From a virus (lineage: Duplodnaviria > Caudoviricetes): a stretch of DNA of 54,989 nucleotides. Below the pieces are notes generated by a model, which worked only from the letters and a program-made list of their open reading frames with translations, was not told the DNA's origin and did no database searches. The translations under genes were made by a program, and so were the position numbers. How positions within the stretch are numbered: the first letter of the stretch is position 1; each line of letters opens with the position of its first letter. Positions 1 through 54,989 of this stretch are shown one piece after another. The stretch is taken from IMG/VR virus record IMGVR_UViG_3300030107_002762, positions 1-54,989 of that record; one strand, given 5' to 3'.

Positions 1-1157
1 AAAAGAAAACTCTTACTGATTTATTTTTGCCTAGTGATGATTTAAAAATATTAATTGTAAACGTTGAAGCGTTTAGTACTAAAAAAGGTGTAACTTTTGT
101 AGAAAAATTTATTTTAAATCATAATTGTTTAATCGCTGTAGATGAGTCTACTACTATAAAAAACCCTAAAGCTCAACGAACTAAAAATCTTTTAAAACTA
201 GCCGTAAATACAAAGTACCGTAGAATCTTAACTGGTTTTCCTGTTACGCAATCACCATTAGATTTATATAGTCAAAGTGCTTTTTTATCAGACCATTTAT
301 TAGGGTATACGTCTTTTTATTCTTTTCAAAATCGTTACGCTCAACTTATTAATAGAAATATGGGGGCTAGGACATTTAGACAAGTAATTGGTTATCAAAA
401 CTTAGAAGAACTAACTACTAAAGTAAATGGGTTTTCTTACAGAGTTTTGAAAAAAGAATGTTTAGATTTACCTGCTAAAGTTTACCAACGTAGGGAGGTA
501 GAACTAACCCCTGAACAAAAGAAAGTTTATAAAGAATTAAAAGATTATGCGATAGCGGAATTAGAATCTAATGAACTAGTAAGCGTTACTTCTATTTTGA
601 CCCAGATATTAAGATTACATCAGGTAGTTTGTGGTTTCGTTAAACACGATCAAGGGGAAGAAGTAGAAATAAAAAATAATCGTTTAGAAGCTCTTATTGA
701 CGTATTAGCAGAAACTCAAGGCAAAACTATCATTTGGGCTAACTATCAATACGATATTAAAAGAATATTAAAAACGTTACAAGAATTTGTAGGAACAGAA
801 GCGGTGGCTACTTATTACGGAGAAACACCAGATGAAGAACGTCAACAAATAATTAATCGTTTTCAAGACCCTAACTCTAAACTACAGTATTTAATTAGTA
901 ATGTACAAACAGGCGGTTATGGTATTACTTTGACTGCTGCAAGTAATGTTATTTATTACAGTAATAATTATGATTTAGAAAAACGTTTACAATCTGAAGA
1001 TCGTGCTCATCGTATAGGACAAGAAAATAAAGTAACGTATATTGATTTAGTTGCTAAAGGTACGGTTGACGAAAAGATTGTAAAAGCGTTACGTAATAAA
1101 TTAAATCTTGCTCAAGAAGTTTTAGGTGATGAAAAATGGAAAGATTGGATCAGCTAG
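1..1157 (+). CDS. SNF2-family (SF2) helicase, 5' truncated by window edge
   Basis: VDESTTIKN (motif II), LTGFP (III), QTGGYGITLTAA (V), QSEDRAHRIGQ (VI); motif I not present, so the gene starts upstream of the window. Confidence 0.9.
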   Translation, partial: KKTLTDLFLPSDDLKILIVNVEAFSTKKGVTFVEKFILNHNCLIAVDESTTIKNPKAQRTKNLLKLAVNTKYRRILTGFPVTQSPLDLYSQSAFLSDHLLGYTSFYSFQNRYAQLINRNMGARTFRQVIGYQNLEELTTKVNGFSYRVLKKECLDLPAKVYQRREVELTPEQKKVYKELKDYAIAELESNELVSVTSILTQILRLHQVVCGFVKHDQGEEVEIKNNRLEALIDVLAETQGKTIIWANYQYDIKRILKTLQEFVGTEAVATYYGETPDEERQQIINRFQDPNSKLQYLISNVQTGGYGITLTAASNVIYYSNNYDLEKRLQSEDRAHRIGQENKVTYIDLVAKGTVDEKIVKALRNKLNLAQEVLGDEKWKDWIS

Positions 1158-1867
1158 TTTCTTCTATAGTTTCGCATACTTTCTAGAGCTTTCTCTACTT
1201 CTTCATCAGATAAAGTTCTACCTGCTTGACCTAATTTTTTTGCACTATCATATGCACTTTTTAATATAGTTGCAGTATCAGAAATAGTTCTACCACCTTC
1301 AACTGGTTTAATATTATCCATTATTATCTGACGTAATGTATCAGCATCCTTATCTGATTCAACTGGTTTAATATTATCCATTATTATCTGACGTAATGTA
1401 TCAGCATCCTTATCTGATATTGCTCTACCCTCAGCCGCGTACAGCGGTCCACCCATACTTTTATAGCCCATACGGTTTCGTACTTTTTCAGGAAGTTTAC
1501 TTAATCCTGGATTATCTTCGGGAACAGCTTTTAACTCACCACCATCAGCTGCCATACGTGGTTCACGATCATCAGCTTGAGACAACAACATATCAGCTTG
1601 AGCTAATACTGCACGAGCGGAAGCTATATCACCACCTGTTCTACTAACTACTGCTTGAGCTAAAGCTGTTGCATCACCTTCTATACTCATACCACCTTCC
1701 ATAGGGTCCATACGTGGTTCATTAGCAGCCATTCTAGGTTCGCCCATAGAAACAGGTCCTGCCATAGGCGGAGGTCCACCAGCAGCTACTGGAGGTCCTT
1801 GTACAGGAGGTACATCAGTTCTAGTACCTGTCATCATCATATTAGTTAAATCTTCTATACCTGCCAT
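1154..1867 (-). CDS. Putative internal virion protein with low-complexity and repeated motifs
   Basis: Last gene of the late operon; Met/Pro-rich N-terminus, xGG motifs, duplicated 20-aa block. Confidence 0.5.
   Translation of the reverse strand: MAGIEDLTNMMMTGTRTDVPPVQGPPVAAGGPPPMAGPVSMGEPRMAANEPRMDPMEGGMSIEGDATALAQAVVSRTGGDIASARAVLAQADMLLSQADDREPRMAADGGELKAVPEDNPGLSKLPEKVRNRMGYKSMGGPLYAAEGRAISDKDADTLRQIIMDNIKPVESDKDADTLRQIIMDNIKPVEGGRTISDTATILKSAYDSAKKLGQAGRTLSDEEVEKALESMRNYRRN
1298..1418. repeat. Perfect 60-bp in-frame tandem duplication
   Basis: 1298-1357 is identical to 1358-1417; encodes SDKDADTLRQIIMDNIKPVE twice. Confidence 0.95.
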
Positions 1868-1869
1868 TG

Positions 1870-2250
1870 TTATCTCCTGGGTCTAAAACCGTTTTGAAAC
1901 ATTTGTGTTGTCATTTTATCACCTTGTTCGCTCATCGGCAACTGCATAATACCTCTACGGTTAATTTGTCCACCATTAGCAAATCTTTTTTCTATGCCTA
2001 AATTAGCTTGGTCATTACCAAAATCATAAGTAAAAGTGCTTGTTACGTTGTTATCTAGATTTTTAGAAAATTCTAATTTGTTATCTAATAAACCTGCAAT
2101 ACCTTTTTCTATAGCACCAACCTCACGGTCTAGGTAATTAGCAATATCTGTTTCATATTGATCAGTAGCAGTAGTACGAGCAATATTCGCTTCTCGTCTA
2201 AGGTCTGTAACCGCTAGGGTATCGAATAAATTTTTATAAAAATTAGTCAT
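1870..2250 (-). CDS. Hypothetical protein, probable internal virion protein
   Basis: Tightly packed in the operon; FANGG motif. Confidence 0.5.
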   Translation of the reverse strand: MTNFYKNLFDTLAVTDLRREANIARTTATDQYETDIANYLDREVGAIEKGIAGLLDNKLEFSKNLDNNVTSTFTYDFGNDQANLGIEKRFANGGQINRRGIMQLPMSEQGDKMTTQMFQNGFRPRR

Positions 2251-2252
2251 TA

Positions 2253-5200
2253 TCAGTTTGTTAGTTGATTGAATGCTTTTATTATTTCTTCTGGGATGTT
2301 TAATGTATCTCTTGTAGGTAACACCTCTCTAGTATCTCTTTTTTCTACAGGGTCATAATATTTTAATTGATCACCAATATCATTAACCACAACTGAGTGA
2401 TGAGTATTAGCTATTCTAATAAAATTATTAATTCTCTTTCTATTAGTAATTGCTGATACATAAGCATCAAATAATTTTTCGTCCATTAAAAGTTCACCTA
2501 AAAACGCTTGGTTTCTTTGACCTATGGTACGTTCTATTGCCGTAGTTTGTCTACCTATTCTTGTTAACGGTGGAATAATCATTCGTTTTAAAAAGTTTAT
2601 CTGTGGATCACCTAATTGTGCAGCTAATTCAGCTCTATTAAATACTTCTGAAGTCATACGGTCTGACTGTCTAGTTGCCATATCTCGTAAAACTTTTAAA
2701 TTTTTAATAAATTTAGGACTTTCATCACCTAATAATCGTCCAAAAACTCCTTCAAAAGATAAATCTAAACCAATTATATCTTTGCGACCAAAACCATCAT
2801 TAAGTAAGCTATCTAGTTTATTTAAATCTAATAAACCATCAGCATCAGTTAAACGTATGTTTATATAGGATTTAGTAGCGTTAGCTATTTCTTTTTTTAA
2901 CTCAGCATTATCTGCAACTAAATCTTCAATAAATTTAATATCATCAATAAGTTCACCACTAGCTTTTTGATCAGGTCCTGCTCCTAAAATTCTAGTAACA
3001 ATATTTATGGGTTCACCCGTACCAAACCTTTGTTCAGCTAAACGTAAACCACGTTCTAATTTTTCTATAGGTTGTATAACTTGTTTTTGTATATTAGCTC
3101 CACTAAATTGAGCTATATCTTTACCGAATAATTCTTGTAAAGTACCTTTATTAGTTTGTAAAAAAGTTTTGTAATTTGCTGCTAAATTACCTGCGGTATC
3201 GTCAGCTAAATCTAAAAAATTTGTCCTAATATAATCTAAAGTTAGTTTTTGTAAATTAGCTAATTGTCCTTGATTACCTGACTTTTTAAAAAATTCTACT
3301 AAACTTTTTACTCTACTATTACTGTCTGCGTTTTTTGTATTAGTAGAAAAAATATAATTAACTACAGACTCTGGTTGTTGTCTACTTAAATTTACAATAA
3401 TCTCTTGATTAGCTAGTTCGGTGCCTACTTTTTGTGCTTGGAAAATATTTTGTATTTCGTCTGCTCGTTTTACTCCTATATTTCTTTTCATAAAGTTATA
3501 AATCTCTCCTTCAATAGCGTCTTGTAAATTTTTAGTCGCTTGAAAAACTCGTTGATCTACCGCTTTTTGTGGGTTTAACGTGTTCCTATAACTATTTAAA
3601 TCCATTCTTAATTGATTTAATTCAGGTAAAGTAATATCACCATTGTTATATCTAGTTAAGCGGTCTCTAGCTTCTTCAGAAAAAAGTTCATAATAAGTAT
3701 TTTCAGTTTTTTTGCCTCCAGCAGTAAATAGTTTACTTTTATTAATATTTTCGAAAGCTGACATTTCTTTTCTAATTTCTCTAGCAGAAATCGTACCGCC
3801 TAATTCTGGTATATTAATAGCTTCGTTTACATTGTTAGCTAATTGTTCTTTATATTCTCTAGCAGCAGCATTAATTTCAGTAGTAAATCGATTGTATAAT
3901 TTACTACTGGCTTGTTCGTCAAAAACTTCGTTTAATAAATTAACACCTTTAGGGGCACCTGCTAATTCTATATTATCTAAAGACTGAGCTAAACGGTTTA
4001 TAATATCGTTACCTTGTTCAATAAAATCTAATTTGTTAGCTTCAAAACGTTGCGTTAAATCTTTACCTATTTCGTTAGCGGTACGGCTATTTTGTAAATT
4101 ATCAAATAACCCTGAAAAAAATTTTTGTATTGTTTCTTCATTACCCTGAAGCATTTCATTATAAAATTCTGTATATTTTGGATTACTAGAATTACTTATT
4201 AATAATTGTTCTATATCGTTTATAAATTGTACTTTTGAACCTTTACCTAATGACGGATTATACTTAGGTAAATTTTCACCAATTTCTAAACTTAATTCTT
4301 CAATAGCTTCGTCAATATCTAATAAAGTAATATCTTCTGGTCTACCTGCAACAGTTGGACTTTTTTTACCTTGTTTACTAGCTCGTACTTGTTCTATCGC
4401 TTCTCTAATTTTTTTAATTTCTGCTGCACCTACGTCTTTACCTGTTATTGCTCGATATAATTTAGGTGCACCGTTTAAAAATGTATCGATAGTTTGGTTT
4501 CCTGCAAACGCTAATAAACCAATCCAACCTGCTTCGTTTAACATATCAGCAAATTCCATATCATGAGCGTTATAACTAGCCCCAATCATACGTTGTATTA
4601 ATTGCGTACCTGCCGCTCCCCCTGCTAATATTATATTACCTGTAACACTTTCTAATATTTTTTTAACAGGACCTGTATTAGCACTAGGAATTTTTTTCAA
4701 AAAATCATCTAACCTAGTTAAACCTTTTGCTCCAATAAGTACTTCAGCAGCTAAAACGGGACCTTCTTGTAAACCAAACTCTAAAAAATCTCTGGCACCA
4801 ACTAAAGGTGAGTCTAAGATAACAGGAGCTTTACCCTCCTCATCATAACGTAAACCTAATTCTGGTTTACTAGGGTTGATATAACTAAATTTTCCAGGAA
4901 GTTTATCAGCAAACTCTCCTCTTAGGTCTGGATCTGCTTGTAAAGCTAATGTACTAACTCCCATTTTTTCTTTAGCACGATTTAACATTTCAGGAGTAAG
5001 CGATCTAGGAGCTCCAAAAGCTAAAAGCGATTTAAATTTTGTTATACCGTCAAAATCTAATTCTTTAGCAGGGTCAATACCATAACTAGCTATTTCTTGT
5101 GCAGCACTAAGACCGAAAGGTTCATTAGGTTTTAATCTAGCTAAATTCTCTCCTGGACTTAAACTAGGGTTTACGTTAAAAGGATTTAAATTTCTTAAAC

Positions 5201-5528
5201 TAGGACCATCTATTAGTGCTTGTTCATATTCATTTAATCGTGCGGTATAAGCAGGATGACGAGTAGGTATATCATAGTCGATAGGGGGTAAATCATATTT
5301 AGGTATTTTTCTATCTCTAATAATTTGAAAATCAGCTAATTGTTTATCGACTATTTCGTCGCCTAGTTGGGTTCTAGCTAATGCTTGTAGTTCGGGATCA
5401 GCTTTTAAAGCTGCAATTTTTAATTCATCGGGAGAAAAAATAGAAGAAAAAGTTAAATTAGGGTTAACTACTAACGCTCGATTACCAACTTCCGTTGCAG
5501 TTAAATTTAATCTTTCTTCAAAAGTCAT
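2253..5528 (-). CDS. Large internal virion / DNA ejection protein
   Basis: 1091 aa, predicted helical, hydrophobic Ala/Gly stretches near aa 250-345; podovirus ejectosome position. Confidence 0.6.
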   Translation of the reverse strand: MTFEERLNLTATEVGNRALVVNPNLTFSSIFSPDELKIAALKADPELQALARTQLGDEIVDKQLADFQIIRDRKIPKYDLPPIDYDIPTRHPAYTARLNEYEQALIDGPSLRNLNPFNVNPSLSPGENLARLKPNEPFGLSAAQEIASYGIDPAKELDFDGITKFKSLLAFGAPRSLTPEMLNRAKEKMGVSTLALQADPDLRGEFADKLPGKFSYINPSKPELGLRYDEEGKAPVILDSPLVGARDFLEFGLQEGPVLAAEVLIGAKGLTRLDDFLKKIPSANTGPVKKILESVTGNIILAGGAAGTQLIQRMIGASYNAHDMEFADMLNEAGWIGLLAFAGNQTIDTFLNGAPKLYRAITGKDVGAAEIKKIREAIEQVRASKQGKKSPTVAGRPEDITLLDIDEAIEELSLEIGENLPKYNPSLGKGSKVQFINDIEQLLISNSSNPKYTEFYNEMLQGNEETIQKFFSGLFDNLQNSRTANEIGKDLTQRFEANKLDFIEQGNDIINRLAQSLDNIELAGAPKGVNLLNEVFDEQASSKLYNRFTTEINAAAREYKEQLANNVNEAINIPELGGTISAREIRKEMSAFENINKSKLFTAGGKKTENTYYELFSEEARDRLTRYNNGDITLPELNQLRMDLNSYRNTLNPQKAVDQRVFQATKNLQDAIEGEIYNFMKRNIGVKRADEIQNIFQAQKVGTELANQEIIVNLSRQQPESVVNYIFSTNTKNADSNSRVKSLVEFFKKSGNQGQLANLQKLTLDYIRTNFLDLADDTAGNLAANYKTFLQTNKGTLQELFGKDIAQFSGANIQKQVIQPIEKLERGLRLAEQRFGTGEPINIVTRILGAGPDQKASGELIDDIKFIEDLVADNAELKKEIANATKSYINIRLTDADGLLDLNKLDSLLNDGFGRKDIIGLDLSFEGVFGRLLGDESPKFIKNLKVLRDMATRQSDRMTSEVFNRAELAAQLGDPQINFLKRMIIPPLTRIGRQTTAIERTIGQRNQAFLGELLMDEKLFDAYVSAITNRKRINNFIRIANTHHSVVVNDIGDQLKYYDPVEKRDTREVLPTRDTLNIPEEIIKAFNQLTN

Positions 5529-5529
5529 A

Positions 5530-7146
5530 CTAAATATCTTCTACGTTTAGTTGAAAATCTAAAATATTTTCTGGTTCATCTTTTTTTGTTGTCGAACCAG
5601 TAGATTCTCTATATCTTGGTCGATTTATAAATTCTTGATAAACGTCTTCTTTTCCAAAACGATCTGCAAAGTTTTTACGTTTATACGTTGATGTATCTTG
5701 ACCGTCAGTAAATTCAAAATAATATTCAAAAAGATTTAACATTCTATCAGAGTATTTATCTCCTGTTTTAAACCTTGGTAAACGACCGACTGCTAAAGTT
5801 GAAGCTAATCCTGCATCATTTTGTTCTATTGTTGTTTCTATAAACTCTACTAAATTACTATATAAAACTTCAGCGTTTTGCGTAGCTCCGAAACCTATTT
5901 GTTGTAAAAAGAACGCTAAATCTTTATCTGATAATGTTCTACCAGTTTGTCCTGCAGTAGCTGCGGCACTATAAGCTAATTGTAATAATAAACTTCTAGT
6001 TCTAACTTCAGCAAACGCTAAATCTCCTAACGCTTCTTTTATAGTGTTAAATTTACCCGTTGCTGCCATTGCTCCTGATTTATCAAACTGTTCTATCGCT
6101 GCATCTATTTCCGCTTGATTACCGCTTCGTAATGCTTCAATTAATGCTAAAGCATTTTGTCCTGTGCCTTGTCGACCTATACTTCCTCCAATACCTTGAC
6201 TAACATCTACGGGCGTAGCGAATAACTTTTCGCCTCCTGTTGTTACATAAATTTGTTCAAAATTTGATAAGATACTATCAGCAGCTTTTCCTAAATTAGC
6301 TACTAAAGTAGTTGGATTCATTGCAGGGTCGTCTATACCCTCCTGTAATAAATCTAATGCTGCATTACCAGCGACTAAAAATCTCAAAGTATTAGTATCT
6401 TGTTCTTGTATTTTTAAATCTAATTCATCAAATTTTGATAAACCTACTTTATCTAATTTATTAAAATCAAGAGTTTCTTCTAAAACTTTTACGTCTACAA
6501 AATTTGTATCTGGTAATTCCAAAACATTTATATATTCAGTTCTATCGTCATTTAATACAGAATAACCTTTTTTAGGATCGAATTTACCTTGGCGAATATC
6601 CATGATACCGTATTTTGCTTTTTCTTGATCTACTAAAGTTACTCGTTGATCAGGTTCATCTTTTATTTGTTGTGCGATAAAATTTTGTCTAGCAGTTTCA
6701 GTAAGGTTAGCACGGTCGCTTCTAGCTTTATCAAAAGAACTAGCGGTATTAATAAATGCTGCTAGTTCTTGGTCATTATCAGTAAGTAACGCAGGTAAAT
6801 ATTGCGTAGCTAAATCTCCAATACGTTGACCTGTGGTTTGTGTTCTTCTAGGACCGTAAATTTGTTCAGCTAAGTATTCTGCTTTCGCTAAATCACTAGC
6901 GTCTTCATCAGGAACAGGTAAGGGGTCTGCTTTACTAGAAAATAATTTATCGGCTAAAAAACTTAAACCTACTGGTGCAAGATATGCTAACGGATTTATA
7001 TCGTCTCTCGGCGGGGTAGTAAACGTTCTACCACTAACGTTAGGAAATCTAGGAGCCGTAGGAGTTAAAGTAACAGGTGTAATACCACCTGCTGTATCAC
7101 CACCGAACGTTGGAAAAGGACGTAAACCTGCTATACCGTTAGTCAT
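5530..7146 (-). CDS. Internal virion / ejection protein
   Basis: Position in the ejection gene cluster; helical; GRTLSDKD motif. Confidence 0.55.
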   Translation of the reverse strand: MTNGIAGLRPFPTFGGDTAGGITPVTLTPTAPRFPNVSGRTFTTPPRDDINPLAYLAPVGLSFLADKLFSSKADPLPVPDEDASDLAKAEYLAEQIYGPRRTQTTGQRIGDLATQYLPALLTDNDQELAAFINTASSFDKARSDRANLTETARQNFIAQQIKDEPDQRVTLVDQEKAKYGIMDIRQGKFDPKKGYSVLNDDRTEYINVLELPDTNFVDVKVLEETLDFNKLDKVGLSKFDELDLKIQEQDTNTLRFLVAGNAALDLLQEGIDDPAMNPTTLVANLGKAADSILSNFEQIYVTTGGEKLFATPVDVSQGIGGSIGRQGTGQNALALIEALRSGNQAEIDAAIEQFDKSGAMAATGKFNTIKEALGDLAFAEVRTRSLLLQLAYSAAATAGQTGRTLSDKDLAFFLQQIGFGATQNAEVLYSNLVEFIETTIEQNDAGLASTLAVGRLPRFKTGDKYSDRMLNLFEYYFEFTDGQDTSTYKRKNFADRFGKEDVYQEFINRPRYRESTGSTTKKDEPENILDFQLNVEDI

Positions 7147-7148
7147 AA

Positions 7149-8492
7149 TTAAAAGTACCCTGCGTTACCTAAATTAGGAAGTGTTGAATAATTTACTGCG
7201 GGCATCATCATTGGTGGATTTAAACTAGGCAATCCTGCAGCAGGAGCACCTATACTTCCAGGAAGAGTATTTTGTCCAGGAAGACCACCTATATTAGGAG
7301 CAAAAGCTCCTACCGTTGGTTGTGAACCTCCAGCAAAACCATAACCACCTGCTAACGGTCCTAATGAAGCGGTTAATGCTCCAACATTTTGTAATGTTTG
7401 CATTGGTAAATTGTATTGACCTACAAAATTTTGATATGCTAAATCTAATAAAGACTGTTCTCTGCCTCTACCTAGTCCACCAAGAGCCATTTGTTGACTT
7501 ATATCTTGTGCTTGTAAAGCAGGTAATGTAGTAGCTAATCCTTGATATTGTTGTCCTAATGCTCCTAACCCTTGACCTAAACGTTGTCCTAAATTAGCTA
7601 AACCAGCACCGCCTTGTAAGCCCATACCAAACTCAGCTTGTCCAAGTCTACCTAATTGTTGACCCTGTCTTAACGCGGCTTGAGCTTCGGCACTACCTAA
7701 CTGTCCTTCTCTAGCAGCTAATTGTCCTTGTAAACCTGCTAACCCTAATTGTCTACGTTGCTGAGCTTCAAACGCTTGTTGAGCAGCATTTCTAGCTCCT
7801 TCAAAACCTTGACTACGAATTGCTCCTACTTGTTGAGCGGCACCTCTTGCCGCATCTTCAGCTAATTCTTCTTGAGTTAATCTAGAACGAGCACCACCAA
7901 AAGCTCCTGCTCCTATCGCTTGGTCGCGTAAACCAATATCGGCTTTACCAAAACGTTCAGTAATATCATCTAATGTTTGCTGTACTACTTGTTCTTCAAA
8001 AGGGTTATAGAAATTACTAACTTGTTGGTTAGGGTTGAATATTCCTGTTGAGCCATAACCACTAAGTTCTGCTCTACCTAAACCACCACGAGCAGCAGAA
8101 AAATCAGGACCTGCTCCTCTAGTAAATCCTGCTGCTTCTCCTGTTAGCCCACGTCCTGCTGCTAATCCTGCAGAAATATTTCGTCCACCTATATCAGCAG
8201 CACTACGCATAGTGCCTGTCGCTTCGGATAATAAATTTCTTTGTTGATTTAAAAAAGGTTGATAACTGCCAATACCTTGATCGGCTAATTGCATACCTCT
8301 AATTTCTCTAGGGTCAAAATCAGCTACCCGTTGACCTGTATAGGTAAATGGGCTAGTGTCATCGCCACCTAATTGTCCAAACTGTTGTCGTAAAAACCCT
8401 TGAGCAAGAGGAAAAATATCTTTTTGTAAAAAATCGCCTATATAACCCGCGGGGGCTTGGGTCGAATATTCTTGTTCTTCTCTACTAGCCAT
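7149..8492 (-). CDS. Gln/Gly/Ala-rich DNA pilot / ejection protein
   Basis: YTGQRVADF, GAGAFGGAR and QQ/LG-rich helices typical of podovirus ejection proteins. Confidence 0.65.
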   Translation of the reverse strand: MASREEQEYSTQAPAGYIGDFLQKDIFPLAQGFLRQQFGQLGGDDTSPFTYTGQRVADFDPREIRGMQLADQGIGSYQPFLNQQRNLLSEATGTMRSAADIGGRNISAGLAAGRGLTGEAAGFTRGAGPDFSAARGGLGRAELSGYGSTGIFNPNQQVSNFYNPFEEQVVQQTLDDITERFGKADIGLRDQAIGAGAFGGARSRLTQEELAEDAARGAAQQVGAIRSQGFEGARNAAQQAFEAQQRRQLGLAGLQGQLAAREGQLGSAEAQAALRQGQQLGRLGQAEFGMGLQGGAGLANLGQRLGQGLGALGQQYQGLATTLPALQAQDISQQMALGGLGRGREQSLLDLAYQNFVGQYNLPMQTLQNVGALTASLGPLAGGYGFAGGSQPTVGAFAPNIGGLPGQNTLPGSIGAPAAGLPSLNPPMMMPAVNYSTLPNLGNAGYF

Positions 8493-9570
8493 ATTTTCTA
8501 TTACCTTGTTTATTAAATTTTTCTAACATAGCGATACCTTTCTGATGATTGCCTTTACCTAGATGTTTTACCGCAGCGTTAGATAACATAAATTCACCGT
8601 CACTAGCCATAACAGGTATTAGATCATCTTTAGGACCTCCTGGACCTTCAATATCGCCACCATCTAACATAGGTTTAAACATAGGTCTATCTAACGTTCC
8701 GCCGTTTTTAAAACCTCTACTACCTGCAAAAGCCGTACCAGTTATCGGTCGTATATTTCTTAAATAATCTCGTTTTGTACCTAAACCACCTGCAGGTAAT
8801 GTATTTGTTGATTGTATAGTAACTCTACGAGTAGGTTCGTCCTCTCCTAAAATTTCACTAGCTAAACGTTGTCCTAATGCGGTGCCTATTTGATTTATAG
8901 AACCCGCAAATAATTCTTGTGTTTCAGGTGAAAAACGACTCATAAAACTATCGAAACGTTCTCTTAATGTAGGATTTAAAGTAGCGTCTAAAGAAGCTAA
9001 ACCAGTTTCCTTCATTAAATCACCATCTATTTGTATAGGCATAGAACTAGTACTATCGTATAAATCTACATCTTTAGTTTGTTTAAAATCTATATCAGGA
9101 ATTAAATCCATAATACCTGTTTTTTCAGGTCCTTCTGCTAATAAAATTTTTTTAAATTCTTCTAATTCTTTAGCGTCTAAATCTAACAAACCACCCTCTT
9201 TCTCAAATTTAGCTATAAGTTCTTCAATACTTAATTCACCGCCATTAGCAGCATTTAGGGCTCCACCAATAGCCATTCCTGCAATACCAAGTTTACTTAA
9301 ATCGCTAAGATTTATTCCTGCGTCTTGTAACATGGTTAAAATTTCTTCTTCCTCTCTTGCAGGTTTAGCAGGATCATCATAAGTAAATTCTCCAAATTCT
9401 TTTACTTGACTGCCTTCCACGGGAGTAATTTGTGCGTCAGGTCCAGGAGATAAACTAGGTGCAGTACCTGCTCCAATAGAAGTCGGTTGTTCAGGTTCAC
9501 CTAAAATTTTATTAGTAGCAACATTTGTTGCTACTCCTACAGCTATTTGAGCTAGTATATTTCCTAACAT
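8485..9570 (-). CDS. Internal virion protein
   Basis: C-terminal GGDIEGPGGPKDDLIPVMASDGEFM motif; several xGG motifs. Confidence 0.55.
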   Translation of the reverse strand: MLGNILAQIAVGVATNVATNKILGEPEQPTSIGAGTAPSLSPGPDAQITPVEGSQVKEFGEFTYDDPAKPAREEEEILTMLQDAGINLSDLSKLGIAGMAIGGALNAANGGELSIEELIAKFEKEGGLLDLDAKELEEFKKILLAEGPEKTGIMDLIPDIDFKQTKDVDLYDSTSSMPIQIDGDLMKETGLASLDATLNPTLRERFDSFMSRFSPETQELFAGSINQIGTALGQRLASEILGEDEPTRRVTIQSTNTLPAGGLGTKRDYLRNIRPITGTAFAGSRGFKNGGTLDRPMFKPMLDGGDIEGPGGPKDDLIPVMASDGEFMLSNAAVKHLGKGNHQKGIAMLEKFNKQGNRKYG

Positions 9571-9654
9571 TATTTCCTCTGCGTTTATTAACGTATTAGC
9601 GAGTTAAAGCCCATCTCGTAAGCTGCAGTTCAGTACTGACAATTCGATTATACT

Positions 9655-11412
9655 TCATACTGTATATATTTTTAAAGGTTTTTCTTTGCCTTTTACTTTT
9701 ATAGGTTTTAATGGTTTTAAATAATAACCACATTTACTTTCCGTATTTTCACCTATTAAAATATCTACCCCCGCGTCTTTTGTACCTGATTCTAATCTAG
9801 CTGCAGTGTTTACCGCGTCACCAATAGCGGTATAATCAAATCGTGAGGAAGACCCCATATTACCGATTACTGCTTCTCCTGTGTTTACTCCTATGCCTAT
9901 GGCTACTGCAGGAAGTCCTTCCGCTTGGAGTTCTATATTAAGGTCAGCCATATTTTGCCAAATATCTTTAGCACAATCTACCGCTATTTGTTCATGATGT
10001 AATACGTCTAAAGGAGCATTAAATATAGCCATCATAGCGTCGCCTATGTATTTATCAACCATACCACCGTGTTTTTGCACTGCTGCTTGTTGAGCGGTAA
10101 GAGCTTTATTCATAATATAAGTTACTTTTTCTGGCGTTACAGCTTCTGATAAAGCGGTAAACCCTCGTACATCGGTAAATAAAAAAGTAGCGTATCTTTT
10201 TTCACCACCTAATTTTAATAACTCAGGATTCTTTTGTAGCTGTTTTACTTGTCTAGGGTCTAAGTAATGTTCGAATTGTTTTTTAATTTCTAAACGTAAT
10301 TTATATTGTTCACGAAAACGTAAATAAAAAGCAATCGTTCCTGTTATAAATTCACTAATTAAAGTCCACGTTGTATCTATTAATAATCCTTGTTGTATAG
10401 CATAATATCCTCCGATAGCGGTGCTAGACATAATAGCACTAAAACAAAGAACCCCTGCAGTAACGCCTAAGTTGCTTAACACAACCCAAACTAAAAGCAG
10501 GGATATAACTAATATTAAAACTTCAACGGCTAAACTGTAGTCGGGGATAAATGGACTATTTTCTACCAATATTGATTCTGCTAGTGCTGCTTGTACCTTG
10601 TGTGGTTCAAGTAATCCAACTGGGGTAGCTAACTGTGGCATTACGCCCTCAGCAGTAACTCCTACAAAAACAAATTTATTTTGTACGGCTAACTCTTGCA
10701 TATTAGTTTCTGGAGTATCTACCCAACTAACCCACTTACGTCCTAATCCGTCCGTTTTAACGGCAGGTAAACCTTTTACCCGTACTTCTTCTATACCGTT
10801 CGTATTAGTCTTAATAACGTACGTATTAGCCCCTGTTAGGGCTTTTAGTACTTCGGTACCGAAAGCGGGTAACCACCCGTTAGGCGTCTTATATAGAAGC
10901 GGTATACGTCTAACTAAGTTATCTACGTCTACGGGAGCCGTAGCTATACCTTCATTTGCTTCTAATTCAGGTATATTTCTTACCGTGCCTTGAGCTAAAT
11001 AACCACCGTTGCCTTCACCCATAATAACGGTGCCTACCGTATCTGGGTATTTACCATTAGCGTTTTCGAATAAAGCTAATACCGAAGGAGCATAACTAAG
11101 AGCTATTTTAAAATTACCGTCGCCACCAAAACGGTCTTTATGTGGAAAGCCAATAACCCAACCAACGCCTAAAGCTCCTCGGTTTAACAATTCTATTTGT
11201 AATTCTGCTAAACGTTGTCTAGGAAAAGGATAACCACCTTCATTATTAACATCTTCTTCAGTGATATTTAAGATAACAAAATTACCAGAAGGTTCAGGAG
11301 TCTTTACAAAAGTATCAAAAGTTTTTAATTTTAATATTTCTTGCGGAGCTAAACTAAAAATTAACGGTAAACTTAACACCGTTATTATTACAATAATTTT
11401 TAAATACTTCAC
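9655..11412 (-). CDS. CHASE2-domain membrane class III adenylate cyclase
   Basis: N-terminal TM, CHASE2 (VILNITEE, YPFPR, DNLVRRIPL), three TMs, catalytic FTDVRGFT, DKYIGD, YTAIGDAVNTAARLE. Confidence 0.92.
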   Translation of the reverse strand: MKYLKIIVIITVLSLPLIFSLAPQEILKLKTFDTFVKTPEPSGNFVILNITEEDVNNEGGYPFPRQRLAELQIELLNRGALGVGWVIGFPHKDRFGGDGNFKIALSYAPSVLALFENANGKYPDTVGTVIMGEGNGGYLAQGTVRNIPELEANEGIATAPVDVDNLVRRIPLLYKTPNGWLPAFGTEVLKALTGANTYVIKTNTNGIEEVRVKGLPAVKTDGLGRKWVSWVDTPETNMQELAVQNKFVFVGVTAEGVMPQLATPVGLLEPHKVQAALAESILVENSPFIPDYSLAVEVLILVISLLLVWVVLSNLGVTAGVLCFSAIMSSTAIGGYYAIQQGLLIDTTWTLISEFITGTIAFYLRFREQYKLRLEIKKQFEHYLDPRQVKQLQKNPELLKLGGEKRYATFLFTDVRGFTALSEAVTPEKVTYIMNKALTAQQAAVQKHGGMVDKYIGDAMMAIFNAPLDVLHHEQIAVDCAKDIWQNMADLNIELQAEGLPAVAIGIGVNTGEAVIGNMGSSSRFDYTAIGDAVNTAARLESGTKDAGVDILIGENTESKCGYYLKPLKPIKVKGKEKPLKIYTV

Positions 11413-12563
11413 CCTGAACCTTGTCTAATATTTATTGTAGAATCACTACCACCGTTTACTTTAATTTCATTCATCACGCCGTCTTGTTCTAAAATTACAG
11501 TGTAGCTATTGTCGCTATCTATATTTAATACTGCACCTTGTCCTACAGTTCTATTTAAACTTATTTGTGCTCCAGAAACTACTGTGGTTATCTGAGTTTT
11601 AGTGTCTTGACCAATGTTAGTGCCTCGAATAGTAGAAGAAATAGCTGATTGATCAAGCTGATCTTCGTCTGTTAAACTGTCTAGTTCATTTAAAATATTT
11701 AATAAATCTTCTAAAAAATTTACATTTAACGCATCGTAATCTAATTCAGTAAAATCTAACTGTTCTTCTTCTTTTAAGTTTTCTTCTGCTAAATAATCAA
11801 AATCTAATTCATTAAAATCTAAAATAGGGTCTTTTATTTCTTGTGTTTCTTCTTCTTCTGTTTTTATTACTTTTTTAGGCGGTGTAACAATTAACATATT
11901 ATCAATAAAATCTAATGACAAATCTAATAATACAGGAGGACTAGGCGTTGCTTCTAAGGTAGTTGTCGTTGTGGCTTGATATGCTTGGTTTAAAATTACC
12001 TCACCCATAGCCGTACTAACTACTATTTCTCCAGAAGGGTTACCAAATTCATCAGGTAATAAAATAAATAAACTTTCACCCGTGTCGGGTTCTACTGTAA
12101 TAGTAAAATCTGTTCCTCTAATCGCTACCGTAGCTGAGTCCGTACGAATAGTCATATTTTCTTTTGGAATACTACTAAATTTAGCAGTTACAAAACGAGC
12201 CGTGCCTTTAGCAAAAGATAACGCTAACTTACTTTTTGTTGGGTTAGGGTCGTAAATGTATTCGTCAATAATTAAAGTAGAATGTTCTGTTAGTTTAACT
12301 TTACTATCGTCAGCAAAACGTAAACCTAATCTACCTTGTTCAGTTTTAGCCTCATCGTTAGATTGTAAATTAAAATCAATTACTGCTTTATAATCTTTAT
12401 CACGGCTTATTTGTCCGTAACCTGAGACTTCTTCTACAGAGCCGATGTTAAGGGCAACTGGTTGCTGTGCCTTGATCGTTTTGGATAATACAGAAAGTAC
12501 CATTAGAACCATTAGAAATGACACGTAACCAGTCGTTATCGAGTGTTGACGCCTGTGTAACAT
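11409..12563 (-). CDS. FecR-domain periplasmic protein with acidic linker and curlin-like C-terminus
   Basis: Signal peptide; FADDSKVKL and VAIRGTDF FecR motifs; true start probably near 12513. Confidence 0.8.
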   Translation of the reverse strand: MLHRRQHSITTGYVSFLMVLMVLSVLSKTIKAQQPVALNIGSVEEVSGYGQISRDKDYKAVIDFNLQSNDEAKTEQGRLGLRFADDSKVKLTEHSTLIIDEYIYDPNPTKSKLALSFAKGTARFVTAKFSSIPKENMTIRTDSATVAIRGTDFTITVEPDTGESLFILLPDEFGNPSGEIVVSTAMGEVILNQAYQATTTTTLEATPSPPVLLDLSLDFIDNMLIVTPPKKVIKTEEEETQEIKDPILDFNELDFDYLAEENLKEEEQLDFTELDYDALNVNFLEDLLNILNELDSLTDEDQLDQSAISSTIRGTNIGQDTKTQITTVVSGAQISLNRTVGQGAVLNIDSDNSYTVILEQDGVMNEIKVNGGSDSTINIRQGSG

Positions 12564-13158
12564 TTATAGTTCTAGAACCTCCTGTGTGGTTTAAATGAAA
12601 AAAGCCTCCTTGAAAACCATCACCGTTATAGTTAATGGTGTTATCAGAACCATCAACATTCATATAGTTAGTAGCCAAGTCTACATCGATATCGGAATCA
12701 ATAGTATTGTTTGAACCGTTGATGATCCAATCTAAATCTAACGTAGTAGCTAATGCTGCGGTGCCTTGGTCTAAAGACATATCGTTAGCTGTTCCTGTTA
12801 CTGAAATATTTACGTTAGAGCCGTCAGTGGAATAAGTGTTAGTAGGGTCTGTTTGAATATCGAAAATATTACTAGAACCAGAAAATTCAAAAAACCCAAT
12901 ATAATTATCAGCGTTAATATCTCCTTTAAATAAATTACTAGAACCTATCTGATTGATATCTAAGGTCATGTTAGTTCCGTCTAAATCTAGTGGCGTCATG
13001 CTCCCTGAAGTAGATAAAACTCCTCCAATTAAGTTACCTGAACCTAGCTGTTCTATATCTGCGTTTAGGGTTGCTCCTGATTGATCAATAGATATTTCGT
13101 TATCCGCAGACCATAAAAAATTAGATAAAACTATTAACAAAAATAATTGTTTTTTCAT
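12448..13158 (-). CDS. Secreted curlin-like (CsgA/CsgB-like) beta-solenoid protein
   Basis: MKK signal peptide; repeats NEISIDQSG, DIEQLGSGN, DINQIGSSN; directly after csgG. Confidence 0.65.
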   Translation of the reverse strand: MKKQLFLLIVLSNFLWSADNEISIDQSGATLNADIEQLGSGNLIGGVLSTSGSMTPLDLDGTNMTLDINQIGSSNLFKGDINADNYIGFFEFSGSSNIFDIQTDPTNTYSTDGSNVNISVTGTANDMSLDQGTAALATTLDLDWIINGSNNTIDSDIDVDLATNYMNVDGSDNTINYNGDGFQGGFFHLNHTGGSRTINVTQASTLDNDWLRVISNGSNGTFCIIQNDQGTATSCP

Positions 13159-14000
13159 TGTTTTAAGCTCCAATATTCGTATTGTATTCCTTCCATGATG
13201 GTTTTGTAAACTGCTGTTTCTATGGCTGCTTGTAGGGCTATAGTTACTCCTTCGTTCTCTACGTTACCGTTTTCTATCTCTATTAACCTAGTATTATCTT
13301 TTACGAAACGGAAAACATCTTGATTAATACCTACGCTTAAAATAGTTTTAGTAACAGTAACTTCTGTTAAAATACGCCCCGTAAGCACAGAAACCGTGCG
13401 TAAACTTATTGTAACTGTATCTTGTCGGTATTCTTTACTTACCCCAATACCTAATATTCTACCTCCCGAACCACCTGAACGAGTATTAGTTTCATAACCA
13501 ACTACCGCACCTTCCATTAAAATACCTGCAAATAATAAAGGTTTTAATTTTTGTTCTTCATCAAAGTCTTTTCGTGTACTACGAATTAATTGTCGTTCTT
13601 TAGTTAAGTTATCTAAACCAACGCGTTCTACTACTTCGAAAAAATTACCTTTGCTAGTGTCTTTTAATGCTTTTATTAATAATGCGTAAGGGGCTTGAGT
13701 AACTGCGGTGCTAAAAGAAGCATAAGTACTATTACTTCTACGTTGTCCTGTTTGATCAGTAAACGCGGTAGGATATACCGCTACCACGGGTTTTATATTT
13801 GGAATTCCTAAATTACTTAAGTTTTCATTAATGACTTCAGAAACCTCTGCATATCTTGAAGGTTCTAAATTTTCTATCGCTTGTTCTGTTTTTAATAAAG
13901 CACAACTAGAAAGTAAAACTATCAAGAGGAAAAGTAATGATCGTTTCGTTGCCGTCAGCATCAGTGATAGTAAGTGTAATCGTAGTATCATCAGCAACAT
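13155..14000 (-). CDS. csgG: Curli secretion channel CsgG-like outer-membrane lipoprotein
   Basis: Lipobox LSSC; DQTGQ, FSTAVTQ, VVERVGLDNLTKERQLIR; true start is downstream of the annotated one. Confidence 0.9.
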   Translation of the reverse strand: MLLMILRLHLLSLMLTATKRSLLFLLIVLLSSCALLKTEQAIENLEPSRYAEVSEVINENLSNLGIPNIKPVVAVYPTAFTDQTGQRRSNSTYASFSTAVTQAPYALLIKALKDTSKGNFFEVVERVGLDNLTKERQLIRSTRKDFDEEQKLKPLLFAGILMEGAVVGYETNTRSGGSGGRILGIGVSKEYRQDTVTISLRTVSVLTGRILTEVTVTKTILSVGINQDVFRFVKDNTRLIEIENGNVENEGVTIALQAAIETAVYKTIMEGIQYEYWSLKQ

Positions 14001-14403
14001 AGTCTATCCTGTTTCCCTCTAATTCAATAGTACCTGCGTTAGAAGCAGTCTCTCCGAATAAATTATCTACTAATTGTTGTGATAGCTTAGCATAAACTCT
14101 AGATTCTAAATTTCTAATAAAACGGGCTAACGTGCTGTTATTTTTATCTCTTTCTGCTTCATCTGCGGCAGCTTTTAAAGCATCTGAAATACTTTGTTTT
14201 CTTGTTTTTTCTTGATTTTCTATTGTTAAATAATGTGCTGAAGTTCCTACTCCTGAAAAACTAGGGCTTTTAAAAGTAAACTTCATTTCGTCTGCTTGGG
14301 TAACAGATGAATAAACTATAGCAAAAACTATAAAAACAATACCCGTGTACGCGAAAATATTTTCAATCGCTATTTCGTTCTTTGTTTTCTTTCGTTTCCT
14401 CAT
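13906..14403 (-). CDS. csgF: Curli assembly protein CsgF-like
   Basis: Signal/TM segment then FKSPSFSG; FIRNLESRVYAKLSQQLVDNLFG; adjacent to csgG. Confidence 0.8.
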   Translation of the reverse strand: MRKRKKTKNEIAIENIFAYTGIVFIVFAIVYSSVTQADEMKFTFKSPSFSGVGTSAHYLTIENQEKTRKQSISDALKAAADEAERDKNNSTLARFIRNLESRVYAKLSQQLVDNLFGETASNAGTIELEGNRIDYVADDTTITLTITDADGNETIITFPLDSFTF

Positions 14404-14638
14404 CTTTTAATTCTCTTAACTCAATCACAGTATCTAGTTTTTGTTGTAATCTTATTAAATCATTGTCCAACATACGTACTCTATCGATTAAAGCTATTAA
14501 CGTAACGTTAGCGTCCGCAAGTTTAGCTTTTATATTTTTTGTAATAAAGTTCCAAATATAATAAAGAATATACAGCAGCCCGACGGTAGCTACAATGGGA
14601 AAACCATATTCACTAATAATTACTGCAATATTTTCCAT
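14363..14638 (-). CDS. Small single-TM protein with coiled coil
   Basis: EYGFPI, TM, coiled coil; paralog of the next gene. Confidence 0.6.
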   Translation of the reverse strand: MENIAVIISEYGFPIVATVGLLYILYYIWNFITKNIKAKLADANVTLIALIDRVRMLDNDLIRLQQKLDTVIELRELKDEETKENKERNSD

Positions 14639-14919
14639 TAATCTCTACGAGCGTCGTTTTTACCATCGGCTCTTGCAATACGTTCTAGGTCAGGTCGAAT
14701 ACCTAACACCGAACACATAGTAGCATCAACACGAATCATATCGTGATTCATAGTTTTTACTCTATTATCTAAAGCCGTAACAATATTATGAATACCGTCT
14801 ACCTGACCTACGACGCTTTCTAAAATATATTTTACGGTAAGAAAAATAAAAAACCCGCCTAATAAAGACATGGCTATAGGAAAGCCAACTTCAGCTATTA
14901 ATGTAAAATAGGTTTGCAT
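14638..14919 (-). CDS. Small single-TM protein with coiled coil
   Basis: EVGFPI, TM, coiled coil. Confidence 0.6.
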   Translation of the reverse strand: MQTYFTLIAEVGFPIAMSLLGGFFIFLTVKYILESVVGQVDGIHNIVTALDNRVKTMNHDMIRVDATMCSVLGIRPDLERIARADGKNDARRD

Positions 14920-15086
14920 CGTTCTATATCTTCAACAGCTATCGTTTCATCTAACATACCTACTACAATTACTCCATATTCTTCTGCTTGTTCTTCAGCT
15001 TCTTCAAAAGATTCAGCAACGATATTAGGACCTTCGTGAATAGTTCCTCTAAACCTAAATTCTGTAAGGAATATTTTTAAAGACAT
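14898..15086 (-). CDS. Small acidic hypothetical protein
   Basis: Overlapping start/stop coupling with both neighbours. Confidence 0.55.
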   Translation of the reverse strand: MSLKIFLTEFRFRGTIHEGPNIVAESFEEAEEQAEEYGVIVVGMLDETIAVEDIERCKPILH

Positions 15087-15433
15087 TAATCACCGCCTTT
15101 AAAGTTTTTACTTTGTCCTGAAGTACCTGCGTAAATACCAAAAACTGCTGCCATGGCTCCTACTACGATTGATACTAATGCTGATTGTTCTAGGTTAGGT
15201 TCTGGTAATTCCATAAACCAAATAACAACTTTGTAAAGGAGTACGATATAAACACTTACAAAAATTCTAGGAAAAATACGCCATGCGTCTATAGTTTTAG
15301 CTAAATGTACCCAGTTTATATAAGGGTTTTCTCCTTTATTATTAGGCGTAACATCTATATCTAATTCTAATTTCTTTTTTATTGGGGGTTCTCTTTCAAC
15401 TATAGCGTTATCAGTTATTATCTTTTCTTCCAT
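15086..15433 (-). CDS. Two-TM membrane protein, holin candidate
   Basis: AWRIFPRIF followed by two hydrophobic helices. Confidence 0.5.
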   Translation of the reverse strand: MEEKIITDNAIVEREPPIKKKLELDIDVTPNNKGENPYINWVHLAKTIDAWRIFPRIFVSVYIVLLYKVVIWFMELPEPNLEQSALVSIVVGAMAAVFGIYAGTSGQSKNFKGGD

Positions 15434-15861
15434 GATGTATCCTCTACTGGTGTAAATAAACCTAACTCGATAAGTTTAGCTCTATTAAGTAAATGGGTTT
15501 CTTCTACCTCTTGTTTATTTTGTCCATAATATGCTACTGCATAATAACCATCAACCATAGCTTTATTTATATCTACGCCATCACAAACTACGGTGCCTAA
15601 TACTCTACCGTATTTACCGCGGGAGTCTTTTAATTCTGTTCTAATAATTACTTGTTCTGCAGTATTTATAGCGTTTTGTAAATACGCTGCAGCTAATTTA
15701 CCTCTAACTTTTTCGTCTTTATTTCTGGTTCTAGACTCTGGAGTATCAATAGCATATAATCTAACTCTAGTTTTAAAAGAAACATCAAAACCTAAATCTA
15801 AAATAACGTCTATAGTATCACCATCAACAACACGTTCTACTGTACAGCTATATTCATACAT
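15418..15861 (-). CDS. Thermonuclease (SNase) family nuclease
   Basis: RVVDGDTID, RVRLYAIDTPE, GKYGRVL; start at MYEY. Confidence 0.9.
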   Translation of the reverse strand: MYEYSCTVERVVDGDTIDVILDLGFDVSFKTRVRLYAIDTPESRTRNKDEKVRGKLAAAYLQNAINTAEQVIIRTELKDSRGKYGRVLGTVVCDGVDINKAMVDGYYAVAYYGQNKQEVEETHLLNRAKLIELGLFTPVEDTSWKKR

Positions 15862-16042
15862 TCCTGCCTCGCTTTTTAGTAGTAGTTCTTGCTTGTCTAA
15901 AGTTCTTTTTACTTGGTGCACCTTTACTTCCTGGTTTACGCATACGTTCACCACTACCCGCTTTTATACGTCTACGTTTTGCATGAATATTTGCCCACAA
16001 TCCTGGACGTTTACTTTTACCTTTTTTACTATGTTTTGGCAT
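15854..16042 (-). CDS. Highly basic small protein
   Basis: K/R-rich, GLWANIHAKRRR. Confidence 0.65.
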   Translation of the reverse strand: MPKHSKKGKSKRPGLWANIHAKRRRIKAGSGERMRKPGSKGAPSKKNFRQARTTTKKRGRNV

Positions 16043-16327
16043 TTAACACTTCCATCTTCTTCTTGCTTGTCTCAACCTAGAATTAGGATTTTTTGCGGCT
16101 TTAGGAAACTTTTTCATTTGTCCTGCTGATCTAGCACAAAACGATTTACGTCTCTTAGCTGCTTTACTACCTTTTTTGACTTTACCAGTAACAGCGGTTT
16201 TTAATTTACTTCCAGGATTCATACGTCTATACGCTTTTACCCCTGCAGCAGTCATACCCGCACCTTTTTTAGTAGGTCTAAAATTCTTTTTATTACGTTT
16301 AGGCATTTTCGCCTGTTTTCTAGGCAC
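16043..16327 (-). CDS. Highly basic protein (DUF6321-like)
   Basis: RRKSFCARS and RLRQARRRWKC; GTG start after AAGGAG. Confidence 0.65.
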   Translation of the reverse strand: MPRKQAKMPKRNKKNFRPTKKGAGMTAAGVKAYRRMNPGSKLKTAVTGKVKKGSKAAKRRKSFCARSAGQMKKFPKAAKNPNSRLRQARRRWKC

Positions 16328-16625
16328 GTCTTTTTCTCCTTCTTGTGGTTTTCTTTTTAGCAAACGTTCTTACATTAGTTGGTTTGCCTCCTGGATTACC
16401 TGCTGCTCTTTTTCTACGTACTGCACTTTTACGTTGTGCTGCAGTCATGCTTCTAGCTTTAGCTCTGGGAACACATTTAGGGTATTTTCTTTTAGATTTA
16501 CCTTTAGCAGATTTACGCCCACATTTTTGAAACTTACCTTTTTTCTTAGGAGCACCTATATCAACCCAATCACCTTTAGGTCCTTTACCAAACCACTCTG
16601 TTAATCCACCTTTAGGTTTTGCCAC
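16320..16625 (-). CDS. Highly basic small protein
   Basis: GLTEWF, DWVDI, YPKCVP. Confidence 0.65.
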   Translation of the reverse strand: MAKPKGGLTEWFGKGPKGDWVDIGAPKKKGKFQKCGRKSAKGKSKRKYPKCVPRAKARSMTAAQRKSAVRRKRAAGNPGGKPTNVRTFAKKKTTRRRKRRA

Positions 16626-16914
16626 TTTTTTTCCTCGCTTTCCTAATAGCTTCTTTTCCGCGTTTAAAAATACTAACTACTTGTGTTTTACCCATGACTT
16701 TAGCTCTTTGTTCACCAACGGTAAGTATTTGTATTTTTCTAGCAAAAGGTTTTTTAACCTTTTTAACTTTAGCAACTGTTGCTCTAGCATCAGCAGGTGT
16801 TGCAAACTTAATTTTAACAGTGTCTTTAGGATTTTCATCTGTATATAACCTTCTACCAGACCCTTTTGGTTTTTTACCTGTGCCTTTTTTAGGGTCGCGT
16901 TTTTTCTTAGGCAT
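16612..16914 (-). CDS. Highly basic small protein
   Basis: GRRLYTDENPKDT; K-rich. Confidence 0.65.
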   Translation of the reverse strand: MPKKKRDPKKGTGKKPKGSGRRLYTDENPKDTVKIKFATPADARATVAKVKKVKKPFARKIQILTVGEQRAKVMGKTQVVSIFKRGKEAIRKARKKSGKT

Positions 16915-17093
16915 TATTTATAGCCACCACCACGTTTCTTATACGTACGTACTAACCAACCATTAGCATAAGCACTTGGATAAACTTTAAATTTACGTTT
17001 AGCTTCCGCTTTTACTCTTGCATATAATGCAGGATTAGTTGGCGTAGCTCCTTTTTTCTTTTTAGTTGTTTTCTTTTTCTTTTTTGCGGGCAT
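16914..17093 (-). CDS. Highly basic 59-aa protein (DUF5872-like), absent from the ORF track
   Basis: Manual translation MPAKKKKK...FKVYPSAYANGWLVRTYKKRGGGYK. Confidence 0.75.
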   Translation of the reverse strand: MPAKKKKKTTKKKKGATPTNPALYARVKAEAKRKFKVYPSAYANGWLVRTYKKRGGGYK

Positions 17094-17096
17094 AGT

Positions 17097-17267
17097 TTAT
17101 TTCCTCTTTTTAATTGGTTTTCTTTTAGTTACTTTTTTTGCTGAACCATATCTAGTTTTTTGATCTTTATTGATTTTTTCTAGTTTTTTAGCTTGTTCTG
17201 CGTGTAACTTACTAGCTTTTTTCAACGCTTTTACAATCTCATTTAAATCTTTAGTGTAATGTGGCAT
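17097..17267 (-). CDS. Basic 56-aa protein, absent from the ORF track
   Basis: Manual translation MPHYTKDLNEIVKALKKASKLHAEQAKKLEK...; fills the operon gap exactly. Confidence 0.7.
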   Translation of the reverse strand: MPHYTKDLNEIVKALKKASKLHAEQAKKLEKINKDQKTRYGSAKKVTKRKPIKKRK

Positions 17268-17268
17268 T

Positions 17269-17943
17269 TTAATCTTCGTATAAATTATTAAATGTAATTG
17301 CAGGGTCTAAATAACTTTCATGACCTTCAGCAGAGTGTACCCACTGAGAGGGTTTAAAGTCAGGTGCTCCATCACCTGTTACCCATAAAGCAGGACTTGT
17401 TGCTCTAACTCTGTTGTTAGGCAAAGCAACAAAGTTGCCTTTCCACTTACAATCTTCAGTTATATATAACACATGAGATTGTTTATGTTGAGCAGGGTCA
17501 TCAGCAATATCGCTATCAGTATAGTCTACGGTAAACATATAACGACCAGTATAAAACTCGCCGTCTATTTTACAAAGCCAAGGACTAGAACTGACTCTAT
17601 CCATAATCACTATAGAATGGTTTCTTGATTCACAATCCCAAGGTTGAGCTAAATGATCTTCCATTGGTTCTGGGAAATCCTGACTAGGAATATCGGCAAC
17701 TAATGCTTGTATTGGCATTCTAGCCCACATAGCACCGCCGTGGATATTACCTTCGTCATTATCGTCACAATTAGCTTCTTCTCCAGTAAAAACTACTTGA
17801 AAACTTAATGATCTATCAGGAATAGTAGTAACTGCTATTGCTAGTGCATGAATATACTCATCTTGGTATTCTTCATGGTTTTTAGTAAACTCTCGTCTAA
17901 CCCAACATTTAAAATGCGGGATGTTACTTATTAAATAAGGCAT
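17269..17943 (-). CDS. Conserved phage hypothetical protein
   Basis: HGGAMWARMPI, QPWDC, HKQSH, LPNNRVR; globular composition. Confidence 0.7.
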   Translation of the reverse strand: MPYLISNIPHFKCWVRREFTKNHEEYQDEYIHALAIAVTTIPDRSLSFQVVFTGEEANCDDNDEGNIHGGAMWARMPIQALVADIPSQDFPEPMEDHLAQPWDCESRNHSIVIMDRVSSSPWLCKIDGEFYTGRYMFTVDYTDSDIADDPAQHKQSHVLYITEDCKWKGNFVALPNNRVRATSPALWVTGDGAPDFKPSQWVHSAEGHESYLDPAITFNNLYED

Positions 17944-17946
17944 AGC

Positions 17947-18114
17947 TTATTTCTTTTTCTTTTTAAGAATTTTACGTTTTTTAGATTTTTTTCTTAAAGA
18001 ACCGCCCTTAGACATTTTTCTTAAAGAACCACCTTTAGACATTTTCCTTAAAGAACCGCCCTTAGACATTTTCCTTAAAGAACCACCTTTAGATTTACGT
18101 TTGTGCATTGGCAT
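17947..18114 (-). CDS. Protamine-like basic repeat protein
   Basis: Four SKGGSLRK units from a 27-nt tandem repeat; RBS AGGAGG before the ATG at 18114. Confidence 0.7.
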   Translation of the reverse strand: MPMHKRKSKGGSLRKMSKGGSLRKMSKGGSLRKMSKGGSLRKKSKKRKILKKKKK

Positions 18115-18116
18115 AA

Positions 18117-18560
18117 TTAACCTCCTTTTAATACACGTTTTTGTAATCTTACTGCTCTTTGTTTGACTTGTGTAGCCCAACGACTATCCATCATTTCCGT
18201 AGCAGCAAGTTCCCAGTTTCTTTCAGATAACGCTGTTAAAAATTTTTTAAACTTTTTTAATCGCGTAATACCTAAATTGAAACACATATTAGCTAACACT
18301 AATTGTATATCATCTGGTAACTCTCGCCACCAAGATAAACTCCTATCTAACTCTTTAAAAACTATTTCTATATCGTTTTTAAAACACTCGTTAATTCTTT
18401 TAGTAGATATGGGTGTACCAACAGGTTCTCCCCATTCTTTGTCTTTATCTGTTATTAAGTGTCCTATTCCAAAAGTATGGTAACCAAGATGATCTAAATA
18501 AATTTCGTTTATACAACCCTCATCGACTTTTAATTCTTCTCTAAGTTTTTCTATGTTCAT
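18117..18560 (-). CDS. Endolysin, T4-lysozyme-like (GH24)
   Basis: DEG, YLDHLG, TFGIGHL, NMCFNLG, DSRWATQV. Confidence 0.92.
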   Translation of the reverse strand: MNIEKLREELKVDEGCINEIYLDHLGYHTFGIGHLITDKDKEWGEPVGTPISTKRINECFKNDIEIVFKELDRSLSWWRELPDDIQLVLANMCFNLGITRLKKFKKFLTALSERNWELAATEMMDSRWATQVKQRAVRLQKRVLKGG

Positions 18561-18562
18561 AA

Positions 18563-18889
18563 TTACTGAATAGGTATAGTGGTAGCTCCTGCTAAAGAAA
18601 CCGTAACTTTGCCAAGTGCTGTTGTACCTTGTGTACCTTTTTCTGTACCTGTATAAATATCAACCCATTGTTCTCCTGTCCAAAGTTGTATTTGGTTTGT
18701 TGATAAATTCCAAATTAAATCTCCTGTTCTAAAACTTGTAGAATTTCTTTGTTCTTCTGTAAAGTTATTAGTCGAACCAACATCTACTTTATTTAAGCTA
18801 AGTTCTAAGATTCTTACTAATCTATTAAATATCTCAGGAGACAGTTCATTTTGAGCAAAAGGTAATTTAGTTTCTAATATTTTAGCCAT
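18563..18889 (-). CDS. Tail-associated hypothetical protein
   Basis: GDLIWNLSTNQIQLWTGEQW fibre-type motif. Confidence 0.55.
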   Translation of the reverse strand: MAKILETKLPFAQNELSPEIFNRLVRILELSLNKVDVGSTNNFTEEQRNSTSFRTGDLIWNLSTNQIQLWTGEQWVDIYTGTEKGTQGTTALGKVTVSLAGATTIPIQ

Positions 18890-20766
18890 TATCTTTTACC
18901 GTCAGGTTGTGTTTCTATACGTGTTGCCCCTACTTTAAACCCTAGTCCTGTTACAGTAGTGTCTGTATCATCAGATTGAATTCTTAATACTGCTTGTCTA
19001 CCTCTAACTCTAGTATCTATTTTAGTTGTTACTGAGGTACAAGAACCAGTAGCTCCTACGCTTAAATCTTCTCCAGGAAAATTTCTTTTCTTTAAAACTA
19101 AATTTACTTTTTGTCCAGAAGCACCTGTGCTTCCTGTGCCATTAAAAGTTACATCAGGTATTATTCTACTAACAAACTGAAACTCATCTCCTTCACCTAA
19201 ATCGAAATCACTAGACTCTATAAAAACATTAGTCATAGCATTTCCATCATCATCATTACCTAATTCATGATCAAATAAATAATTAGAAGAAGTTGCTTTA
19301 GGGTTAGCAAAAATACCTTCATCTAACCAAGCTGTTCTAGAAAGTTCTCCTATCATCCAAACATTTTCTTCATAATTATAAGTAACGTATTTGTCTATAA
19401 CATTAGAACCTGCCGAGCAATAAAACCAACCTACTTCACTAAATTCTTTATTTAAAAAACCGAAGGTTTGATAACTTTGTGTTTCGTTTATATTACCAAA
19501 AACATGTTCTTCTACAGAACACGGTAGTTTTACTACAGAACCTGCATAATTATAAAAACCTTTTTTATCCATCCAAAACACTCCTTTAGACGTGTTTATC
19601 ATGGCGTTAGGACCTATAGACCCCACTCCTTCGTTTATTAAATTAACACCAAAAGTAAATGGTTGTCCTATAAAAGACATAGAAAATAATGCAGTGTCTG
19701 TCCAAATTAATATTTCTTGTCTAGTTCTAATAGCTCCTACTATTTGAGAACCAGAAGAAAGTCTTAAAGAACCTGCAGTATTTGTTGTTTTTGGCTCCCA
19801 CTCAGCAACATTCTCTTGATCACTAAACGCTATAAATAGAGGGTCTATTGCTCCTGTTCTAGCCGTGCCTGAAGCATTTAACGGGTCTGCTCCAAAACAA
19901 ATTACGTGTCTATCTACATCTGAAACCATTGTTTGTAATGCAAGTGTGGGGGCTAAGTTAGCTCCTGCTAAATCAGTTAAAGCTACCGCTCTATTGTTAG
20001 TGCCATTAGTTTTATCCCAATAATAAACACTACCTCCTCTAACATTTATTAATAAATCTTCACCAAAATTATCATGTGTCCATAAACGTAATTGATTATT
20101 ACCCCCCAACGAAGAAGAACTTCCCCAACTGCCTGATCCCCAAGCGTCTGCTCCCCAACCAGTAGCGGGTACATAAACATCTAAACCTACGTTTATTTGG
20201 TAAACTCCGTCAACTCCTGAACCTCCGTTTCCTGTATCACTACTATTAGCGGTAACAGTAACTCCAGAAGTATTTTTAGCGGTTATAGTATACGTATTAG
20301 CGGTAGGTACTGTTTCTACTTCATATTCTTGATTTAGAACATTAGAGTTTATATTACCGCCTAAACTTACTGCTCCTGATAAAGTTACAAAATCTCCTTG
20401 AACAGCACCGTGTGAGGAATCAGTAACTGTTAAAGTGCTAGAGCCATTAGTCGCTGCAAAAGTTATTGAATCAGTACTGGTTTTTCTAATAGGGGTGATG
20501 TCGTTAAAATCGGTGCCGTCTAATATGTAATATTTTACCGTTGTGCCTAACCCAAGATATTTAGTTCCATCTATCGCAACCCAAGCATGTAACCCTCTAC
20601 CTGTGCCTAAGTAAGTAGAAGAAGTAGCTTTAGTCCAACCACCTATTTTTTCGGGTAATCCTTTTTTAAAACGAACTAAATTACTATCAAACCAACCACC
20701 TTCGTTAGCATAAGCAGTAGCTTCTTTATTAATTCCTGGTCTAAATATTAATTTCTGCAAAGGCAT
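18889..20766 (-). CDS. Tail nozzle / DNA stabilization protein (P22 gp10-like)
   Basis: Beta-propeller-like composition; PGINKE..WFD N-terminus, QPDGKR C-terminus; tail position. Confidence 0.7.
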   Translation of the reverse strand: MPLQKLIFRPGINKEATAYANEGGWFDSNLVRFKKGLPEKIGGWTKATSSTYLGTGRGLHAWVAIDGTKYLGLGTTVKYYILDGTDFNDITPIRKTSTDSITFAATNGSSTLTVTDSSHGAVQGDFVTLSGAVSLGGNINSNVLNQEYEVETVPTANTYTITAKNTSGVTVTANSSDTGNGGSGVDGVYQINVGLDVYVPATGWGADAWGSGSWGSSSSLGGNNQLRLWTHDNFGEDLLINVRGGSVYYWDKTNGTNNRAVALTDLAGANLAPTLALQTMVSDVDRHVICFGADPLNASGTARTGAIDPLFIAFSDQENVAEWEPKTTNTAGSLRLSSGSQIVGAIRTRQEILIWTDTALFSMSFIGQPFTFGVNLINEGVGSIGPNAMINTSKGVFWMDKKGFYNYAGSVVKLPCSVEEHVFGNINETQSYQTFGFLNKEFSEVGWFYCSAGSNVIDKYVTYNYEENVWMIGELSRTAWLDEGIFANPKATSSNYLFDHELGNDDDGNAMTNVFIESSDFDLGEGDEFQFVSRIIPDVTFNGTGSTGASGQKVNLVLKKRNFPGEDLSVGATGSCTSVTTKIDTRVRGRQAVLRIQSDDTDTTVTGLGFKVGATRIETQPDGKR

Positions 20767-20788
20767 AGCTCATCGTATTATATCAGTA

Positions 20789-21133
20789 TTACGTTAAAGT
20801 TTTTGTTACAGATGTTGGTGTAACTTTTTCTGCTATTTCAGCATCTAAAGAAGCTTTCATTTCAGTAACTTTATCGCTACCTAATGCAGTTTCAACCCAG
20901 CCCTGAACATCGCTTGTTTTTAAACTAGACCAATTAATAAAAGATGACAGGTCAGAAGTATCTAAAGTTTGACTGCCGTACACTGTTGCTGTTTGAAAAT
21001 TATCTTCAGAGTCTTTATTAGTGTCATCGGTAGCTGTCAGTCGCCAATGCACATTATGTACTACGTTTGATTTTCCGCTTTTTGTGGGGTAGGTATCACA
21101 AGTTGAAACATCCCATGCGTATGATATTGCCAT
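20789..21133 (-). CDS. Tail-fibre-associated small protein
   Basis: Follows the fibre gene; VVHNVHWRL, VQGWV. Confidence 0.55.
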   Translation of the reverse strand: MAISYAWDVSTCDTYPTKSGKSNVVHNVHWRLTATDDTNKDSEDNFQTATVYGSQTLDTSDLSSFINWSSLKTSDVQGWVETALGSDKVTEMKASLDAEIAEKVTPTSVTKTLT

Positions 21134-21135
21134 TT

Positions 21136-23061
21136 TTATTTTCCTTTGAGTGTGTTTATTTCAGTTTGTAAAGCTTCAATCTGTGCTTGTTGTTCTTGAA
21201 CTGCTTTTATTAGTACAGGTGTTAGTTTTAAATAATCTAAACTATAATCTGATTGGTTTTCATCATCTTTAGGATCGTGTTGTAAAAGCCAAGTGCTATT
21301 TTTTTCTATACCTACTTCACTTAAAGATTTTTCTAAGTCTTGTGCTATTAAACCAAACATTTTAGGAGAGCCCTCATCGTCAATTTTATAATTGTATTGA
21401 CTTGGTTTTAATTTAGCGATTAAGTTCAAACCTAAATCTAAATCACTAATATCTCTCTTGAAATTTTTATCTGAAGGTAAGGAATTAGCATTTGTGCTAA
21501 TAGTTCCAACTTGACTTGAGTTTTTTCTTAAATCAAGTAAAACCCCGTCACTTGACAATCTGTTCAATAATAAAGGTGTTCCACCACTTTTTGTAATTCT
21601 AGCTGCATTACTTTCAAATTCAAAACCCTCTGAACTCACTGCTGCTGCTGTTTTGTTAATTAAAAAATCACCACCAGAAGTAATCCTGACTCTCTCACTA
21701 CCACCAGCTGAAAGTTTTAGACCAGCACCACTGACAGCAAAAATTTCAGCTAAAGAATCAGTGTTGTCAAAGTTAAAATTTGCTTTGGTAGTGCCATTAT
21801 TAGCTATAGTAAGTTGTGTAAATCTATCGCCATCATTGTCTAACCTAAGTTGATCACCATTATCCGCTTTTATATCGACTTTCATGCTTGGACTTGTATT
21901 CCCTATTCCAACACGACCTGCTGCTGACATATCAAGCGTAAGAGCAGTAATTTCTGAGCCACCATCGTTACCTTTAAAAATAATGTCTTTATCTTGTACT
22001 TTAGACTCTATAACAAAATCAGATGATGAATTTACAAAATCTCCAATAGCAGTGCCACCATCACTAAATGTAACATTACCACCATCTGCATCAAGAATAA
22101 TATCTCCTGCAACATCTATTGTTAAGTCACCGCTAGATAAATCTATTTCTGTGCTATCTATAGTTATGTTGTCTGCAACTAATGACCCACCAGTAATAGC
22201 ACCAGTAGTTGTAATCGTACTAGAACCAGTATCGATTGTTCCAAAACCGCTCGTAATTGATCCTGAATCTAATGCACCTGTAGTAACAATACTTGAACTA
22301 CCTGCAGCAGCAGAAGCACCTATATCTGATAGGACTTCACTCGCTGACCTACCTTCTATGGCTGTACCATTAACTCTTAAGAAATCGTCATCAACTACGC
22401 CACTTGTAAATTTAGGCACATTGTTATTAGAAATACCAGTGCTTAAAGTGGCTGTGGTTGTAATAGATGTGCCGTCTAAAGTCATAGCATCAGCTTCTAA
22501 TGTGCCGTCTACATCTACATCACCTGAAATATCTAAATTAGTAAATACAGATGTGCCTGTAACTGTTAAATCTCCTCCAACAGAAACGTCATCGGTAACT
22601 GTTAAATCATCTTGTACTTTTAAATCAACAACTGAAAGACTAGCAAAAGCATCCACCATAGCTGCACCAGAACCAGCACCGTCAGAATAAATGACTTTAG
22701 TGTCTCCTGGAGGTATAGTTACACTAGCTCCACTTCCTTGAGAAATGATTATATTTTGAGAACCACTTGTGCCATTTTCTATAAACCAAAGTTTAGAAAT
22801 AGTGTTTGGACCGATAGTAATAGTACAAGCAGAATCTAAAGTACCTGTGTATTTAAGGTACATTGATCTTCCTGGATCAGTAGCACCATCAGCTACAGTT
22901 GTAGTATGTGTGTCTGCATTAGTAGTTATGGCTTCTGTACCATAACTAAATGCTTCTGCAATTAACTCTAGGTTAGTGTTGGTAATCGTACCCCACGTAC
23001 CACTAGCGTCTCCAGTAGCTAACTCGTTTAATCTTAAATCGTTTACATATGTACTTGCCAT
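21136..23061 (-). CDS. Tail fibre with C-terminal intramolecular chaperone (peptidase S74)
   Basis: G/S/T-rich beta repeats, GRVGIG; SDKNFKRDI...GLIAQDLE followed by a coiled coil. Confidence 0.88.
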   Translation of the reverse strand: MASTYVNDLRLNELATGDASGTWGTITNTNLELIAEAFSYGTEAITTNADTHTTTVADGATDPGRSMYLKYTGTLDSACTITIGPNTISKLWFIENGTSGSQNIIISQGSGASVTIPPGDTKVIYSDGAGSGAAMVDAFASLSVVDLKVQDDLTVTDDVSVGGDLTVTGTSVFTNLDISGDVDVDGTLEADAMTLDGTSITTTATLSTGISNNNVPKFTSGVVDDDFLRVNGTAIEGRSASEVLSDIGASAAAGSSSIVTTGALDSGSITSGFGTIDTGSSTITTTGAITGGSLVADNITIDSTEIDLSSGDLTIDVAGDIILDADGGNVTFSDGGTAIGDFVNSSSDFVIESKVQDKDIIFKGNDGGSEITALTLDMSAAGRVGIGNTSPSMKVDIKADNGDQLRLDNDGDRFTQLTIANNGTTKANFNFDNTDSLAEIFAVSGAGLKLSAGGSERVRITSGGDFLINKTAAAVSSEGFEFESNAARITKSGGTPLLLNRLSSDGVLLDLRKNSSQVGTISTNANSLPSDKNFKRDISDLDLGLNLIAKLKPSQYNYKIDDEGSPKMFGLIAQDLEKSLSEVGIEKNSTWLLQHDPKDDENQSDYSLDYLKLTPVLIKAVQEQQAQIEALQTEINTLKGK

Positions 23062-23103
23062 GGTCTTTCCTCGTTTTGATTATATTATGTTTTTTACTCC
23101 CTG

Positions 23104-24006
23104 TTAAGCAACTTCTTCATAGTTTGGTGTTTGAGTTGTATTCACAGAGCTGTAATTTGGTGTTTGACTAGTGTTTACGCCACTATAACTTGGTGTTTGA
23201 CTTGTATTTACATTGCTGTAGTTTGGTGTTTGACTTGTATTTACAGGACTATAACTTGGTGTTTGACTTGTATCAATTAAACCATAAACTAAAACATTTT
23301 CAAGAGTAAACGTCGCTACTTGCCCTGTAGCTAACGTAACGGCTTTTGCTATAATCGTTTCGTCACCCTGACTACTTGTTAAACTAAACCCTGATACAGT
23401 AATAGTATTACTAGAGCTTTGTGTTACCGTTCCTAATGAAGAAGTAGCGGTATTGCCAGTAACGCTTATATTAGCAGGACCGACTATGCTTTCATCACCT
23501 AATCCAGTACTTGCTGCTACGCCCTCTTCTACTATTAGTGCTGTTGCAATAACTGTTTCACTTCCTAAAGCTGAAGTTCCTGCTACCCCCTCTTCTACTA
23601 TTACTGCTCCTGCAGTGACTGATTCATCACCTAGTGCAGTGGTTCCTACATTTCCTGTGACAGATATATTAGCAGAACAAGATACGCTTTCGTCACCTAA
23701 ACCTGAAGTAGATGTTGTAGCAGTTACTCCCTGTACTGCCTCTCCTATTACAACTGAATTACCTACTCCAGTTGTACCTGTAAGCCCTGTTTCTACAACT
23801 GTAGCACTACAAGTTACAGTAACAGTACCTAATCCGCTTGTAGCAGCAAGTCCTTCCTCTACTACATTAGCAGAACATAGAATAGTTTCTGAACCAAGTG
23901 CTGAAGTGCTATTAACACCTGTAACACTTACGTTTACATTTATAACTACAGGCTGACCCCATGGACCTGAGCCCCAAGTGCCACGACCCCAACCTACGGA
24001 CGACAT
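23104..24006 (-). CDS. Repetitive structural / fibre-like protein
   Basis: GWGRGTWG N-terminus, about 19-aa LGDES repeats, C-terminal 11-aa repeats. Confidence 0.6.
   Translation of the reverse strand: MSSVGWGRGTWGSGPWGQPVVINVNVSVTGVNSTSALGSETILCSANVVEEGLAATSGLGTVTVTCSATVVETGLTGTTGVGNSVVIGEAVQGVTATTSTSGLGDESVSCSANISVTGNVGTTALGDESVTAGAVIVEEGVAGTSALGSETVIATALIVEEGVAASTGLGDESIVGPANISVTGNTATSSLGTVTQSSSNTITVSGFSLTSSQGDETIIAKAVTLATGQVATFTLENVLVYGLIDTSQTPSYSPVNTSQTPNYSNVNTSQTPSYSGVNTSQTPNYSSVNTTQTPNYEEVA
23120..23273. repeat. 33-bp coding tandem repeat, about 5 copies
   Basis: TTGGTGTTTGA recurs every 33 nt; encodes (D/N)TSQTP(S/N)YSxV. Confidence 0.9.
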
Positions 24007-24011
24007 TTAAT

Positions 24012-24443
24012 TTAAGCTATTCTTATAATAGCGTTACTTGCATCAGCGGTGGGAAACTGTATAGTAAAGTCTCCATTAGTAGATGTTTTATCACCACCAA
24101 AAGCAAGTACACATACTGCAGGATCACCTGAAGCTGTGTCGTTAAATATTAATGCTCCGTTAGCAGTTATAGTAGCACTACTAAAAGTTAAATCGGCAAA
24201 ATCAGTAAACGCAGTTGTGCTTGATGTTGTTGGATCAACTCTAGTTAAACTAGCTCCTTTTGCTGTGTAACCTGTACCACTTACTTCATTAGAAGTAGTG
24301 TATGCAGTTGTACCTGCACCTAAAGACGCAGAGCTAGTATATAAAGCTAAATTGAATGTGCTACCGCCTGAGTTTTTAAAATTATGCACACCTTCTAAAA
24401 GTTCTTGTTTGAAAGATGTACACATTGCTTGTGATATAGCCAT
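24012..24443 (-). CDS. Virion structural protein
   Basis: SFKQELL, LALYTS, GYTAKG, DFTIQFP. Confidence 0.65.
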   Translation of the reverse strand: MAISQAMCTSFKQELLEGVHNFKNSGGSTFNLALYTSSASLGAGTTAYTTSNEVSGTGYTAKGASLTRVDPTTSSTTAFTDFADLTFSSATITANGALIFNDTASGDPAVCVLAFGGDKTSTNGDFTIQFPTADASNAIIRIA

Positions 24444-24721
24444 TATAGCCTCCTTATAATTTCAGCCATTTTATGATGACCTTGTTTTTCTAAAAGACCT
24501 GCTACTGTGCTTCTATCAGAAGCTATAGCCTGTCTTAAGTACAATAAAACAACTTTTTCAATATTCTCTTTAAAAGCTCTAGCTTGAGCTTGTACTAAAG
24601 GATCAGCGTTATCGCTAACTTGAACTAAGCGTTCCATTATTCTTTCAGTCCAATATTCTGGACTTAATCCTGTATTTTGTGTAGTTTTTATGGCTACGTC
24701 TCCTACTTTTATTTCATACAT
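24443..24721 (-). CDS. Hypothetical protein
   Basis: Coupled in the operon; QAQARAFK. Confidence 0.6.
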   Translation of the reverse strand: MYEIKVGDVAIKTTQNTGLSPEYWTERIMERLVQVSDNADPLVQAQARAFKENIEKVVLLYLRQAIASDRSTVAGLLEKQGHHKMAEIIRRL

Positions 24722-25382
24722 TAGACATTCCTTGTGGGTTTATTTTTAAGTTATCGCTTCTAGCTTCGTCTCTAACATCTTTAAACTCTCCTAAGACTTT
24801 CAACATTGCTAATGCTTCTTGAAATTTTTGTTCATACATCATAACAGTTTCAGGTGAAGATTTCATAAACACTGCTCCTTCAACTAAGGAACCAAACAAT
24901 AAAGCATTAGGTGCGTTATCGGATAACCAACTTTGATTATCGTCTCCTACTGTAGTTACTGAACTAGGTCGGTAATTATAATGTAGCTCTACCGTAAAAT
25001 TATCTGAAGGTGTAGGAGCTATAATAAAACTATCTTGGTCGAACTGTGCATAAAATAGTGGAGCACCTGTAGTAGTGGCATTAGGGGTATAGTCTCTGAT
25101 CCAAGAGACGTGTTTTAATAATAAATAACTATAATTACTACTAGAATCTAAAACCGCTAAACTAAACGGTGATAAAAAATCAGTAGGTTTCGATAAATAC
25201 GGTGAATTAGCCGATAGCGTACCTGTAACATTTTTACGAAACACAGGAAGTTGCACTGTTTTTAAAATACGTTCTTCTGTTGTTTCAATAAAATTATTAA
25301 TATTATTAACAAACGTTGTTTCTGAATTATCTAAATAATCCTGGATTGCTGTTTTTAAACTGCTATAAGTAAACCCTGCCAT
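24714..25382 (-). CDS. Head-tail adaptor / tail tubular protein
   Basis: TYSSLKTAIQDY, APTP, WLSDNAPNALLFGSL. Confidence 0.65.
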   Translation of the reverse strand: MAGFTYSSLKTAIQDYLDNSETTFVNNINNFIETTEERILKTVQLPVFRKNVTGTLSANSPYLSKPTDFLSPFSLAVLDSSSNYSYLLLKHVSWIRDYTPNATTTGAPLFYAQFDQDSFIIAPTPSDNFTVELHYNYRPSSVTTVGDDNQSWLSDNAPNALLFGSLVEGAVFMKSSPETVMMYEQKFQEALAMLKVLGEFKDVRDEARSDNLKINPQGMSNV

Positions 25383-25711
25383 TACGTTATACTCACGGTT
25401 ACGGTGCCTACGGCTGTTGTACCGAAAGCTCCTTCAAATTTAGTACCAATAATATCGCTAGTTGCTAACAAACCTCCTGCTGCCGTTACTAAACCTAATT
25501 GAGCTTGAGGTAATGGTACTTCAGGTCTTGTTCTAGGTAGTGCTTCAGAATCAACACTAACTGTAGGTGGGTCTAGTTGTGGGTGTTTTGGTTCATACTG
25601 ATCAGGACCTACTAAAAGACCATTCCATGTTCTTTTCATGTCTTTTAATTTATAACGAACTCCCGATATATCACAAATACCGTAAGCGTATTTACCTGAT
25701 GCGTATGCCAT
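25382..25711 (-). CDS. Hypothetical structural protein
   Basis: GICDISG, WNGLLV, EPKHPQL. Confidence 0.55.
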   Translation of the reverse strand: MAYASGKYAYGICDISGVRYKLKDMKRTWNGLLVGPDQYEPKHPQLDPPTVSVDSEALPRTRPEVPLPQAQLGLVTAAGGLLATSDIIGTKFEGAFGTTAVGTVTVSIT

Positions 25712-26382
25712 TATATATACTCATGTTTTGGAACGATTTTTAACGGTGAACGATCTTCATCGTAAGCTATCGCTCTGGCTAAATCTTCTTCGTATTGTTG
25801 TTTAAGTAAAGGTACTTTTTGAATGTTCTTTTTTAAACAAAGATAATACGCTAACCCTGAAACTAAACAAGCAACAAATCTAGTAGGTATATCTACGTCG
25901 TTAACTTGTGCTGCAGAATCTTCAACTGTACGCCAAACATAGTAAATGAGTTTGTCCGTTGAGTTCTCAGGCGTTGGATAAAGATGAATAACTGGAGCTT
26001 TTAAACGTTCTAACCAATACTGAGTTGGTCTTGCTTGTGTTGATTTATTAGGAATACTAATATATTCGTTACGGTCTATTCTATCCATAACTAAATCAGT
26101 CACACTACTGCTTACTGTTCTTTGAATATAAGCGTCTAAAATATCAATATCAAAAGAATTTATTGTATATTCGTTAGTGCCTTTAGTAAGAGTTAGCTCT
26201 ACTTTAGCTATTTCCCACATTTGAACGCCTCTGTTAGACCAATCAGCAAACATAACGTTCATAGAACGACGAGCAGTAATACTATCGTAAGACGTACGAG
26301 CCTCTAACCCTGCGAGTTCGTACGCCTCTTCGATAGCTGTTGCTACGTCTAAACCAAATGTACGCGTACCTGATGTTGCCAT
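25711..26382 (-). CDS. Head-tail adaptor (P22 gp4-like / tail tubular protein A)
   Basis: IEEAYE, WSNRG, RPTQY, LYPTP, GLAYYL. Confidence 0.7.
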   Translation of the reverse strand: MATSGTRTFGLDVATAIEEAYELAGLEARTSYDSITARRSMNVMFADWSNRGVQMWEIAKVELTLTKGTNEYTINSFDIDILDAYIQRTVSSSVTDLVMDRIDRNEYISIPNKSTQARPTQYWLERLKAPVIHLYPTPENSTDKLIYYVWRTVEDSAAQVNDVDIPTRFVACLVSGLAYYLCLKKNIQKVPLLKQQYEEDLARAIAYDEDRSPLKIVPKHEYI

Positions 26383-26384
26383 TA

Positions 26385-26786
26385 TTAATAATTTTTGGTT
26401 AACACTAAAATTATTGAATAAGCGTCTCCATTACTAGCACTAACTGTGGTGAAATCTATATCACCAGTTACGCCAGAACCTGCGTTATTAGGTATACCAC
26501 CAAACGTATCATATTCTTCGTCTCCCGTGCTGTCTGCAGGTAAACAAATCGCTAACACATTTGTTGAAGCATCGAACTCAATATCGACGCCCATACCTCT
26601 ACACGCCCAATAAATCCTTTTTATAGTTACTGAAGAACAAGCATTACCTGCTCCATCTGTTGATAAAGCGGAAACATCTACTTTCTTAACAGAAGCTTCT
26701 CCTGTACCGTCTGATTCATTAGTAAACTTCACGACGGCGGTTTTAACGCCGTCTATGATAGTTTGACTTGTTACTGTATCAGCCAT
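26385..26786 (-). CDS. Hypothetical structural protein
   Basis: Beta-rich; head-tail gene region. Confidence 0.55.
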   Translation of the reverse strand: MADTVTSQTIIDGVKTAVVKFTNESDGTGEASVKKVDVSALSTDGAGNACSSVTIKRIYWACRGMGVDIEFDASTNVLAICLPADSTGDEEYDTFGGIPNNAGSGVTGDIDFTTVSASNGDAYSIILVLTKNY

Positions 26787-26799
26787 AAGTTACCTCCTA

Positions 26800-27306
26800 T
26801 TATGCATCAGCAAATGGTGTAACTATAGTGCCTGAACCTAAAATTATACCTTCGACAGCGTATTTAGCTGAACCGATAGCAGTAATTTTAACAATACTAC
26901 CCGCTAGTCCACCTTTAGTAGAACCATTCATAGTAATAACATCATTAGACGCACCAGAGATAAAAGTTTTACCTGTAGCGTCATCTTTACCTGTATATAG
27001 TCCACCAACAAATTTGTCAGTACCATCAGTTAAAATATCCATGTCAGTCGCTGCTGTTTCTACTACAAAGAAGAAACTAGCTCCTAAATTATTTAACTGA
27101 CTAGGTTCATCGTCTCTTCCAGGAGCAGTAGCTACAATACTAGGTAAAGTAAATTTACCGTCAGCGTCATTACAAGTTAATATTTTTCCTGCGTGAGCGT
27201 CTACCGTTAAAGTAGTGTCTGCTGTTAAACTGACCACATTAGCATTACCTGCGGAAATAAATCCTGCAAGTGATCTAACTGGTCCACTGAATGTTGATTT
27301 TGCCAT
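26800..27306 (-). CDS. Putative capsid-associated / head fibre protein
   Basis: STFSGPVRS N-terminus; follows the major capsid gene. Confidence 0.55.
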   Translation of the reverse strand: MAKSTFSGPVRSLAGFISAGNANVVSLTADTTLTVDAHAGKILTCNDADGKFTLPSIVATAPGRDDEPSQLNNLGASFFFVVETAATDMDILTDGTDKFVGGLYTGKDDATGKTFISGASNDVITMNGSTKGGLAGSIVKITAIGSAKYAVEGIILGSGTIVTPFADA

Positions 27307-27325
27307 ATTAAGTCTCCTTAATTGA

Positions 27326-27383
27326 ATCTATCGTCTTGGCTTGTCTGCTAGGGCAGTCGATAGATATGTTGTAATATCCCTAG
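27326..27383 (-). ncRNA. Candidate structured 5' leader (pseudoknot)
   Basis: AUCUAUCG/CGAUAGAU stem; inner CUGC/GCAG hairpin whose CCCUAG can pair with upstream CUAGGG. Confidence 0.55.
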
Positions 27384-27412
27384 TTGTTTTGTCATTCTAG
27401 CTCATCCATTTC

Positions 27413-27442
27413 AAAAAAGAAAGGGAGCCGAAGCTCCCTTTC
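27413..27442 (-). terminator. Rho-independent terminator after the capsid gene
   Basis: GAAAGGGAGC-UUCG-GCUCCCUUUC followed by a U-run. Confidence 0.9.
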
Positions 27443-27459
27443 CTAAATAACGTAAGTGA

Positions 27460-28368
27460 TTACGCTCCTGGTGATCCAAAGATTCCTCTCCAGTCACTAA
27501 AACCAAAACTATAACGTTCTCTCGCCTTATATCTAACGTTACCAGTTTCGAAGTCTCCTTCCATGCTGGTTGCTACAGGTGATCTAACGAAGTGTTTAAG
27601 TCCGTTAGGAACATCAGTTTTGATGAAGAAAGCGTCAGTATCTGTTAAATAATGATTAACTACGTAACCTTCTGAGACCATGCCCATGTTACGAATAGCG
27701 TTAATATCATTGTCAGATGTACCAACTCTTCCAGGAGTTTCCATCAGTCTGTCTGCTACGAATTGCAAAGCAGGTGGTATGATTAACCTTCTTGCTTGTG
27801 CATTGATCTTTAAGTTTCTTTCATCTCTGAAGTCAGCGATATCTATTAACGCTTGTTCGAGTGAAGTTTCATTAAGATCAGCTGAAGTAGACAGCTCGTT
27901 TCTCAATTCAACGTTTGCAACAGTTGGATGGTCTGTAGCACAAAGCTCTTTTCCATCACCACCAACGAATGAAGAACTAAACGCATTATTTAATACGTTA
28001 GCTGCTTTCACTTGTTTTGTTTGTTGCATAGAACGTGCTAAAGCTCTTGTGTATCTAGAAGAAAGAGTATCGTAGAGATTATCTTCGATAGCTTCTTCTG
28101 TTAACGCAAACGCTAAAGCTACGGTTTCATGAGTGTAACGAGAGGTAAATGATTCTTGTGCAGTCTCATATACCACCGCGGCTCCTTCACCTTTTACAGG
28201 TGCTTCCCCGAATCCACTTAACATAACTTCTTCTTCGAAAGCTCTTTCTGAGGTTTCTGTGTCGAAGATGTCTTCGTGTTCATCGTTGTAACGTTCGTAC
28301 TCTAATCCGAAAAGAGCATGAAGTCCAGGAACAAGTTCTTTTACGAGTTGTGCTCTGTTAATTGCCAT
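27460..28368 (-). CDS. Major capsid protein
   Basis: LVKELVPGL, SERAFEE, YTHETVALAF, RYKARERYSFG; followed by a strong terminator. Confidence 0.9.
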   Translation of the reverse strand: MAINRAQLVKELVPGLHALFGLEYERYNDEHEDIFDTETSERAFEEEVMLSGFGEAPVKGEGAAVVYETAQESFTSRYTHETVALAFALTEEAIEDNLYDTLSSRYTRALARSMQQTKQVKAANVLNNAFSSSFVGGDGKELCATDHPTVANVELRNELSTSADLNETSLEQALIDIADFRDERNLKINAQARRLIIPPALQFVADRLMETPGRVGTSDNDINAIRNMGMVSEGYVVNHYLTDTDAFFIKTDVPNGLKHFVRSPVATSMEGDFETGNVRYKARERYSFGFSDWRGIFGSPGA

Positions 28369-28380
28369 GATCTATTCTCC

Positions 28381-28920
28381 TTAAACTGCGAATGTGTTAG
28401 TTGGGAAGGTGAAGTAAGCTCTAGCATTAGCTCCTATTTCATTACTAGGAGATAAGTCAAAACCTACACACAAAGCAACACCACTTGAAGTAGTTGCAGT
28501 TACACCTTCTTTCGATCTGCCAGTAGTTGTACTACCTGCAGTTGTTGAGAGAGTGTACTTATCGCCGATAAAACTTACCGCAGGAGTTCCTGCTGTAAAT
28601 TGAGCTTCGTATACGATCCCAGGATCATTGTATACAAGAGCTTCGGCGTCTGCACTACCTAAAGTTGCTGTGCCGCCAGTCCACACTTTTGAAAACGTAG
28701 GCGTTCCATCCGTTGCCGTAAAAAATACTCCATAAAAAACACCTACAGGAGTACCAGTTGCCGTGCCTTGAATGACATATCCACTAGATAAATTAACTAC
28801 ATCACCACTAAATATTGATGCTGAAGTTCCACTAGCTATTCTCATTCTTGCAGGTCTGATAGTACCACCGTACATGTGATATGCTGGAGTAAACCCATCG
28901 GGTGCATTTACATTAGCCAT
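28381..28920 (-). CDS. Capsid decoration / cement protein
   Basis: MANVNAPDGFTP, IFSGDVV; directly upstream of the capsid gene. Confidence 0.6.
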   Translation of the reverse strand: MANVNAPDGFTPAYHMYGGTIRPARMRIASGTSASIFSGDVVNLSSGYVIQGTATGTPVGVFYGVFFTATDGTPTFSKVWTGGTATLGSADAEALVYNDPGIVYEAQFTAGTPAVSFIGDKYTLSTTAGSTTTGRSKEGVTATTSSGVALCVGFDLSPSNEIGANARAYFTFPTNTFAV

Positions 28921-28952
28921 TTTTGCCTCCTATGCCTAAAATAAAATATTAC

Positions 28953-29444
28953 TTAATCGTCGGAATTATTCCTACTACCAAATTCAACCTTAGAAGACCT
29001 TTGGATATCGCTATCTTTAATCGGCATTCTAGGGTCACTTTCTCGCATTAAGTTTTGATCTACACCTTGTAACGCAGAATCAGACTGATCTTTAAAATAA
29101 GCTGTTCTTTCGTTCGCGGTTTCAATCGGAACTTTTGCGAGTATTAGTCCACCTACCCCTATGACTCCTTTATTTTTTCCACTATCTACAGTTGGGGCTT
29201 CAAAGTCAGGATATTCTTCTGCTCTTACAGGTTCATATCCTTCTCTAATACGTTTAGACATATTAGACTTATCGTCCTGTCCTCTAGTAGCTTCTCTAAT
29301 CCACCTAAACTGATATCCAGGAGGTGGTTCGGGTGCGTCTAACATTGACGGGGGTTTCCAAGGCGTTCTGCGAGTTTGAGAGTCTCGTGTCTCTGCAGAT
29401 CGTGAGTTACGATCAGTGACGTCTGGTTTATATTCTTCTGTCAT
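28953..29444 (-). CDS. Conserved head-module protein
   Basis: WKPPSMLDAPEPPPGYQFRWIR, REGYEPV, GGLILAK. Confidence 0.65.
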   Translation of the reverse strand: MTEEYKPDVTDRNSRSAETRDSQTRRTPWKPPSMLDAPEPPPGYQFRWIREATRGQDDKSNMSKRIREGYEPVRAEEYPDFEAPTVDSGKNKGVIGVGGLILAKVPIETANERTAYFKDQSDSALQGVDQNLMRESDPRMPIKDSDIQRSSKVEFGSRNNSDD

Positions 29445-29445
29445 T

Positions 29446-30327
29446 TTATACTCCTTCGATATGCTTAGCATATTCTTCTAGTGGCACATTTAGTCTTTTA
29501 GCTATCGCTACTTGACTAGGTGTCAACTTGATTTTGCGTGATGATTTTTTACCACTAGCACCTCTGCTACTGGCAGCAACCTGTTGCACGGGGGCAGATT
29601 GCTCTTCTGAAAACTTGTGCGGAAAATTATCTCGCATACGTTTGTCAACTTCTTGATAATAGTTATCGGAAGTTGGGTCAATCCCTTCTTCTACGATTTC
29701 TTTATGTATACCAAAAGCTGCAAACGTCATAGCAGAATCAGTTCCAAACCATGTATTTCTTGACGCCCATTCCTCTGCTTTAGGGTCTGGTGTTGTTTGC
29801 GTCGCATTAATAGATGGTTTATATTCTTCAACAGGAACTTCTTCAGCTTCATCTTTTTCTTTAAGCTGTTGTTGTGCAGATAACCTTCTAAGATTTTCTG
29901 CCTCAGCACTGGCTCTAGATAATTTTTCTGTTGCATCCGTAATCGCTTCCGCGTCTCCTGCTTCTTGAGCTGTTTTTAAATAACTTTTTGCTCTTTCAAT
30001 ATCAGATTGTATACGATTGTCATACTCTTTGAAAAGGGAAGAATCAGAATTCTTTAATTTTTCTTTTAGTTCATTATTAGTATTACTAATGTTTTGAGCG
30101 TAACTAACTGCTTCATCGCGTTGCCTTTCGGCTTCTCGCATTTTATAAGTTAGTTTATCAATACGTTTTTGTACTGACTCACTTATAGTATCTAACTCGT
30201 CTTTTGGTTGTTCTTCTTCAGCTGCGACGACTTCTTCTTCCACTACGGAATTATCGACATCAGCTGCCCTTGGGTCAACTTCCCCTTCGGGAAGTTCTAG
30301 TTCTATTTTTTCTGCTTCTTCTTGCAT
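29446..30327 (-). CDS. Scaffolding protein
   Basis: Acidic coiled coil; C-terminal LTPSQVAIAKRLNVPLEEYAK. Confidence 0.7.
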   Translation of the reverse strand: MQEEAEKIELELPEGEVDPRAADVDNSVVEEEVVAAEEEQPKDELDTISESVQKRIDKLTYKMREAERQRDEAVSYAQNISNTNNELKEKLKNSDSSLFKEYDNRIQSDIERAKSYLKTAQEAGDAEAITDATEKLSRASAEAENLRRLSAQQQLKEKDEAEEVPVEEYKPSINATQTTPDPKAEEWASRNTWFGTDSAMTFAAFGIHKEIVEEGIDPTSDNYYQEVDKRMRDNFPHKFSEEQSAPVQQVAASSRGASGKKSSRKIKLTPSQVAIAKRLNVPLEEYAKHIEGV

Positions 30328-30344
30328 GAGTCCTCCTCAAGTTG

Positions 30345-30794
30345 TTATGATAAAATTGCTTCGGGGTCGTCAATAGTTGCTAAAATTTCGTCATCGTTTA
30401 AAAGTCGCATATCGCCACCTTCTATCTGAAAACGAGCTCCAGCATACCTACCAAAAATTACCCAATCACCTTCTTTACACCAAGCTCCGTCTGGAAACTT
30501 ATTCATATCTTTATATGCGTCAGGTCCCGTAGCGACAACATAACCAACAACAGTAGCAAGACGTTCTTTATCTACTGTTTGTTTAGCTAAATGTATACCG
30601 CCTTTAGTAATACTCGACATACTAAAAGGTAATATTAAAATACGATACCCCGTTGGACGTGGTAACTTATTTGCATGAGCTTCTAAATTTTCGTGCGTAA
30701 TAGTGTTTTCTACAACTGGTTCTTCAGTTTTTAACGAAGCACCATTACTACCAAAATTATCTACTCGATCTGGAACAGTATCAGTCATTTGCAT
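30345..30794 (-). CDS. groES: Co-chaperonin GroES-like
   Basis: PTGYRILI, TKGGIHL, GDWVIFGRYAG, LLNDDEILA. Confidence 0.9.
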   Translation of the reverse strand: MQMTDTVPDRVDNFGSNGASLKTEEPVVENTITHENLEAHANKLPRPTGYRILILPFSMSSITKGGIHLAKQTVDKERLATVVGYVVATGPDAYKDMNKFPDGAWCKEGDWVIFGRYAGARFQIEGGDMRLLNDDEILATIDDPEAILS

Positions 30795-30978
30795 CCTCCA
30801 TATTAGAATGTAAGGTTTGAATTTCCTGTTCAGCTAAACTCAAACCCGCTATTTCACCTACTATCCGTTGGTATTGTTGTATATCTTCAACACCACCAGC
30901 AGCAAGTGTTTGCGTGAGTGCTTCTTTACGCTCACGATATTTACGGAGCAAATGCTCCGTAGCCACGATATAATCCAT
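30781..30978 (-). CDS. Small hypothetical protein
   Basis: YQRIVGEIAGL; between portal and GroES. Confidence 0.6.
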   Translation of the reverse strand: MDYIVATEHLLRKYRERKEALTQTLAAGGVEDIQQYQRIVGEIAGLSLAEQEIQTLHSNMEDAND

Positions 30979-31190
30979 TATTTAATGTAATTATACCAAA
31001 GAAGTCCTTTCGTTTGCCCGTAGGCAGCTTTTACTTTTGATTCTTTACCAACGACATTACCTTTAGCGTCAGTGTTTACTTCCCCTGCTTTTACTACTTC
31101 AGTTTTAGTAGTGTCTTCCATAGCAGGTACGCTAGGTGCAGGTTTACTCGCTTTTTTAGAAGGAGCAGGATAGTCTCTATTTCTATGCAT
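30978..31190 (-). CDS. Small hypothetical protein
   Basis: RBS GGAGA before MHRNRD; coupled with the next gene. Confidence 0.5.
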   Translation of the reverse strand: MHRNRDYPAPSKKASKPAPSVPAMEDTTKTEVVKAGEVNTDAKGNVVGKESKVKAAYGQTKGLLWYNYIK

Positions 31191-33621
31191 TATTATCTCC
31201 GTTTTGGTTTCTACTTTCACGAACAGTTTTTACTAATTCGTTATAGTTCTTATCAGCGTCAGCTTTTGCTTTCAACTCTAATTCTTGTAATTGTATCGCA
31301 TCTTTACTGTCTTGTTTTCTTAAATCTGCTTCTATTTGTTCTCTTCGGATTTGTGCATTTAGTTGAGCTTTTTGTAATTCTATTTCAGCAGCTCTTAAAT
31401 CGTCCATTTCTTTTTGCATTAATTGTTCTTTTTCTAATGCCAACTGTTGTTGGAACATCTGCATTTGCGGTGTTTGTTGTGCTGCGGCTTGAGCTTGTGC
31501 CATCGCTTGAGCTTGACCTGTAACTTGTTGCGTAGCTTGTGCTGCCATACCTGCTATCTGATTCATAATCTCTGGTGGCATTTCTTCACCGACAGGTGGT
31601 AATTGTTGTCCTAACGCTTGTTCTATTTGCTGTCTATATAACATCGCTTGATGTTCTTGAATATTAGCTCCAATGATTTTCATAGCCGCAGGGTTTTGTT
31701 GTACCATTGGGTTTTGCATAAAAGCACTATGACTAGCGATATACGCTTCATGGTTTTGAAATTCGTACGCTTTTATAGGATTACCTGTAATTGCTGCTTG
31801 TTCTTCGGTGACAGGATCACGAGCAGGTATTTGTTCTTCTTCAGGTAATACCGCATCAATATCTTTTATATTTAAAGCAAGATACATTTTACGATACGCT
31901 TCTCGTAAGTCATGTAATTGCGGAGCAGATTGTGCCATTTGTAATTGAGTTTGAGCTAACGTAATACGTTGCGTCATACTAAAAATATTAGGATCACTTA
32001 CAGGAATTACATCAACGCTATCATCGAAGTCTTCTTTAAATACATTTTCTGAAGCTCCTTGTACTTGATACGGATATTGTTGTGGTAAAAACTGACTAAA
32101 TACTCTTTTTAAAATTTTAAACTCAGTTTTTTGTGCGTAGTGTAATCTTTTATGTATTGCGGACATAATACGTTGTCCTTTTTCTAGAAGAGCTACCGTA
32201 GTACCTACGGGTGCTTGAGAATTACCGTCGCCTGTTGGGTCTTCTATTGTTGCCGCAAAACGTTTACCCGAATCTACTAAAGCACCTAATAATTGCGTTA
32301 ATGTTCCGCTAGGTTCTTTATAAGGCAACGGTAAAAATGCATCTTGTAATCTACCACCAGGAGCATCAACATCTCGCCACTCTCCTGGCTGTAACGGATC
32401 ATCGTGACGTTGAATATTTAACCCACGGGCTTTAAATCCTGCAGGTAAGTTAGAAAGTGTCCCTGCATCGATTAATTGACGGAGTAGGGCGGTAACTGAT
32501 TTAGTTAAACCGCCCATCATATGAATTAACCCAAAACCATAAAACCCTAATCCTGGAAGGAATTTATAATGCGTAAAATGTTCTATTTTTCTACGCATTG
32601 GGTCATTTTGATCATAGTTTGGTCTAATTGCTAATACTTTATTGTTATCTTTACAAATAGTTACAATATACGGCAACGCTATTCCTGTTTCCTCACCGTT
32701 TGCATTAGTATCTTGATAACCTTCTAAGTCTAAATCAACGTGAAGCTCTAATAACGTGTATTCTTCGTCATTTATTGTTCTACTGATACCTTGTAACTCG
32801 TCAACTTTGTCATCTACCGCAGTATTATCGGTACCACTCATCGGATCGCTTAATTCTACGTCTCGATAGAAGCCAGAAAGTTGTAATTTACGTAATTCAT
32901 TTTCATTCATGTGGATTACGTGAGTAATTCTTGGTGCGGTAAGTAAATCTACCGCAGAATAAGGCACTACTAAGTGTTCTGCTTTAACAAAACGAGCAAC
33001 AGCACGTCCTAATGCAGGATCATAGTAAATTTTTTTAAATGCGGAGCCAGATAACGGTAAATAAAACAATAATTGGTCCATTTCTGGATCATATTCTTCC
33101 ATTTTGTACGTAATTTGATAATTCATGAAGTTTTTTACACGATTTGCTTTTTCTGCTTTCGAATTATCTATTTGACCTAGTATTTCTGTGTCTACAGGAC
33201 CTCCTGCAGGTAATAATTCTTTATATGCTTGAGCTTGAAACTGAGTAACGGCTTCGGCTAGTATAGGATGGTGTACTCCTGAGGCACCTTGGAAAGGTTC
33301 TGACCTTGATTCAGAGTTTATACCTAAACATTCTAACCCGTCAGCGTAAGTATTAAACCAATCGTCTCGAGATTCTAAATCTTCTTCGTATAATTGAGTT
33401 AATTCACTAGCAATACTATTTAATTCGTTTTCGTCTAGTTCTTCGGCTAAGTTTTCACCAAATTTATTTTCAGATTGTTCAGGCATATCGCTGCCTAAAA
33501 TAACAGAACCGTCGGGTTGTAAAAAAACTTCTGTTTCTTCAGGTGTTTCTGCAGTAATTTCTAACTCTATTTCTTCATTAGGAGTAGAAATTATAGGAAC
33601 AGGTTGTTTTTCAATAGCCAT
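31183..33621 (-). CDS. Portal protein (P22-like, long C-terminal coiled coil)
   Basis: HPILAEAVTQFQAQAY, GSAFKK, LRQLIDAGTLSNLP; follows TerL. Confidence 0.9.
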   Translation of the reverse strand: MAIEKQPVPIISTPNEEIELEITAETPEETEVFLQPDGSVILGSDMPEQSENKFGENLAEELDENELNSIASELTQLYEEDLESRDDWFNTYADGLECLGINSESRSEPFQGASGVHHPILAEAVTQFQAQAYKELLPAGGPVDTEILGQIDNSKAEKANRVKNFMNYQITYKMEEYDPEMDQLLFYLPLSGSAFKKIYYDPALGRAVARFVKAEHLVVPYSAVDLLTAPRITHVIHMNENELRKLQLSGFYRDVELSDPMSGTDNTAVDDKVDELQGISRTINDEEYTLLELHVDLDLEGYQDTNANGEETGIALPYIVTICKDNNKVLAIRPNYDQNDPMRRKIEHFTHYKFLPGLGFYGFGLIHMMGGLTKSVTALLRQLIDAGTLSNLPAGFKARGLNIQRHDDPLQPGEWRDVDAPGGRLQDAFLPLPYKEPSGTLTQLLGALVDSGKRFAATIEDPTGDGNSQAPVGTTVALLEKGQRIMSAIHKRLHYAQKTEFKILKRVFSQFLPQQYPYQVQGASENVFKEDFDDSVDVIPVSDPNIFSMTQRITLAQTQLQMAQSAPQLHDLREAYRKMYLALNIKDIDAVLPEEEQIPARDPVTEEQAAITGNPIKAYEFQNHEAYIASHSAFMQNPMVQQNPAAMKIIGANIQEHQAMLYRQQIEQALGQQLPPVGEEMPPEIMNQIAGMAAQATQQVTGQAQAMAQAQAAAQQTPQMQMFQQQLALEKEQLMQKEMDDLRAAEIELQKAQLNAQIRREQIEADLRKQDSKDAIQLQELELKAKADADKNYNELVKTVRESRNQNGDNNA

Positions 33622-33647
33622 TAGCTTGAATCATAGTACTATTTGTA

Positions 33648-35174
33648 TTAATAATAAACCCTATCGTTAGGATAATAATCTTCGTCATCAGAAAAATCAC
33701 TACTTAACGTTAAAAATCCGCCTTCTCTAAACCTTGCTAACGCTAACGTAGTTGCGTCTACTAAATCATCGTTTTCTCCTGCGGGAAAATCACTAACTTC
33801 TTCCATAAGTTCTTCACCAAATCTATTATCAGGTACCCAAACTCTACCATCTTGAAAAATAGGTGAGACAGAATTTAATCTAGCAATTTTATCTTGACCT
33901 TTTCCTGGAGAAAAAGTGTTTACGGGTATACCAATACGTCTAAGTTCTTGTACTAACGGTATACCACTAGCTTTAGCTTCAATAATTACCGTATCAGGTT
34001 CCCAATAATCGTATAAACGTAGAGCTTCGTTTTTTAATTCTGGGAAATCGTAACGTTCTTTAATACAATCTATTAAAATTAAATGAGCTTCATCTCCTGA
34101 ATATATTTCTTCACCTATTTTACCCTCAGGATAAAACACGCCCCACGTAGTTATCGCGGTAAAATCCGCTCGTTCGGATTTTAAAAATGCCGTATCGTAG
34201 CTTTGTATTAAATATTGACATTTAGGTGGCTTTTCTTCTTCCCAAATATTAAACCATTCTTTAGGAATTATCGAAATACCCTCTCCCGTAGGTCTTTGCA
34301 TATATTGTGCCGCCCATTTAGATGGACTTACCGACGCTTTTATACCTTCTAGTTCTTCTAATTTCCAAAAACTTTCCCAAAGCGGTTTACCACTAGGTAA
34401 AATTGCAGGAAATTCTATAATTTTCCATTGATCAGCACCTTCATCTTGTGCCATCTTTTTAGTTAATCGTCCTGTTAAATCTTTTTTATTCCAACGCGTC
34501 ATTACAATAACGATTGCACCTCCTGGTTGTAACCTTTGTCGCGGTCCTGCCATATACCATTCGTATGCTTCTTCTAGAGCTTTATCAGACATCGCGTCTT
34601 GTTCCGAATGTGGGTCGTCAATAATAAATAAATCTGCTCCTCTTCCTGCTAACGCACCCCCAATACCTGCGGCATAGTATTCACCGCCTTTATTAGTTAA
34701 CCATTTACCCGCCGAACGGCTGTCCGCTTTTAATTCAGTTTCAGGAAATAGTTGACGGTATTCTTCGCCGTCAATTAAATCCCTAACTTTTCTACCAAAA
34801 TTAACCGCAAGGTCAGCTGTGTGGGTCGCTTCAATAATTTTTAATTTAGGATTTTTACCTAATAAATACGCAGGGAATAAATGCGACGCGAACTCTGATT
34901 TAGTATGTCTAGGTGGCATATTAATTATTAATCTTTTTAATTTGCCGTTAGCGATGTCGTCAAACGCTTGTGCCATTTTTACGTGGTGGTTTCCAGAAAT
35001 AAATTCGGACCACATAGATTTTACAAAATCTAAAAACGTACCTGTTGCTTGTTCTTGGTATTCACGTTTTTCTAATTCTTCTAATAAAATCGTAAATTCT
35101 TTCGCTTCTTCTTTAGTTAAATGTGAAAAGTCAATATTACGTAGGGCTTTTAATTTATCACGAGTATCAGTCAT
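33648..35174 (-). CDS. terL: Terminase large subunit
   Basis: MPPRHTKS, IIDDPH, MTRW, QSYDTA, DDLVD. Confidence 0.95.
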   Translation of the reverse strand: MTDTRDKLKALRNIDFSHLTKEEAKEFTILLEELEKREYQEQATGTFLDFVKSMWSEFISGNHHVKMAQAFDDIANGKLKRLIINMPPRHTKSEFASHLFPAYLLGKNPKLKIIEATHTADLAVNFGRKVRDLIDGEEYRQLFPETELKADSRSAGKWLTNKGGEYYAAGIGGALAGRGADLFIIDDPHSEQDAMSDKALEEAYEWYMAGPRQRLQPGGAIVIVMTRWNKKDLTGRLTKKMAQDEGADQWKIIEFPAILPSGKPLWESFWKLEELEGIKASVSPSKWAAQYMQRPTGEGISIIPKEWFNIWEEEKPPKCQYLIQSYDTAFLKSERADFTAITTWGVFYPEGKIGEEIYSGDEAHLILIDCIKERYDFPELKNEALRLYDYWEPDTVIIEAKASGIPLVQELRRIGIPVNTFSPGKGQDKIARLNSVSPIFQDGRVWVPDNRFGEELMEEVSDFPAGENDDLVDATTLALARFREGGFLTLSSDFSDDEDYYPNDRVYY

Positions 35175-36190
35175 CGTTTCATTAATTCTTTAATTAATCC
35201 TTCAATATCTTCGTAAGGTATTTCGTCTAAAATATTTAAATTTTCACTAGGGTTTAACGAAATAAAAGTATCGCTATTATCTACCCCTCTACGTTTATTA
35301 GGTATTCTAATTGCATCAATACCGATATTACGTAAACCTTCACTCGCTGCTTTAGTAAAACTGTTAGGTACGCCTACGATATTTTTACGTAATTCTTTTA
35401 CTTGAAAAGCAGGTTCGATAAGATTTTTTTGTGAAAGATTTATTTCAAGGTTTTTTAATAATCTATCCATTTGTTTAGAAGTATCACCAACCGTTAACAT
35501 ATTTTTAAAATCGGGTTCCGTGATATATGCTGACCCAGGAGCACCTTGCGAAGGTCTACCCATAGCGAATTGTTTAAGTCTAGGGTCAATAAATTTATCT
35601 ACTAAATAAAGTCCGCCTTCTGAACCAGAACCTTTAGGTAATTCAAAAGAACCAATACCTTTAGTTTGACTGCCGTGAAAAATATTTTTAGGATCATTTA
35701 TTAAATCTAAAATACCTTGATTAGTACTAAGCACAGGAGCTTGTGGTACTTCTAACCCTGTTTCTTTTTTTATATCTTTTTGTAAACTTTTAATTCTCGC
35801 ATTAACTTTTACTAATTGTTGTTTAGCTTTTTCTTCAGCTACCTCTGCCGCTCTACCATCTTTAGAAATATTATTACGTTCTCTTACTATGGTTCGTTTA
35901 AGTTGTTCTGCTTCTTCTACTGCTTTCATATAAGGTTTTATTAAAAATGCAGGAATACTTTTAAAAATACTAGCCGCAGCAAAACCTTGTGGTGTTGATG
36001 AAATTAAATTTAAAGGGTCGGTAACTGTTTCGTAAGCGAACTTTGCACCTTTTTTAATATTTTGATAATCAGGACGATTACGTAGTTCGGGATTTACTGT
36101 TTCTAAAAGACCGCTAAGTCCGCCGCCACGTATATTAGCTAATAGTTGTTCTAGTGGACCTAAAGCAGGTTTTAATTGTTGTTCAGCCAT
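35171..36190 (-). CDS. Hypothetical protein with possible C-terminal ADP-ribosyltransferase-like domain
   Basis: IFHGS...F...GGLYL...GIDAI pattern after a coiled coil. Confidence 0.45.
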   Translation of the reverse strand: MAEQQLKPALGPLEQLLANIRGGGLSGLLETVNPELRNRPDYQNIKKGAKFAYETVTDPLNLISSTPQGFAAASIFKSIPAFLIKPYMKAVEEAEQLKRTIVRERNNISKDGRAAEVAEEKAKQQLVKVNARIKSLQKDIKKETGLEVPQAPVLSTNQGILDLINDPKNIFHGSQTKGIGSFELPKGSGSEGGLYLVDKFIDPRLKQFAMGRPSQGAPGSAYITEPDFKNMLTVGDTSKQMDRLLKNLEINLSQKNLIEPAFQVKELRKNIVGVPNSFTKAASEGLRNIGIDAIRIPNKRRGVDNSDTFISLNPSENLNILDEIPYEDIEGLIKELMKR

Positions 36191-36204
36191 AAAAAGTAAA
36201 GCAG

Positions 36205-36585
36205 TTAATCATTAGGAGGGGTTTCTTTGGTCGCGGTGTCTTTATCATAATTACGATAATATTCTACTATTGATAATATTTGTTTTATGTACCTCGTAAC
36301 TTCTGCCATATTCATCGATAAGTTTTCATAATTTTTAGTAGTCAACGCATAGTACGCAACGGCAGGAGCTTTACCTTCTTCTACTAATTTTAAATATTCT
36401 GCCATAATTTCAGGAGTTAATACTTCAAACTTAACTTCTACTCCTTGTATTTCTATAGGCAACGGTGGGTGGTACATTGGTGCGGGTAACGCAATAGTGT
36501 TTACCTCTACGGGGGTGGTTCTAGGAAGTAGTGCACAACCGCCTAGAACCGTGAATAAACTAACTACTAGGAGAGATGTCTTCAT
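36205..36585 (-). CDS. o-spanin-like lipoprotein
   Basis: Lipobox LGGC, Pro-rich. Confidence 0.65.
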   Translation of the reverse strand: MKTSLLVVSLFTVLGGCALLPRTTPVEVNTIALPAPMYHPPLPIEIQGVEVKFEVLTPEIMAEYLKLVEEGKAPAVAYYALTTKNYENLSMNMAEVTRYIKQILSIVEYYRNYDKDTATKETPPND

Positions 36586-36953
36586 CCTTGGGGAGGAGAT
36601 GTGATCTGAGTTAGTTCATCCATAACTTTTTGAGTGCCTTTATTTATTATTTTCTCAATAAGTTTAGGTTTGTTTAATGCTAAATTGCCAAGATCGTGCT
36701 TAGCAAATGTTTTTCTTAATTTAGTAACCTCACGGAGTGCTTCTTGTTTTTCCGCTTCTAAACTGTCTAGTTGAGCGTTATGTTTTTCTTGGTCCGCTAA
36801 ATAGTTTTTAATTGATTCGTTTTGTTCAGATATTTTATCTTGTAGGATTACTTGATTGGCTTTAGCTTGTGTTAATTGATTAAACAGAAAAGTAGAACCT
36901 GCCAAACTAGCTACTAAAAGACCTCCAAGAATTAAACTTAATTTAAAACCCAT
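36582..36953 (-). CDS. i-spanin-like protein
   Basis: N-terminal TM plus coiled coil; overlaps the lipoprotein gene. Confidence 0.65.
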   Translation of the reverse strand: MGFKLSLILGGLLVASLAGSTFLFNQLTQAKANQVILQDKISEQNESIKNYLADQEKHNAQLDSLEAEKQEALREVTKLRKTFAKHDLGNLALNKPKLIEKIINKGTQKVMDELTQITSPPQG

Positions 36954-37223
36954 ACCAACAGTATAGTTCAGAAAATATTTTTTGCAAAAAATTTTTTTCG
37001 CAAAATTTTTTTGATAGGGACTTATTTGTAAAGTAGTTGCAATAAAGGACGCGGACCCAAGGTGCGGACAGCGGGTGAGGGAGCGGATTTGTCAAGGGGG
37101 GTATTAGACTAAATAGTTATATAAGCTAACTTACTTATAACTTCTAGTGTACGGGTATGTGTTAGGGTAATTGGTTAATATTTGAGCAGTGGTTAATATT
37201 TAACCAATAGAAATAGAGTAGAT

Positions 37224-37253
37224 AAAAAAAGGGCTAGTACCTCAGACTAGCCC
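37224..37253 (-). terminator. Rho-independent terminator
   Basis: GGGCTAGT/ACTAGCCC stem plus U7. Confidence 0.85.
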
Positions 37254-37274
37254 CTTTAAGTTAAAGGTTAAAAT

Positions 37275-37712
37275 TTAGCCAAGTTTTAAATACTTAGAAT
37301 AATTATCTAAGCCAAATTCAATACTAGCTTTTCTTTCAGTTATCTTATTAGTGAACTGATTACCACTAAAATAATGAGTCCAAAAAGATTTCTGTCCTAC
37401 ACGTGGTTCTATGCCTTGCGCATACTTACCACCATTAACATCTAAGTATTCAGATGATTGCCATACTTCATCTAATTGCTTTAATGTAAAAGAATTACCT
37501 AATTGATTATAAGCTAACGTTAAGGCAATACTAACTTGTGCAGGTAAAGAACTCTGACAACCTGAACTAGCAAAATCATCAGATACCCAAACAATAGTAT
37601 TTAAGTTTAAATTACCACCCTTACTAGGCATAGGCATTTTTGCTTTTGCTTTAGTAACAGTAGCCCCAGCACCTTTAGAAGGGGTGCTAACCTTGTCATT
37701 TATATTTTTCAT
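37275..37712 (-). CDS. Hypothetical protein (paralog family A)
   Basis: Has its own promoter-like site and terminator. Confidence 0.6.
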   Translation of the reverse strand: MKNINDKVSTPSKGAGATVTKAKAKMPMPSKGGNLNLNTIVWVSDDFASSGCQSSLPAQVSIALTLAYNQLGNSFTLKQLDEVWQSSEYLDVNGGKYAQGIEPRVGQKSFWTHYFSGNQFTNKITERKASIEFGLDNYSKYLKLG

Positions 37713-37731
37713 ACTGTAAGTATACAGAAAT

Positions 37732-37815
37732 CTAACTAAACTACAAGAACTAAATTAACTAAATTAACTAAACTAAATTAACTAACTTAACTAAGCTAAC
37801 TAAACTAAATCCTAA
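37732..37815. repeat. Array of short AACTAA/CTAA repeats
   Basis: More than ten CTAA units. Confidence 0.85.
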
Positions 37816-37901
37816 AAAAATCCCTCGCTCCCTCCCTCGTTCGTTGGGTGCGGGTCTGTGTTTGGGTCAGGGTTCGTGTGTACTAAAAAGATAGACCGAC
37901 G

Positions 37902-37948
37902 GATAGAGTAGAGCGAGAGTAGAGCGATAGAGTAGACTGGAGTAGAGC
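37902..37948. repeat. GAGTAGA repeat array
   Basis: Four GAGTAGA units. Confidence 0.8.
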
Positions 37949-37950
37949 AC

Positions 37951-37978
37951 AAAAAAGGGCAGCCGAAGCCACCCTTTT
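37951..37978 (-). terminator. Rho-independent terminator
   Basis: GGG-GGC-UUCG-GCU-CCC hairpin plus U6. Confidence 0.75.
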
Positions 37979-37992
37979 AAGACGATTAAAGA

Positions 37993-38286
37993 TTAACCGA
38001 GTTTAACTAGATTTTCTTTTAGTAATCTAGGTTTGTAATGACTCCAAATATCCATGGGAGTCTGGACTGTTTCCAATCCAACTTTTTCTAAGGCAGATTC
38101 TTTACTGCCGTCAACTCCGACTAATTCGCCCACAGTCAAAGTATAATCTTTAGCGGCTAGTAAAGCCTCGATTATTTTCCCTGCTTGGGGCGGAAATTTT
38201 CCCTCGGGAGTAGCTACCAAAATCACTTTTTGGTTATAGTTAGTCGAACCCTTTTGGGTACCTGCTTTAAAGTTTTTATTTATCAT
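37993..38286 (-). CDS. Hypothetical protein (paralog family A)
   Basis: RBS AAGGAG, own promoter and terminator. Confidence 0.65.
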   Translation of the reverse strand: MINKNFKAGTQKGSTNYNQKVILVATPEGKFPPQAGKIIEALLAAKDYTLTVGELVGVDGSKESALEKVGLETVQTPMDIWSHYKPRLLKENLVKLG

Positions 38287-38341
38287 AATAAATTCTCCTT
38301 TCTAGTTAATGATAGTAAAACCGCTTTACTATCTAAGTACT

Positions 38342-38373
38342 ACTATACGCTGGACTGATACCAAAGTAAAGCA
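38342..38373 (-). promoter_or_regulatory. Early promoter TTTACT-N17-TATAGT
   Basis: Member of the repeated motif family. Confidence 0.75.
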
Positions 38374-38444
38374 CTGTGTTAGGATTAAGCACAAGATTTA
38401 AGGAACAAAATCCCTCGCTCCATCGGTCGGTCCCTCTTTTGAGC

Positions 38445-38978
38445 TCAGTCAGTTTGCCTGAAGTCACCCTCAATGACATTGGATTCAGTAGAGCGTTTCT
38501 TTATTAATTCTTCGAGTCGAGTGAGTATGTCGTCCTTGGACATCAAATCAATCTTTGCGGTCAGTATCTCGCGTCTATCGATGTAGAGTCCACCAGCTTT
38601 GCCTCGGTGCACTTCGGCTGTTATGGCTGCAGATATCTGTCCTTGGTCCTTGGCTTCTTCTCGCAGGTCGTGGAGCGTGGACAAATGACTTTCTAGAGAA
38701 ACTGCGTCCCTCTCTGAGGCTGCGATTTCTAGATCAATCAGGTAGTTTCGTACAACTGGGTTATGATTGAGTAGTACACTGCCCTGTGTCTTTGCACCCT
38801 TCCTATCCTTTGTATATCCTGCTTTGATAGCAGCTTCAGTAGCTGTTTGCCCTTTTAAATACTCCTTACAAAACTTCTTTTGTTTCGAGTTGAGTGGTTG
38901 CCATATCTTACCTTTGTCGTCAACATATGCTTTACCGTCTTCGGTAGGTATTAATTGCGTGTAAGTCAGCTGTTTCAT
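38445..38978 (-). CDS. terS: Terminase small subunit
   Basis: LNSKQKKFCKEY, ATEAAIKAGY, SAAITAEVHRGK. Confidence 0.88.
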   Translation of the reverse strand: MKQLTYTQLIPTEDGKAYVDDKGKIWQPLNSKQKKFCKEYLKGQTATEAAIKAGYTKDRKGAKTQGSVLLNHNPVVRNYLIDLEIAASERDAVSLESHLSTLHDLREEAKDQGQISAAITAEVHRGKAGGLYIDRREILTAKIDLMSKDDILTRLEELIKKRSTESNVIEGDFRQTD

Positions 38979-39222
38979 ATCCTATAGAGTTATTACAATA
39001 ATAATAGAAAATATTAAAATAAAATAGTTTTCTCGTGCCCTCTAGTGAATCTTACCATATGTTTCTAATAACTAATAGAAAATCTATTACTTTTGATAGA
39101 GACAAGAATCCAATGATATAGACCATTACAGAACGATTCTATTACTATATTAGAGATATTAGTAGTTTTTAACATTTCTTTGAACAAAAAATTTTATTTT
39201 TAAAAACACTAATACGATAAAT

Positions 39223-39256
39223 AAAAACCCCCGCACCACGGAACGTAGCACGGGGG
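39223..39256 (-). terminator. Rho-independent terminator
   Basis: CCCCCG/CGGGGG stem plus U5. Confidence 0.75.
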
Positions 39257-39272
39257 CATTTAATAAAGTTTA

Positions 39273-39953
39273 TTAATAAATACTAAAAGGATCGCAGCGG
39301 AAATCATCCCATAGATGATCAAAGATATCACGAACAGTGATAAAATCTTTTTTCGAGCCGACGCTATACCTAAACCCTAGATTATCTTGGAGCCAATGTA
39401 CAGAGATATCATCATCACCATCTTGATTAGTCGAATACAATACCACAGCATGAGTCACATCAGGATGTATAAGTTTAAGTACACCGTTACTAGACTCGGT
39501 AAAATATTCCGCAGGAAAACAATCTTTAGGAGTATACTTTTTTAAAGTATAGTAAAGACAACGATTACGATCCGTTAAACAAGCAGTAGGTATAAACAAA
39601 GCACACTGAGCATCAGTTTCATAACGAACAAGATCCAACAGCATAGGACCATCACTAAATTTTTTAGGGATATCAAACTTACCAGTAGACTCATAATACT
39701 TTTTAGAATCACGACCAGTACGCTCATAGTATTTATTATAGAAATCACCAGGATTAAATTTTAGCGAAGCATCAAACAGATTAGGCTCGAACAAATCCAA
39801 AGCATTAAACGAAGCAGCGTCATAACATATCAACCAATACCCTAAGAATTCGTTATAATTCTTACGGACTGTTTCGACTAATGCCTGACTGCGCTTTACT
39901 CTTTCTTTTAGAGCTCTAATCAAGTTAGTATTTATATTTATTTTTTCTTTCAT
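39273..39953 (-). CDS. Hypothetical protein
   Basis: 226-aa ORF with RBS, promoter-like site and terminator. Confidence 0.65.
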   Translation of the reverse strand: MKEKININTNLIRALKERVKRSQALVETVRKNYNEFLGYWLICYDAASFNALDLFEPNLFDASLKFNPGDFYNKYYERTGRDSKKYYESTGKFDIPKKFSDGPMLLDLVRYETDAQCALFIPTACLTDRNRCLYYTLKKYTPKDCFPAEYFTESSNGVLKLIHPDVTHAVVLYSTNQDGDDDISVHWLQDNLGFRYSVGSKKDFITVRDIFDHLWDDFRCDPFSIY

Positions 39954-40058
39954 TTTATTTCTCCTTTCTAGGTTAAATCGTAAAAATAATTTTTTACCCC
40001 TATATTATAATTAAGATTTACCACACGATTAAAAGCAGTATTAGAGCATACGAGTAAT

Positions 40059-40091
40059 AAAAAACCCCCGACTGTCGTAAACAATCGGGGG
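40059..40091 (-). terminator. Rho-independent terminator
   Basis: CCCCCGA/TCGGGGG stem plus U6. Confidence 0.8.
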
Positions 40092-40105
40092 CTTCGAATG
40101 TTGGC

Positions 40106-40195
40106 ACTGGTCTTAGGTGCTCTATTTATTATCTTGGCTTCTTAGCCTGTAGAGTCAATCGCTCTCGTTTTTGTAGAGTATGCCTAAAATGCAGT
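40106..40195 (-). ncRNA. Candidate multibranch RNA
   Basis: Nested stems ACUG/CAGU, UUAGG/CCUAA, CUCU/AGAG, CUCUA/UAGAG, GGCU/AGCC. Confidence 0.35.
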
Positions 40196-40209
40196 TCCTG
40201 TTATAAAAT

Positions 40210-40512
40210 TCATTTCTTAAACGGTGCTGATTCGTGACATTGTCGCAATGTTATGTAATGTAGAGGGTAATCACCACCATCCATTTCTAGTATTAAATAA
40301 TCATGATCACCTTTTCGATACGTGTACATAACTACTCCGTTTATATCTGCCTCAACCTTCTCGAAATTATCGTAATCTAAGTCTTCCTCATTTACCATAA
40401 TCTCTCTAGGGTCTGTGCCGTGCTCTCTGCCTCCGACATAGACCTCGGTCGCATAGTTTTTATCAGTGCTTCCGAAGTTTACGTCAGAGTTTATCTCTAT
40501 CCAATCTTTCAT
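40210..40512 (-). CDS. Hypothetical early protein
   Basis: ORF with RBS GGAG. Confidence 0.55.
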   Translation of the reverse strand: MKDWIEINSDVNFGSTDKNYATEVYVGGREHGTDPREIMVNEEDLDYDNFEKVEADINGVVMYTYRKGDHDYLILEMDGGDYPLHYITLRQCHESAPFKK

Positions 40513-40518
40513 ATTATT

Positions 40519-40761
40519 CTACAACTCCTCCGTCTTAGTAACGTCTATCCAATCGAACCCATCTCTAGGTGCGAAATATCGTTTACCGTCAGTGTGGCTG
40601 ACTGCAACTACCTCACCAAAGTCTATTGGTGGAGTAAAATCAGATAATATTTTTTCACATTCTTTCAAAGAAATTTTCTTATCTAATAACCAATATCGAC
40701 TGTCTTTCTCGTAAGCATCACTCGGCTCGGGATAAACCCTTAATTCAAATAATTCATTCAT
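40519..40761 (-). CDS. Hypothetical early protein
   Basis: RBS AAGGAG. Confidence 0.6.
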   Translation of the reverse strand: MNELFELRVYPEPSDAYEKDSRYWLLDKKISLKECEKILSDFTPPIDFGEVVAVSHTDGKRYFAPRDGFDWIDVTKTEEL

Positions 40762-40775
40762 TTTATTTCTCCTTT

Positions 40776-41021
40776 CTATAATTGAAAATAATCAAACTCT
40801 CCAGGAGTTTCTACGCTTTCTACAAGTGTAGTACTTCCCTCCCAGTTATTTATTATCGGATCAGTAGATGTATTCTGTCCTTTAGTGTAGTCGTCTGAGT
40901 TAAGTGTATTCTGCCATATAGTTTCGTATGATTCTATAATCGCTCTAATTACACTCTCTTCGTTCGCACAAGTACAGATTTCTAATATCTCTCCTTGTTT
41001 CGTTTCTATACATAATCGCAT
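40776..41021 (-). CDS. Hypothetical early protein
   Basis: NWEG motif shared with 41128-41472. Confidence 0.55.
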   Translation of the reverse strand: MRLCIETKQGEILEICTCANEESVIRAIIESYETIWQNTLNSDDYTKGQNTSTDPIINNWEGSTTLVESVETPGEFDYFQL

Positions 41022-41071
41022 ATCTTTCTCTCTTTCTTACGCTTCGGAATAATTTCCTAACGCTTATATAT

Positions 41072-41103
41072 ATTATAAAGGGGAGCAAACCCACTTTAAA
41101 GCA
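41072..41103 (-). promoter_or_regulatory. Early promoter TTTAAA-N17-TATAAT
   Basis: ACTGC-TTTA variant of the motif. Confidence 0.65.
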
Positions 41104-41127
41104 GTACGCGAAACGCCAAGCGACGCT

Positions 41128-41472
41128 CTACGCAGTCTCGTCAGTGGGTATTGCTTCTAAATCACCATTACCCAAATACCAATACTCGATATCGATATGA
41201 TCTACAGCGATAATCTCGGCACCCTCCCAGTTTTGTAGTATCCAGTCATTCGTCAGCTCTCCTGCATGTCTATCGATTAGTCCGAGTTGGTTATCGATCA
41301 CTTTAGTCCAGAGCTCACCATAAAGTTCTTCTACTTTTTGGAAGTCTTCTACTGTACCTTTAAACATCAGCTGTCTACCTTTCGGACTACTAATTGTGTA
41401 ATTAGTTTTTCTAGTCTTAATCGCAGCTTCTGTAGGGTCTACTAAGTAAAACTCATAAATTCTATCGGTCAT
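41128..41472 (-). CDS. Hypothetical early protein
   Basis: RBS GGAGG; ATGA overlap with the upstream gene. Confidence 0.6.
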   Translation of the reverse strand: MTDRIYEFYLVDPTEAAIKTRKTNYTISSPKGRQLMFKGTVEDFQKVEELYGELWTKVIDNQLGLIDRHAGELTNDWILQNWEGAEIIAVDHIDIEYWYLGNGDLEAIPTDETA

Positions 41473-41672
41473 ACTTTTTTACCTCCCATAGGGTCAGCTA
41501 GAGCAACGTATGGATCGTCGCCGTCATATTCGAACATCTCTAATGCTTTATTTCGAACATGGTTAGCCGTGTAACGCTCCATAGCTTCTCTACATTTTTC
41601 TTTAGTCGCACCGTATACTCTAGGTACGCCCACCTCGATACATTTTCCAACGTATACTTTTTTCTTAGTCAT
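41469..41672 (-). CDS. Hypothetical early protein
   Basis: RBS AAGGAG and upstream promoter. Confidence 0.6.
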   Translation of the reverse strand: MTKKKVYVGKCIEVGVPRVYGATKEKCREAMERYTANHVRNKALEMFEYDGDDPYVALADPMGGKKV

Positions 41673-41707
41673 AACTTTCTCCTTTCTTATTAATAGTTAT
41701 TAAGTAC

Positions 41708-41739
41708 ATTTTACTTACGAATACCGCCAAAGTAAAGCA
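41708..41739 (-). promoter_or_regulatory. Early promoter TTTACT-N17-TAAAAT
   Basis: Repeated motif. Confidence 0.75.
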
Positions 41740-41754
41740 GTAATACCAAAGGGC

Positions 41755-41827
41755 GAGTGCTTTCGTCAGACAACTGCACTCTAAGTTGTTATGACAGGGA
41801 AAATGAAAGTACATAAAACCTGCTGAC
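41755..41827 (-). ncRNA. Candidate three-way-junction pseudoknot RNA
   Basis: P1 GUCAG/CUGAC, P2 CAGG/CCUG, P3 ACAACU/AGUUGU; loop GAGUGC pairs with 3' GCACUC. Confidence 0.6.
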
Positions 41828-41841
41828 TTCAACCTTCCTAC

Positions 41842-42009
41842 TTAGGTTGAATGCTCCTCTGCTTCATAATCATTCCAATCTAAATAAAGGCATAAGTTCC
41901 AACCCTCATCATTTTCGTCAGCTATTTTTATAGCTTCCTCTTTTGAGTTTGCTTCGACTATGATTTCGTATAACACTTTTTGAATTGCTGTAACTCTATA
42001 TGTCTTCAT
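41842..42009 (-). CDS. 55-aa protein, absent from the ORF track
   Basis: MKTYRVTA...IVEANSKEEAIKIA; RBS AGGAGG. Confidence 0.65.
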   Translation of the reverse strand: MKTYRVTAIQKVLYEIIVEANSKEEAIKIADENDEGWNLCLYLDWNDYEAEEHST

Positions 42010-42206
42010 GCTTCCTCCTTAAACTTTCGTAATAAAAAGTCTTGGTTAGCTTCAAAATAATCTGTTTTACTCAGGACTTCTTGCTCACCATACGCTTCTT
42101 TTTCGAGTAGATATGCTTGGTACATATTATCAAAAAAGATTTCGTATGGGCTACGTTTATCCGACCATGAGTAATTATATTCTGCAATTAATTTTTTTAT
42201 ATTCAT
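42006..42206 (-). CDS. Hypothetical early protein
   Basis: Coupled ORF. Confidence 0.55.
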   Translation of the reverse strand: MNIKKLIAEYNYSWSDKRSPYEIFFDNMYQAYLLEKEAYGEQEVLSKTDYFEANQDFLLRKFKEEA

Positions 42207-42208
42207 AT

Positions 42209-42496
42209 TTAATCTAAACCTCGCGTATGCTGTTTTACATATTCAGGACTAAAGTCCTCTGGTGGACCTTCAGCAATATACGAATAAGTATGATCTAAAT
42301 ACTGTTCTAAAAACCTCAAAACATCGCTTTTGTAGAGTTTATCGGAAGGTCCATAAACTTTTTCAAAGTCGAGTAATACCTCGACCACCCAGTCATGAGC
42401 CTCCATTATCTGTTTATCGGTAAAGTTCTCGTATTGTAAATGCTCAGTAATATATTTGAGCGACTGATTTTTAATCTCACTTGTGGTCAACATCAT
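42209..42496 (-). CDS. Hypothetical early protein
   Basis: RBS GGAGG. Confidence 0.55.
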   Translation of the reverse strand: MMLTTSEIKNQSLKYITEHLQYENFTDKQIMEAHDWVVEVLLDFEKVYGPSDKLYKSDVLRFLEQYLDHTYSYIAEGPPEDFSPEYVKQHTRGLD

Positions 42497-42698
42497 CAGC
42501 CTCCTCTTTACTTAGTAGTGTCTTTACACGATCAACCGTCTGCTTTTCCATTTCTAGCATAAGTATGCGGTTTTTCAGGGCTAGTATTTCGTCAACAAGT
42601 TTTTTATTGACGTCCTCTTGTGATTTTTGAGTATCGACAACTTTACGTATAGTCTGCGTAAGAGTGTCTAGTAACTCAAGTATCATTTTTTCGTTCAT
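42477..42698 (-). CDS. Coiled-coil hypothetical protein
   Basis: RBS AAGGAG and upstream promoter. Confidence 0.6.
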   Translation of the reverse strand: MNEKMILELLDTLTQTIRKVVDTQKSQEDVNKKLVDEILALKNRILMLEMEKQTVDRVKTLLSKEEADDVDHK

Positions 42699-42732
42699 AA
42701 CTTTCTCCTTTCTTGTTATTAGTTATTATTAA

Positions 42733-42764
42733 ATTATAGGTACGAGTATTAGCAAAGTAAAGCA
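42733..42764 (-). promoter_or_regulatory. Early promoter TTTACT-N17-TATAAT
   Basis: Repeated motif. Confidence 0.8.
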
Positions 42765-42968
42765 CTATACCAAGCCCCTGACTTTAGCCATACGTTTAGA
42801 CATACGATAAATTGCACGACCACATTTAGGGTCTAAAAATATCGTAGGCTCACGTTGTTCGTTTCCCTGGTGATCTCTATTCATACGTTGTACGTGTTTA
42901 GCTTGTCGCCAATCGACCCCACCTTTTTTCAAAACTTTACGTAACAATCTAGCTTTCTTACTATTCAT
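42765..42968 (-). CDS. Basic hypothetical protein
   Basis: MNSKKARLLRK, CGRAIYR. Confidence 0.55.
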   Translation of the reverse strand: MNSKKARLLRKVLKKGGVDWRQAKHVQRMNRDHQGNEQREPTIFLDPKCGRAIYRMSKRMAKVRGLV

Positions 42969-43264
42969 CCGCCAATATTGATCACAGGTAATTCGTTATA
43001 ATCTTTATACTCCATATCTAATAAAAACCTATCCATAACCATAGGGTCATCTATATTTGGAATATTAAATACGGCTCGTACTTCGATATCGTTATGATCA
43101 AGAGTCATAACAATCGGAAATTTAACCGTTTCATGATCTAGTTCTAACTCGCTAATCGTTTCGTTAATTTTATACATATCAGGGTATTGATTTTTATTGG
43201 TACGTTCCGCTTGTTCTACTAGCTTTTCTAGTATTGGAATTGTTGCATATTTAATTTTTTGCAT
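42965..43264 (-). CDS. Hypothetical protein
   Basis: Coupled ORF. Confidence 0.55.
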   Translation of the reverse strand: MQKIKYATIPILEKLVEQAERTNKNQYPDMYKINETISELELDHETVKFPIVMTLDHNDIEVRAVFNIPNIDDPMVMDRFLLDMEYKDYNELPVINIGG

Positions 43265-43265
43265 A

Positions 43266-43697
43266 TTACCACCATACCGTCATTACTGCACCACGTTCTG
43301 AAGCTACGCGAAACAAAGTCTCTAAATCACAAACTTCTTTAAAAGTATATTCCCAACCGTGCTCACTTTGATAAATAATAGTATCGTCTTCAACCACTTC
43401 ATCAAGTTCATCTGCGTCTTCTAACTTAGCCGTAATCAACTGACCTAACGCGTCGGCTTGTTGTTTTAATTCTTGGCTAGTAATATGAGCGTCTTCGCCT
43501 TCAATATGCCAAAGATAGGGCTGCCCCATAAGTTCACCTACTAATGGTTCATAAGCTTTACCTCTAAATGAACCATCACTACCACTACCACTAAACATAC
43601 CACCGCACAAATTAATATCTTTGATACGGTCATCATCTTCATAAGTAAACCCTTTATCACGGTCGTTGCCGTGAACTATATAACAATCTAAACCCAT
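43266..43697 (-). CDS. Hypothetical protein (MGLD N-terminus, WW C-terminus)
   Basis: MGLD start, SFRGKAY; RBS GGAGG. Confidence 0.6.
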   Translation of the reverse strand: MGLDCYIVHGNDRDKGFTYEDDDRIKDINLCGGMFSGSGSDGSFRGKAYEPLVGELMGQPYLWHIEGEDAHITSQELKQQADALGQLITAKLEDADELDEVVEDDTIIYQSEHGWEYTFKEVCDLETLFRVASERGAVMTVWW

Positions 43698-43699
43698 GA

Positions 43700-43837
43700 T
43701 TACCTCCCTATATGTTTGATGTCGTCTTTAGGGATAACCTGATAGGCTCCTTTATTATACGCAGGAGCAATAGTGTATTGACTACTAATGCGTCTACGCT
43801 CCTCTGGTGATAATGGTTTATCGTCTTTTTTATTCAT
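43700..43837 (-). CDS. 45-aa protein, absent from the ORF track
   Basis: QYTIAPAYNKGAYQVI; RBS AAGGAG and upstream promoter. Confidence 0.7.
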   Translation of the reverse strand: MNKKDDKPLSPEERRRISSQYTIAPAYNKGAYQVIPKDDIKHIGR

Positions 43838-43870
43838 AACTTTCTCCTTTCTTGTTTAGTTATAGTATAT

Positions 43871-43902
43871 ATATTAAACGCCAATATTAGCAAAGTAAAG
43901 CA
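43871..43902 (-). promoter_or_regulatory. Early promoter TTTACT-N17-TAATAT
   Basis: Repeated motif. Confidence 0.75.
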
Positions 43903-43937
43903 CTATTAAACACCACGTAAATACCAAGACATAAAAA

Positions 43938-44108
43938 CTATCGGGGATCATCTACTTGCTGTTCTTTTTCTTCTACGAAATCGTAGAGTCTATTGATAAA
44001 CTGTCCGCTAGTATATCCGTTAATCGAATCATCAAATAACCACACACTTAATTCCGTGACGGTAGTTTCAACAACTTCGCCGTTCTCTTTAATAAATTGT
44101 ACTTTCAT
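43938..44108 (-). CDS. 56-aa hypothetical protein, absent from the ORF track
   Basis: MKVQFIKENGEVVET...; ATGA overlap. Confidence 0.5.
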   Translation of the reverse strand: MKVQFIKENGEVVETTVTELSVWLFDDSINGYTSGQFINRLYDFVEEKEQQVDDPR

Positions 44109-44302
44109 GCTTTTTCCTCTTTAAGTTTTTGACTAAGTTCAAAAATTTTATCAACCGATAAATTTACGGCTTTTTCACAACGTTCCATCCTATAACTGTT
44201 ATCATTTTGTCTTCTCCAATAATTACGAATAGCTTTTAAGGTATCCAACCTATTCCTTTCTTTTCTAATCTCTTTTCTAATCTCTTCAATTTTATCTTTC
44301 AT
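44105..44302 (-). CDS. Coiled-coil hypothetical protein
   Basis: RBS GGAG before MKDKIEE. Confidence 0.55.
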   Translation of the reverse strand: MKDKIEEIRKEIRKERNRLDTLKAIRNYWRRQNDNSYRMERCEKAVNLSVDKIFELSQKLKEEKA

Positions 44303-44317
44303 GTTTTCTCCAAAGTG

Positions 44318-44374
44318 GTGAGTGTACGAACAATAGCGTAACATCGGGACTATTTACAGTGTCCGCACACTCAC
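44318..44374 (-). other. Long intergenic RNA hairpin, possible RNase III site
   Basis: 15-bp stem with two G-U pairs on the minus strand. Confidence 0.55.
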
Positions 44375-44380
44375 AGGTAA

Positions 44381-44737
44381 TTATACCTTCGAAAAGTAAC
44401 CTTCGTCTTTCAATCTTTTAGTATAAAACCTAAAGATTCTCATAGGTTCTTGACCAGTAATCAAATTACCTTGTTTAACAGCAAGTTTAACCAAATCTTG
44501 TGCTGTAAAGCTAGATGAGTCAAGCTCACCTTTTTTAGCTTCTTGTACAGTTTTGATTAAAGCTATCATCTGTGCAGTTTTGCACTCGATTTTTTTACCA
44601 CTGTACTTATATAAAGTACGTGCTGAGCCTTTACTGGCTTGTTTTGGTTCAGGGATAGTTACCCCATTACCTTTTGCTGTCTTTTTGACAGCAGGTCTTC
44701 TTTTTACAGAAGTTGAAGTTGAAGTTTGCGTTTGCAT
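44381..44737 (-). CDS. Hypothetical protein (paralog family A), possibly DNA-binding
   Basis: RBS AAGGAG before MQTQ; TGQEPMRIFRFY. Confidence 0.65.
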   Translation of the reverse strand: MQTQTSTSTSVKRRPAVKKTAKGNGVTIPEPKQASKGSARTLYKYSGKKIECKTAQMIALIKTVQEAKKGELDSSSFTAQDLVKLAVKQGNLITGQEPMRIFRFYTKRLKDEGYFSKV

Positions 44738-44792
44738 ATCTTTCTCCTTTCTATTGTTAAAATTACCTACCTTGTGGTAGAACATAGTACCT

Positions 44793-44824
44793 ATTCTGCC
44801 TTAGATTAAAACGAAAGTAAAGCA
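44793..44824 (-). promoter_or_regulatory. Early promoter TTTACT-N17-CAGAAT
   Basis: Repeated motif. Confidence 0.65.
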
Positions 44825-44832
44825 GTATAGGA

Positions 44833-45036
44833 TTAGTCTTGATCAACGTAATTACGATTAGCCCCATAAAGATAATCTTCAATACTATCTTTTACGCCTT
44901 TCGTATCGTCTACAGGACTGATAACCGTAAGACTTAATTCTAGTAAAGTTCGAGCCTTCATTAAATCGTCAGCTAATTTATTTACGTGTTTTTCTAAGTC
45001 TTTTACGTATTGCTCAGGGTCTAGTCTTTTCTCCAT
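44833..45036 (-). CDS. Hypothetical protein
   Basis: Coupled ORF. Confidence 0.5.
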   Translation of the reverse strand: MEKRLDPEQYVKDLEKHVNKLADDLMKARTLLELSLTVISPVDDTKGVKDSIEDYLYGANRNYVDQD

Positions 45037-45305
45037 ATCCTTACTCCTGATTGTTCTCTATCACCAACACCGATCTTTTCTAGACGGTATCTGATTATAA
45101 AATGCTGCTCAGGGTCTTGTTTTTTACCAAACGTCCGAGTAGCTTGTGATAAACGGTTTTTCATACGTTGGGCGTTATCACCTTCTTCCAACGGTATAAA
45201 AATAGAGTCACCTACTTCCATATCAGCAAAAGGGTAGTTTGATCTACTCCTAGTATCTTCAGGAAGGGGTATACCTTTTTCTATTTTAATTTCAAAATCA
45301 GCCAT
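45021..45305 (-). CDS. Small putative DNA-binding phage protein
   Basis: IEKGIPLP, YPFADMEVGDSIF, GVRIWR. Confidence 0.6.
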   Translation of the reverse strand: MADFEIKIEKGIPLPEDTRSRSNYPFADMEVGDSIFIPLEEGDNAQRMKNRLSQATRTFGKKQDPEQHFIIRYRLEKIGVGDREQSGVRIWRKD

Positions 45306-45546
45306 TTAAATCCTCCTCTGGGTTAGAAAAATGGACTAAGCCCTTTTCTTGTAAAAAGTCTTTCCAAAAAGCCAATAGAGTAACAGTATCACCATCGGCG
45401 ACACCTGCTAACTCTTGGCAACCTTGCGTAATCATAGTGTCGGACACTACCTGAGCCAAGTCTTCTAGACCTGACTCATGTAGAGCAACCCATATCATAC
45501 TCATGACCTCATGGTCAAATTTATAGTGTGTAGGGTTATCAGACAT
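45298..45546 (-). CDS. Hypothetical protein
   Basis: Coupled ORF. Confidence 0.55.
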   Translation of the reverse strand: MSDNPTHYKFDHEVMSMIWVALHESGLEDLAQVVSDTMITQGCQELAGVADGDTVTLLAFWKDFLQEKGLVHFSNPEEDLNG

Positions 45547-46580
45547 TAGGCAGTCTCCGCATATTTAATAGCTAAATCTAATGCTTTAGCTTTGCGGTTA
45601 GCTGCCACGCCGAACCAAGAGCTGTGTAAGCTGTTACCTTTTTCGTGCGACTCACGTAAGTGGTCTTCTACGTAGGTAACTGCATTTAACGCACCCCACC
45701 AAGTACCTTTAGAAGAAGCTAGATTGGCTCCTGGCTGTTGCTCAAGAGCGTCTACTACCAACTTAGGGTACTTATTGAACTGCTCGATAAGTGGTGCTTG
45801 TTCACCAATTAACTTACCATCAGCTTTTAGTTTAGCTTCATGACGATACGTCAACATAGTATTAGGTTGATATAACTCACCTACGAAGTCTAAAAACTGC
45901 GGGTGTTTAGCTTTCTTGTTAGAAAGGAACTCCGCCGCTTCTTTAAACTTAGACATCTTCTGTGCTGATAGACCTAACGCCTCCTCAGCAGCTTCCATGA
46001 CGTCTACCCCAAACTCTTTAACGTGTGGCATACGGAATGACGCCGTACCTTTCTCGCCTAGAGCAAAAGTAAGAGTGTTATTACAAACAACTCTTATCGG
46101 GGTAAGTTTAATAGTCATCGACTTACCTACTACGTGCGGTTGGTGTATTAAAAGATACCCTTTAATATGGTCTTCACCCGCAAGTTCGAAGTCCTCAGAA
46201 ATTTTGGCTAAGCCCCAAATTTCTCCACCGTCTTTTAAACTACCTGCGGTTTCCATTTTCATGTGACCCGCTTCAGTAAAGCGTTTAAAAAACTCAAATA
46301 TGTCCTTATTTTGGACAGGGATATAATCCCTACCACAATGACTAAGAACACGGTTATCAGAATCGCGAACGATGTGGAAAGTATTTTCCGCTTGGATTAA
46401 TCCAACATCGTCGCCCCACTCAGGTGCGTCAAGCGTATAACTAGGACGTTTACTAACTGTCCAGTCTAGACCTGCTGCCTCCTGCATTTGTAATGGCGTA
46501 AGGTCATCACTTACTTCGACACCTAATCCGTGCCAAGGTACTTGATTTGCCCATGCCATTGTTTCTACTTGATGTGCCAT
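45546..46580 (-). CDS. DUF932/DUF945 family protein
   Basis: VPWHGLG, AGLDWTV, ETAGSL, TPIRVVCNNTL, GTWWGALNAVT. Confidence 0.85.
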   Translation of the reverse strand: MAHQVETMAWANQVPWHGLGVEVSDDLTPLQMQEAAGLDWTVSKRPSYTLDAPEWGDDVGLIQAENTFHIVRDSDNRVLSHCGRDYIPVQNKDIFEFFKRFTEAGHMKMETAGSLKDGGEIWGLAKISEDFELAGEDHIKGYLLIHQPHVVGKSMTIKLTPIRVVCNNTLTFALGEKGTASFRMPHVKEFGVDVMEAAEEALGLSAQKMSKFKEAAEFLSNKKAKHPQFLDFVGELYQPNTMLTYRHEAKLKADGKLIGEQAPLIEQFNKYPKLVVDALEQQPGANLASSKGTWWGALNAVTYVEDHLRESHEKGNSLHSSWFGVAANRKAKALDLAIKYAETA

Positions 46581-46635
46581 AAAACCTCCGTTTTGTTTGC
46601 ACTGTTATAATGAGCGTAGTTGTTAGCTACCCGTA

Positions 46636-46668
46636 TATTTAAAAGTACAGCCTTAAGAAAGTAAAGCA
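46636..46668 (-). promoter_or_regulatory. Early promoter (TGCTTTACTTT with a weak -10)
   Basis: Repeated motif, overlapping the end of the upstream gene. Confidence 0.55.
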
Positions 46669-47042
46669 CTACTAAGAGCCTCCCAATCGTAAGGAACGTT
46701 TAAAGTAAGCAACGCGGGAGAGTTATAACCACCCTTCATCAATTCTTTTATTCCTGTTAAACTATCTATATGGTAGAGTTTCAGTTCAGCATTTTTTCTA
46801 GCTAAAACAAACACTTGACCACCATGAGCTGCTCGTTTACCTAACCACGCTACTTGCATAGGGCGTAGAGTAAGAGCATTACCAGAATGTATTTCTTTTA
46901 GTTCTACCCAAAATTCTTTACCTTTCGCACAACCATTTACATCAGGTACTCCTGCCCCTGTCATTCCTGTTTCAATTCTTTGTAAGTGTATAGACGGTAG
47001 ATTAGTCCGCATTAACAACCATAGGTTCTTCTCTTTCGCCAT
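46653..47042 (-). CDS. PD-(D/E)XK nuclease, Holliday-junction resolvase / VRR-NUC-like
   Basis: RIE, GVPDV, FWVELK, LRPMQVAW. Confidence 0.8.
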   Translation of the reverse strand: MAKEKNLWLLMRTNLPSIHLQRIETGMTGAGVPDVNGCAKGKEFWVELKEIHSGNALTLRPMQVAWLGKRAAHGGQVFVLARKNAELKLYHIDSLTGIKELMKGGYNSPALLTLNVPYDWEALSSALLS

Positions 47043-47757
47043 CTTCTAATTGTTTTATTCTTTGTTTTAATACTTTTGTAAGTTTTCTTACCGCCTCTTT
47101 TTTTCGGCTTTTATGAAATACCCTCTCTGAGTAATTTGGACCGTAATAATACTCTTGTCCTTTATGAATTTTAGGATTATGTGCTCTGCCGTCTGTATAA
47201 TTAGGTGGGGGTAGGTCTTCTATAATACACTTTTCAATATAATAATCACTTTCGTAAGTATAAGGTTCTAAATCTATAGCTAATAAAGAGTTTTTTGACT
47301 CAATAATATCTAAATTACACTTACCATAATGTCCTTCGTGCCATCTACCTCCAGTATTAAAGACACTCATTGGGGAAGTGATTCTTTTATTATCATCATA
47401 TCTAGTCAAATCTTTACACTCATCACTACAATATAATGTTTGTTTACCAGTAAGTTCTTTATCACAAACCACACAACTTAGTTTTCTGTTCTCCTCTCGA
47501 AGTTTAGCTAATTCTTTATCTAATGCAGCGATACGTTTCTTACGGTTTAATTCTTCCTCATGTATTTTTTTGACTTGTCTTTTTCTTTGTCTTTCTAACT
47601 TTCTTTTATTAGCGTCGTATTTTATTTCTTCTTCACGACATTTAGGTGTACAGTATTTACGTTTATGACCACCAAAGTTATCTCCGCACCACACACACTC
47701 ATGTGGTTTTTCGGTTTTATCTTCTAATAATGGGTACTGTAATATAAAATTAACCAT
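47002..47757 (-). CDS. Protein with two Cys4 zinc-binding motifs and a basic coiled coil
   Basis: CVWC..YCTPKC and CVVC..YCSDEC. Confidence 0.65.
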   Translation of the reverse strand: MVNFILQYPLLEDKTEKPHECVWCGDNFGGHKRKYCTPKCREEEIKYDANKRKLERQRKRQVKKIHEEELNRKKRIAALDKELAKLREENRKLSCVVCDKELTGKQTLYCSDECKDLTRYDDNKRITSPMSVFNTGGRWHEGHYGKCNLDIIESKNSLLAIDLEPYTYESDYYIEKCIIEDLPPPNYTDGRAHNPKIHKGQEYYYGPNYSERVFHKSRKKEAVRKLTKVLKQRIKQLEDGEREEPMVVNAD

Positions 47758-47764
47758 ACTACCT

Positions 47765-47793
47765 ATAATAAAGGTCAATATACGTTAAGTAAA
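47765..47793 (-). promoter_or_regulatory. Promoter TTTACT-N17-TATTAT
   Basis: Repeated motif; ATG 7 nt downstream of the -10. Confidence 0.6.
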
Positions 47794-47937
47794 GGAGTAT
47801 AGACGAGCAAAACGCATATAAGCTAAAATAAGCCGATCTGGGCGTATTTAGATAGTTCTTAACTAAAACCCTCGGGGTCCTTTGAAAAACGCCGTACGTG
47901 CGGTTTCTGGGAACCGATTTTAAAAAATCTAGTAATT

Positions 47938-48273
47938 TTATAGCCATCCCGTATGCGGTGCTACTTTTTGATTATCGGAAGCTAATTTAACATCAACTTC
48001 TTTTAACCACTCATCGTAAGCCCTTTTAGTTTGTTCATTATCTTGGTAGAGTTGCATAAACTCTGTCCATTTACTACGAGCGATTTGTACGCCCCTATAA
48101 TAATCACCGTCACCTAACTTACAACGGGTTACTATTTGCCAAACTCTTTGTTTAGTTAAATCGTATTTCTCGCCTAATTCTGCTAACGTTTCTTCTGCAG
48201 TTTTCCAATCATCATAGATTGCTCGATAACGTTTAGCGTTTTGTTCTGCTTTATATGTATCTATACCTCTCAT
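47938..48273 (-). CDS. HTH DNA-binding protein (sigma70 region 4-like)
   Basis: TLAELGEKYDLTKQRVWQIV. Confidence 0.65.
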   Translation of the reverse strand: MRGIDTYKAEQNAKRYRAIYDDWKTAEETLAELGEKYDLTKQRVWQIVTRCKLGDGDYYRGVQIARSKWTEFMQLYQDNEQTKRAYDEWLKEVDVKLASDNQKVAPHTGWL

Positions 48274-50129
48274 AGTATCTCCTTTGTTTCACCCCAAGAC
48301 TTACCAAGTTCTACATCTACTAACAACGGCACTGCTAATTTTACGCAGTCTTGCATTGTTTTAGAAATAAGTAGAGCTTGTTCTTGATCAACTACCGAAA
48401 CATCAACTTCATCGTGTACTTGTAAGTGTGGAACAATACCTTGTTCCCATAGACCTAACATCGCTAATTTAGTCATGTCAGCTGCTGAACCTTGAATTAA
48501 TCTATTAAGGGCTTTATATGTAAATGATCTTTTTAAATTATCTCCGTATTTTTCTTGAGCTTCTTTTAAAGGCAACGGAGTAGAGCGTTCGTATTTATCT
48601 TCCCATAAATCGAAACGACATCGTCTACCTGCAAAAGTTTTTATATATCCTCTATCCATAGCTACGCGAGTGCAATAATCTTGTAAAGCTCTAATAAAAG
48701 GTACTTTCTCATGGTATTGTAAAAATAGAGCTTCTGCTTCTAAATCATCAACACCTAGTTCTTTAATTAGTTTTTCTTTACCCATGCCATAGCTAAGTCC
48801 TAGATTTATCGTCTTAGCTTGTTTACGTGGTATTTTTGCCATATCTGCTACGATCTGATGAAAGTCAGCATTATCGTCAGTATACTGAGCTACTGCATCT
48901 TTTGCTCCTGTTAAGTTCATCTGATCAGCATAATGTACAGTGAGTCTAGGTTCTTGTTGAGAATAATCAAAAACCCCCCACTGACAACCGTCTTCAGGAA
49001 TAAATAAAGAACGAATAAGATTACCTATCTCAGGGTCACGAGCAGGTACTTGTTGTAGATTAGGATTACTATAACTAAACCGACCACTGACCGTGCCGCC
49101 ACGATCATTACGCATAGCATGAGCTTCCGCGTGTATTCTGCCATTAAAACAATGTTCTTGGATCATCTTCTCAATAAACGTTGTTCTAGCTTTATTTAGT
49201 TTTCTAGCCCTAACGATCAACTGCGGTAGTTCATGCTCATGCCCTTCTAACCAGTCTTTTTGAAAACTAGCCATACCTTTTGCAGTATGCGGATACCAAA
49301 GTTTATTTTTATCAAATATCTCTTGTAACGAAGCGTTAGCCCAAAGATTAACTTCGGCACCATACTTACGTTTTATTTCTACTTGTAACTTTTGTTCTTC
49401 GGTAGAGAGCTGTTTACTAACTTGCTCGGCTCGTTCTTCATCTATTCTAACGCCACGCCATCGCATTTCTAATAACAACGGTATTAAACGACACTCCATA
49501 GCTAATATCTTTTCTAAATCTTGAGCAACAACTTCAGCTTTTAATTTATGCCAAAGTTTTAAAGTCAACGCTGCATCTTGTTGCCCGTAAGGACCAACGT
49601 ATTTTGCAGGTAGTTTATACATCTCTGATTTAGGATTGATACCGAAAGCTAAAGCAGCATCACGTAATAACGATTCATCTTTCTTTTCGTTACAATAAAA
49701 CTCACCTAGATTATCTAACGAATAAGAATAGCGATGTTCATCAACTAAGGGTGCAGCAACTATAGTGTCTAAAATATTGCCTTTTATTTCTACGCCTTCT
49801 CGCCTTAACCAACCTACATCATAGAGTGCATTATGAAATATAACGTCTCGTTTAGTAGAGCTAAGTAGATTACGTAACCAACGTAAAACAATATCTTCAT
49901 CTAAGTTGCCACCGCCCTGATGACGGATAGGAAAATAACCTGACCACTTTTCAGTAGCTACCCCAATACCTACGATATAACCACGACTTGTAGCCCAGCC
50001 TGGACCACAAGTCAATAAGTGTGGGTCGTAAGTTTCTAAGTCTATCGCTACGGTTTCCGTTTCCGAAAACTGCGGAAACACGTCAGGTACAGACCAAGAA
50101 CTTTCGGGAGCAAAAAGTGGTTGCTGCAT
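48270..50129 (-). CDS. polA: DNA polymerase family A with 3'-5' exonuclease
   Basis: DLET, HNALYD, DYSQQEPR, KTINLGLSYG, IQGSAAD, VHDE. Confidence 0.95.
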   Translation of the reverse strand: MQQPLFAPESSWSVPDVFPQFSETETVAIDLETYDPHLLTCGPGWATSRGYIVGIGVATEKWSGYFPIRHQGGGNLDEDIVLRWLRNLLSSTKRDVIFHNALYDVGWLRREGVEIKGNILDTIVAAPLVDEHRYSYSLDNLGEFYCNEKKDESLLRDAALAFGINPKSEMYKLPAKYVGPYGQQDAALTLKLWHKLKAEVVAQDLEKILAMECRLIPLLLEMRWRGVRIDEERAEQVSKQLSTEEQKLQVEIKRKYGAEVNLWANASLQEIFDKNKLWYPHTAKGMASFQKDWLEGHEHELPQLIVRARKLNKARTTFIEKMIQEHCFNGRIHAEAHAMRNDRGGTVSGRFSYSNPNLQQVPARDPEIGNLIRSLFIPEDGCQWGVFDYSQQEPRLTVHYADQMNLTGAKDAVAQYTDDNADFHQIVADMAKIPRKQAKTINLGLSYGMGKEKLIKELGVDDLEAEALFLQYHEKVPFIRALQDYCTRVAMDRGYIKTFAGRRCRFDLWEDKYERSTPLPLKEAQEKYGDNLKRSFTYKALNRLIQGSAADMTKLAMLGLWEQGIVPHLQVHDEVDVSVVDQEQALLISKTMQDCVKLAVPLLVDVELGKSWGETKEIL

Positions 50130-50131
50130 AA

Positions 50132-50422
50132 TTACTTTTTCTTTTTAACTATCTTAGTAACTTTTGCCTTAGGTTTCTTTTTCTTTGGAGCTTTACCGCC
50201 TACCCATGCTTCGTTTACATCAGGAGTAGTAGGGTCGTCCGCTACAAATCTACCTTTTTTACCACGTGCTCGTTTTACTTCTGCTACTTCTTCTTCAAAT
50301 TTATCTAAGGTTACCGTAGCTTCCTCAATAGCTTCTGCTAAAACTTTTTCATCTTTAGTTTCTACAGGTTTTTTAGTATTATCTGTAAAAAATAAATTTC
50401 TTATCCTTTGCCATAAACTCAT
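50132..50422 (-). CDS. Hypothetical protein
   Basis: KRARGKKGRFVADDPTTPDVNEAW; K-rich tail. Confidence 0.6.
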   Translation of the reverse strand: MSLWQRIRNLFFTDNTKKPVETKDEKVLAEAIEEATVTLDKFEEEVAEVKRARGKKGRFVADDPTTPDVNEAWVGGKAPKKKKPKAKVTKIVKKKK

Positions 50423-50424
50423 AA

Positions 50425-50780
50425 TTAATCTCCTGTTGGTATGCCTTCTGAGGTTACTGCTCCAGAATAAATTGCTTTACTCTCTTGCTCAGAATCATTT
50501 ATTAAAATATCGTTTTCTACTAATAATAAATATCTACGTAAATCGCGGATATCATCTAGTAGTCCTGCTTCGCCTTTAAATGCTTCACCTGCTTCAAAGA
50601 TATCCCACCCGTGTTTTTCAGACTGGTGTTCTATCCTATCGAACTTACGTGCTAACATCATAAAAGCCCCTACGCCACCTCTACGTTTCCAAGAGTCACC
50701 GTAAGAAACTTCAGCTCTTTTTAACGCTTCTAGGTCGTTTTGGGCTATGTCTTTCATAGCTTCCCAATTACTAATCGCCA
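50425..50780 (-). CDS. Nucleotide-modification-associated, MazG-like pyrophosphatase candidate
   Basis: SYGDSWKRRGGVGAFMMLARKFDR, DDIRDLRRY; adjacent to the TS homolog. Confidence 0.6.
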
Positions 50781-50791
50781 TAATTTGCTCC

Positions 50792-51862
50792 TTAGTTGTC
50801 CGCAATTTTTAATGTGAAAGTAGTGTCTCGTTTGCGGACCCATTCGAAACACGCTTTCATCCAATCGTATGCTTTAATTTTATTAATCCAAGCATAAGAA
50901 TCCTCGTAACGTCTACGTTTATGAAAAAGATAAGCATTAACCATAGGTATTGCTATATCCCGTATAGACGGATTTTGAAAAGTTTTTATTGGTCCTATAT
51001 AGTCTTTAGTTGAGAACGTTTTACCTGTCGTTATAACATCATCAAACGCCTCAAAAAATAAATCTAATTCCCACTGGAAAGTTTTAGAATGAGTTATTAA
51101 AGGTATAAGGTCTTTTTGTTTAATATATTCATAATCGTTTTTAGTAGAACGCCAACTATAAATATCAATAACGCCTAACTCTTTACAACGCTCCCAAACA
51201 TCGTTTTGATAAACATGAAAACTATCGCTAATTTGAGTATATTCACCAACAGCTATTTCTAATCTCGAAGCAAGATATTCTTGTAACATTGACATATGTA
51301 CTGCGTTAGCACCATAAGCCCCCCAAAGCATATCGTTCGAACGATTACAAACAGTCATGTTTAGTTTTTTATCTCTAACTTTAAAATAAATATTCGTATT
51401 ACAAGGTACGTCTTTACCGTCTCTATCTAAATCTTCTTTGACGTCCCACATCTGTAATACTGCCCGTCTATCGTTAGGGTTACGTCGTAACATAGCGATA
51501 ATAATTTCTAATTGATCTTTATCAAAATAATCTCGCCAACGCCAACCGTACGCCCCCCATAGAGTCTCATTATCATCAGAAAAATCTCGCATAGAGTTTA
51601 CAAAAAAAGTTAAAGGTCTTAAATCTTTACGTCCATGTAACATCCATAGACCTTCTATAAAATGGAAAAAAGGATTAGCATCGCGTTTTTCACAAAACAA
51701 TACACGTTCTGTAGGTTTTTGATAGACCGTAGCTACTGGTTCTATCGCTTCTAATGTTAACCCGTTTCTACTTTCTTGTTCTCGATAATTAGTTTTATCT
51801 AAAAAGAAATCGACACCTAATTTAAAAGCGTCGTTTATATTTCGTGCGGTTATTACTTTCAT
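50792..51862 (-). CDS. Thymidylate synthase homolog, probable dUMP hydroxymethylase
   Basis: RRAVL, catalytic PCN, RSND...GAN, SFHVY. Confidence 0.8.
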   Translation of the reverse strand: MKVITARNINDAFKLGVDFFLDKTNYREQESRNGLTLEAIEPVATVYQKPTERVLFCEKRDANPFFHFIEGLWMLHGRKDLRPLTFFVNSMRDFSDDNETLWGAYGWRWRDYFDKDQLEIIIAMLRRNPNDRRAVLQMWDVKEDLDRDGKDVPCNTNIYFKVRDKKLNMTVCNRSNDMLWGAYGANAVHMSMLQEYLASRLEIAVGEYTQISDSFHVYQNDVWERCKELGVIDIYSWRSTKNDYEYIKQKDLIPLITHSKTFQWELDLFFEAFDDVITTGKTFSTKDYIGPIKTFQNPSIRDIAIPMVNAYLFHKRRRYEDSYAWINKIKAYDWMKACFEWVRKRDTTFTLKIADN

Positions 51863-52776
51863 AATTCGTATTTGCTTTTACCTGCTACTACATCTTCTAC
51901 TATAGGCAAGTCGTTTTGTTTATAGATAGAACGTGTCCTACCCTCATTTTTAAGAATACGTGAGTATTTATCAAACTCACATAAACCCCCTTCTATCTCC
52001 CTTAATTCATAGTTAACAGAGTTTCTTTTAGTAACCCAAGAATTTCTTTCGAATGCTATTTTTAACAACTCTTGCATTTCACTGTTCCAATCATGACTAC
52101 GTAAACAATAATCTAATGGTCTACCTGTCAAACGATTAAGACCTCGCATAGCTCCTGGACCTGCATTAGCCCAAGTCATAATATCATTAGCTTCATCTAA
52201 TAAATAAGTATGTCTTAAATCAGTAACAACCTCGTACGCCATAAATGGACCCATGTAAGGATAATCTCGTAAAGTTTCCCAACAAAACTCTAAAGAAGAA
52301 TTGTTTAATGCTTTTTTATTTTCTAATTTAGTTACTAAATAATCTCTGTCGTTCCACATATGACTTATACATTCAGCTACCCCTGTAACTTTATCCATAC
52401 GATTAGGGGTTTTAATAATATAAGAACCAGTAATCCATTTAGGTTGTTTTTTAATAAGTTCAATAGCTTTCTTCCTATTCCAATTAAACAATAAATCATT
52501 TTCTATTAATGTCCTTCCTGTTTCTATTAAATTAAACCACCTAAAAATTATTACTGCCATAAAAACTCTAGGGTCGTCTCGTAACGGTTCTCTAATATGT
52601 TTTTTAAGCCACCGAGTAGTCCTATCTTCTTCTCGATAAACTTGACAGAATTTAAACTCTTGTAAAATAGGATCATTAGTCCAAGGGGGCGGTAAATCAT
52701 TTTCTTTCTTTTTACGAATACTTTCCCGTTCTTCTTGCCAGTAAAAATATCTATCAAGTTCTTCTGCAATAAACAT
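51859..52776 (-). CDS. aGPT-Pplase1-type amino acid/amine:DNA transferase (HhH glycosylase fold)
   Basis: ERESIR, PPPWTNDPIL, FCQVYREEDR, FRWFN, GPFMAYEVVTDL, GPGA, EGGLCEFDKY. Confidence 0.8.
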   Translation of the reverse strand: MFIAEELDRYFYWQEERESIRKKKENDLPPPWTNDPILQEFKFCQVYREEDRTTRWLKKHIREPLRDDPRVFMAVIIFRWFNLIETGRTLIENDLLFNWNRKKAIELIKKQPKWITGSYIIKTPNRMDKVTGVAECISHMWNDRDYLVTKLENKKALNNSSLEFCWETLRDYPYMGPFMAYEVVTDLRHTYLLDEANDIMTWANAGPGAMRGLNRLTGRPLDYCLRSHDWNSEMQELLKIAFERNSWVTKRNSVNYELREIEGGLCEFDKYSRILKNEGRTRSIYKQNDLPIVEDVVAGKSKYEL

Positions 52777-53627
52777 TACTTCTTAGTTAGTCTCCAAGCA
52801 CAGTTATTAGCGTGTTCAGGATACATAGTCGCTGCTGCCATACGTAAAAACTGTTTACCGAAACGTTCACTTAACATAATCATTTGTTCGTCTGACCACT
52901 CTATTTTTAAATCACGAGTGCCATCAAACCTAGCTTTCTTTAAATTAGGCATTTGTATAAACGTACCCGTGACCGCTTCAATATTAAAGTTACGTTCTAA
53001 TTCTTCTTTTAGTTCTTCAAAGCCCCACTCATAAACGTGGTCTTCAGGTAACTTATCATTTGACCCGTCATGGTTAGGTGTAGAAACATAGCCCAGTGCG
53101 TCAGGTCGCATAACCCTAGCTACATCATCTAACCATGCGGGTACAAACTCTCTACCCATATGTTCAATAACTTCGGTAGACCAAAAGAAATCTATACTTT
53201 CATCAGGTAAATCAAACACAGGGTTTACCGTTAAATCTTGTATTCTTATTTGTCCGTTAAAGTTTTTAAACCAAGTAGATTCTTCTAACCTACCTCCTGC
53301 GTTAGACCAAAATTTATTTTCTAACTCACACGCGGGGTCAATATCGTAACCATAATAAGAACGGATAATATCAGACTTTTTAACTACGTATGCTTTATAT
53401 AAACAACGTAACGCCCAACACTCTCCACAACCAACTTCTAAAGTGTCTAAGGGTCTACCCAACACTTTAGCTTCATCTATCGCTAAACTAGCAATTTTAT
53501 CAAAACGACTCATATGAGCTAATTCATCTGGTCGCCAGTTACCTAGTACTCCTGCTGAAGCAAGGTCCATTCTAGTATTTTTACTATCGTTTTCATTGAC
53601 AGTAAGTTTCTTTCTAATTGATGACAT
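52776..53627 (-). CDS. Class I SAM-dependent methyltransferase
   Basis: LEVGCG, YDID, TEVIEHM, STPN, HVYEW. Confidence 0.85.
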   Translation of the reverse strand: MSSIRKKLTVNENDSKNTRMDLASAGVLGNWRPDELAHMSRFDKIASLAIDEAKVLGRPLDTLEVGCGECWALRCLYKAYVVKKSDIIRSYYGYDIDPACELENKFWSNAGGRLEESTWFKNFNGQIRIQDLTVNPVFDLPDESIDFFWSTEVIEHMGREFVPAWLDDVARVMRPDALGYVSTPNHDGSNDKLPEDHVYEWGFEELKEELERNFNIEAVTGTFIQMPNLKKARFDGTRDLKIEWSDEQMIMLSERFGKQFLRMAAATMYPEHANNCAWRLTKK

Positions 53628-53661
53628 ATATTCTCCTTTCTAAAAAATTAATCACATATTT

Positions 53662-53692
53662 ATTATCCTTTACTTTTATATGCAAAGTAAAG
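53662..53692 (-). promoter_or_regulatory. Promoter TTTACT-N18-GATAAT inside an inverted repeat
   Basis: CTTTACTTT-N7-AAAGTAAAG. Confidence 0.6.
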
Positions 53693-53697
53693 AACTT

Positions 53698-54989
53698 TTA
53701 TACTTGATAACAGCGTGTTGTTTTAGGTTCAATCAAATATAAATTCTCTTTCGTTCTAGTAATACCTACATAAAACACTCTGTTTTCATCATCAGGATTA
53801 CGTTGGTAGTTTTTATAAACTCGTGCCGTAATATCCGTTAATAACACTACATTAGTTGCCTCTCCGCCTTTTGCTGCATGAATAGTAGATAAACGTATAC
53901 GTGGTTCTTTTGTTATTTTTTCTCCTCTACGTAACATAGCTCGTATATAACTTATTTCTTTTACACTTAACATAGTAAAAGCATCATACCAACGACCTTC
54001 AGGTAAATCAGGAAACATATTTTTTAAATCTTGATACTGCATAGTCAAATCAGCATCAACCACTTCTAGTTTTTTACTATCTTTAATCCGCATATATTTC
54101 AAAATATTTATACACTCAACCATAGGTATTGTTCTACCTTGATTTAATCGTTCCCAATTTATTACGGCTCTGATTTTCTTTTCAGAGATACTAGGTCTAC
54201 CTTTTACTTCAAAAAACCAACCTTGGTTTCTACAATACTCGTCTACTTCTTCTAATAAATAATTAGTCCTAGCTAACACTAGCCACTCACCTTCTTCCAT
54301 ATTTACTAATTCAATAGTTGGTTCCCAACGTACGGTGCCTTGTTCTTTTCTAGGCGTCCATTCTTTATAAATTCTAGAACGTACTTGGTCGATACAACGT
54401 TTAGCTACTTCATGCACTTCTAAAGGTACGCGATATGATTGTTTTAAAACTAAAGCATTAGTAGAGTTTTTAATTAAATATTCAACATCTGCCCCTGCCC
54501 ATTTATAAATTGCTTGATCATCATCACCTGCAACATAAATACGATCAGCTTTTTCTGTTAGTTTACGTACTACCGCCCATTGTAGCGGTGATAAATCTTG
54601 AGCTTCATCTACGAACATAACATCTAATTTAGGCACATCACCACGTAATAAAAATTGTTGTAACATATCTGTATAATCAACTAATAATCTATCTTCTTTA
54701 AACAAACGTAGCCCTCTAGCGTAACGTTCTAACTCAAACCACCCTACTGCGTCTTCTACTTCGTGCCATTGTTGTTCTAACGGTATCTCTCGCATACGAG
54801 CTAAGTTTTCTATAAACGCTAAACGATCATCATGGGTCATGGCAAATAAATGTCCATCGTCTGAGTTAGTACGACCCGTTAAACGAATATTTAATTTTTC
54901 ATTTAAGTCTAATATATCTGAATGACTTATAACACTTTCTCTACTAAGCCCTAATTGTCTAAACGCTAATGAATGTAACGTTCTAAAAA
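53698..54989 (-). CDS. UvrD/Rep-like SF1 helicase, 5' truncated by window edge
   Basis: FRTLHS, VDEAQD, GDDDQAIY, QSYR, LARTN, STIHAAKGGE, YVGITR. Confidence 0.92.
   Translation of the reverse strand, partial: FRTLHSLAFRQLGLSRESVISHSDILDLNEKLNIRLTGRTNSDDGHLFAMTHDDRLAFIENLARMREIPLEQQWHEVEDAVGWFELERYARGLRLFKEDRLLVDYTDMLQQFLLRGDVPKLDVMFVDEAQDLSPLQWAVVRKLTEKADRIYVAGDDDQAIYKWAGADVEYLIKNSTNALVLKQSYRVPLEVHEVAKRCIDQVRSRIYKEWTPRKEQGTVRWEPTIELVNMEEGEWLVLARTNYLLEEVDEYCRNQGWFFEVKGRPSISEKKIRAVINWERLNQGRTIPMVECINILKYMRIKDSKKLEVVDADLTMQYQDLKNMFPDLPEGRWYDAFTMLSVKEISYIRAMLRRGEKITKEPRIRLSTIHAAKGGEATNVVLLTDITARVYKNYQRNPDDENRVFYVGITRTKENLYLIEPKTTRCYQV

Follow-up and report, generated by a model that had tools for sequence, protein, structure and literature searches.

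The window, which is the whole stretch of DNA analyzed (a 54,989-base phage record with an estimated completeness of 89%), encodes a published pelagiphage type VIII (curli-like) secretion (T8SS) module in which, on a reading to which we give about even credence, two parts are joined: a constant secretion core and an optional cyclase. The module comprises seven co-directional, overlapping genes on the minus strand (9655-14919). A pair of genes for small membrane proteins comes first, followed by those for CsgF, CsgG, the curlin-repeat protein, the FecR-domain protein, and finally the CHASE2 class III adenylate cyclase.

14638-14919, minus strand: TM1, 93 aa, with one TM helix at its N-terminus, a central coiled-coil-like stretch, and a charged C-terminal end (phrog_18771, 5.7e-29)
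14363-14638, minus strand: TM2, 91 aa, a TM1 paralogue with an N-terminal TM by hydropathy (phrog_18771, 5.3e-28)
13906-14403, minus strand: CsgF homologue with a signal peptide (PF10614, 1.6e-17)
13155-14000, minus strand: CsgG outer-membrane lipoprotein channel with lipobox LLSSC (PF03783, 8.7e-49)
12448-13173, minus strand: curlin-like repeat protein, 241 aa (PF07012, 3.6e-5; bit score 24.1, cut-off 20.7)
11409-12563, minus strand: periplasmic FecR-domain protein, 384 aa (PF04773, 3.7e-10; phrog_37870, 1.1e-63)
9655-11412, minus strand: CHASE2 class III adenylate cyclase (PF05226, 4.5e-24; Guanylate_cyc PF00211, 5.2e-19)

A known module on a podophage genome

The sequence-only reading had described five genes here. 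All five are present at that place on the minus strand, but the span holds seven, the additional two being the phrog_18771 proteins. Values of dN/dS, calculated against two relatives, are 0.01-0.13 in all seven genes; purifying selection acts on every one of them, and the genes are real. The phage TerL is 51-58% identical to those of HTVC023P, HTVC027P, and 023Pt_psg01, and by this measure the phage is classified as a HTVC023P-type podophage. A SAR11 host is presumed, from TerL likeness only.

The module, FecR and cyclase included, is not new. In the available text of Wittmers et al. 2022 (PMC9599517), the order HK, CsgF, CsgG, CsgA/B, FecR, (second CsgA/B), AC is given for nine podophage genomes and for myophages, so that both HTVC023P-type podophages and pelagimyophages are covered; the module described here has this published gene order and lies on a genome of the HTVC023P type. 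The T8SS/curli block has been called a ‘partner-AMG’ module, and earlier accounts appear, in the portions available, in PMC7029224 (Zaragoza-Solas 2020) and PMC9004378 (Buchholz 2022). HTVC008M and Melnitz have the identical module order, and annotation of the module already appears in the GenBank records of Melnitz. The background given in the sequence-only reading, csgF and csgG in marine myophages, was understated: the literature describes the entire module, FecR and cyclase included, for podophages as well as myophages. Order and content, down to the one or two small genes at the upstream end and the absence of CsgE, are shared with the published module, as is the phage lineage by TerL, and both are widespread in marine metagenomes. 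Nothing essential differs; here the small upstream genes number two, and a second curlin gene is absent. The CHASE2 domain recognized here is not named in the PMC9599517 text at hand (0 occurrences), and while that text places FecR and AC outside bacterial T8SS operons, we found FecR inside one bacterial operon.

Conservation was surveyed in the best 80 of 279 viral contigs, whose loci are non-independent and include many near-copies; the smaller denominators (54, 60, 67, 70) count those among the best 80 of 279 with room on the contig. Gene order is preserved, to the contig ends, in 80/80 of these loci. Among the same best 80 of 279, the CsgF gene is found in 80/80 loci, one or two small TM genes ahead of CsgF in 70/70, the curlin-like gene in 66/67, the FecR gene in 59/60, and the cyclase gene in 44/54, being absent in 10/54.

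Composition of the secretion core

The CsgG profile matches E. coli CsgG structures over their full length (2.4e-65); the match to NF011731 (2.2e-46) lies below its equivalog cut-off. Relative to E. coli curli, CsgG is alignable end to end with its lipobox kept, and the N-terminal segment of CsgF, F-x-F-x-x-P-x-F-x-G, is conserved (F44, P47, F49, and G51 invariant in 20/20 sequences), with the CsgF profile aligning to the N-terminus of E. coli CsgF 6l7a (E 0.008). We take this segment to be the part that enters the CsgG barrel, following the solved CsgG-CsgF complexes. Unlike the E. coli system, the phage has added FecR, the cyclase, and small TM proteins, and CsgE (PF10627) gave no match at E<=0.1 across the 54,989-base record in a search that detected the E. 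coli control, in agreement with what the sequence-only reading had reported.

The third component shows a thin likeness to curlin. It has a signal peptide, approximately seven Q/N-x-G-x-x-N repeats, and two conserved C-terminal Cys, and its alignment contains invariant G-x-x-N columns. A single repeat exceeds the Pfam Curlin_rpt cut-off, and a repeat HMM recovered four significant and three weak units versus 0.005 per shuffled sequence. Searches found neither a CsgA match in the PDB (E<=1) nor a PHROG family, and no separate nucleator came to light. The substrate would resemble that of E. coli curli in being a secreted Q/N-G-N repeat protein, but differs in its two conserved C-terminal Cys, its lack of PDB-detectable CsgA similarity, and its presence as one gene. 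The second curlin gene of HTVC008M combines PA14 and Curlin_rpt. Cultures infected with Melnitz showed no clumping, according to the available text of Buchholz et al. (PMC9004378).

The FecR-domain protein is predicted to consist of a signal/TM segment, the FecR domain (residues 73-160), a linker of acidic character (F-x-E-L-D), and a beta-rich domain at the C-terminus; gene callers may place its start at residue 21. Residues 40-289 of the viral FecR align with csgFG-linked bacterial FecR, beyond the Pfam domain, and in a quick tree with long branches the viral FecR is sister to T8SS-linked rather than cyclase-linked bacterial FecR. In cyclase-less loci, FecR retains 90-92 of the 98 invariant residues. 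The bacterial operon described below, the sister relation, and this conservation argue that FecR belongs to the T8SS core. A role as anti-sigma regulator of the FecI-FecR-FecA kind was considered and rejected: only a periplasmic domain follows the N-terminal signal/TM, leaving no room for a cytoplasmic domain, and no sigma or TonB-receptor families, nor FecI-/FecA-like partners, were found among the window ORFs scanned.

The small membrane proteins are highly constrained (dN/dS: TM1 0.01; TM2 0.01-0.03). They match no Pfam or NCBIfam family (best YvrJ, E 0.1), and all 30 of the top 30 matches in an Atlas search with TM1 are viral hypothetical proteins. The ‘histidine kinase’ label that PMC9599517, in the text at hand, gives to the small upstream genes is not supported for these proteins of 91-93 aa with no HisKA/DHp or HATPase_c match.

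A CHASE2 adenylate cyclase that is repeatedly lost or swapped

The cyclase has the CHASE2 membrane-sensor architecture. Hydropathy predicts a TM at residues 1-27 and a TM cluster at 287-333, which fits a periplasmic CHASE2 region (PF05226, residues 11-306) and a cytoplasmic cyclase domain (residues 408-583), and searches of the PDB gave matches to solved cyclases down to 1.4e-33. Across 28 viral orthologues, D414, D458, K454, and R539 are present in 28/28 and N535 in 27/28, while position 528 is T in 17, S in 10, and D in 1; K454 aligns with the K of the engineered adenylate cyclase 6fht, where the guanylate-cyclase parent 2w01 has E. The enzyme carries the ATP-type class III catalytic set, namely two metal Asp, the substrate Lys with Thr/Ser/Asp, and the transition-state Asn and Arg, which upholds the earlier description of intact ATP-type residues. 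The Lys/Thr pattern corresponds to the ‘IIIb’-type subclass.

Mapped onto the CsgG tree, the presence or absence of the cyclase needs 7 changes (at least 5-7 losses, gains, or swaps), and mapped onto the FecR tree it needs 3; the gene has been repeatedly lost or swapped. Comparison within two pairs of loci shows flanks of 88-100% identity, a FecR core of 57-67% identity, and a cyclase that is cleanly inserted or deleted; absence of the cyclase is accompanied by a replaced FecR core rather than being a simple deletion. The FecR stop overlaps the cyclase start in 35/46 loci (best 80 of 279). A link between FecR and the cyclase is plausible from these observations and from bacterial neighbours, and to that extent the proposed FecR-to-cyclase relay is partly supported, although the viral FecR is nearer to T8SS-linked FecR, and co-inheritance of the two could perhaps be mere physical linkage.

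There is no known receiver for the cAMP, because the cNMP-binding domain (PF00027) was not found in the phage record and occurs in only 2/61 genomes of the presumed host family; the cAMP signaling put forward in the sequence-only reading is not borne out by this survey. Class III cyclases occur in 3/61 presumed-host-family genomes, and at least one of the three is itself a phage-like contig. A Pycsar anti-phage system was also considered and rejected: PycC models match the cyclase domain at 3.5e-27, as any class III cyclase would be expected to do, and the adjacent effector with a cNMP-binding domain is lacking, no PF00027 match being found in the record.

Separate bacterial relatives of the two parts

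In bacteria, an operon of curlin-CsgF-CsgG-curlin-curlin-FecR, without a cyclase and flanked by housekeeping genes (GC 0.62-0.65), is carried by a narrow gammaproteobacterial clade represented by the MAGs Candidatus Salivita marina, Gammaproteobacteria bacterium, and Pseudomonadales bacterium (loci L090-L092). It is rare, occurring in 3/81 genomes of the family and 0/300 others of the order. Among bacterial loci, these operons score highest against the viral profiles (CsgF 4e-49, CsgG 1e-80); 26 other loci reach <=2e-20 and <=2e-73, respectively. The order CsgF, CsgG, curlin-like, FecR is common to operon and phage module, but unlike the phage module the operon has neither small TM genes nor a cyclase. 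The operon-bearing gammaproteobacteria encode a single CHASE2 cyclase elsewhere, beside CHAT-TPR and MtxA-like genes.

The cyclase has relatives in a different setting. Of the 25 closest alphaproteobacterial CHASE2 cyclases, 12 have a FecR-domain ORF no more than 5 kb away, in four cases in the same-strand FecR-to-cyclase order of the phage, and CsgF/CsgG were found in none of those 25 loci. Similar neighborhoods are described in the available portions of three publications: Campylobacterota CHASE2 cyclase clusters with a FecR-domain neighbor (PMC9239204), a LysM-FecR with a CHASE2 kinase in Burkholderia (PMC5192318), and SMc02177 (FecR domain) beside cyaD1 in S. meliloti, reported as unnecessary for signal perception (PMC5498481). 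As in the phage, a FecR-domain gene immediately precedes or adjoins the gene for a CHASE2 membrane sensor; unlike the FecR of these neighborhoods, the viral FecR groups with T8SS-linked bacterial FecR (quick tree, long branches). The phage module appears to join two parts found separately in bacteria, gammaproteobacterial CsgF-CsgG-curlin-FecR and alphaproteobacterial FecR-CHASE2-cyclase.

Lysis-gene setting and competing explanations

The genes upstream of the module include the following:

15086-15433, minus strand: 115-aa protein, possible holin, with C-terminal TMs at 53-77 and 81-105 (phrog_10198, 3.6e-22)
15418-15954, minus strand: staphylococcal-nuclease-like endonuclease (PF00565, 4.8e-13)
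18117-18560, minus strand: phage lysozyme, endolysin (PF00959, 4.8e-9; PHROG endolysin, 5e-18)

The lysozyme sits 3.2 kb upstream of the module, and where related loci have enough flank, a same-strand lysozyme is found within 3.2 kb in 41/42. The 115-aa protein is weakly like (E 0.006) a 2-TM protein ahead of the lysozyme in relatives, and its assignment as a holin is tentative. In podophages the module adjoins holin-like, spanin, and lysozyme genes, as the sequence-only reading had placed it, and expression of the podophage module is probably late. In the myophages HTVC008M and Melnitz the module lies away from lysis genes. A staphylococcal-nuclease-like gene flanks the module in many related loci.

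Several explanations compete with a secretion core plus optional cyclase. The one proposed in the sequence-only reading treats the whole block as a surface-to-cytoplasm sensor and excludes fibre export: the curlin-like protein in the CsgG pore would signal through FecR to the CHASE2 cyclase, and cAMP would tune lysis timing, for instance upon superinfection or cell contact. We consider this unlikely, although it draws on the FecR-cyclase translational coupling (overlap in 35/46 of the best 80 of 279), the widespread bacterial FecR-CHASE2 neighborhoods (PMC9239204, PMC5192318, PMC5498481, in the portions available), the conserved catalytic residues, the adjoining holin-like, spanin, and lysozyme genes, and the different FecR core allele where the cyclase is absent. 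Its exclusion of export fits poorly with a CsgF-CsgG-curlin-FecR core that persists, still conserved, in the 10/54 cyclase-less loci (best 80 of 279) and in a bacterial operon whose FecR has no cyclase. The cyclase has also been lost, gained, or swapped at least 5-7 times on the CsgG tree, a cAMP receptor domain was not found in the phage and is present in 2/61 presumed-host-family genomes, the myophage module is not beside lysis genes, and the S. meliloti SMc02177 is reported, in the available text of PMC5498481, as dispensable for signal perception.

Less probable still is the proposal, in the available text of Buchholz et al. 2022 (PMC9004378), that a CsgE-less, ungated CsgG-CsgF channel, resembling a pinholin or secretin, serves as a regulated pore of the outer membrane and contributes to triggering or timing lysis, with the other genes as regulators. 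The failure to find CsgE in the record, the position of the podophage module beside lysozyme (41/42 loci), spanin, or holin-like genes, and the strong constraint on the small TM proteins would suit such a pore. However, relatives already possess Rz-like spanins, holin-like proteins, and lysozyme, so that no lysis step is obviously missing; the conserved curlin-like substrate and FecR are left unexplained, in myophages the module is found away from lysis genes, and an outer-membrane pore ~1 nm wide (PMC9004378, same portion) is not known to lyse cells. An uptake role is raised in the accessible parts of PMC7029224 and PMC9599517: the ungated pore would bring in nutrients or cofactors, such as iron complexes and vitamins, that serve phage replication, and FecR would be a regulator connected with iron. 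The failure to find a CsgE gate and the association of the FecR name speak for it. Against it stand a FecR that cannot accommodate a cytoplasmic anti-sigma domain, the lack of a FecI-/FecA-like partner among the ORFs scanned, an unexplained CsgF and curlin-like protein, and a late, lysis-linked position that would leave little time for uptake to matter; we regard it as highly improbable.

In the preferred reading, that of a secretion core with an optional cyclase, the Sec-exported CsgG lipoprotein channel and the CsgF plug segment would form an outer-membrane pore, the small coiled-coil proteins (one or two) would go with it in the inner membrane, and the curlin-like protein would be exported through it and then displayed or polymerized on the infected cell. 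The periplasmic FecR-domain protein would be an integral accessory of a CsgE-less T8SS subtype. Where present, the CHASE2 adenylate cyclase, translationally coupled to FecR, may respond to the state of the periplasm or envelope, probably sensed through FecR, by making cAMP. A surface fibre at a late, lysis-linked stage is oddly timed, which counts against the core part of this reading, as do the thin curlin likeness, the failure to find CsgE, and the lack of clumping in Melnitz-infected cultures; against the cyclase part count the scarcity of cAMP receivers and the possibility that FecR and cyclase are inherited together through physical linkage. To the published module these analyses add the pattern of cyclase loss and swap, the bacterial FecR operon, the survey of cNMP-binding and class III cyclase domains in the presumed hosts, and the lysis-gene setting in podophages.

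Gene content of the module

Seven minus-strand genes, all read in one direction and with the listed ORFs abutting or overlapping, fill positions 9655-14919 of the window:

14919..14638 and 14638..14363, minus strand: two small transmembrane (TM) proteins, a paralogous pair of 91-93 aa, each with one N-terminal TM helix and both matching phrog_18771
Minus strand: CsgF (PF10614, 1.6e-17)
Minus strand: CsgG (PF03783, 8.7e-49), lipobox LLSSC
Minus strand: curlin-like protein, 241 aa, with a signal peptide and one Curlin_rpt match over the Pfam cut-off (3.6e-5)
Minus strand: FecR-domain protein, 384 aa (PF04773, 3.7e-10)
Minus strand: CHASE2 and Guanylate_cyc protein, 585 aa (4.5e-24 and 5.2e-19)

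A sequence-only reading had described a five-gene operon here; the genes it named are confirmed, but the span holds seven genes rather than five. Its statement that no CsgE is recognisable stands, as no CsgE was found across the 54,989-base record by a search that detected the E. coli CsgE control. The catalytic residues of the cyclase are likewise intact: 28 viral orthologues share the metal-binding Asp residues, substrate Lys, Thr/Ser position, Asn, and Arg, and the cyclase can be aligned to solved class III cyclases. Comparison of the window with two relatives gave dN/dS values of 0.01-0.13 for all seven genes, with the small upstream TM proteins the most constrained of the block. The published label of these small proteins, "HK", is not supported, since a kinase domain is absent.

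Members of the curlin-like family share invariant G-x-x-N columns, spaced about 22-33 residues apart, and two conserved C-terminal Cys. A repeat model detects four units significantly and three weakly, compared with 0.005 per shuffled sequence. The FecR C-terminus was also considered as a site of a curlin-like repeat, which was rejected (hhalign probability 5.8%, P 0.0066; repeat HMM E 0.84). Sequence searches of the PDB returned no match for FecR at E<=1, chance-level matches only for the curlin-like protein, and no single-sequence match for CsgF, and FecR residues 215-384 had no usable Atlas match. Pycsar cyclase models also match the cyclase domain, which is expected for any class III cyclase, and a Pycsar effector is absent. 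A promoter and terminator scan of window positions 7000-19000 gave no excess over shuffles (32 vs 36 and 7 vs 7.1).

The phage and earlier descriptions of the module

The contig is estimated to be 89% complete and encodes TerS/TerL, portal, capsid, tail fibre, PolA, thymidylate synthase, and 5-hmdU kinase, with TerL identities of 58% to phage 023Pt_psg01, 53% to HTVC027P, and 51.5% to HTVC023P. The thymidylate-synthase-like and 5-hmdU DNA kinase genes adjoin PolA (50792-52776, minus strand) and form a thymidine hypermodification pair, also described for this phage type (PMC9599517). On the plus strand there is a single long gene, a fragment of an SNF2-type helicase truncated by the 5′ end of the record (27-1157), and the rest are on the minus strand; the ends of the record are probably not genome ends.

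The module is a known system and not new as a discovery. Nine HTVC023P-type podophage genomes and pelagimyophages are reported to carry it, in the order "HK" (one or two), CsgF, CsgG, CsgA/B, FecR, sometimes a second CsgA/B, and adenylate cyclase, with CsgE absent; the same source reports occurrence at all 65 GOV2.0 stations along with evidence of expression (PMC9599517). The pelagimyophage HTVC008M shows this same order, and genes for CsgF, CsgG, curlin-repeat, FecR-domain, curlin-repeat, and cyclase proteins are already annotated in the GenBank record of pelagimyophage Melnitz. Full-text literature searches turned up no work on what the phage module does, their one relevant hit being Wittmers et al. 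2022 (PMC9599517).

Synteny and distribution across viral loci

A CsgG relative is encoded by 279 IMG/VR contigs. Gene order was compared in the best 80 of these, which include many near-copies and are therefore not independent counts. All of them (80/80) have CsgF ahead of CsgG. Where at least 800 nt of sequence remain, the curlin-like gene comes after CsgG in 66/67 loci, and with at least 2,000 nt FecR comes next in 59/60. Small TM genes lie ahead of CsgF in all 70 loci with room (one in 39, two in 31). The cyclase follows FecR in only 44 of 54 loci with at least 1,900 nt of room, and the FecR stop and cyclase start overlap in 35 of the 46 loci having both.

More widely, over 5,500 CsgG relatives were found at E<=1e-10, and at least eight marine metagenome studies from 2014-2024 include runs with near-identical DNA. 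RNA-library contigs of two studies, 90-99% alike, span parts of the cyclase, FecR/curlin, and first TM protein regions; these indicate presence in RNA libraries rather than proof of transcription, and the uncovered parts carry no meaning.

Several features were observed at the edges of the module. In HTVC008M, a 441-aa "hypothetical protein" encoded between FecR and cyclase (4603-5928, minus strand) matches PA14 (2.7e-6) and Curlin_rpt (5.2e-8), and this second curlin gene product is possibly an adhesin-type curlin. Just downstream of the cyclase, window positions 9428-9568 are an indel hotspot, with 139 bases in the window vs about 640-700 extra bases in relatives (run X5 and viral loci L003-L009). 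Four large minus-strand ORFs directly downstream of the cyclase (2253-9570; 361, 447, 538, and 1091 aa) have no Pfam, PHROG, or NCBIfam match, and the first two of them are conserved beside the module in the closest relatives of the window.

The cyclase is dispensable and exchanged together with the FecR core

On a CsgG tree of 83 rows, with cyclase state known for 57, seven changes of cyclase presence were counted, at least five of them forced, while a FecR tree requires three. FecR proteins lacking an accompanying cyclase are intact: of 98 positions invariant among 27 cyclase-bearing FecRs, they retain 90-92 (the divergent row of the phage-like contig L093 being left out). Two pairs of loci differ in cyclase state and are 88-100% identical in DNA across CsgF-CsgG and the downstream genes; their FecR core falls to 57-67% DNA identity, and the cyclase is a clean presence or absence. 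Closely similar flanks around a diverged FecR core indicate that the states differ by a swapped cassette, consisting of the FecR core plus or minus cyclase, and not by simple deletion. Such a cassette fits co-adaptation of FecR with the cyclase, although physical linkage alone could produce the same pattern. The cyclase arm is thus dispensable yet tied to FecR.

A set of five FecR substitutions (S87T, V89I, L97V, Y102F, A147G) that at first seemed to mark loci without the cyclase is not diagnostic: T87, F102, and G147 also occur in the distant cyclase-bearing FecRs of HTVC008M and the phage-like contig L088, and only the conservative V89I and L97V remain associated with absence.

Core and cyclase arm have separate bacterial parents

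A word-index search with CsgG returned close metagenomic relatives only and no bacterial ones. A pattern search of one genome per species using the viral CsgG alignment yielded 12 loci, of which the low-GC ones are phage-like contigs inside metagenome-assembled genomes (MAGs). These module contigs (L083-L089, L093, L094; GC 0.32-0.43) are binned in unrelated MAGs of Maricaulis, Flavobacteriaceae, Polynucleobacter, Luteolibacter, and Pelagibacter, L093 being a 103-kb contig of a MAG titled Luteolibacter. They are probably mis-binned or co-assembled phage contigs and can mislead inference of host or origin.

Three of the 12 loci, all gammaproteobacterial, are truly bacterial, with a GC of 0.62-0.65 and flanking acyl-CoA dehydrogenase and PPDK genes. 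Each operon encodes a curlin-like protein, CsgF, CsgG, two further curlin-like proteins, and a 360-aa FecR-domain protein, and in all three the cyclase is absent. Against viral profiles, their CsgF and CsgG score far above the CsgF and CsgG of 26 other loci in a sample of 401 Pseudomonadota genomes; no gene for FecR or a cyclase occurs within 8 kb of these other loci (0/26). The bacterial FecR can be aligned to the phage FecR at residues 40-289, past the Pfam domain. The FecR-bearing operon is rare (3/81 genomes of the family and 0/300 others of the order). FecR was stated, in a passage of PMC9599517, not to lie within bacterial type VIII secretion (T8SS) operons, a statement that fails for this gammaproteobacterial clade.

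The single CHASE2 cyclase of these operon-bearing bacteria lies elsewhere in the genome, beside CHAT-TPR and MtxA-like genes. At one such locus (L101, 2101-9069; also L100 and L102) it stands behind a 1,291-aa CHAT-TPR protein and a 319-aa MtxA-like protein with DUF7354, MtxA Ig-like, and MtxA_C domains, an arrangement that echoes the Campylobacterota TPR, FecR, and CHASE2 clusters described in PMC9239204. FecR-CHASE2 neighbourhoods are also among those reported in bacteria (PMC9239204, PMC5192318, PMC5498481). A close CHASE2 cyclase was found in 103 of 301 Alphaproteobacteria (best 6e-80). Among the best 25 of these loci, 12 have a FecR-domain ORF no more than 5 kb away, eight of them within 201 nt; four show the phage-like same-strand FecR-to-cyclase order, and none has CsgF or CsgG nearby.

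In a FecR-domain tree, all viral FecRs group in a single clade whose sister is the T8SS-linked bacterial FecR; the cyclase-linked alphaproteobacterial FecRs fall elsewhere. The tree was built quickly from 37 rows, including 13 of the 28 cyclase-bearing viral rows, and its long branches leave the support modest. The core and the cyclase arm have two separate bacterial parents, and from these comparisons the cyclase looks like an addition to the core.

Lysis surroundings, cAMP, and alternative readings

Placement of the module among lysis genes, as the sequence-only reading had it, is borne out. In the window, a lysozyme is encoded at 18117-18560, and a 115-aa protein with two TM helices, encoded just ahead of the module, shows weak homology (E 0.006) to a holin-like protein of relatives. 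Of the related loci, 42 contain the module end in full and extend at least 2,000 nt beyond it; a same-strand lysozyme lies 0.4-1.4 kb downstream in 32 of them, lies only upstream in nine, and is missing in one. The FecR-to-lysozyme interval holds Rz-like spanins in two loci (L023, L024) and a 2-TM holin-like protein in three (L012, L043, L058). In myophages the module neighbours are replication and baseplate genes, so the lysis association is a property of podophage backbones. Also observed, at 15854-17093 (minus strand), is a run of some five short ORFs (59-106 aa) very rich in lysine/arginine, one of which matches DUF6321 (7e-13). They lie between a 224-aa ferredoxin-like PHROG protein and the nuclease, and may encode DNA-binding or internal virion proteins.

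The phage record contains no detectable cNMP-binding domain. Among 61 genomes, each at least 80% complete, from the family of a MAG titled Candidatus Pelagibacter, PF00027, the domain covered by the receiver search, occurs in two, and PF00211 in three, at least one of the latter being a phage-like contig itself; the SAR11 host is presumed solely from TerL likeness. There is thus no obvious receiver for cAMP in the phage or presumed host.

The reading we favour, at roughly even confidence, is a CsgE-less T8SS core that would send the curlin-like protein to the cell surface, with FecR as an integral periplasmic part and the CHASE2 cyclase as an optional arm matched to FecR; in podophages this module sits in the lysis region. 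The sequence-only reading had instead proposed a surface-to-cytoplasm sensor, not a fibre exporter, whose cAMP might adjust lysis timing. It accounts for the FecR-cyclase link and for the lysis context, but fails on the dispensable cyclase (present in 44/54 loci) and on the missing cAMP receiver, and we regard it as improbable. Class III cyclases and cNMP-binding domains are very rare in the sampled genomes of the presumed SAR11 hosts. cAMP might conceivably be private to the phage, a reading we consider very unlikely. The arm would then be a FecR allele matched to its CHASE2 cyclase and hinged to the T8SS pore and its curlin-like substrate, and late in infection it would survey outer-membrane or periplasmic events (secretion state, superinfection, or cell contact) and time lysis through a receptor encoded by the phage and belonging to a type not yet recognised. 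Such an arm would be a functional analogue of T4 lysis inhibition.

To what is published on the module, these analyses add that core and arm have separate bacterial parents with FecR as the hinge between them, that the arm can be dispensed with and is exchanged along with the FecR core, and that the presumed host lacks the cAMP receiver one would expect. Ocean viromes contain the module in abundance, and it equips infected cells of the most abundant marine bacteria with an envelope machine otherwise absent there; what it does would matter for aggregation, superinfection, lysis timing, and carbon flow.

Follow-up and report, generated by a model that had tools for sequence, protein, structure and literature searches.

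What occupies the gap between the stop codon of a small gene and a promoter on the minus strand of an uncultured phage genome: an RNA with a fold of its own, the structured part of a movable regulatory block, a site on the DNA, or a spacer whose helices arose by chance? We took up this question for an IMG/VR record of 54,989 bp (the window, meaning the whole stretch of DNA analysed, estimated to be 89% complete), for which an earlier note had written out a compact three-way-junction RNA with a pseudoknot just before a promoter and had compared it with nuclease-resistant RNAs and small ribozymes.

Genomic setting of the element

The minus strand carries nearly all long ORFs of the window, with a layout that leads from helicase, thymidylate synthase and DNA polymerase genes at 54-48 kb, through small ORFans at 45-40 kb, to genes for the small and large terminase, portal, capsid and tail; the element falls in this ORFan cluster, which separates the replication genes from the packaging genes, a position that leaves the label "early" of the earlier note unconfirmed. 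Because the large terminase is only 52-60% identical to those of 023Pt_psg01, DSL-LC04 and the Pelagibacter phages HTVC027P and HTVC023P, the phage stands distant from isolates, and we take it to be an uncultured marine podophage, a distant relative of HTVC023P-type pelagiphages. A blastn search with positions 41400-42300 gave no match among the INPHARED phages, Pfam returned no informative family for 24 neighbouring ORFs of the window, and PHROGs returned none for the four ORFs that flank the element. For the 67-aa protein encoded next to it, the ESM Atlas produced low-score matches only, and an AlphaFold2 prediction from 6 sequences for the 114-aa protein that co-occurs with the element had a mean pLDDT of 42, too poor for a fold search. 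A tRNA-like reading was dropped, as ARAGORN found no tRNA or tmRNA in the window. The text of a pelagiphage transcriptome paper (PMC12753301) contains none of the words promoter, terminator, noncoding and intergenic.

The element exactly occupies the gap between a stop codon and a repeated promoter motif (Table 1). That the proposed structure ends before a promoter was borne out: the motif is genuine, with boxes located by a promoter scan (TTTACT at 41736-41731, then 17 nt, then TAAAAT at 41713-41708), and the pattern TA(G/C)TGCTTTACTTTG..TAnAAT recurs on the minus strand at 46665, 44821, 43899, 42761, 41736 and 38370, with weaker copies at 53691, 47793 and 36200, for a total of 6-9 copies. 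At 43899, 42761 and 41736, spaced by about 1 kb, the promoter and the SD/ATG are repeated together as one block. Upstream of the remaining promoter copies there is no comparable element, and the spacers there measure 0-60 nt. Since the conserved block ends in 13 nt of promoter sequence, we took the element proper to be 41829-41752.

Table 1. Features of the element and of the promoter block that follows it, in coordinates of the window
Feature	Position	Strand	Remarks
Non-coding element, AAGUCAG ... GCACUCGCC	41752..41829	minus	single copy; ~75-78 nt
P1, 5′ strand GUCAG	41827-41823	minus	proposed to pair with 41769-41765; invariant in 7/7 variants
P1, 3′ strand CUGAC	41769-41765	minus	invariant in 7/7 variants
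P2 hairpin, CAGG / CCUG	41822-41819 / 41798-41795	minus	stem invariant
Junction UCAUA between P2 and P3	41794-41790	minus	invariant
P3, ACAACU / AGUUGU	41789-41784 / 41775-41770	minus	8-nt loop UAGAGUGC
Proposed pseudoknot, 5′ strand GAGUGC, within P3 loop	41781-41776	minus	invariant
Linker GAAA	41764-41761	minus	GAGA in 2 variants, GAAAA in 1
Proposed pseudoknot, 3′ strand GCACUC	41760-41755	minus	3′ strand of a plain hairpin in nested folds
8-bp hairpin, UUCAACCU / AGGUUGAA	41851-41844 / 41835-41828	minus	this window only
Promoter, TATTACTGC-TTTACT-17 nt-TAAAAT	41708..41745	minus	repeated type
Shine-Dalgarno and ATG of 67-aa gene	41670..41685	minus	common to the 42761 and 43899 cassettes

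The four perfect Watson-Crick helices of the earlier note stand as written (minus strand, 41827-41755), all of them being present in an exhaustive listing of perfect Watson-Crick stems with lengths of 5 bp for P1, 4 bp for P2, 6 bp for P3 and 6 bp for the pseudoknot between the P3 loop and the tail. The same listing contains two extra complementarities in the P2 loop, UUAUG/CAUAA and CUUUC/GAAAG, and GUCA at 41795-41792 is an alternative partner (GUCA/UGAC) for part of the 3′ strand of P1. The 8-bp hairpin described upstream of the structure is real and spans the TAA stop (41844-41842) of the upstream 55-aa ORF, but it is missing in all six of the other variants.

Distribution and mosaic flanks

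We found the element in 11 IMG/VR contigs and in 7 metagenome contigs that carry the same variants, amounting to 7 distinct sequence variants (alignments A2 and A3) from roughly a dozen related phages; of the 54 stretches that one IMG/VR scan returned, 43 were chance matches with no relation to the element. A covariance model (R1) scored 108 bits at the element (E 4e-29), with the next best hit in the window at E 0.31, and identified one copy each in five related contigs. The same model found none in the isolates nearest to the phage, the four genomes 023Pt_psg01, DSL-LC04, HTVC027P and HTVC023P (best E 0.24), and a scan of 185,579 prokaryote genomes for the element yielded no occurrence.

A promoter lies directly downstream of the element in 11/11 IMG/VR and 7/7 metagenome contigs, and the element is present in all nine of the IMG/VR contigs with the promoter type of the window, as well as in all ten contigs found with the 114-aa gene. 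In one variant type (L040, 2 contigs), another promoter follows the element, with its -35 beginning at the same position. The genes around this block vary, with four upstream contexts and three downstream genes. In several contexts, the TGA of the upstream gene lies within GGUUGAAG, just before P1, and downstream of the promoter come the 67-aa gene, the 114-aa gene directly, or other small genes (L040 type). In two types (L056 and L040), the approximately 100 nt upstream of the element resemble a decayed 3′ end of the 55-aa gene; extending the fold over the 80-nt upstream spacer of the L056 type gave z = 0.08, with no hint of a larger RNA.

Sequence conservation and covariation

The stems that we tested for constraint had been proposed beforehand from one sequence. 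In the hand-checked alignment A3 of the 7 variants, variable columns avoid them, with 2 of 42 paired columns variable compared with 15 of 37 unpaired columns (Fisher p = 1.9e-4); counting events rather than columns, we estimate the same bias at p ~0.002. Nineteen of the 21 pairs never vary. The U-A pair closing P3 becomes U-G in three of the seven variants, and the basal A-U becomes C.U in two. The former change is a hint of the minus strand, on which the earlier note had placed the RNA, since it would amount to a C.A mismatch on the opposite strand; the assignment is compatible with this one change. An indel of 4 nt lies in the P2 loop, another of 4 nt in the tail and one of 1 nt in the linker; the P2 loop, U-rich and 20 nt long (16 nt in the L040 type), also has substitutions. 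In three variants, an A.G mismatch changes on both sides to G-C and adds a seventh pair to the pseudoknot. Among the 21 pairs themselves, covariation, which the earlier note had named as a check on its fold, did not appear: none of the 21 changed on both sides in the 7 variants, and thus no fold is proven.

Compared with neighbouring genes, the level of conservation depended on the gene. In 5 variants, identity to the window is 86-96% for the element and only 69-87%, in DNA, for the co-occurring 114-aa gene, so that the element was the better conserved of the two in all five comparisons. The adjacent 67-aa gene is 93-94% identical, its codon positions being 10.3, 7.4 and 11.8% variable, and against this background the loops change faster and the stems not significantly more slowly; the MAFFT region comparison behind this contrast misaligned the tail of the L002 type, and its count of 7 variable columns among 42 paired ones is an artefact. 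In the L056 type, the element (88.5% identical) does not stand out against the left-flank gene (87.5%), and its conservation may therefore reflect a recent exchange of the block.

Predicted folds and chance expectation

The nested minimum free energy (MFE) fold of the 78-nt element has a z-score of -2.0 (-1.85 to -2.77 among the variants, and -1.84 for the opposite strand) and differs from the three-way junction. Both RNAalifold and RNAfold, the latter in 7/7 variants, preferred a two-hairpin fold made up of P2 and of a plain GAGUGC/GCACUC stem that encloses a small hairpin; the P2 hairpin appears in every predicted fold. The two-hairpin fold reaches -18.4 kcal/mol compared with -10.8 kcal/mol for the three-way junction alone. 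Because GAGUGC-AGUUGU-CUGAC runs on without a break for 17 nt, a linker of 4 nt would bridge 11 bp under coaxial stacking, and the junction would need a sharp bend for the linker to close. The proposal of a three-way junction with a pseudoknot therefore survives in part: its stems are nearly invariant and its loops vary, but none of its pairs covaries and the two-hairpin fold is the one of minimum free energy.

To what extent such helices arise by chance depends on what is counted. Perfect stems totalling at least 21 bp, in any topology, occurred in 120 of 1000 shuffles; the best stem total of the sequence, 29 bp, was reached by none of 1000 and ties the maximum over 7846 genome windows, 20 of which reach at least 27 bp. 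A descriptor of the topology, composed after the element had been seen, matched no locus but this one on either strand of the real genome. Among shuffled genomes, it had at least one match in 56 of 120 with loosened thresholds and in 3 of 126 when the helices had to be as long as observed. That the single match falls exactly in one of the few non-coding gaps would seem to add weight. Overall, the conserved single-copy non-coding element with nearly invariant proposed stems is real, its fold is plausible, and its structure goes beyond chance only moderately.

Coding potential, RNA libraries and termination

The possibility that the element encodes a small protein, starting at a TTG at 41832 (55-aa ORF, 41832-41665), appears very remote to us. 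An SD-like GGAGGAAGG precedes this TTG, where neighbouring genes have ATG, and the frame is open in the window and restored in the L002 type by changes of +1 and -4 nt. Against a protein, however, the TTG is missing in the L056 and L040 types; 4-nt indels in the loop (L040) and in the tail (L056) shift the frame while the following nucleotides stay identical; approximately 8 of 9 substitutions are non-synonymous in this frame; the ORF overruns the promoter and SD of the next gene; and a tblastn search with it gave no match. The description of the locus as intergenic is upheld by the frame-shifting indels and the absence of a tblastn match, and on the pattern of sequence change the element is non-coding.

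In metatranscriptomes of two studies, contigs span 41684-41834 (X15), and 41667-41761 together with 41756-41839 (X16); being contigs, they record presence only, with neither ends nor strand, may include DNA carry-over, and are uninformative for the parts that they leave uncovered. One RNA-library contig bridges the element and the promoter, so that, if it derives from RNA, read-through is not fully blocked here. A terminator scan called no site at the element locus, where no U-tract follows the stem, and found a canonical intrinsic terminator at 40095-40061, 1.7 kb downstream; classical termination at the element is therefore unlikely.

Interpretation of the element

Given a stop, a spacer, a repeated promoter and an SD/ATG among ORFans at mosaic junctions, we read the locus, tentatively, as a cassette resembling the PeSL cassettes of T4-type phages, in which the element would be the structured part of a portable structure-promoter-SD unit and would mark a transcript boundary. 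The cassette would have the order folded spacer, sigma-70-like phage promoter, SD/ATG. Read-through from upstream promoters would copy the element as the 3′ untranslated end of the upstream gene, and the RNA copy would fold compactly, the P2 hairpin and the GAGUGC/GCACUC helix being the best supported parts; P1 and P3 may be the first helices to form as transcription proceeds, with the P3 loop left open to the tail, which would give the three-way junction with its pseudoknot. Such a fold could mark the 3′ limit of the upstream unit, whether it attenuates read-through or protects the mRNA end, and at the DNA level the whole cassette could serve as a homologous linker for gene swapping. The sequence of the element, its position, its single copy, its conservation, its lack of coding and its mosaic flanks are observed; it is by inference that we have the element act as RNA, choose between its folds and assign it a boundary function.

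The main rival to this cassette reading is a functionless relic spacer, such as the stump of a former gene start at an GAGGAGGAAG-(A/T)TGA junction, with chance helices and carried along in a frequently recombining block; we regard it as rather unlikely, though deserving of serious weight. Its 5′ edge, GGAGGAAGGTTGA, resembles the overlapping stop/start junction GAGGAGGAAGCATGA usual in this phage group, and these genomes do keep relics, as the decayed-looking 55-aa gene end of the L056 and L040 types illustrates. A relic would also agree with the lack of covariation in the 21 pairs, with a level of conservation that the adjacent 67-aa gene and the left-flank gene equal, and with the frequency at which shuffled genomes match the loosened topology and shuffled sequences reach 21 bp of stems. 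What speaks against it is that variable columns avoid the stems, that the element exceeds the 114-aa gene in conservation in every comparison, that the topology at the observed helix lengths is rare in shuffled genomes and is found here in a non-coding gap, and that the 29-bp self-complementarity exceeds all 1000 shuffles and ties the genome-wide maximum.

Two further explanations keep the helices functional, one in RNA and the other in DNA, and each seems to us improbable. According to the first, the element is an autonomous three-way-junction and pseudoknot RNA, either an xrRNA-like exoribonuclease block or a new self-cleaving ribozyme. In its favour are four perfect and nearly invariant helices, whose order matches the long-range pseudoknot topology of flaviviral xrRNAs; moreover, P2, P3 and P1 could have formed by the time the tail is transcribed, the linker varies in length and sequence (GAAA, GAGA, GAAAA) as a connector would, and a seventh pseudoknot pair is gained in 3 variants. 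The energy difference in favour of the two-hairpin fold, which is the MFE structure in 7/7 variants, argues against it, as do the 11 bp that a 4-nt linker must span unless the junction bends sharply, the missing ring pairing of xrRNAs and the misfit of the hammerhead core (both described below), the absence of an Rfam match at E<=10 with xrRNA and ribozyme families included, and a tiny family with no covariation. According to the second, the element is an operator in which inverted repeats, chiefly GAGTGC-N15-GCACTC with its centre ~45 bp upstream of the -35, would bind a regulator, of phage or host, of the adjacent promoter. The constant presence of a promoter directly downstream and the invariant half-sites around a spacer of variable sequence, typical of operators, agree with this explanation, and the L040 gene behind the promoter has weak ribbon-helix-helix matches (E 0.002, below the Pfam cut-off). 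Yet the spacing is not fixed: the L002 type has N16 in place of N15 within the repeat, and in 3 variants the -35 lies 4 nt closer, changes that dimeric DNA binders and phase-dependent activators seldom tolerate. An arrangement of four perfect inverted repeats interleaved with one another is also more usual in a folded single strand, and none of the 24 neighbouring ORFs of the window could be recognised as coding for a DNA-binding protein.

At present the element is a candidate motif whose members are few, closely related and free of covariation, and its value lies in offering a defined 78-nt construct as a cheap in vitro target. If the fold is real, a structured RNA module travels with a promoter through a gene-shuffling region of abundant uncultured ocean phages, and the PeSL idea would extend beyond T4-type phages to an RNA more elaborate than a terminator hairpin. 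With low probability, the element would represent a new, lineage-restricted class of compact three-way junction with pseudoknot in marine phages, whose effect on the polycistronic transcript would be mechanical or catalytic: for example the first xrRNA-like fold of a phage, or a new self-cleaving ribozyme by which transcription units are separated just upstream of a promoter. A nuclease block or self-cleavage, if true, would make it a new RNA class in phages.

Comparison with known systems

Rfam 15 gave no match anywhere in the window at the gathering threshold, and four noise matches at E<=10 in 41600-41950, none of them over the element core; the Rfam scan that the earlier note had suggested thus named no family even at this lenient threshold. 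Its comparison with nuclease-resistant RNAs and ribozymes was not sustained either, as the features that define xrRNAs and the known small ribozymes were not found in the element.

Pistol and hammerhead ribozymes are common in phage and marine metagenome DNA. The hammerhead core consists of CUGANGA ... GAAA ... NUH around three ordered stems, and the window indeed has CUGACGA, GAAA and GUC/AUA triplets; however, compared by eye with the consensus, the hammerhead was rejected, for CUGACGA and GAAA overlap and no GAA-A precedes stem III. The junction strands, moreover, differ from those of a hammerhead in measuring 0/5/0 nt here. Pistol ribozymes combine a P1 loop pseudoknot with a conserved P2-P3 hairpin that has a G-U cleavage site. 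The element is similar in having a hairpin loop that may form a 6-bp pseudoknot with a downstream strand, but the pistol was likewise rejected: the sequences that would supply its P2 (ACGAA/UUCGU) and P3 (UACUGC/GCGGUA) span the promoter and are lost in the L040 type.

In flaviviral xrRNAs, the helices follow the order P1-P2-P3 and the P3 loop pairs with the tail just 3′ of P1, while the 5′ end pairs with the junction and closes a ring around the 5′ strand. xrRNAs are not known from DNA phages of bacteria, and a literature search had no phage xrRNA among the matches listed. Apart from its size (~70-75 nt), the element would resemble xrRNAs in topology only. A three-way junction can be drawn from its conserved helices, which neither covary nor give the MFE fold. 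Between the P3 loop and the sequence 3′ of P1 there is a complementarity of 6-7 bp in 7/7 variants, which could equally form a plain hairpin; long-range pseudoknots in xrRNAs have 2-7 bp according to PMC8571300. The element differs in showing no similarity to xrRNAs in sequence or by covariance model, in a pairing between 5′ end and junction of only 3 nt (UGA/UCA) that is missing in the L056 and L040 types, and in having no downstream hairpin.

With intrinsic terminators, the element shares its place at the end of a cistron and a stable hairpin, GAGUGC/GCACUC, of 6-7 bp; unlike in a terminator, the stem is followed by GCCCUUUGG or CACUCUAUU, with no U-run.

The closest parallel is with the PeSL cassettes of T4-type phages, which, in PMC2839356 and PMC4122927, are described as a stem-loop terminator followed by a promoter and an SD at mosaic junctions, the stem-loop having been shown to terminate transcription and the conserved ~100 bp serving as recombination linkers. 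The folded part of our locus differs in being no G/C-rich stem-loop terminator and in having no U-tract, and the genome that carries it differs as well, being a podophage-like one of roughly 55 kb and not that of a T4-type myovirus. The element is also single-copy and accompanies only one of the 6-9 promoter copies, so that, unlike PeSL stem-loops, it is no repeated part of a cassette. The likeness lies in an intergenic composite of folded element, sigma-70-like promoter and SD/ATG; in a setting among ORFans in a plastic region where the promoter and SD part is repeated; and in close relatives whose flanking genes differ and whose homology breaks at the cassette. With no U-run or terminator call and an association with one promoter copy, the locus would count as a variant of the PeSL cassettes rather than a member.

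Probable gene relics and edge sequences around the element

In two of the variant types of the element found in related contigs, L056 and L040, the roughly 80-100 nt upstream (L117 1419-1500, a contig stretch of the L056 type, and L120 897-995, one of the L040 type) share TGCCTTTAT and TAAGTAGGAA with the 55-aa gene that directly precedes the element in the window. By sequence likeness, these stretches resemble what decay has left of that gene's 3′ end, and gene relics would therefore be retained in this region of these genomes. Distant relatives of the 55-aa gene terminate in an overlapping stop/start junction, GAGGAGGAAGCATGA (gene junctions in contig stretches L010-L016). The sequence at the 5′ edge of the element, GGAGGAAGGTTGA, resembles a version of that junction in which TTG replaces ATG. 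A further likeness concerns the 67-aa gene 42765-42968, whose coding end, AAAGTCAGGGGCTTGGTATAG, has AAGTCAG and TTGGTAT in common with the two edges of the element (41829-41745); the element thus resembles an insertion between those two edge sequences, a sharing that may also be coincidence.

Signals and repeats in the window

Features in the window and in a related contig stretch (L120)
Feature	Position	Strand	Description
Promoter motif	46665, 44821, 43899, 42761, 41736, 38370	minus	TA(G/C)TGCTTTACTTTG, then TAnAAT
Weaker copies of the same motif	53691, 47793, 36200	minus	TA(G/C)TGCTTTACTTTG..TAnAAT
AAAGTCAGGGGCTTGGTATAG	within 42735-42790	minus	precedes promoter copy at 42761
Inverted repeat	41723-41743	minus	TACTGC-N9-GCGGTA; flanks -35 of 41736 promoter on both sides
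Intrinsic terminator	40061-40095	minus	strong, canonical; 16-bp stem, 7 G-C pairs, then U-run
Small-terminase-like gene	38445-38978		Pfam Terminase_2
Tandem repeat GATAGAGTAGAGC	37902-37948		unit ~11 nt, 3-4 copies; within gap 37713-37992
Tandem repeat AACTAAATT	37748-37808		unit ~9 nt, ~7 copies; within gap 37713-37992
55-aa gene, L040 type	L120 1158-1325		behind alternative promoter

The inverted repeat around the -35 is a possible operator; alternatively, it may form a hairpin within read-through RNA. In the L056 type its right arm reads GCAGTA, which makes the repeat perfectly complementary. The product of the L040-type 55-aa gene, which is distinct from the window's, may be a small regulator, with weak ribbon-helix-helix matches that both fall below the Pfam cut-offs (RHH_5, E 0.002; RHH_1, E 0.007).

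Elsewhere in the window, the terminator closes the small-gene cluster, directly ahead of the genes leading to terminase. Downstream of the small-terminase-like gene lies a non-coding gap. It bears both tandem repeats and has an iteron-like appearance, and may serve as an origin or as a packaging site; GC skew is approximately 0 across 36-39 kb, compared with -0.1 to -0.2 in the remainder.

Three of the promoter-motif copies, spaced approximately 1.0-1.1 kb apart, also have in common the SD block AAGAAAGGAGAAAGTTATGA. The repeated motif and common SD block give this ORFan region a set of recombination linkers like those of PeSL, the promoter-early stem-loop cassette of T4-type phages.

Follow-up and report, generated by a model that had tools for sequence, protein, structure and literature searches.

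A candidate thymidine-modification operon with a conserved Hen1-like methyltransferase in a marine phage

A 54,989-nt stretch of DNA from a Caudoviricetes virus (IMG/VR record IMGVR_UViG_3300030107_002762, positions 1 to 54,989; hereafter the window) encodes on its minus strand a conserved run of genes whose product may be a DNA base not yet described. The sequence evidence supports a thymidine-modification cluster built on a thymidylate synthase (TS) homolog of the putative dUMP hydroxymethylase type and an aGPT-Pplase1 protein, with a class I SAM methyltransferase gene at its head. The best, if tentative, reading of the cluster is direct O-methylation of the 5-hydroxymethyl group to give 5-methoxymethyl-dU. 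The original prediction had proposed a thymidine-modification cluster in which 5hmdU is incorporated, phosphorylated and substituted, and the methyltransferase tailors the appended group; the cluster stands, the kinase and substitution route does not, and tailoring of an appended group is the less likely reading. To our knowledge, all described 5hmdU-derived thymidine hypermodifications proceed via a phosphorylated intermediate or glycosylation. If true, a methyl ether would disguise the DNA in a novel way and at very little cost, and a base-hydroxyl O-methyltransferase would be a new activity for the DNA-modification toolbox.

Gene order and the thymidylate synthase homolog

ORF and Pfam analyses recovered the predicted cluster of class I methyltransferase, aGPT-Pplase1, TS homolog and family A DNA polymerase (PolA) genes, while the accompanying calls of a single promoter and a MazG-like protein were not confirmed. 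All genes lie on the minus strand. The first is a UvrD-like SF1 helicase (53698..54987; Pfam UvrD-helicase/UvrD_C, phrog_1967), whose 5' end is cut by the contig end and whose full 498-aa form is present in relatives. It is followed by the methyltransferase (52776..53627, 283 aa; assigned by Pfam, profile comparison with the PDB and conserved columns), the aGPT-Pplase1 protein (51859..52776, 305 aa), the TS homolog (50792..51862, 356 aa), two small proteins and PolA with its 3'-5' exonuclease domain (48270..50129; Pfam). The genes are coupled, as predicted, by overlapping stop and start codons (TAATG at the methyltransferase/Pplase1 junction, ATGA at the Pplase1/TS junction) and farther downstream by 2-nt spacers. 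The 70-nt gap before the methyltransferase gene contains a site (53662..53691, minus strand; TTTACT-18-GATAAT, 9/12 match) that is only compatible with a promoter, as 9/12 sites show no enrichment over chance in the region (21 observed, 26.6 expected from shuffled sequence). An AAAGGAG ribosome-binding site lies 3' of it, before the methyltransferase gene.

The TS homolog matches PF00303 (E 3e-23) and phrog_5131 (E 4e-107). Of the proteins with solved structures, the CMP hydroxymethylase MilA is closest to it (E 7.5e-19; best true TS, 7e-13), and it is devoid of the TS C-terminal part. The RSND motif and the Asn at the N177-equivalent position, both noted in the original prediction, were confirmed: the protein carries KDVPC (L143 replaced by Asp, and Cys146), RSND (Asp169) and GAN (Asn177). 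The combination of Asp at the L143 position, Asp169 and Asn177 is present in the window protein, in seven relatives, and in PaMx11 gp51 and PhiJL001 gp24, to which the TS homolog is 40-43% identical. These positions mark hydroxymethylation, as opposed to 5-hydroxylation, and dUMP specificity (PMC13326640). By its residues, the TS homolog thus bears the signature of a dUMP hydroxymethylase (Cys146, L143 to Asp, Asp169, Asn177). The synthesis of plain dTMP is disfavoured by the L143 to Asp replacement, the lost C-terminal part and MilA as the best match.

The methyltransferase family

In Pfam, the methyltransferase matches generic families only (Methyltransf_23, E 5e-8; Methyltransf_11, E 1e-6). 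Its translation contains neither DPPY/NPPY nor a PC motif, as stated earlier, and it is not a DNA N6, N4 or C5 methyltransferase. Judged by its homologs, the family is small and virus-only: 227 representatives at E<=1e-3 were found among 1.84 billion, and the nearest ESM-Atlas clusters are 95-100% viral. Marine proteins gave 295 matches at E<=1e-3, the 120 listed being 67-100% identical; among the matches listed, some methyltransferases occur on dozens of contigs of up to 64 kb. In IMG/VR, 125 stretches encode a relative. Within the module the methyltransferase is a fixed and conserved member: Pplase1 adjoins it in 80/80 IMG/VR loci, the order methyltransferase-Pplase1-TS is kept in 76/76 related loci with at least 2 kb downstream, and its identity range across loci (64-100%) is close to that of PolA (62-99%).

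When the family profile was compared with the PDB, the best match was the Hen1 chain 4xrp_C (E 4.4e-9); there were six more Hen1/HENMT1 chains (3e-8 to 1.8e-7) and plant HEN1 3htx (9.6e-7). As these values are no better than those of phosphoethanolamine N-methyltransferases and UbiG (5e-9 to 9e-8 with the same profile), what ties the family to Hen1 is the agreement of motifs beyond the SAM-binding core; NCBIfam, which includes a bacterial Hen1 model, gave no hit. The Hen1 and HENMT1 alignments (three chains) span 'EVIEH' and 'STPN...DH.EW', and the alignment ranges of four Cth/Ava Hen1 chains extend to profile positions 194-195. The probable metal-site residues of the window protein are E152, E155, H156 and D196-H197, with STPN at 182-185; E155, H156 and H197 are invariant among 38 family sequences, and E152 is nearly so. 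In sequence alignment, the four-ligand pattern of Hen1 (E-x-x-E-H; His after Asp) is present, and the class I fold and the TPN motif are likewise common to both. A point against the parallel is that Hen1 binds its metal via two neighbouring ribose hydroxyls, where 5hmU would present one hydroxyl and O4. In HEN1/HENMT1, the four metal ligands activate the hydroxyl for methylation (PMC10781085).

The methyltransferase family adjoins pyrimidine hydroxymethylases in three phage lineages, of the dUMP type here and of the dCMP type in AXL3-like phages. In Stenotrophomonas phage AXL3 (gp27-gp31; PMC7504290), a homologous methyltransferase (28% identity) adjoins a TS homolog which, in contrast to that of the window, is of the dCMP type (N177 to Asp); AXL3 has no Pplase1, and the partners there are an NTP-PPase together with a kinase that is joined to a UDG-like domain in one protein. 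The same adjacency is seen in two Manatee Spring viruses and in 7 of the 10 AXL3-type IMG/VR loci with room downstream (an eleventh locus, which ends too soon, was left out); in the remaining three, a TS homolog is encoded elsewhere on the contig. The AXL3-type hydroxymethylases carry N177 to Asp and are thus of the dCMP type, and none of five AXL3-type records contains Pplase1. The feature common to all contexts of the methyltransferase is a 5-hydroxymethyl pyrimidine. Its neighbourhood within a replication and nucleotide module is suggestive, short of proof.

The aGPT-Pplase1 protein and the kinase-dependent route

The 305-aa protein matches PF18723 'HMUDK_hel' along the full model (E 2.4e-43; positions 4-278 of 281) and phrog_2396 (E 2e-61), and its GenBank homologs are annotated as aGPT-Pplase1. 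The proposed HMM check thus bore out the aGPT-Pplase family; on the Nmad side, the PF07659 (DUF1599) profile matched nothing in the window. The protein is without a kinase domain, no Walker A motif was found in it, and by sequence it is of the clade-1 type. Its invariant E262-x3-C266 aligns with Glu243/Cys247 of PaMx11 gp46 in a whole hhalign comparison that is itself non-significant (probability 0.15%). In gp46 the two residues are catalytic (PMC11472151).

The gene order invites comparison with the M6, PaMx11 and ViI systems (PMC5889632; PMC8989533). The TS homolog, aGPT-Pplase1 and PolA stand in the same order as in PaMx11 (gp50-gp51...gp55) at approximately 40% identity, and the expected starting base, 5hmdU, is common to both. 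In contrast to those phages, the window has no 5-HMUDK, clade-2 transferase, or PLP, radical-SAM, FAD or acetyltransferase genes, and where PaMx11 reads kinase-Pplase1-TS, the window reads methyltransferase-Pplase1-TS, so that the methyltransferase occupies the position of the kinase gene. A pair of TS and aG/PT-PPlase1 near PolA was described in 2022 in uncultured marine podophages with curli/T8SS, FecR and adenylate cyclase genes (PMC9599517), and the window resembles these HTVC023P-type pelagiphages in gene content, sharing the T8SS block, FecR, the cyclase and the TS-Pplase1 pair near PolA. In the main text of that paper the pair is treated as M6-like hypermodification, the missing kinase and transferase are not remarked upon, and the word methyltransferase does not occur. 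The pairing of TS with aGPT-Pplase1 is therefore already published, while its link to a methyltransferase appears to be unreported.

Searches for the kinase-dependent enzymes were negative throughout. PaMx11 gp46-gp49 gave no tblastn hit below E 0.1 in the window; PF18724 (clade-2 transferase) and PF18748 (5-HMUDK) are absent from it and from all five relatives rated 100% complete; and Walker A scans of the window revealed no 5-hmdU DNA kinase. Neither the kinase nor the clade-2 transferase (ADDT) was found in the missing contig end as reconstructed from the relative L003. In a second relative (G005), tblastn for the route enzymes across the whole 64.6 kb produced no hit, and among long ORFs Walker A strings are confined to the helicase and an ORF of 241 aa. 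Tailoring enzymes of the described classes (PLP decarboxylase, radical-SAM isomerase, flavin lyase, acetyltransferase) were found neither in the cluster, nor among the 61 other window ORFs, nor in the L003 end, and the five complete relatives encode no PLP, radical-SAM, FAD or acetyl tailoring enzyme. According to Pfam, the 61 ORFs include no PLP, radical-SAM, FAD, acetyltransferase, glycosyltransferase or kinase family. With the kinase and clade-2 transferase missing from the window and from the five complete relatives, the known sequence of phosphorylation and substitution, on which the original prediction relied, cannot run here. The function of clade-1 aGPT-Pplases is directly testable in these phages, as they carry neither the kinase nor the clade-2 partner.

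Candidate products of the operon and its small downstream genes

The cluster may be read as an operon of an HTVC023P-type-like marine phage that would make a modified thymidine by a short, kinase-free route. The TS homolog would convert dUMP to 5-hydroxymethyl-dUMP, as suggested by its signature residues and its kinship with the PaMx11 and PhiJL001 enzymes, and 5hmdU would enter the DNA via the phage PolA. The Hen1-like, presumably metal-dependent methyltransferase would then O-methylate the 5-hydroxymethyl group, either in DNA or at the nucleotide stage, to yield 5-methoxymethyl-2'-deoxyuridine; the active-site residues and the gene neighbourhoods point to this step. Pplase1 may serve the methyltransferase by flipping out the 5-substituted uracil or activating it, a role suggested by the alignment of its Glu-x3-Cys with the clade-2 catalytic pair. 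Because the context is DNA-precursor metabolism, the proposed substrate is the hydroxymethyl group of the base and not, unlike in Hen1, a ribose. T4-type systems (5hmC and glucosyltransferases) and PhiJL001 follow a similar plan, in which a hydroxymethylase makes the hydroxyl and a second enzyme caps it; in PhiJL001, the hydroxyl-capping glucosyltransferase lies within the same Pplase1-TS block. The cap proposed here is a SAM methyl, not a sugar. No precedent for a natural methoxymethyl pyrimidine in DNA was found in the literature searched.

In AXL3-like phages, the methyltransferase family would act on 5-hydroxymethylcytosine. It is conceivable, if doubtful, that a virus-specific family derived from Hen1 has moved from ribose to nucleobase chemistry and O-methylates 5-hydroxymethyl pyrimidines in general, forming 5-methoxymethyluracil in these abundant marine phages and 5-methoxymethylcytosine in the AXL3-like ones of soil and freshwater; both bases would come from a minimal route of hydroxymethylase and methyltransferase with no kinase step. 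AXL3 DNA was resistant to 35 of 37 restriction enzymes (PMC7504290), whose sites all contain G/C, and the proposal offers a concrete hypothesis for this unexplained resistance of a cultured phage. As members of the family abound in ocean viromes, such a base could be widespread in marine viral DNA, with possible effects on restriction, on the signal in sequencing and on surveys of nucleosides.

Among the alternatives, it is unlikely that the DNA contains nothing new, with the TS homolog giving dTMP or 5hmdUMP only, Pplase1 as an accessory to replication or to the handling of nucleotides, and the methyltransferase acting on a small molecule or a protein. Fusions of Pplase1 to a second domain (TS, primase or PolA) in 6 of 10 long homologs would suit a role in replication or the nucleotide pool, the methyltransferase falls into generic Pfam families and scores equally with UbiG and phosphoethanolamine methyltransferases, and Pfam revealed in the window no enzyme that would deplete the dTTP pool (no dUTPase, dCMP deaminase, HD nucleotidase or dNMP kinase). 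The TS signature nevertheless argues against plain dTMP, and the methyltransferase is as strictly conserved as PolA, always adjacent, virus-restricted and repeatedly linked to hydroxymethylases.

The scheme of the original prediction, adapted to the missing kinase, seems improbable: Pplase1 would substitute unphosphorylated 5hmdU with an amine, amino acid or other nucleophile, and the methyltransferase would methylate the appended N, O or carboxyl. One possible product would be a DNA counterpart of tRNA mnm5U, and MnmC also has a methyltransferase half. Lee et al. likened the PaMx11 chemistry to MnmEG/MnmC (PMC8989533), phages with aGPT-Pplase1 and no detectable kinase are on record (PMC13697223), E262-x3-C266 in register with the catalytic pair of gp46 might indicate an active transferase, and the methyltransferase and Pplase1 genes are translationally coupled and invariably adjacent. 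Against this, a kinase to create the leaving group and a clade-2 transferase are lacking, group transfer reconstituted in vitro did not require gp55, the clade-1 homolog of M6 (PMC8989533), and the conserved methyltransferase residues are those of a hydroxyl-activating enzyme, unlike the matched N-methyltransferases. Methylation of an appended amine is thus rated below direct O-methylation, which is favoured by those residues and by the occurrence of the family beside dCMP-type hydroxymethylases in Pplase-free genomes.

It seems just as improbable that the methyltransferase acts as Hen1 itself, 2'-O-methylating the 3'-terminal ribose of RNA (e.g., protecting tRNA or small RNA from host nucleases) and merely sharing an operon with 5hmdU genes, so that the DNA would contain plain 5hmdU or the product of Pplase1: RNA 3'-end 2'-O-methyltransferases are its closest solved relatives by profile and motifs, but neither the cluster nor the 61 window ORFs include a Pnkp, an RNA ligase or another partner for RNA repair, the core takes up residues 53-200 of 283 with no extra RNA-binding domain, NCBIfam gave no match, and nothing would keep an enzyme of RNA next to pyrimidine hydroxymethylase genes in three lineages that are unrelated.

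The small, conserved protein downstream of the TS gene (50425..50781) had been called MazG-like as a 126-aa ORF (50805..50425), a call that Pfam, PHROG and NCBIfam leave without a match. A MazG/NTP-PPase identity found no support in hhalign against seven phage NTP-PPases (probability 0.6%), and 10 members of its family have no Pfam match even at E up to 10 (MazG, PRA-PH and dUTPase_2 included). The sole lead comes from an ESM-Atlas cluster, 11% of whose members carry DUF1599, so that the protein is possibly DUF1599/Nmad1-like. Translation probably begins at the ATG at 50781, which has GGAG upstream, giving 118 aa; the TTG at 50805 would give 126 aa. Between this ORF and PolA lies a 96-aa ORF (50422..50132, minus strand), overlooked earlier, whose protein is acidic in its N-terminal part, ends in a Lys-rich tail and is conserved in relatives.

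Gene organization and the hydroxymethylase-like enzyme

The cluster is encoded on the minus strand, where ORF calls reproduced the gene positions of the original prediction. It begins with a methyltransferase (MTase; 53627..52776, 283 aa) matching Methyltransf_23 and Methyltransf_11, and continues with Pplase1 (52776..51859, 305 aa; phrog_2396, E 2e-61), a thymidylate synthase (TS) homolog (51862..50792, 356 aa; PF00303, E 3e-23; phrog_5131, E 4e-107), a small ORF (50425..50781, 118 aa, or 126 aa from a TTG at 50805), a Lys-rich 96-aa ORF directly after it, and PolA (50129..48270, 619 aa). Start/stop overlaps (TAATG and ATGA) occur within the cluster, and the later genes are spaced by 2 nt. 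The 70-nt gap upstream of the MTase gene contains a Shine-Dalgarno sequence and a promoter-like site matching 9/12 positions; shuffling the sequence yields sites of this type at least as often. Most relatives encode an additional 73-80-aa ORF between the Pplase1 and TS genes (e.g., L012:11746-11967, in a related viral locus); it is missing from the window and from loci L003 and L021, and its sole match, to CRAL_TRIO, is weak and probably spurious.

The best solved relative of the TS homolog is the CMP hydroxymethylase MilA (7.5e-19), with true thymidylate synthases from 7e-13, and of the 266 positions of the PF00303 profile, only 58-215 are matched. The residues used for diagnosis come from PMC13326640 and are numbered as in E. 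coli ThyA; that paper describes C146 as the catalytic residue and associates Asn at position 177 with dUMP specificity and Asp with dCMP, Leu at position 143 with methylation and an acidic residue with hydroxymethylation, and replacement of D169 by Asn with 5-hydroxylation. The motifs KD[VIF]PC, RSND, and GA[YL]GAN are common to the window protein, seven relatives, PaMx11 gp51, and PhiJL001 gp24; hence, the window protein has Asp at 143 and retains Asp169 and Asn177. Judged by these residues, its signature is that of a predicted dUMP hydroxymethylase: the motif RSND and the dUMP-type Asn are kept, as originally noted, and Asp at the L143 position adds to this reading. Identity as a 5-hydroxy-pyrimidine synthase was rejected because Asp169 is kept.

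The predicted aGPT-Pplase identity of the 305-aa protein was borne out by its match to PF18723 (E 2.4e-43), and its GenBank homologs are annotated as aGPT-Pplase1. The protein has no Walker A motif; C44 and E262-G-G-L-C266-E are invariant in ten family members. No solved structure is related to it by sequence profile, and a profile comparison with PaMx11 gp46, not significant overall, sets E262 and C266 on Glu243 and Cys247, described from the gp46 crystal structure as metal ligand and nucleophile, respectively (PMC11472151). Long homologs are fusions to a TS domain, primases, or PolA (P0271-P0276: TS domain, 625 aa; Prim-Pol/primase-helicase; family A DNA polymerase, 1391 aa). This register, together with the fusions to replication proteins, suggests that Pplase1 may be catalytically active, with 5-substituted uracil as substrate, and work close to replication. 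Fusion of MTase and Pplase1 was seen in 0/10 long Pplase1 homologs, a weak test, with long candidates crowded in the search.

The small ORF, which probably begins with the ATG at 50781, gave no match in Pfam, PHROG, or NCBIfam (in Pfam still none with ten family members and E up to 10). Its profile did not resemble those of seven phage NTP-PPases, and comparison with the PDB gave nothing useful. The label "MazG-like" therefore fails, and this identity was rejected on the family, profile, and PDB comparisons. In the ESM Atlas, a viral cluster neighboring the small ORF has DUF1599 in 11% of its members, a domain that one preprint names "nucleotide modification associated domain 1". The Nmad search that had been proposed found no match in the window for the DUF1599 model, PF07659, so that a DUF1599 identity of the small ORF remains a lead.

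A Hen1-like methyltransferase beside predicted hydroxymethylases

The whole MTase family is small: among 1.84 billion sequences, 227 representatives pass a cutoff of E<=1e-3, falling to 68 with 1e-10 and to 20 with 1e-30. Marine metagenomes, including Tara, contain 295 close homologs (E<=1e-3, among 910 candidates), 67-100% identical among the 120 matches listed, and the nearest ESM Atlas clusters are 95-100% viral. A relative is encoded in 125/130 candidate stretches of IMG/VR. In the best 80 of these 125, Pplase1 adjoins MTase without exception (80/80), and the order MTase-Pplase1-TS is kept in all 76 loci having at least 2 kb downstream; three of the remaining four stop before the TS gene. 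Since this adjacency and order are constant and MTase identity ranges are similar to those of PolA and the helicase, the MTase gene is a stable part of the module.

In a 38-member alignment, G66, G68, D146, E155, H156, and H197 are invariant, and E152, T183-P184-N185, and E200 nearly so. Among PDB sequences, the MTase profile matched Hen1 best (4xrp_C, 4.4e-9), in addition to human HENMT1 (4xcx, 5wy0), four Clostridium/Anabaena Hen1 chains, and plant HEN1; phosphoethanolamine N-methyltransferases (PEAMT) and UbiG match it as well as Hen1 does. The printed Hen1/HENMT1 alignments extend past the SAM-binding core through 'EVIEH' and 'STPN...DH.EW', the four Cth/Ava Hen1 chains reaching profile positions 194-195. 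Alignments of the second PEAMT domain end at about profile position 175, and those of the first extend to 190 without the residues of E-x-x-E-H. The metal of HEN1/HENMT1, which is reported to hold and activate the ribose hydroxyls, is bound by both Glu residues and the His of E-x-x-E-H together with a His preceded by Asp (PMC10781085). As in these enzymes, the four metal-ligand residues plus the Asp are present in the window MTase, and its putative relation to Hen1 rests on these motifs. The search for the context of intermediate MTase relatives gave no locus for proteins P0128 and P0130, only window-type contigs for P0135, and one weak locus for P0147; a single metagenome scan gave one 48-residue match.

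Distant MTase homologs are found in five GenBank records, representing four phages. In AXL3 and in the Manatee Spring siphovirus, which has the same gene order, the MTase gene is followed by those for an NTP-PPase (PRA-PH), a 327-aa "thymidylate kinase", a TS homolog, and dCMP deaminase, while in the Manatee Spring podovirus it is followed by those for an NTP-PPase, a plain 187-aa kinase, a "pyrimidine hmase", dCMP deaminase, and PolA. Among 11 IMG/VR loci of the AXL3-type branch, a TS homolog lies within 6 kb in seven, and one stops 443 nt past the MTase gene; in the other three, the contig encodes its TS homolog farther away. The adjacent homologs, where read, the podovirus homolog, and two of those three remote homologs (L104, L107) carry Asp in place of both L143 and N177 and retain Asp169, the signature of putative dCMP hydroxymethylases. 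Pplase1 was found in 0/5 records of this type. AXL3 DNA is reported to be cut by only 2/37 enzymes, both with A/T-only sites (PMC7504290). What is common to all MTase contexts is a predicted enzyme making a 5-hydroxymethyl pyrimidine.

Two other features of these loci concern neighboring genes. The "thymidylate kinase" of AXL3, gp29 (L083:6220-7203), consists of a P-loop kinase fused to a C-terminal domain whose motifs (VGE..N, HPQYWxRF) resemble those of the uracil-DNA glycosylase (UDG) superfamily, an architecture reminiscent of SP10 gp186, in which a kinase is fused to a glycosylase fold. Homologs of this type are present in L087, L088, L092, L094, L095, and L096, and the Pfam UDG match in them is weak (E 0.0025 in L092). 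On a 107-kb viral contig (L089:6712-9355), the genes after that of an MTase homolog encode a dUTPase_2-like protein, a 372-aa protein of no assigned family, and UDP-galactopyranose mutase, which suggests a glycosylating hypermodification cluster.

Possible routes to a modified base

The most economical account, still tentative, is that the TS homolog would supply 5hmdUMP and the Hen1-like MTase, acting either on DNA or at the nucleotide level, would then methylate the hydroxymethyl oxygen directly to yield 5-methoxymethyl-dU, with Pplase1 assisting or carrying out a further step. Given the stable module and the hydroxymethylase signature, it is unlikely that no new base whatsoever is made.

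The original prediction placed the MTase at the end of a longer route, in which 5hmdU in DNA is phosphorylated and substituted with an amine or amino acid, and the appended group is methylated. The TS homolog and Pplase1 fit its outline, and the lack of its remaining enzymes makes it quite improbable. In M6, kinase and clade-2 transferase alone are reported to give the glycinyl intermediate, clade-1 gp55 being dispensable (PMC8989533). The PaMx11 gene order is transferase, FAD lyase, acetyltransferase, kinase, Pplase1, and TS; the window, in contrast, has tblastn partners for Pplase1, TS, and PolA only. The family models of the clade-2 transferase (PF18724) and the kinase (PF18748) found neither in the window nor in any of five relatives rated 100% complete (0/5). 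The single Walker A string of the window, which closes a 100-aa ORF, was judged to be due to chance, and Pfam revealed no tailoring-enzyme family among 61 other window ORFs. In G005, a whole 64.6-kb relative, tblastn gave no match to kinase or transferase, and Walker A strings in long ORFs are restricted to the helicase and one unrelated 241-aa ORF. With the whole window, its missing end, and the complete relatives searched, a kinase or transferase hidden elsewhere was rejected; the phosphorylate-then-substitute route lacks both enzymes in all of these. Phages with a Pplase1 gene but no detectable kinase have been noted before (PMC13697223).

It is likewise doubtful that the MTase, for all its likeness to Hen1, is a true RNA 2'-O-methyltransferase merely sharing the operon, as it differs from Hen1 in having no NCBIfam match and no RNA-repair neighbors among the 61 window ORFs.

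As to direct O-methylation, a literature search for methoxymethyl pyrimidines in DNA returned unrelated chemistry only, and none of the papers listed for Hen1 with phage hydroxymethylases mentions 'Hen1'. The TS and Pplase1 pair is already published for such marine phages (PMC9599517), in a paper whose main text does not contain the word methyltransferase; the methyltransferases mentioned in the text of PMC8989533 are other enzymes. We found no earlier report in the literature searched of the MTase link, the Hen1-like site, or the recurrence beside hydroxymethylases.

The phage genome

The window is a whole IMG/VR viral record, linear, of 54,989 bases, with a completeness of 89% by CheckV and a GC content of ~36%; nearly all genes are on the minus strand. 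Among the 61 further ORFs, Pfam detected capsid, terminase, adaptor, and lysozyme genes. A curli/T8SS (type VIII secretion) block occupies 9655..14403 and comprises, on the minus strand by Pfam, CHASE2 + adenylate cyclase (9655..11412), FecR (11409..12563), a curlin repeat (12448..13173), CsgG (13155..14000), and CsgF (13906..14403). Uncultured HTVC023P-type pelagiphages are described as having such a block plus a TS homolog and aG/PT-PPlase1 near PolA (PMC9599517); judged by this shared gene content, the window probably comes from an HTVC023P-type phage. Megablast of 6.7 kb of the cluster region gave no match among GenBank phages.

A T4 DenV-like pyrimidine-dimer DNA glycosylase (Pyr_excise, phrog_624), which the window lacks, is encoded between helicase and MTase in L017 (9516-10001), L024, L026, and L074. 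The sole sizeable plus-strand gene of the window is an SNF2-type helicase fragment (phrog_62, 3-1157), truncated by the contig start and facing the remaining genome. The end missing from the window, beyond 54989, was read in L003, a near-identical relative (MTase 100% identical) holding the full-length helicase. Upstream of the helicase, L003:4655-8437 encodes Pam3 gp32/gp33/gp34-like proteins, an AEP primase (507 aa), and an AlkB-like 2OG-Fe(II) oxygenase (193 aa), the gene for which directly precedes the helicase in relatives.
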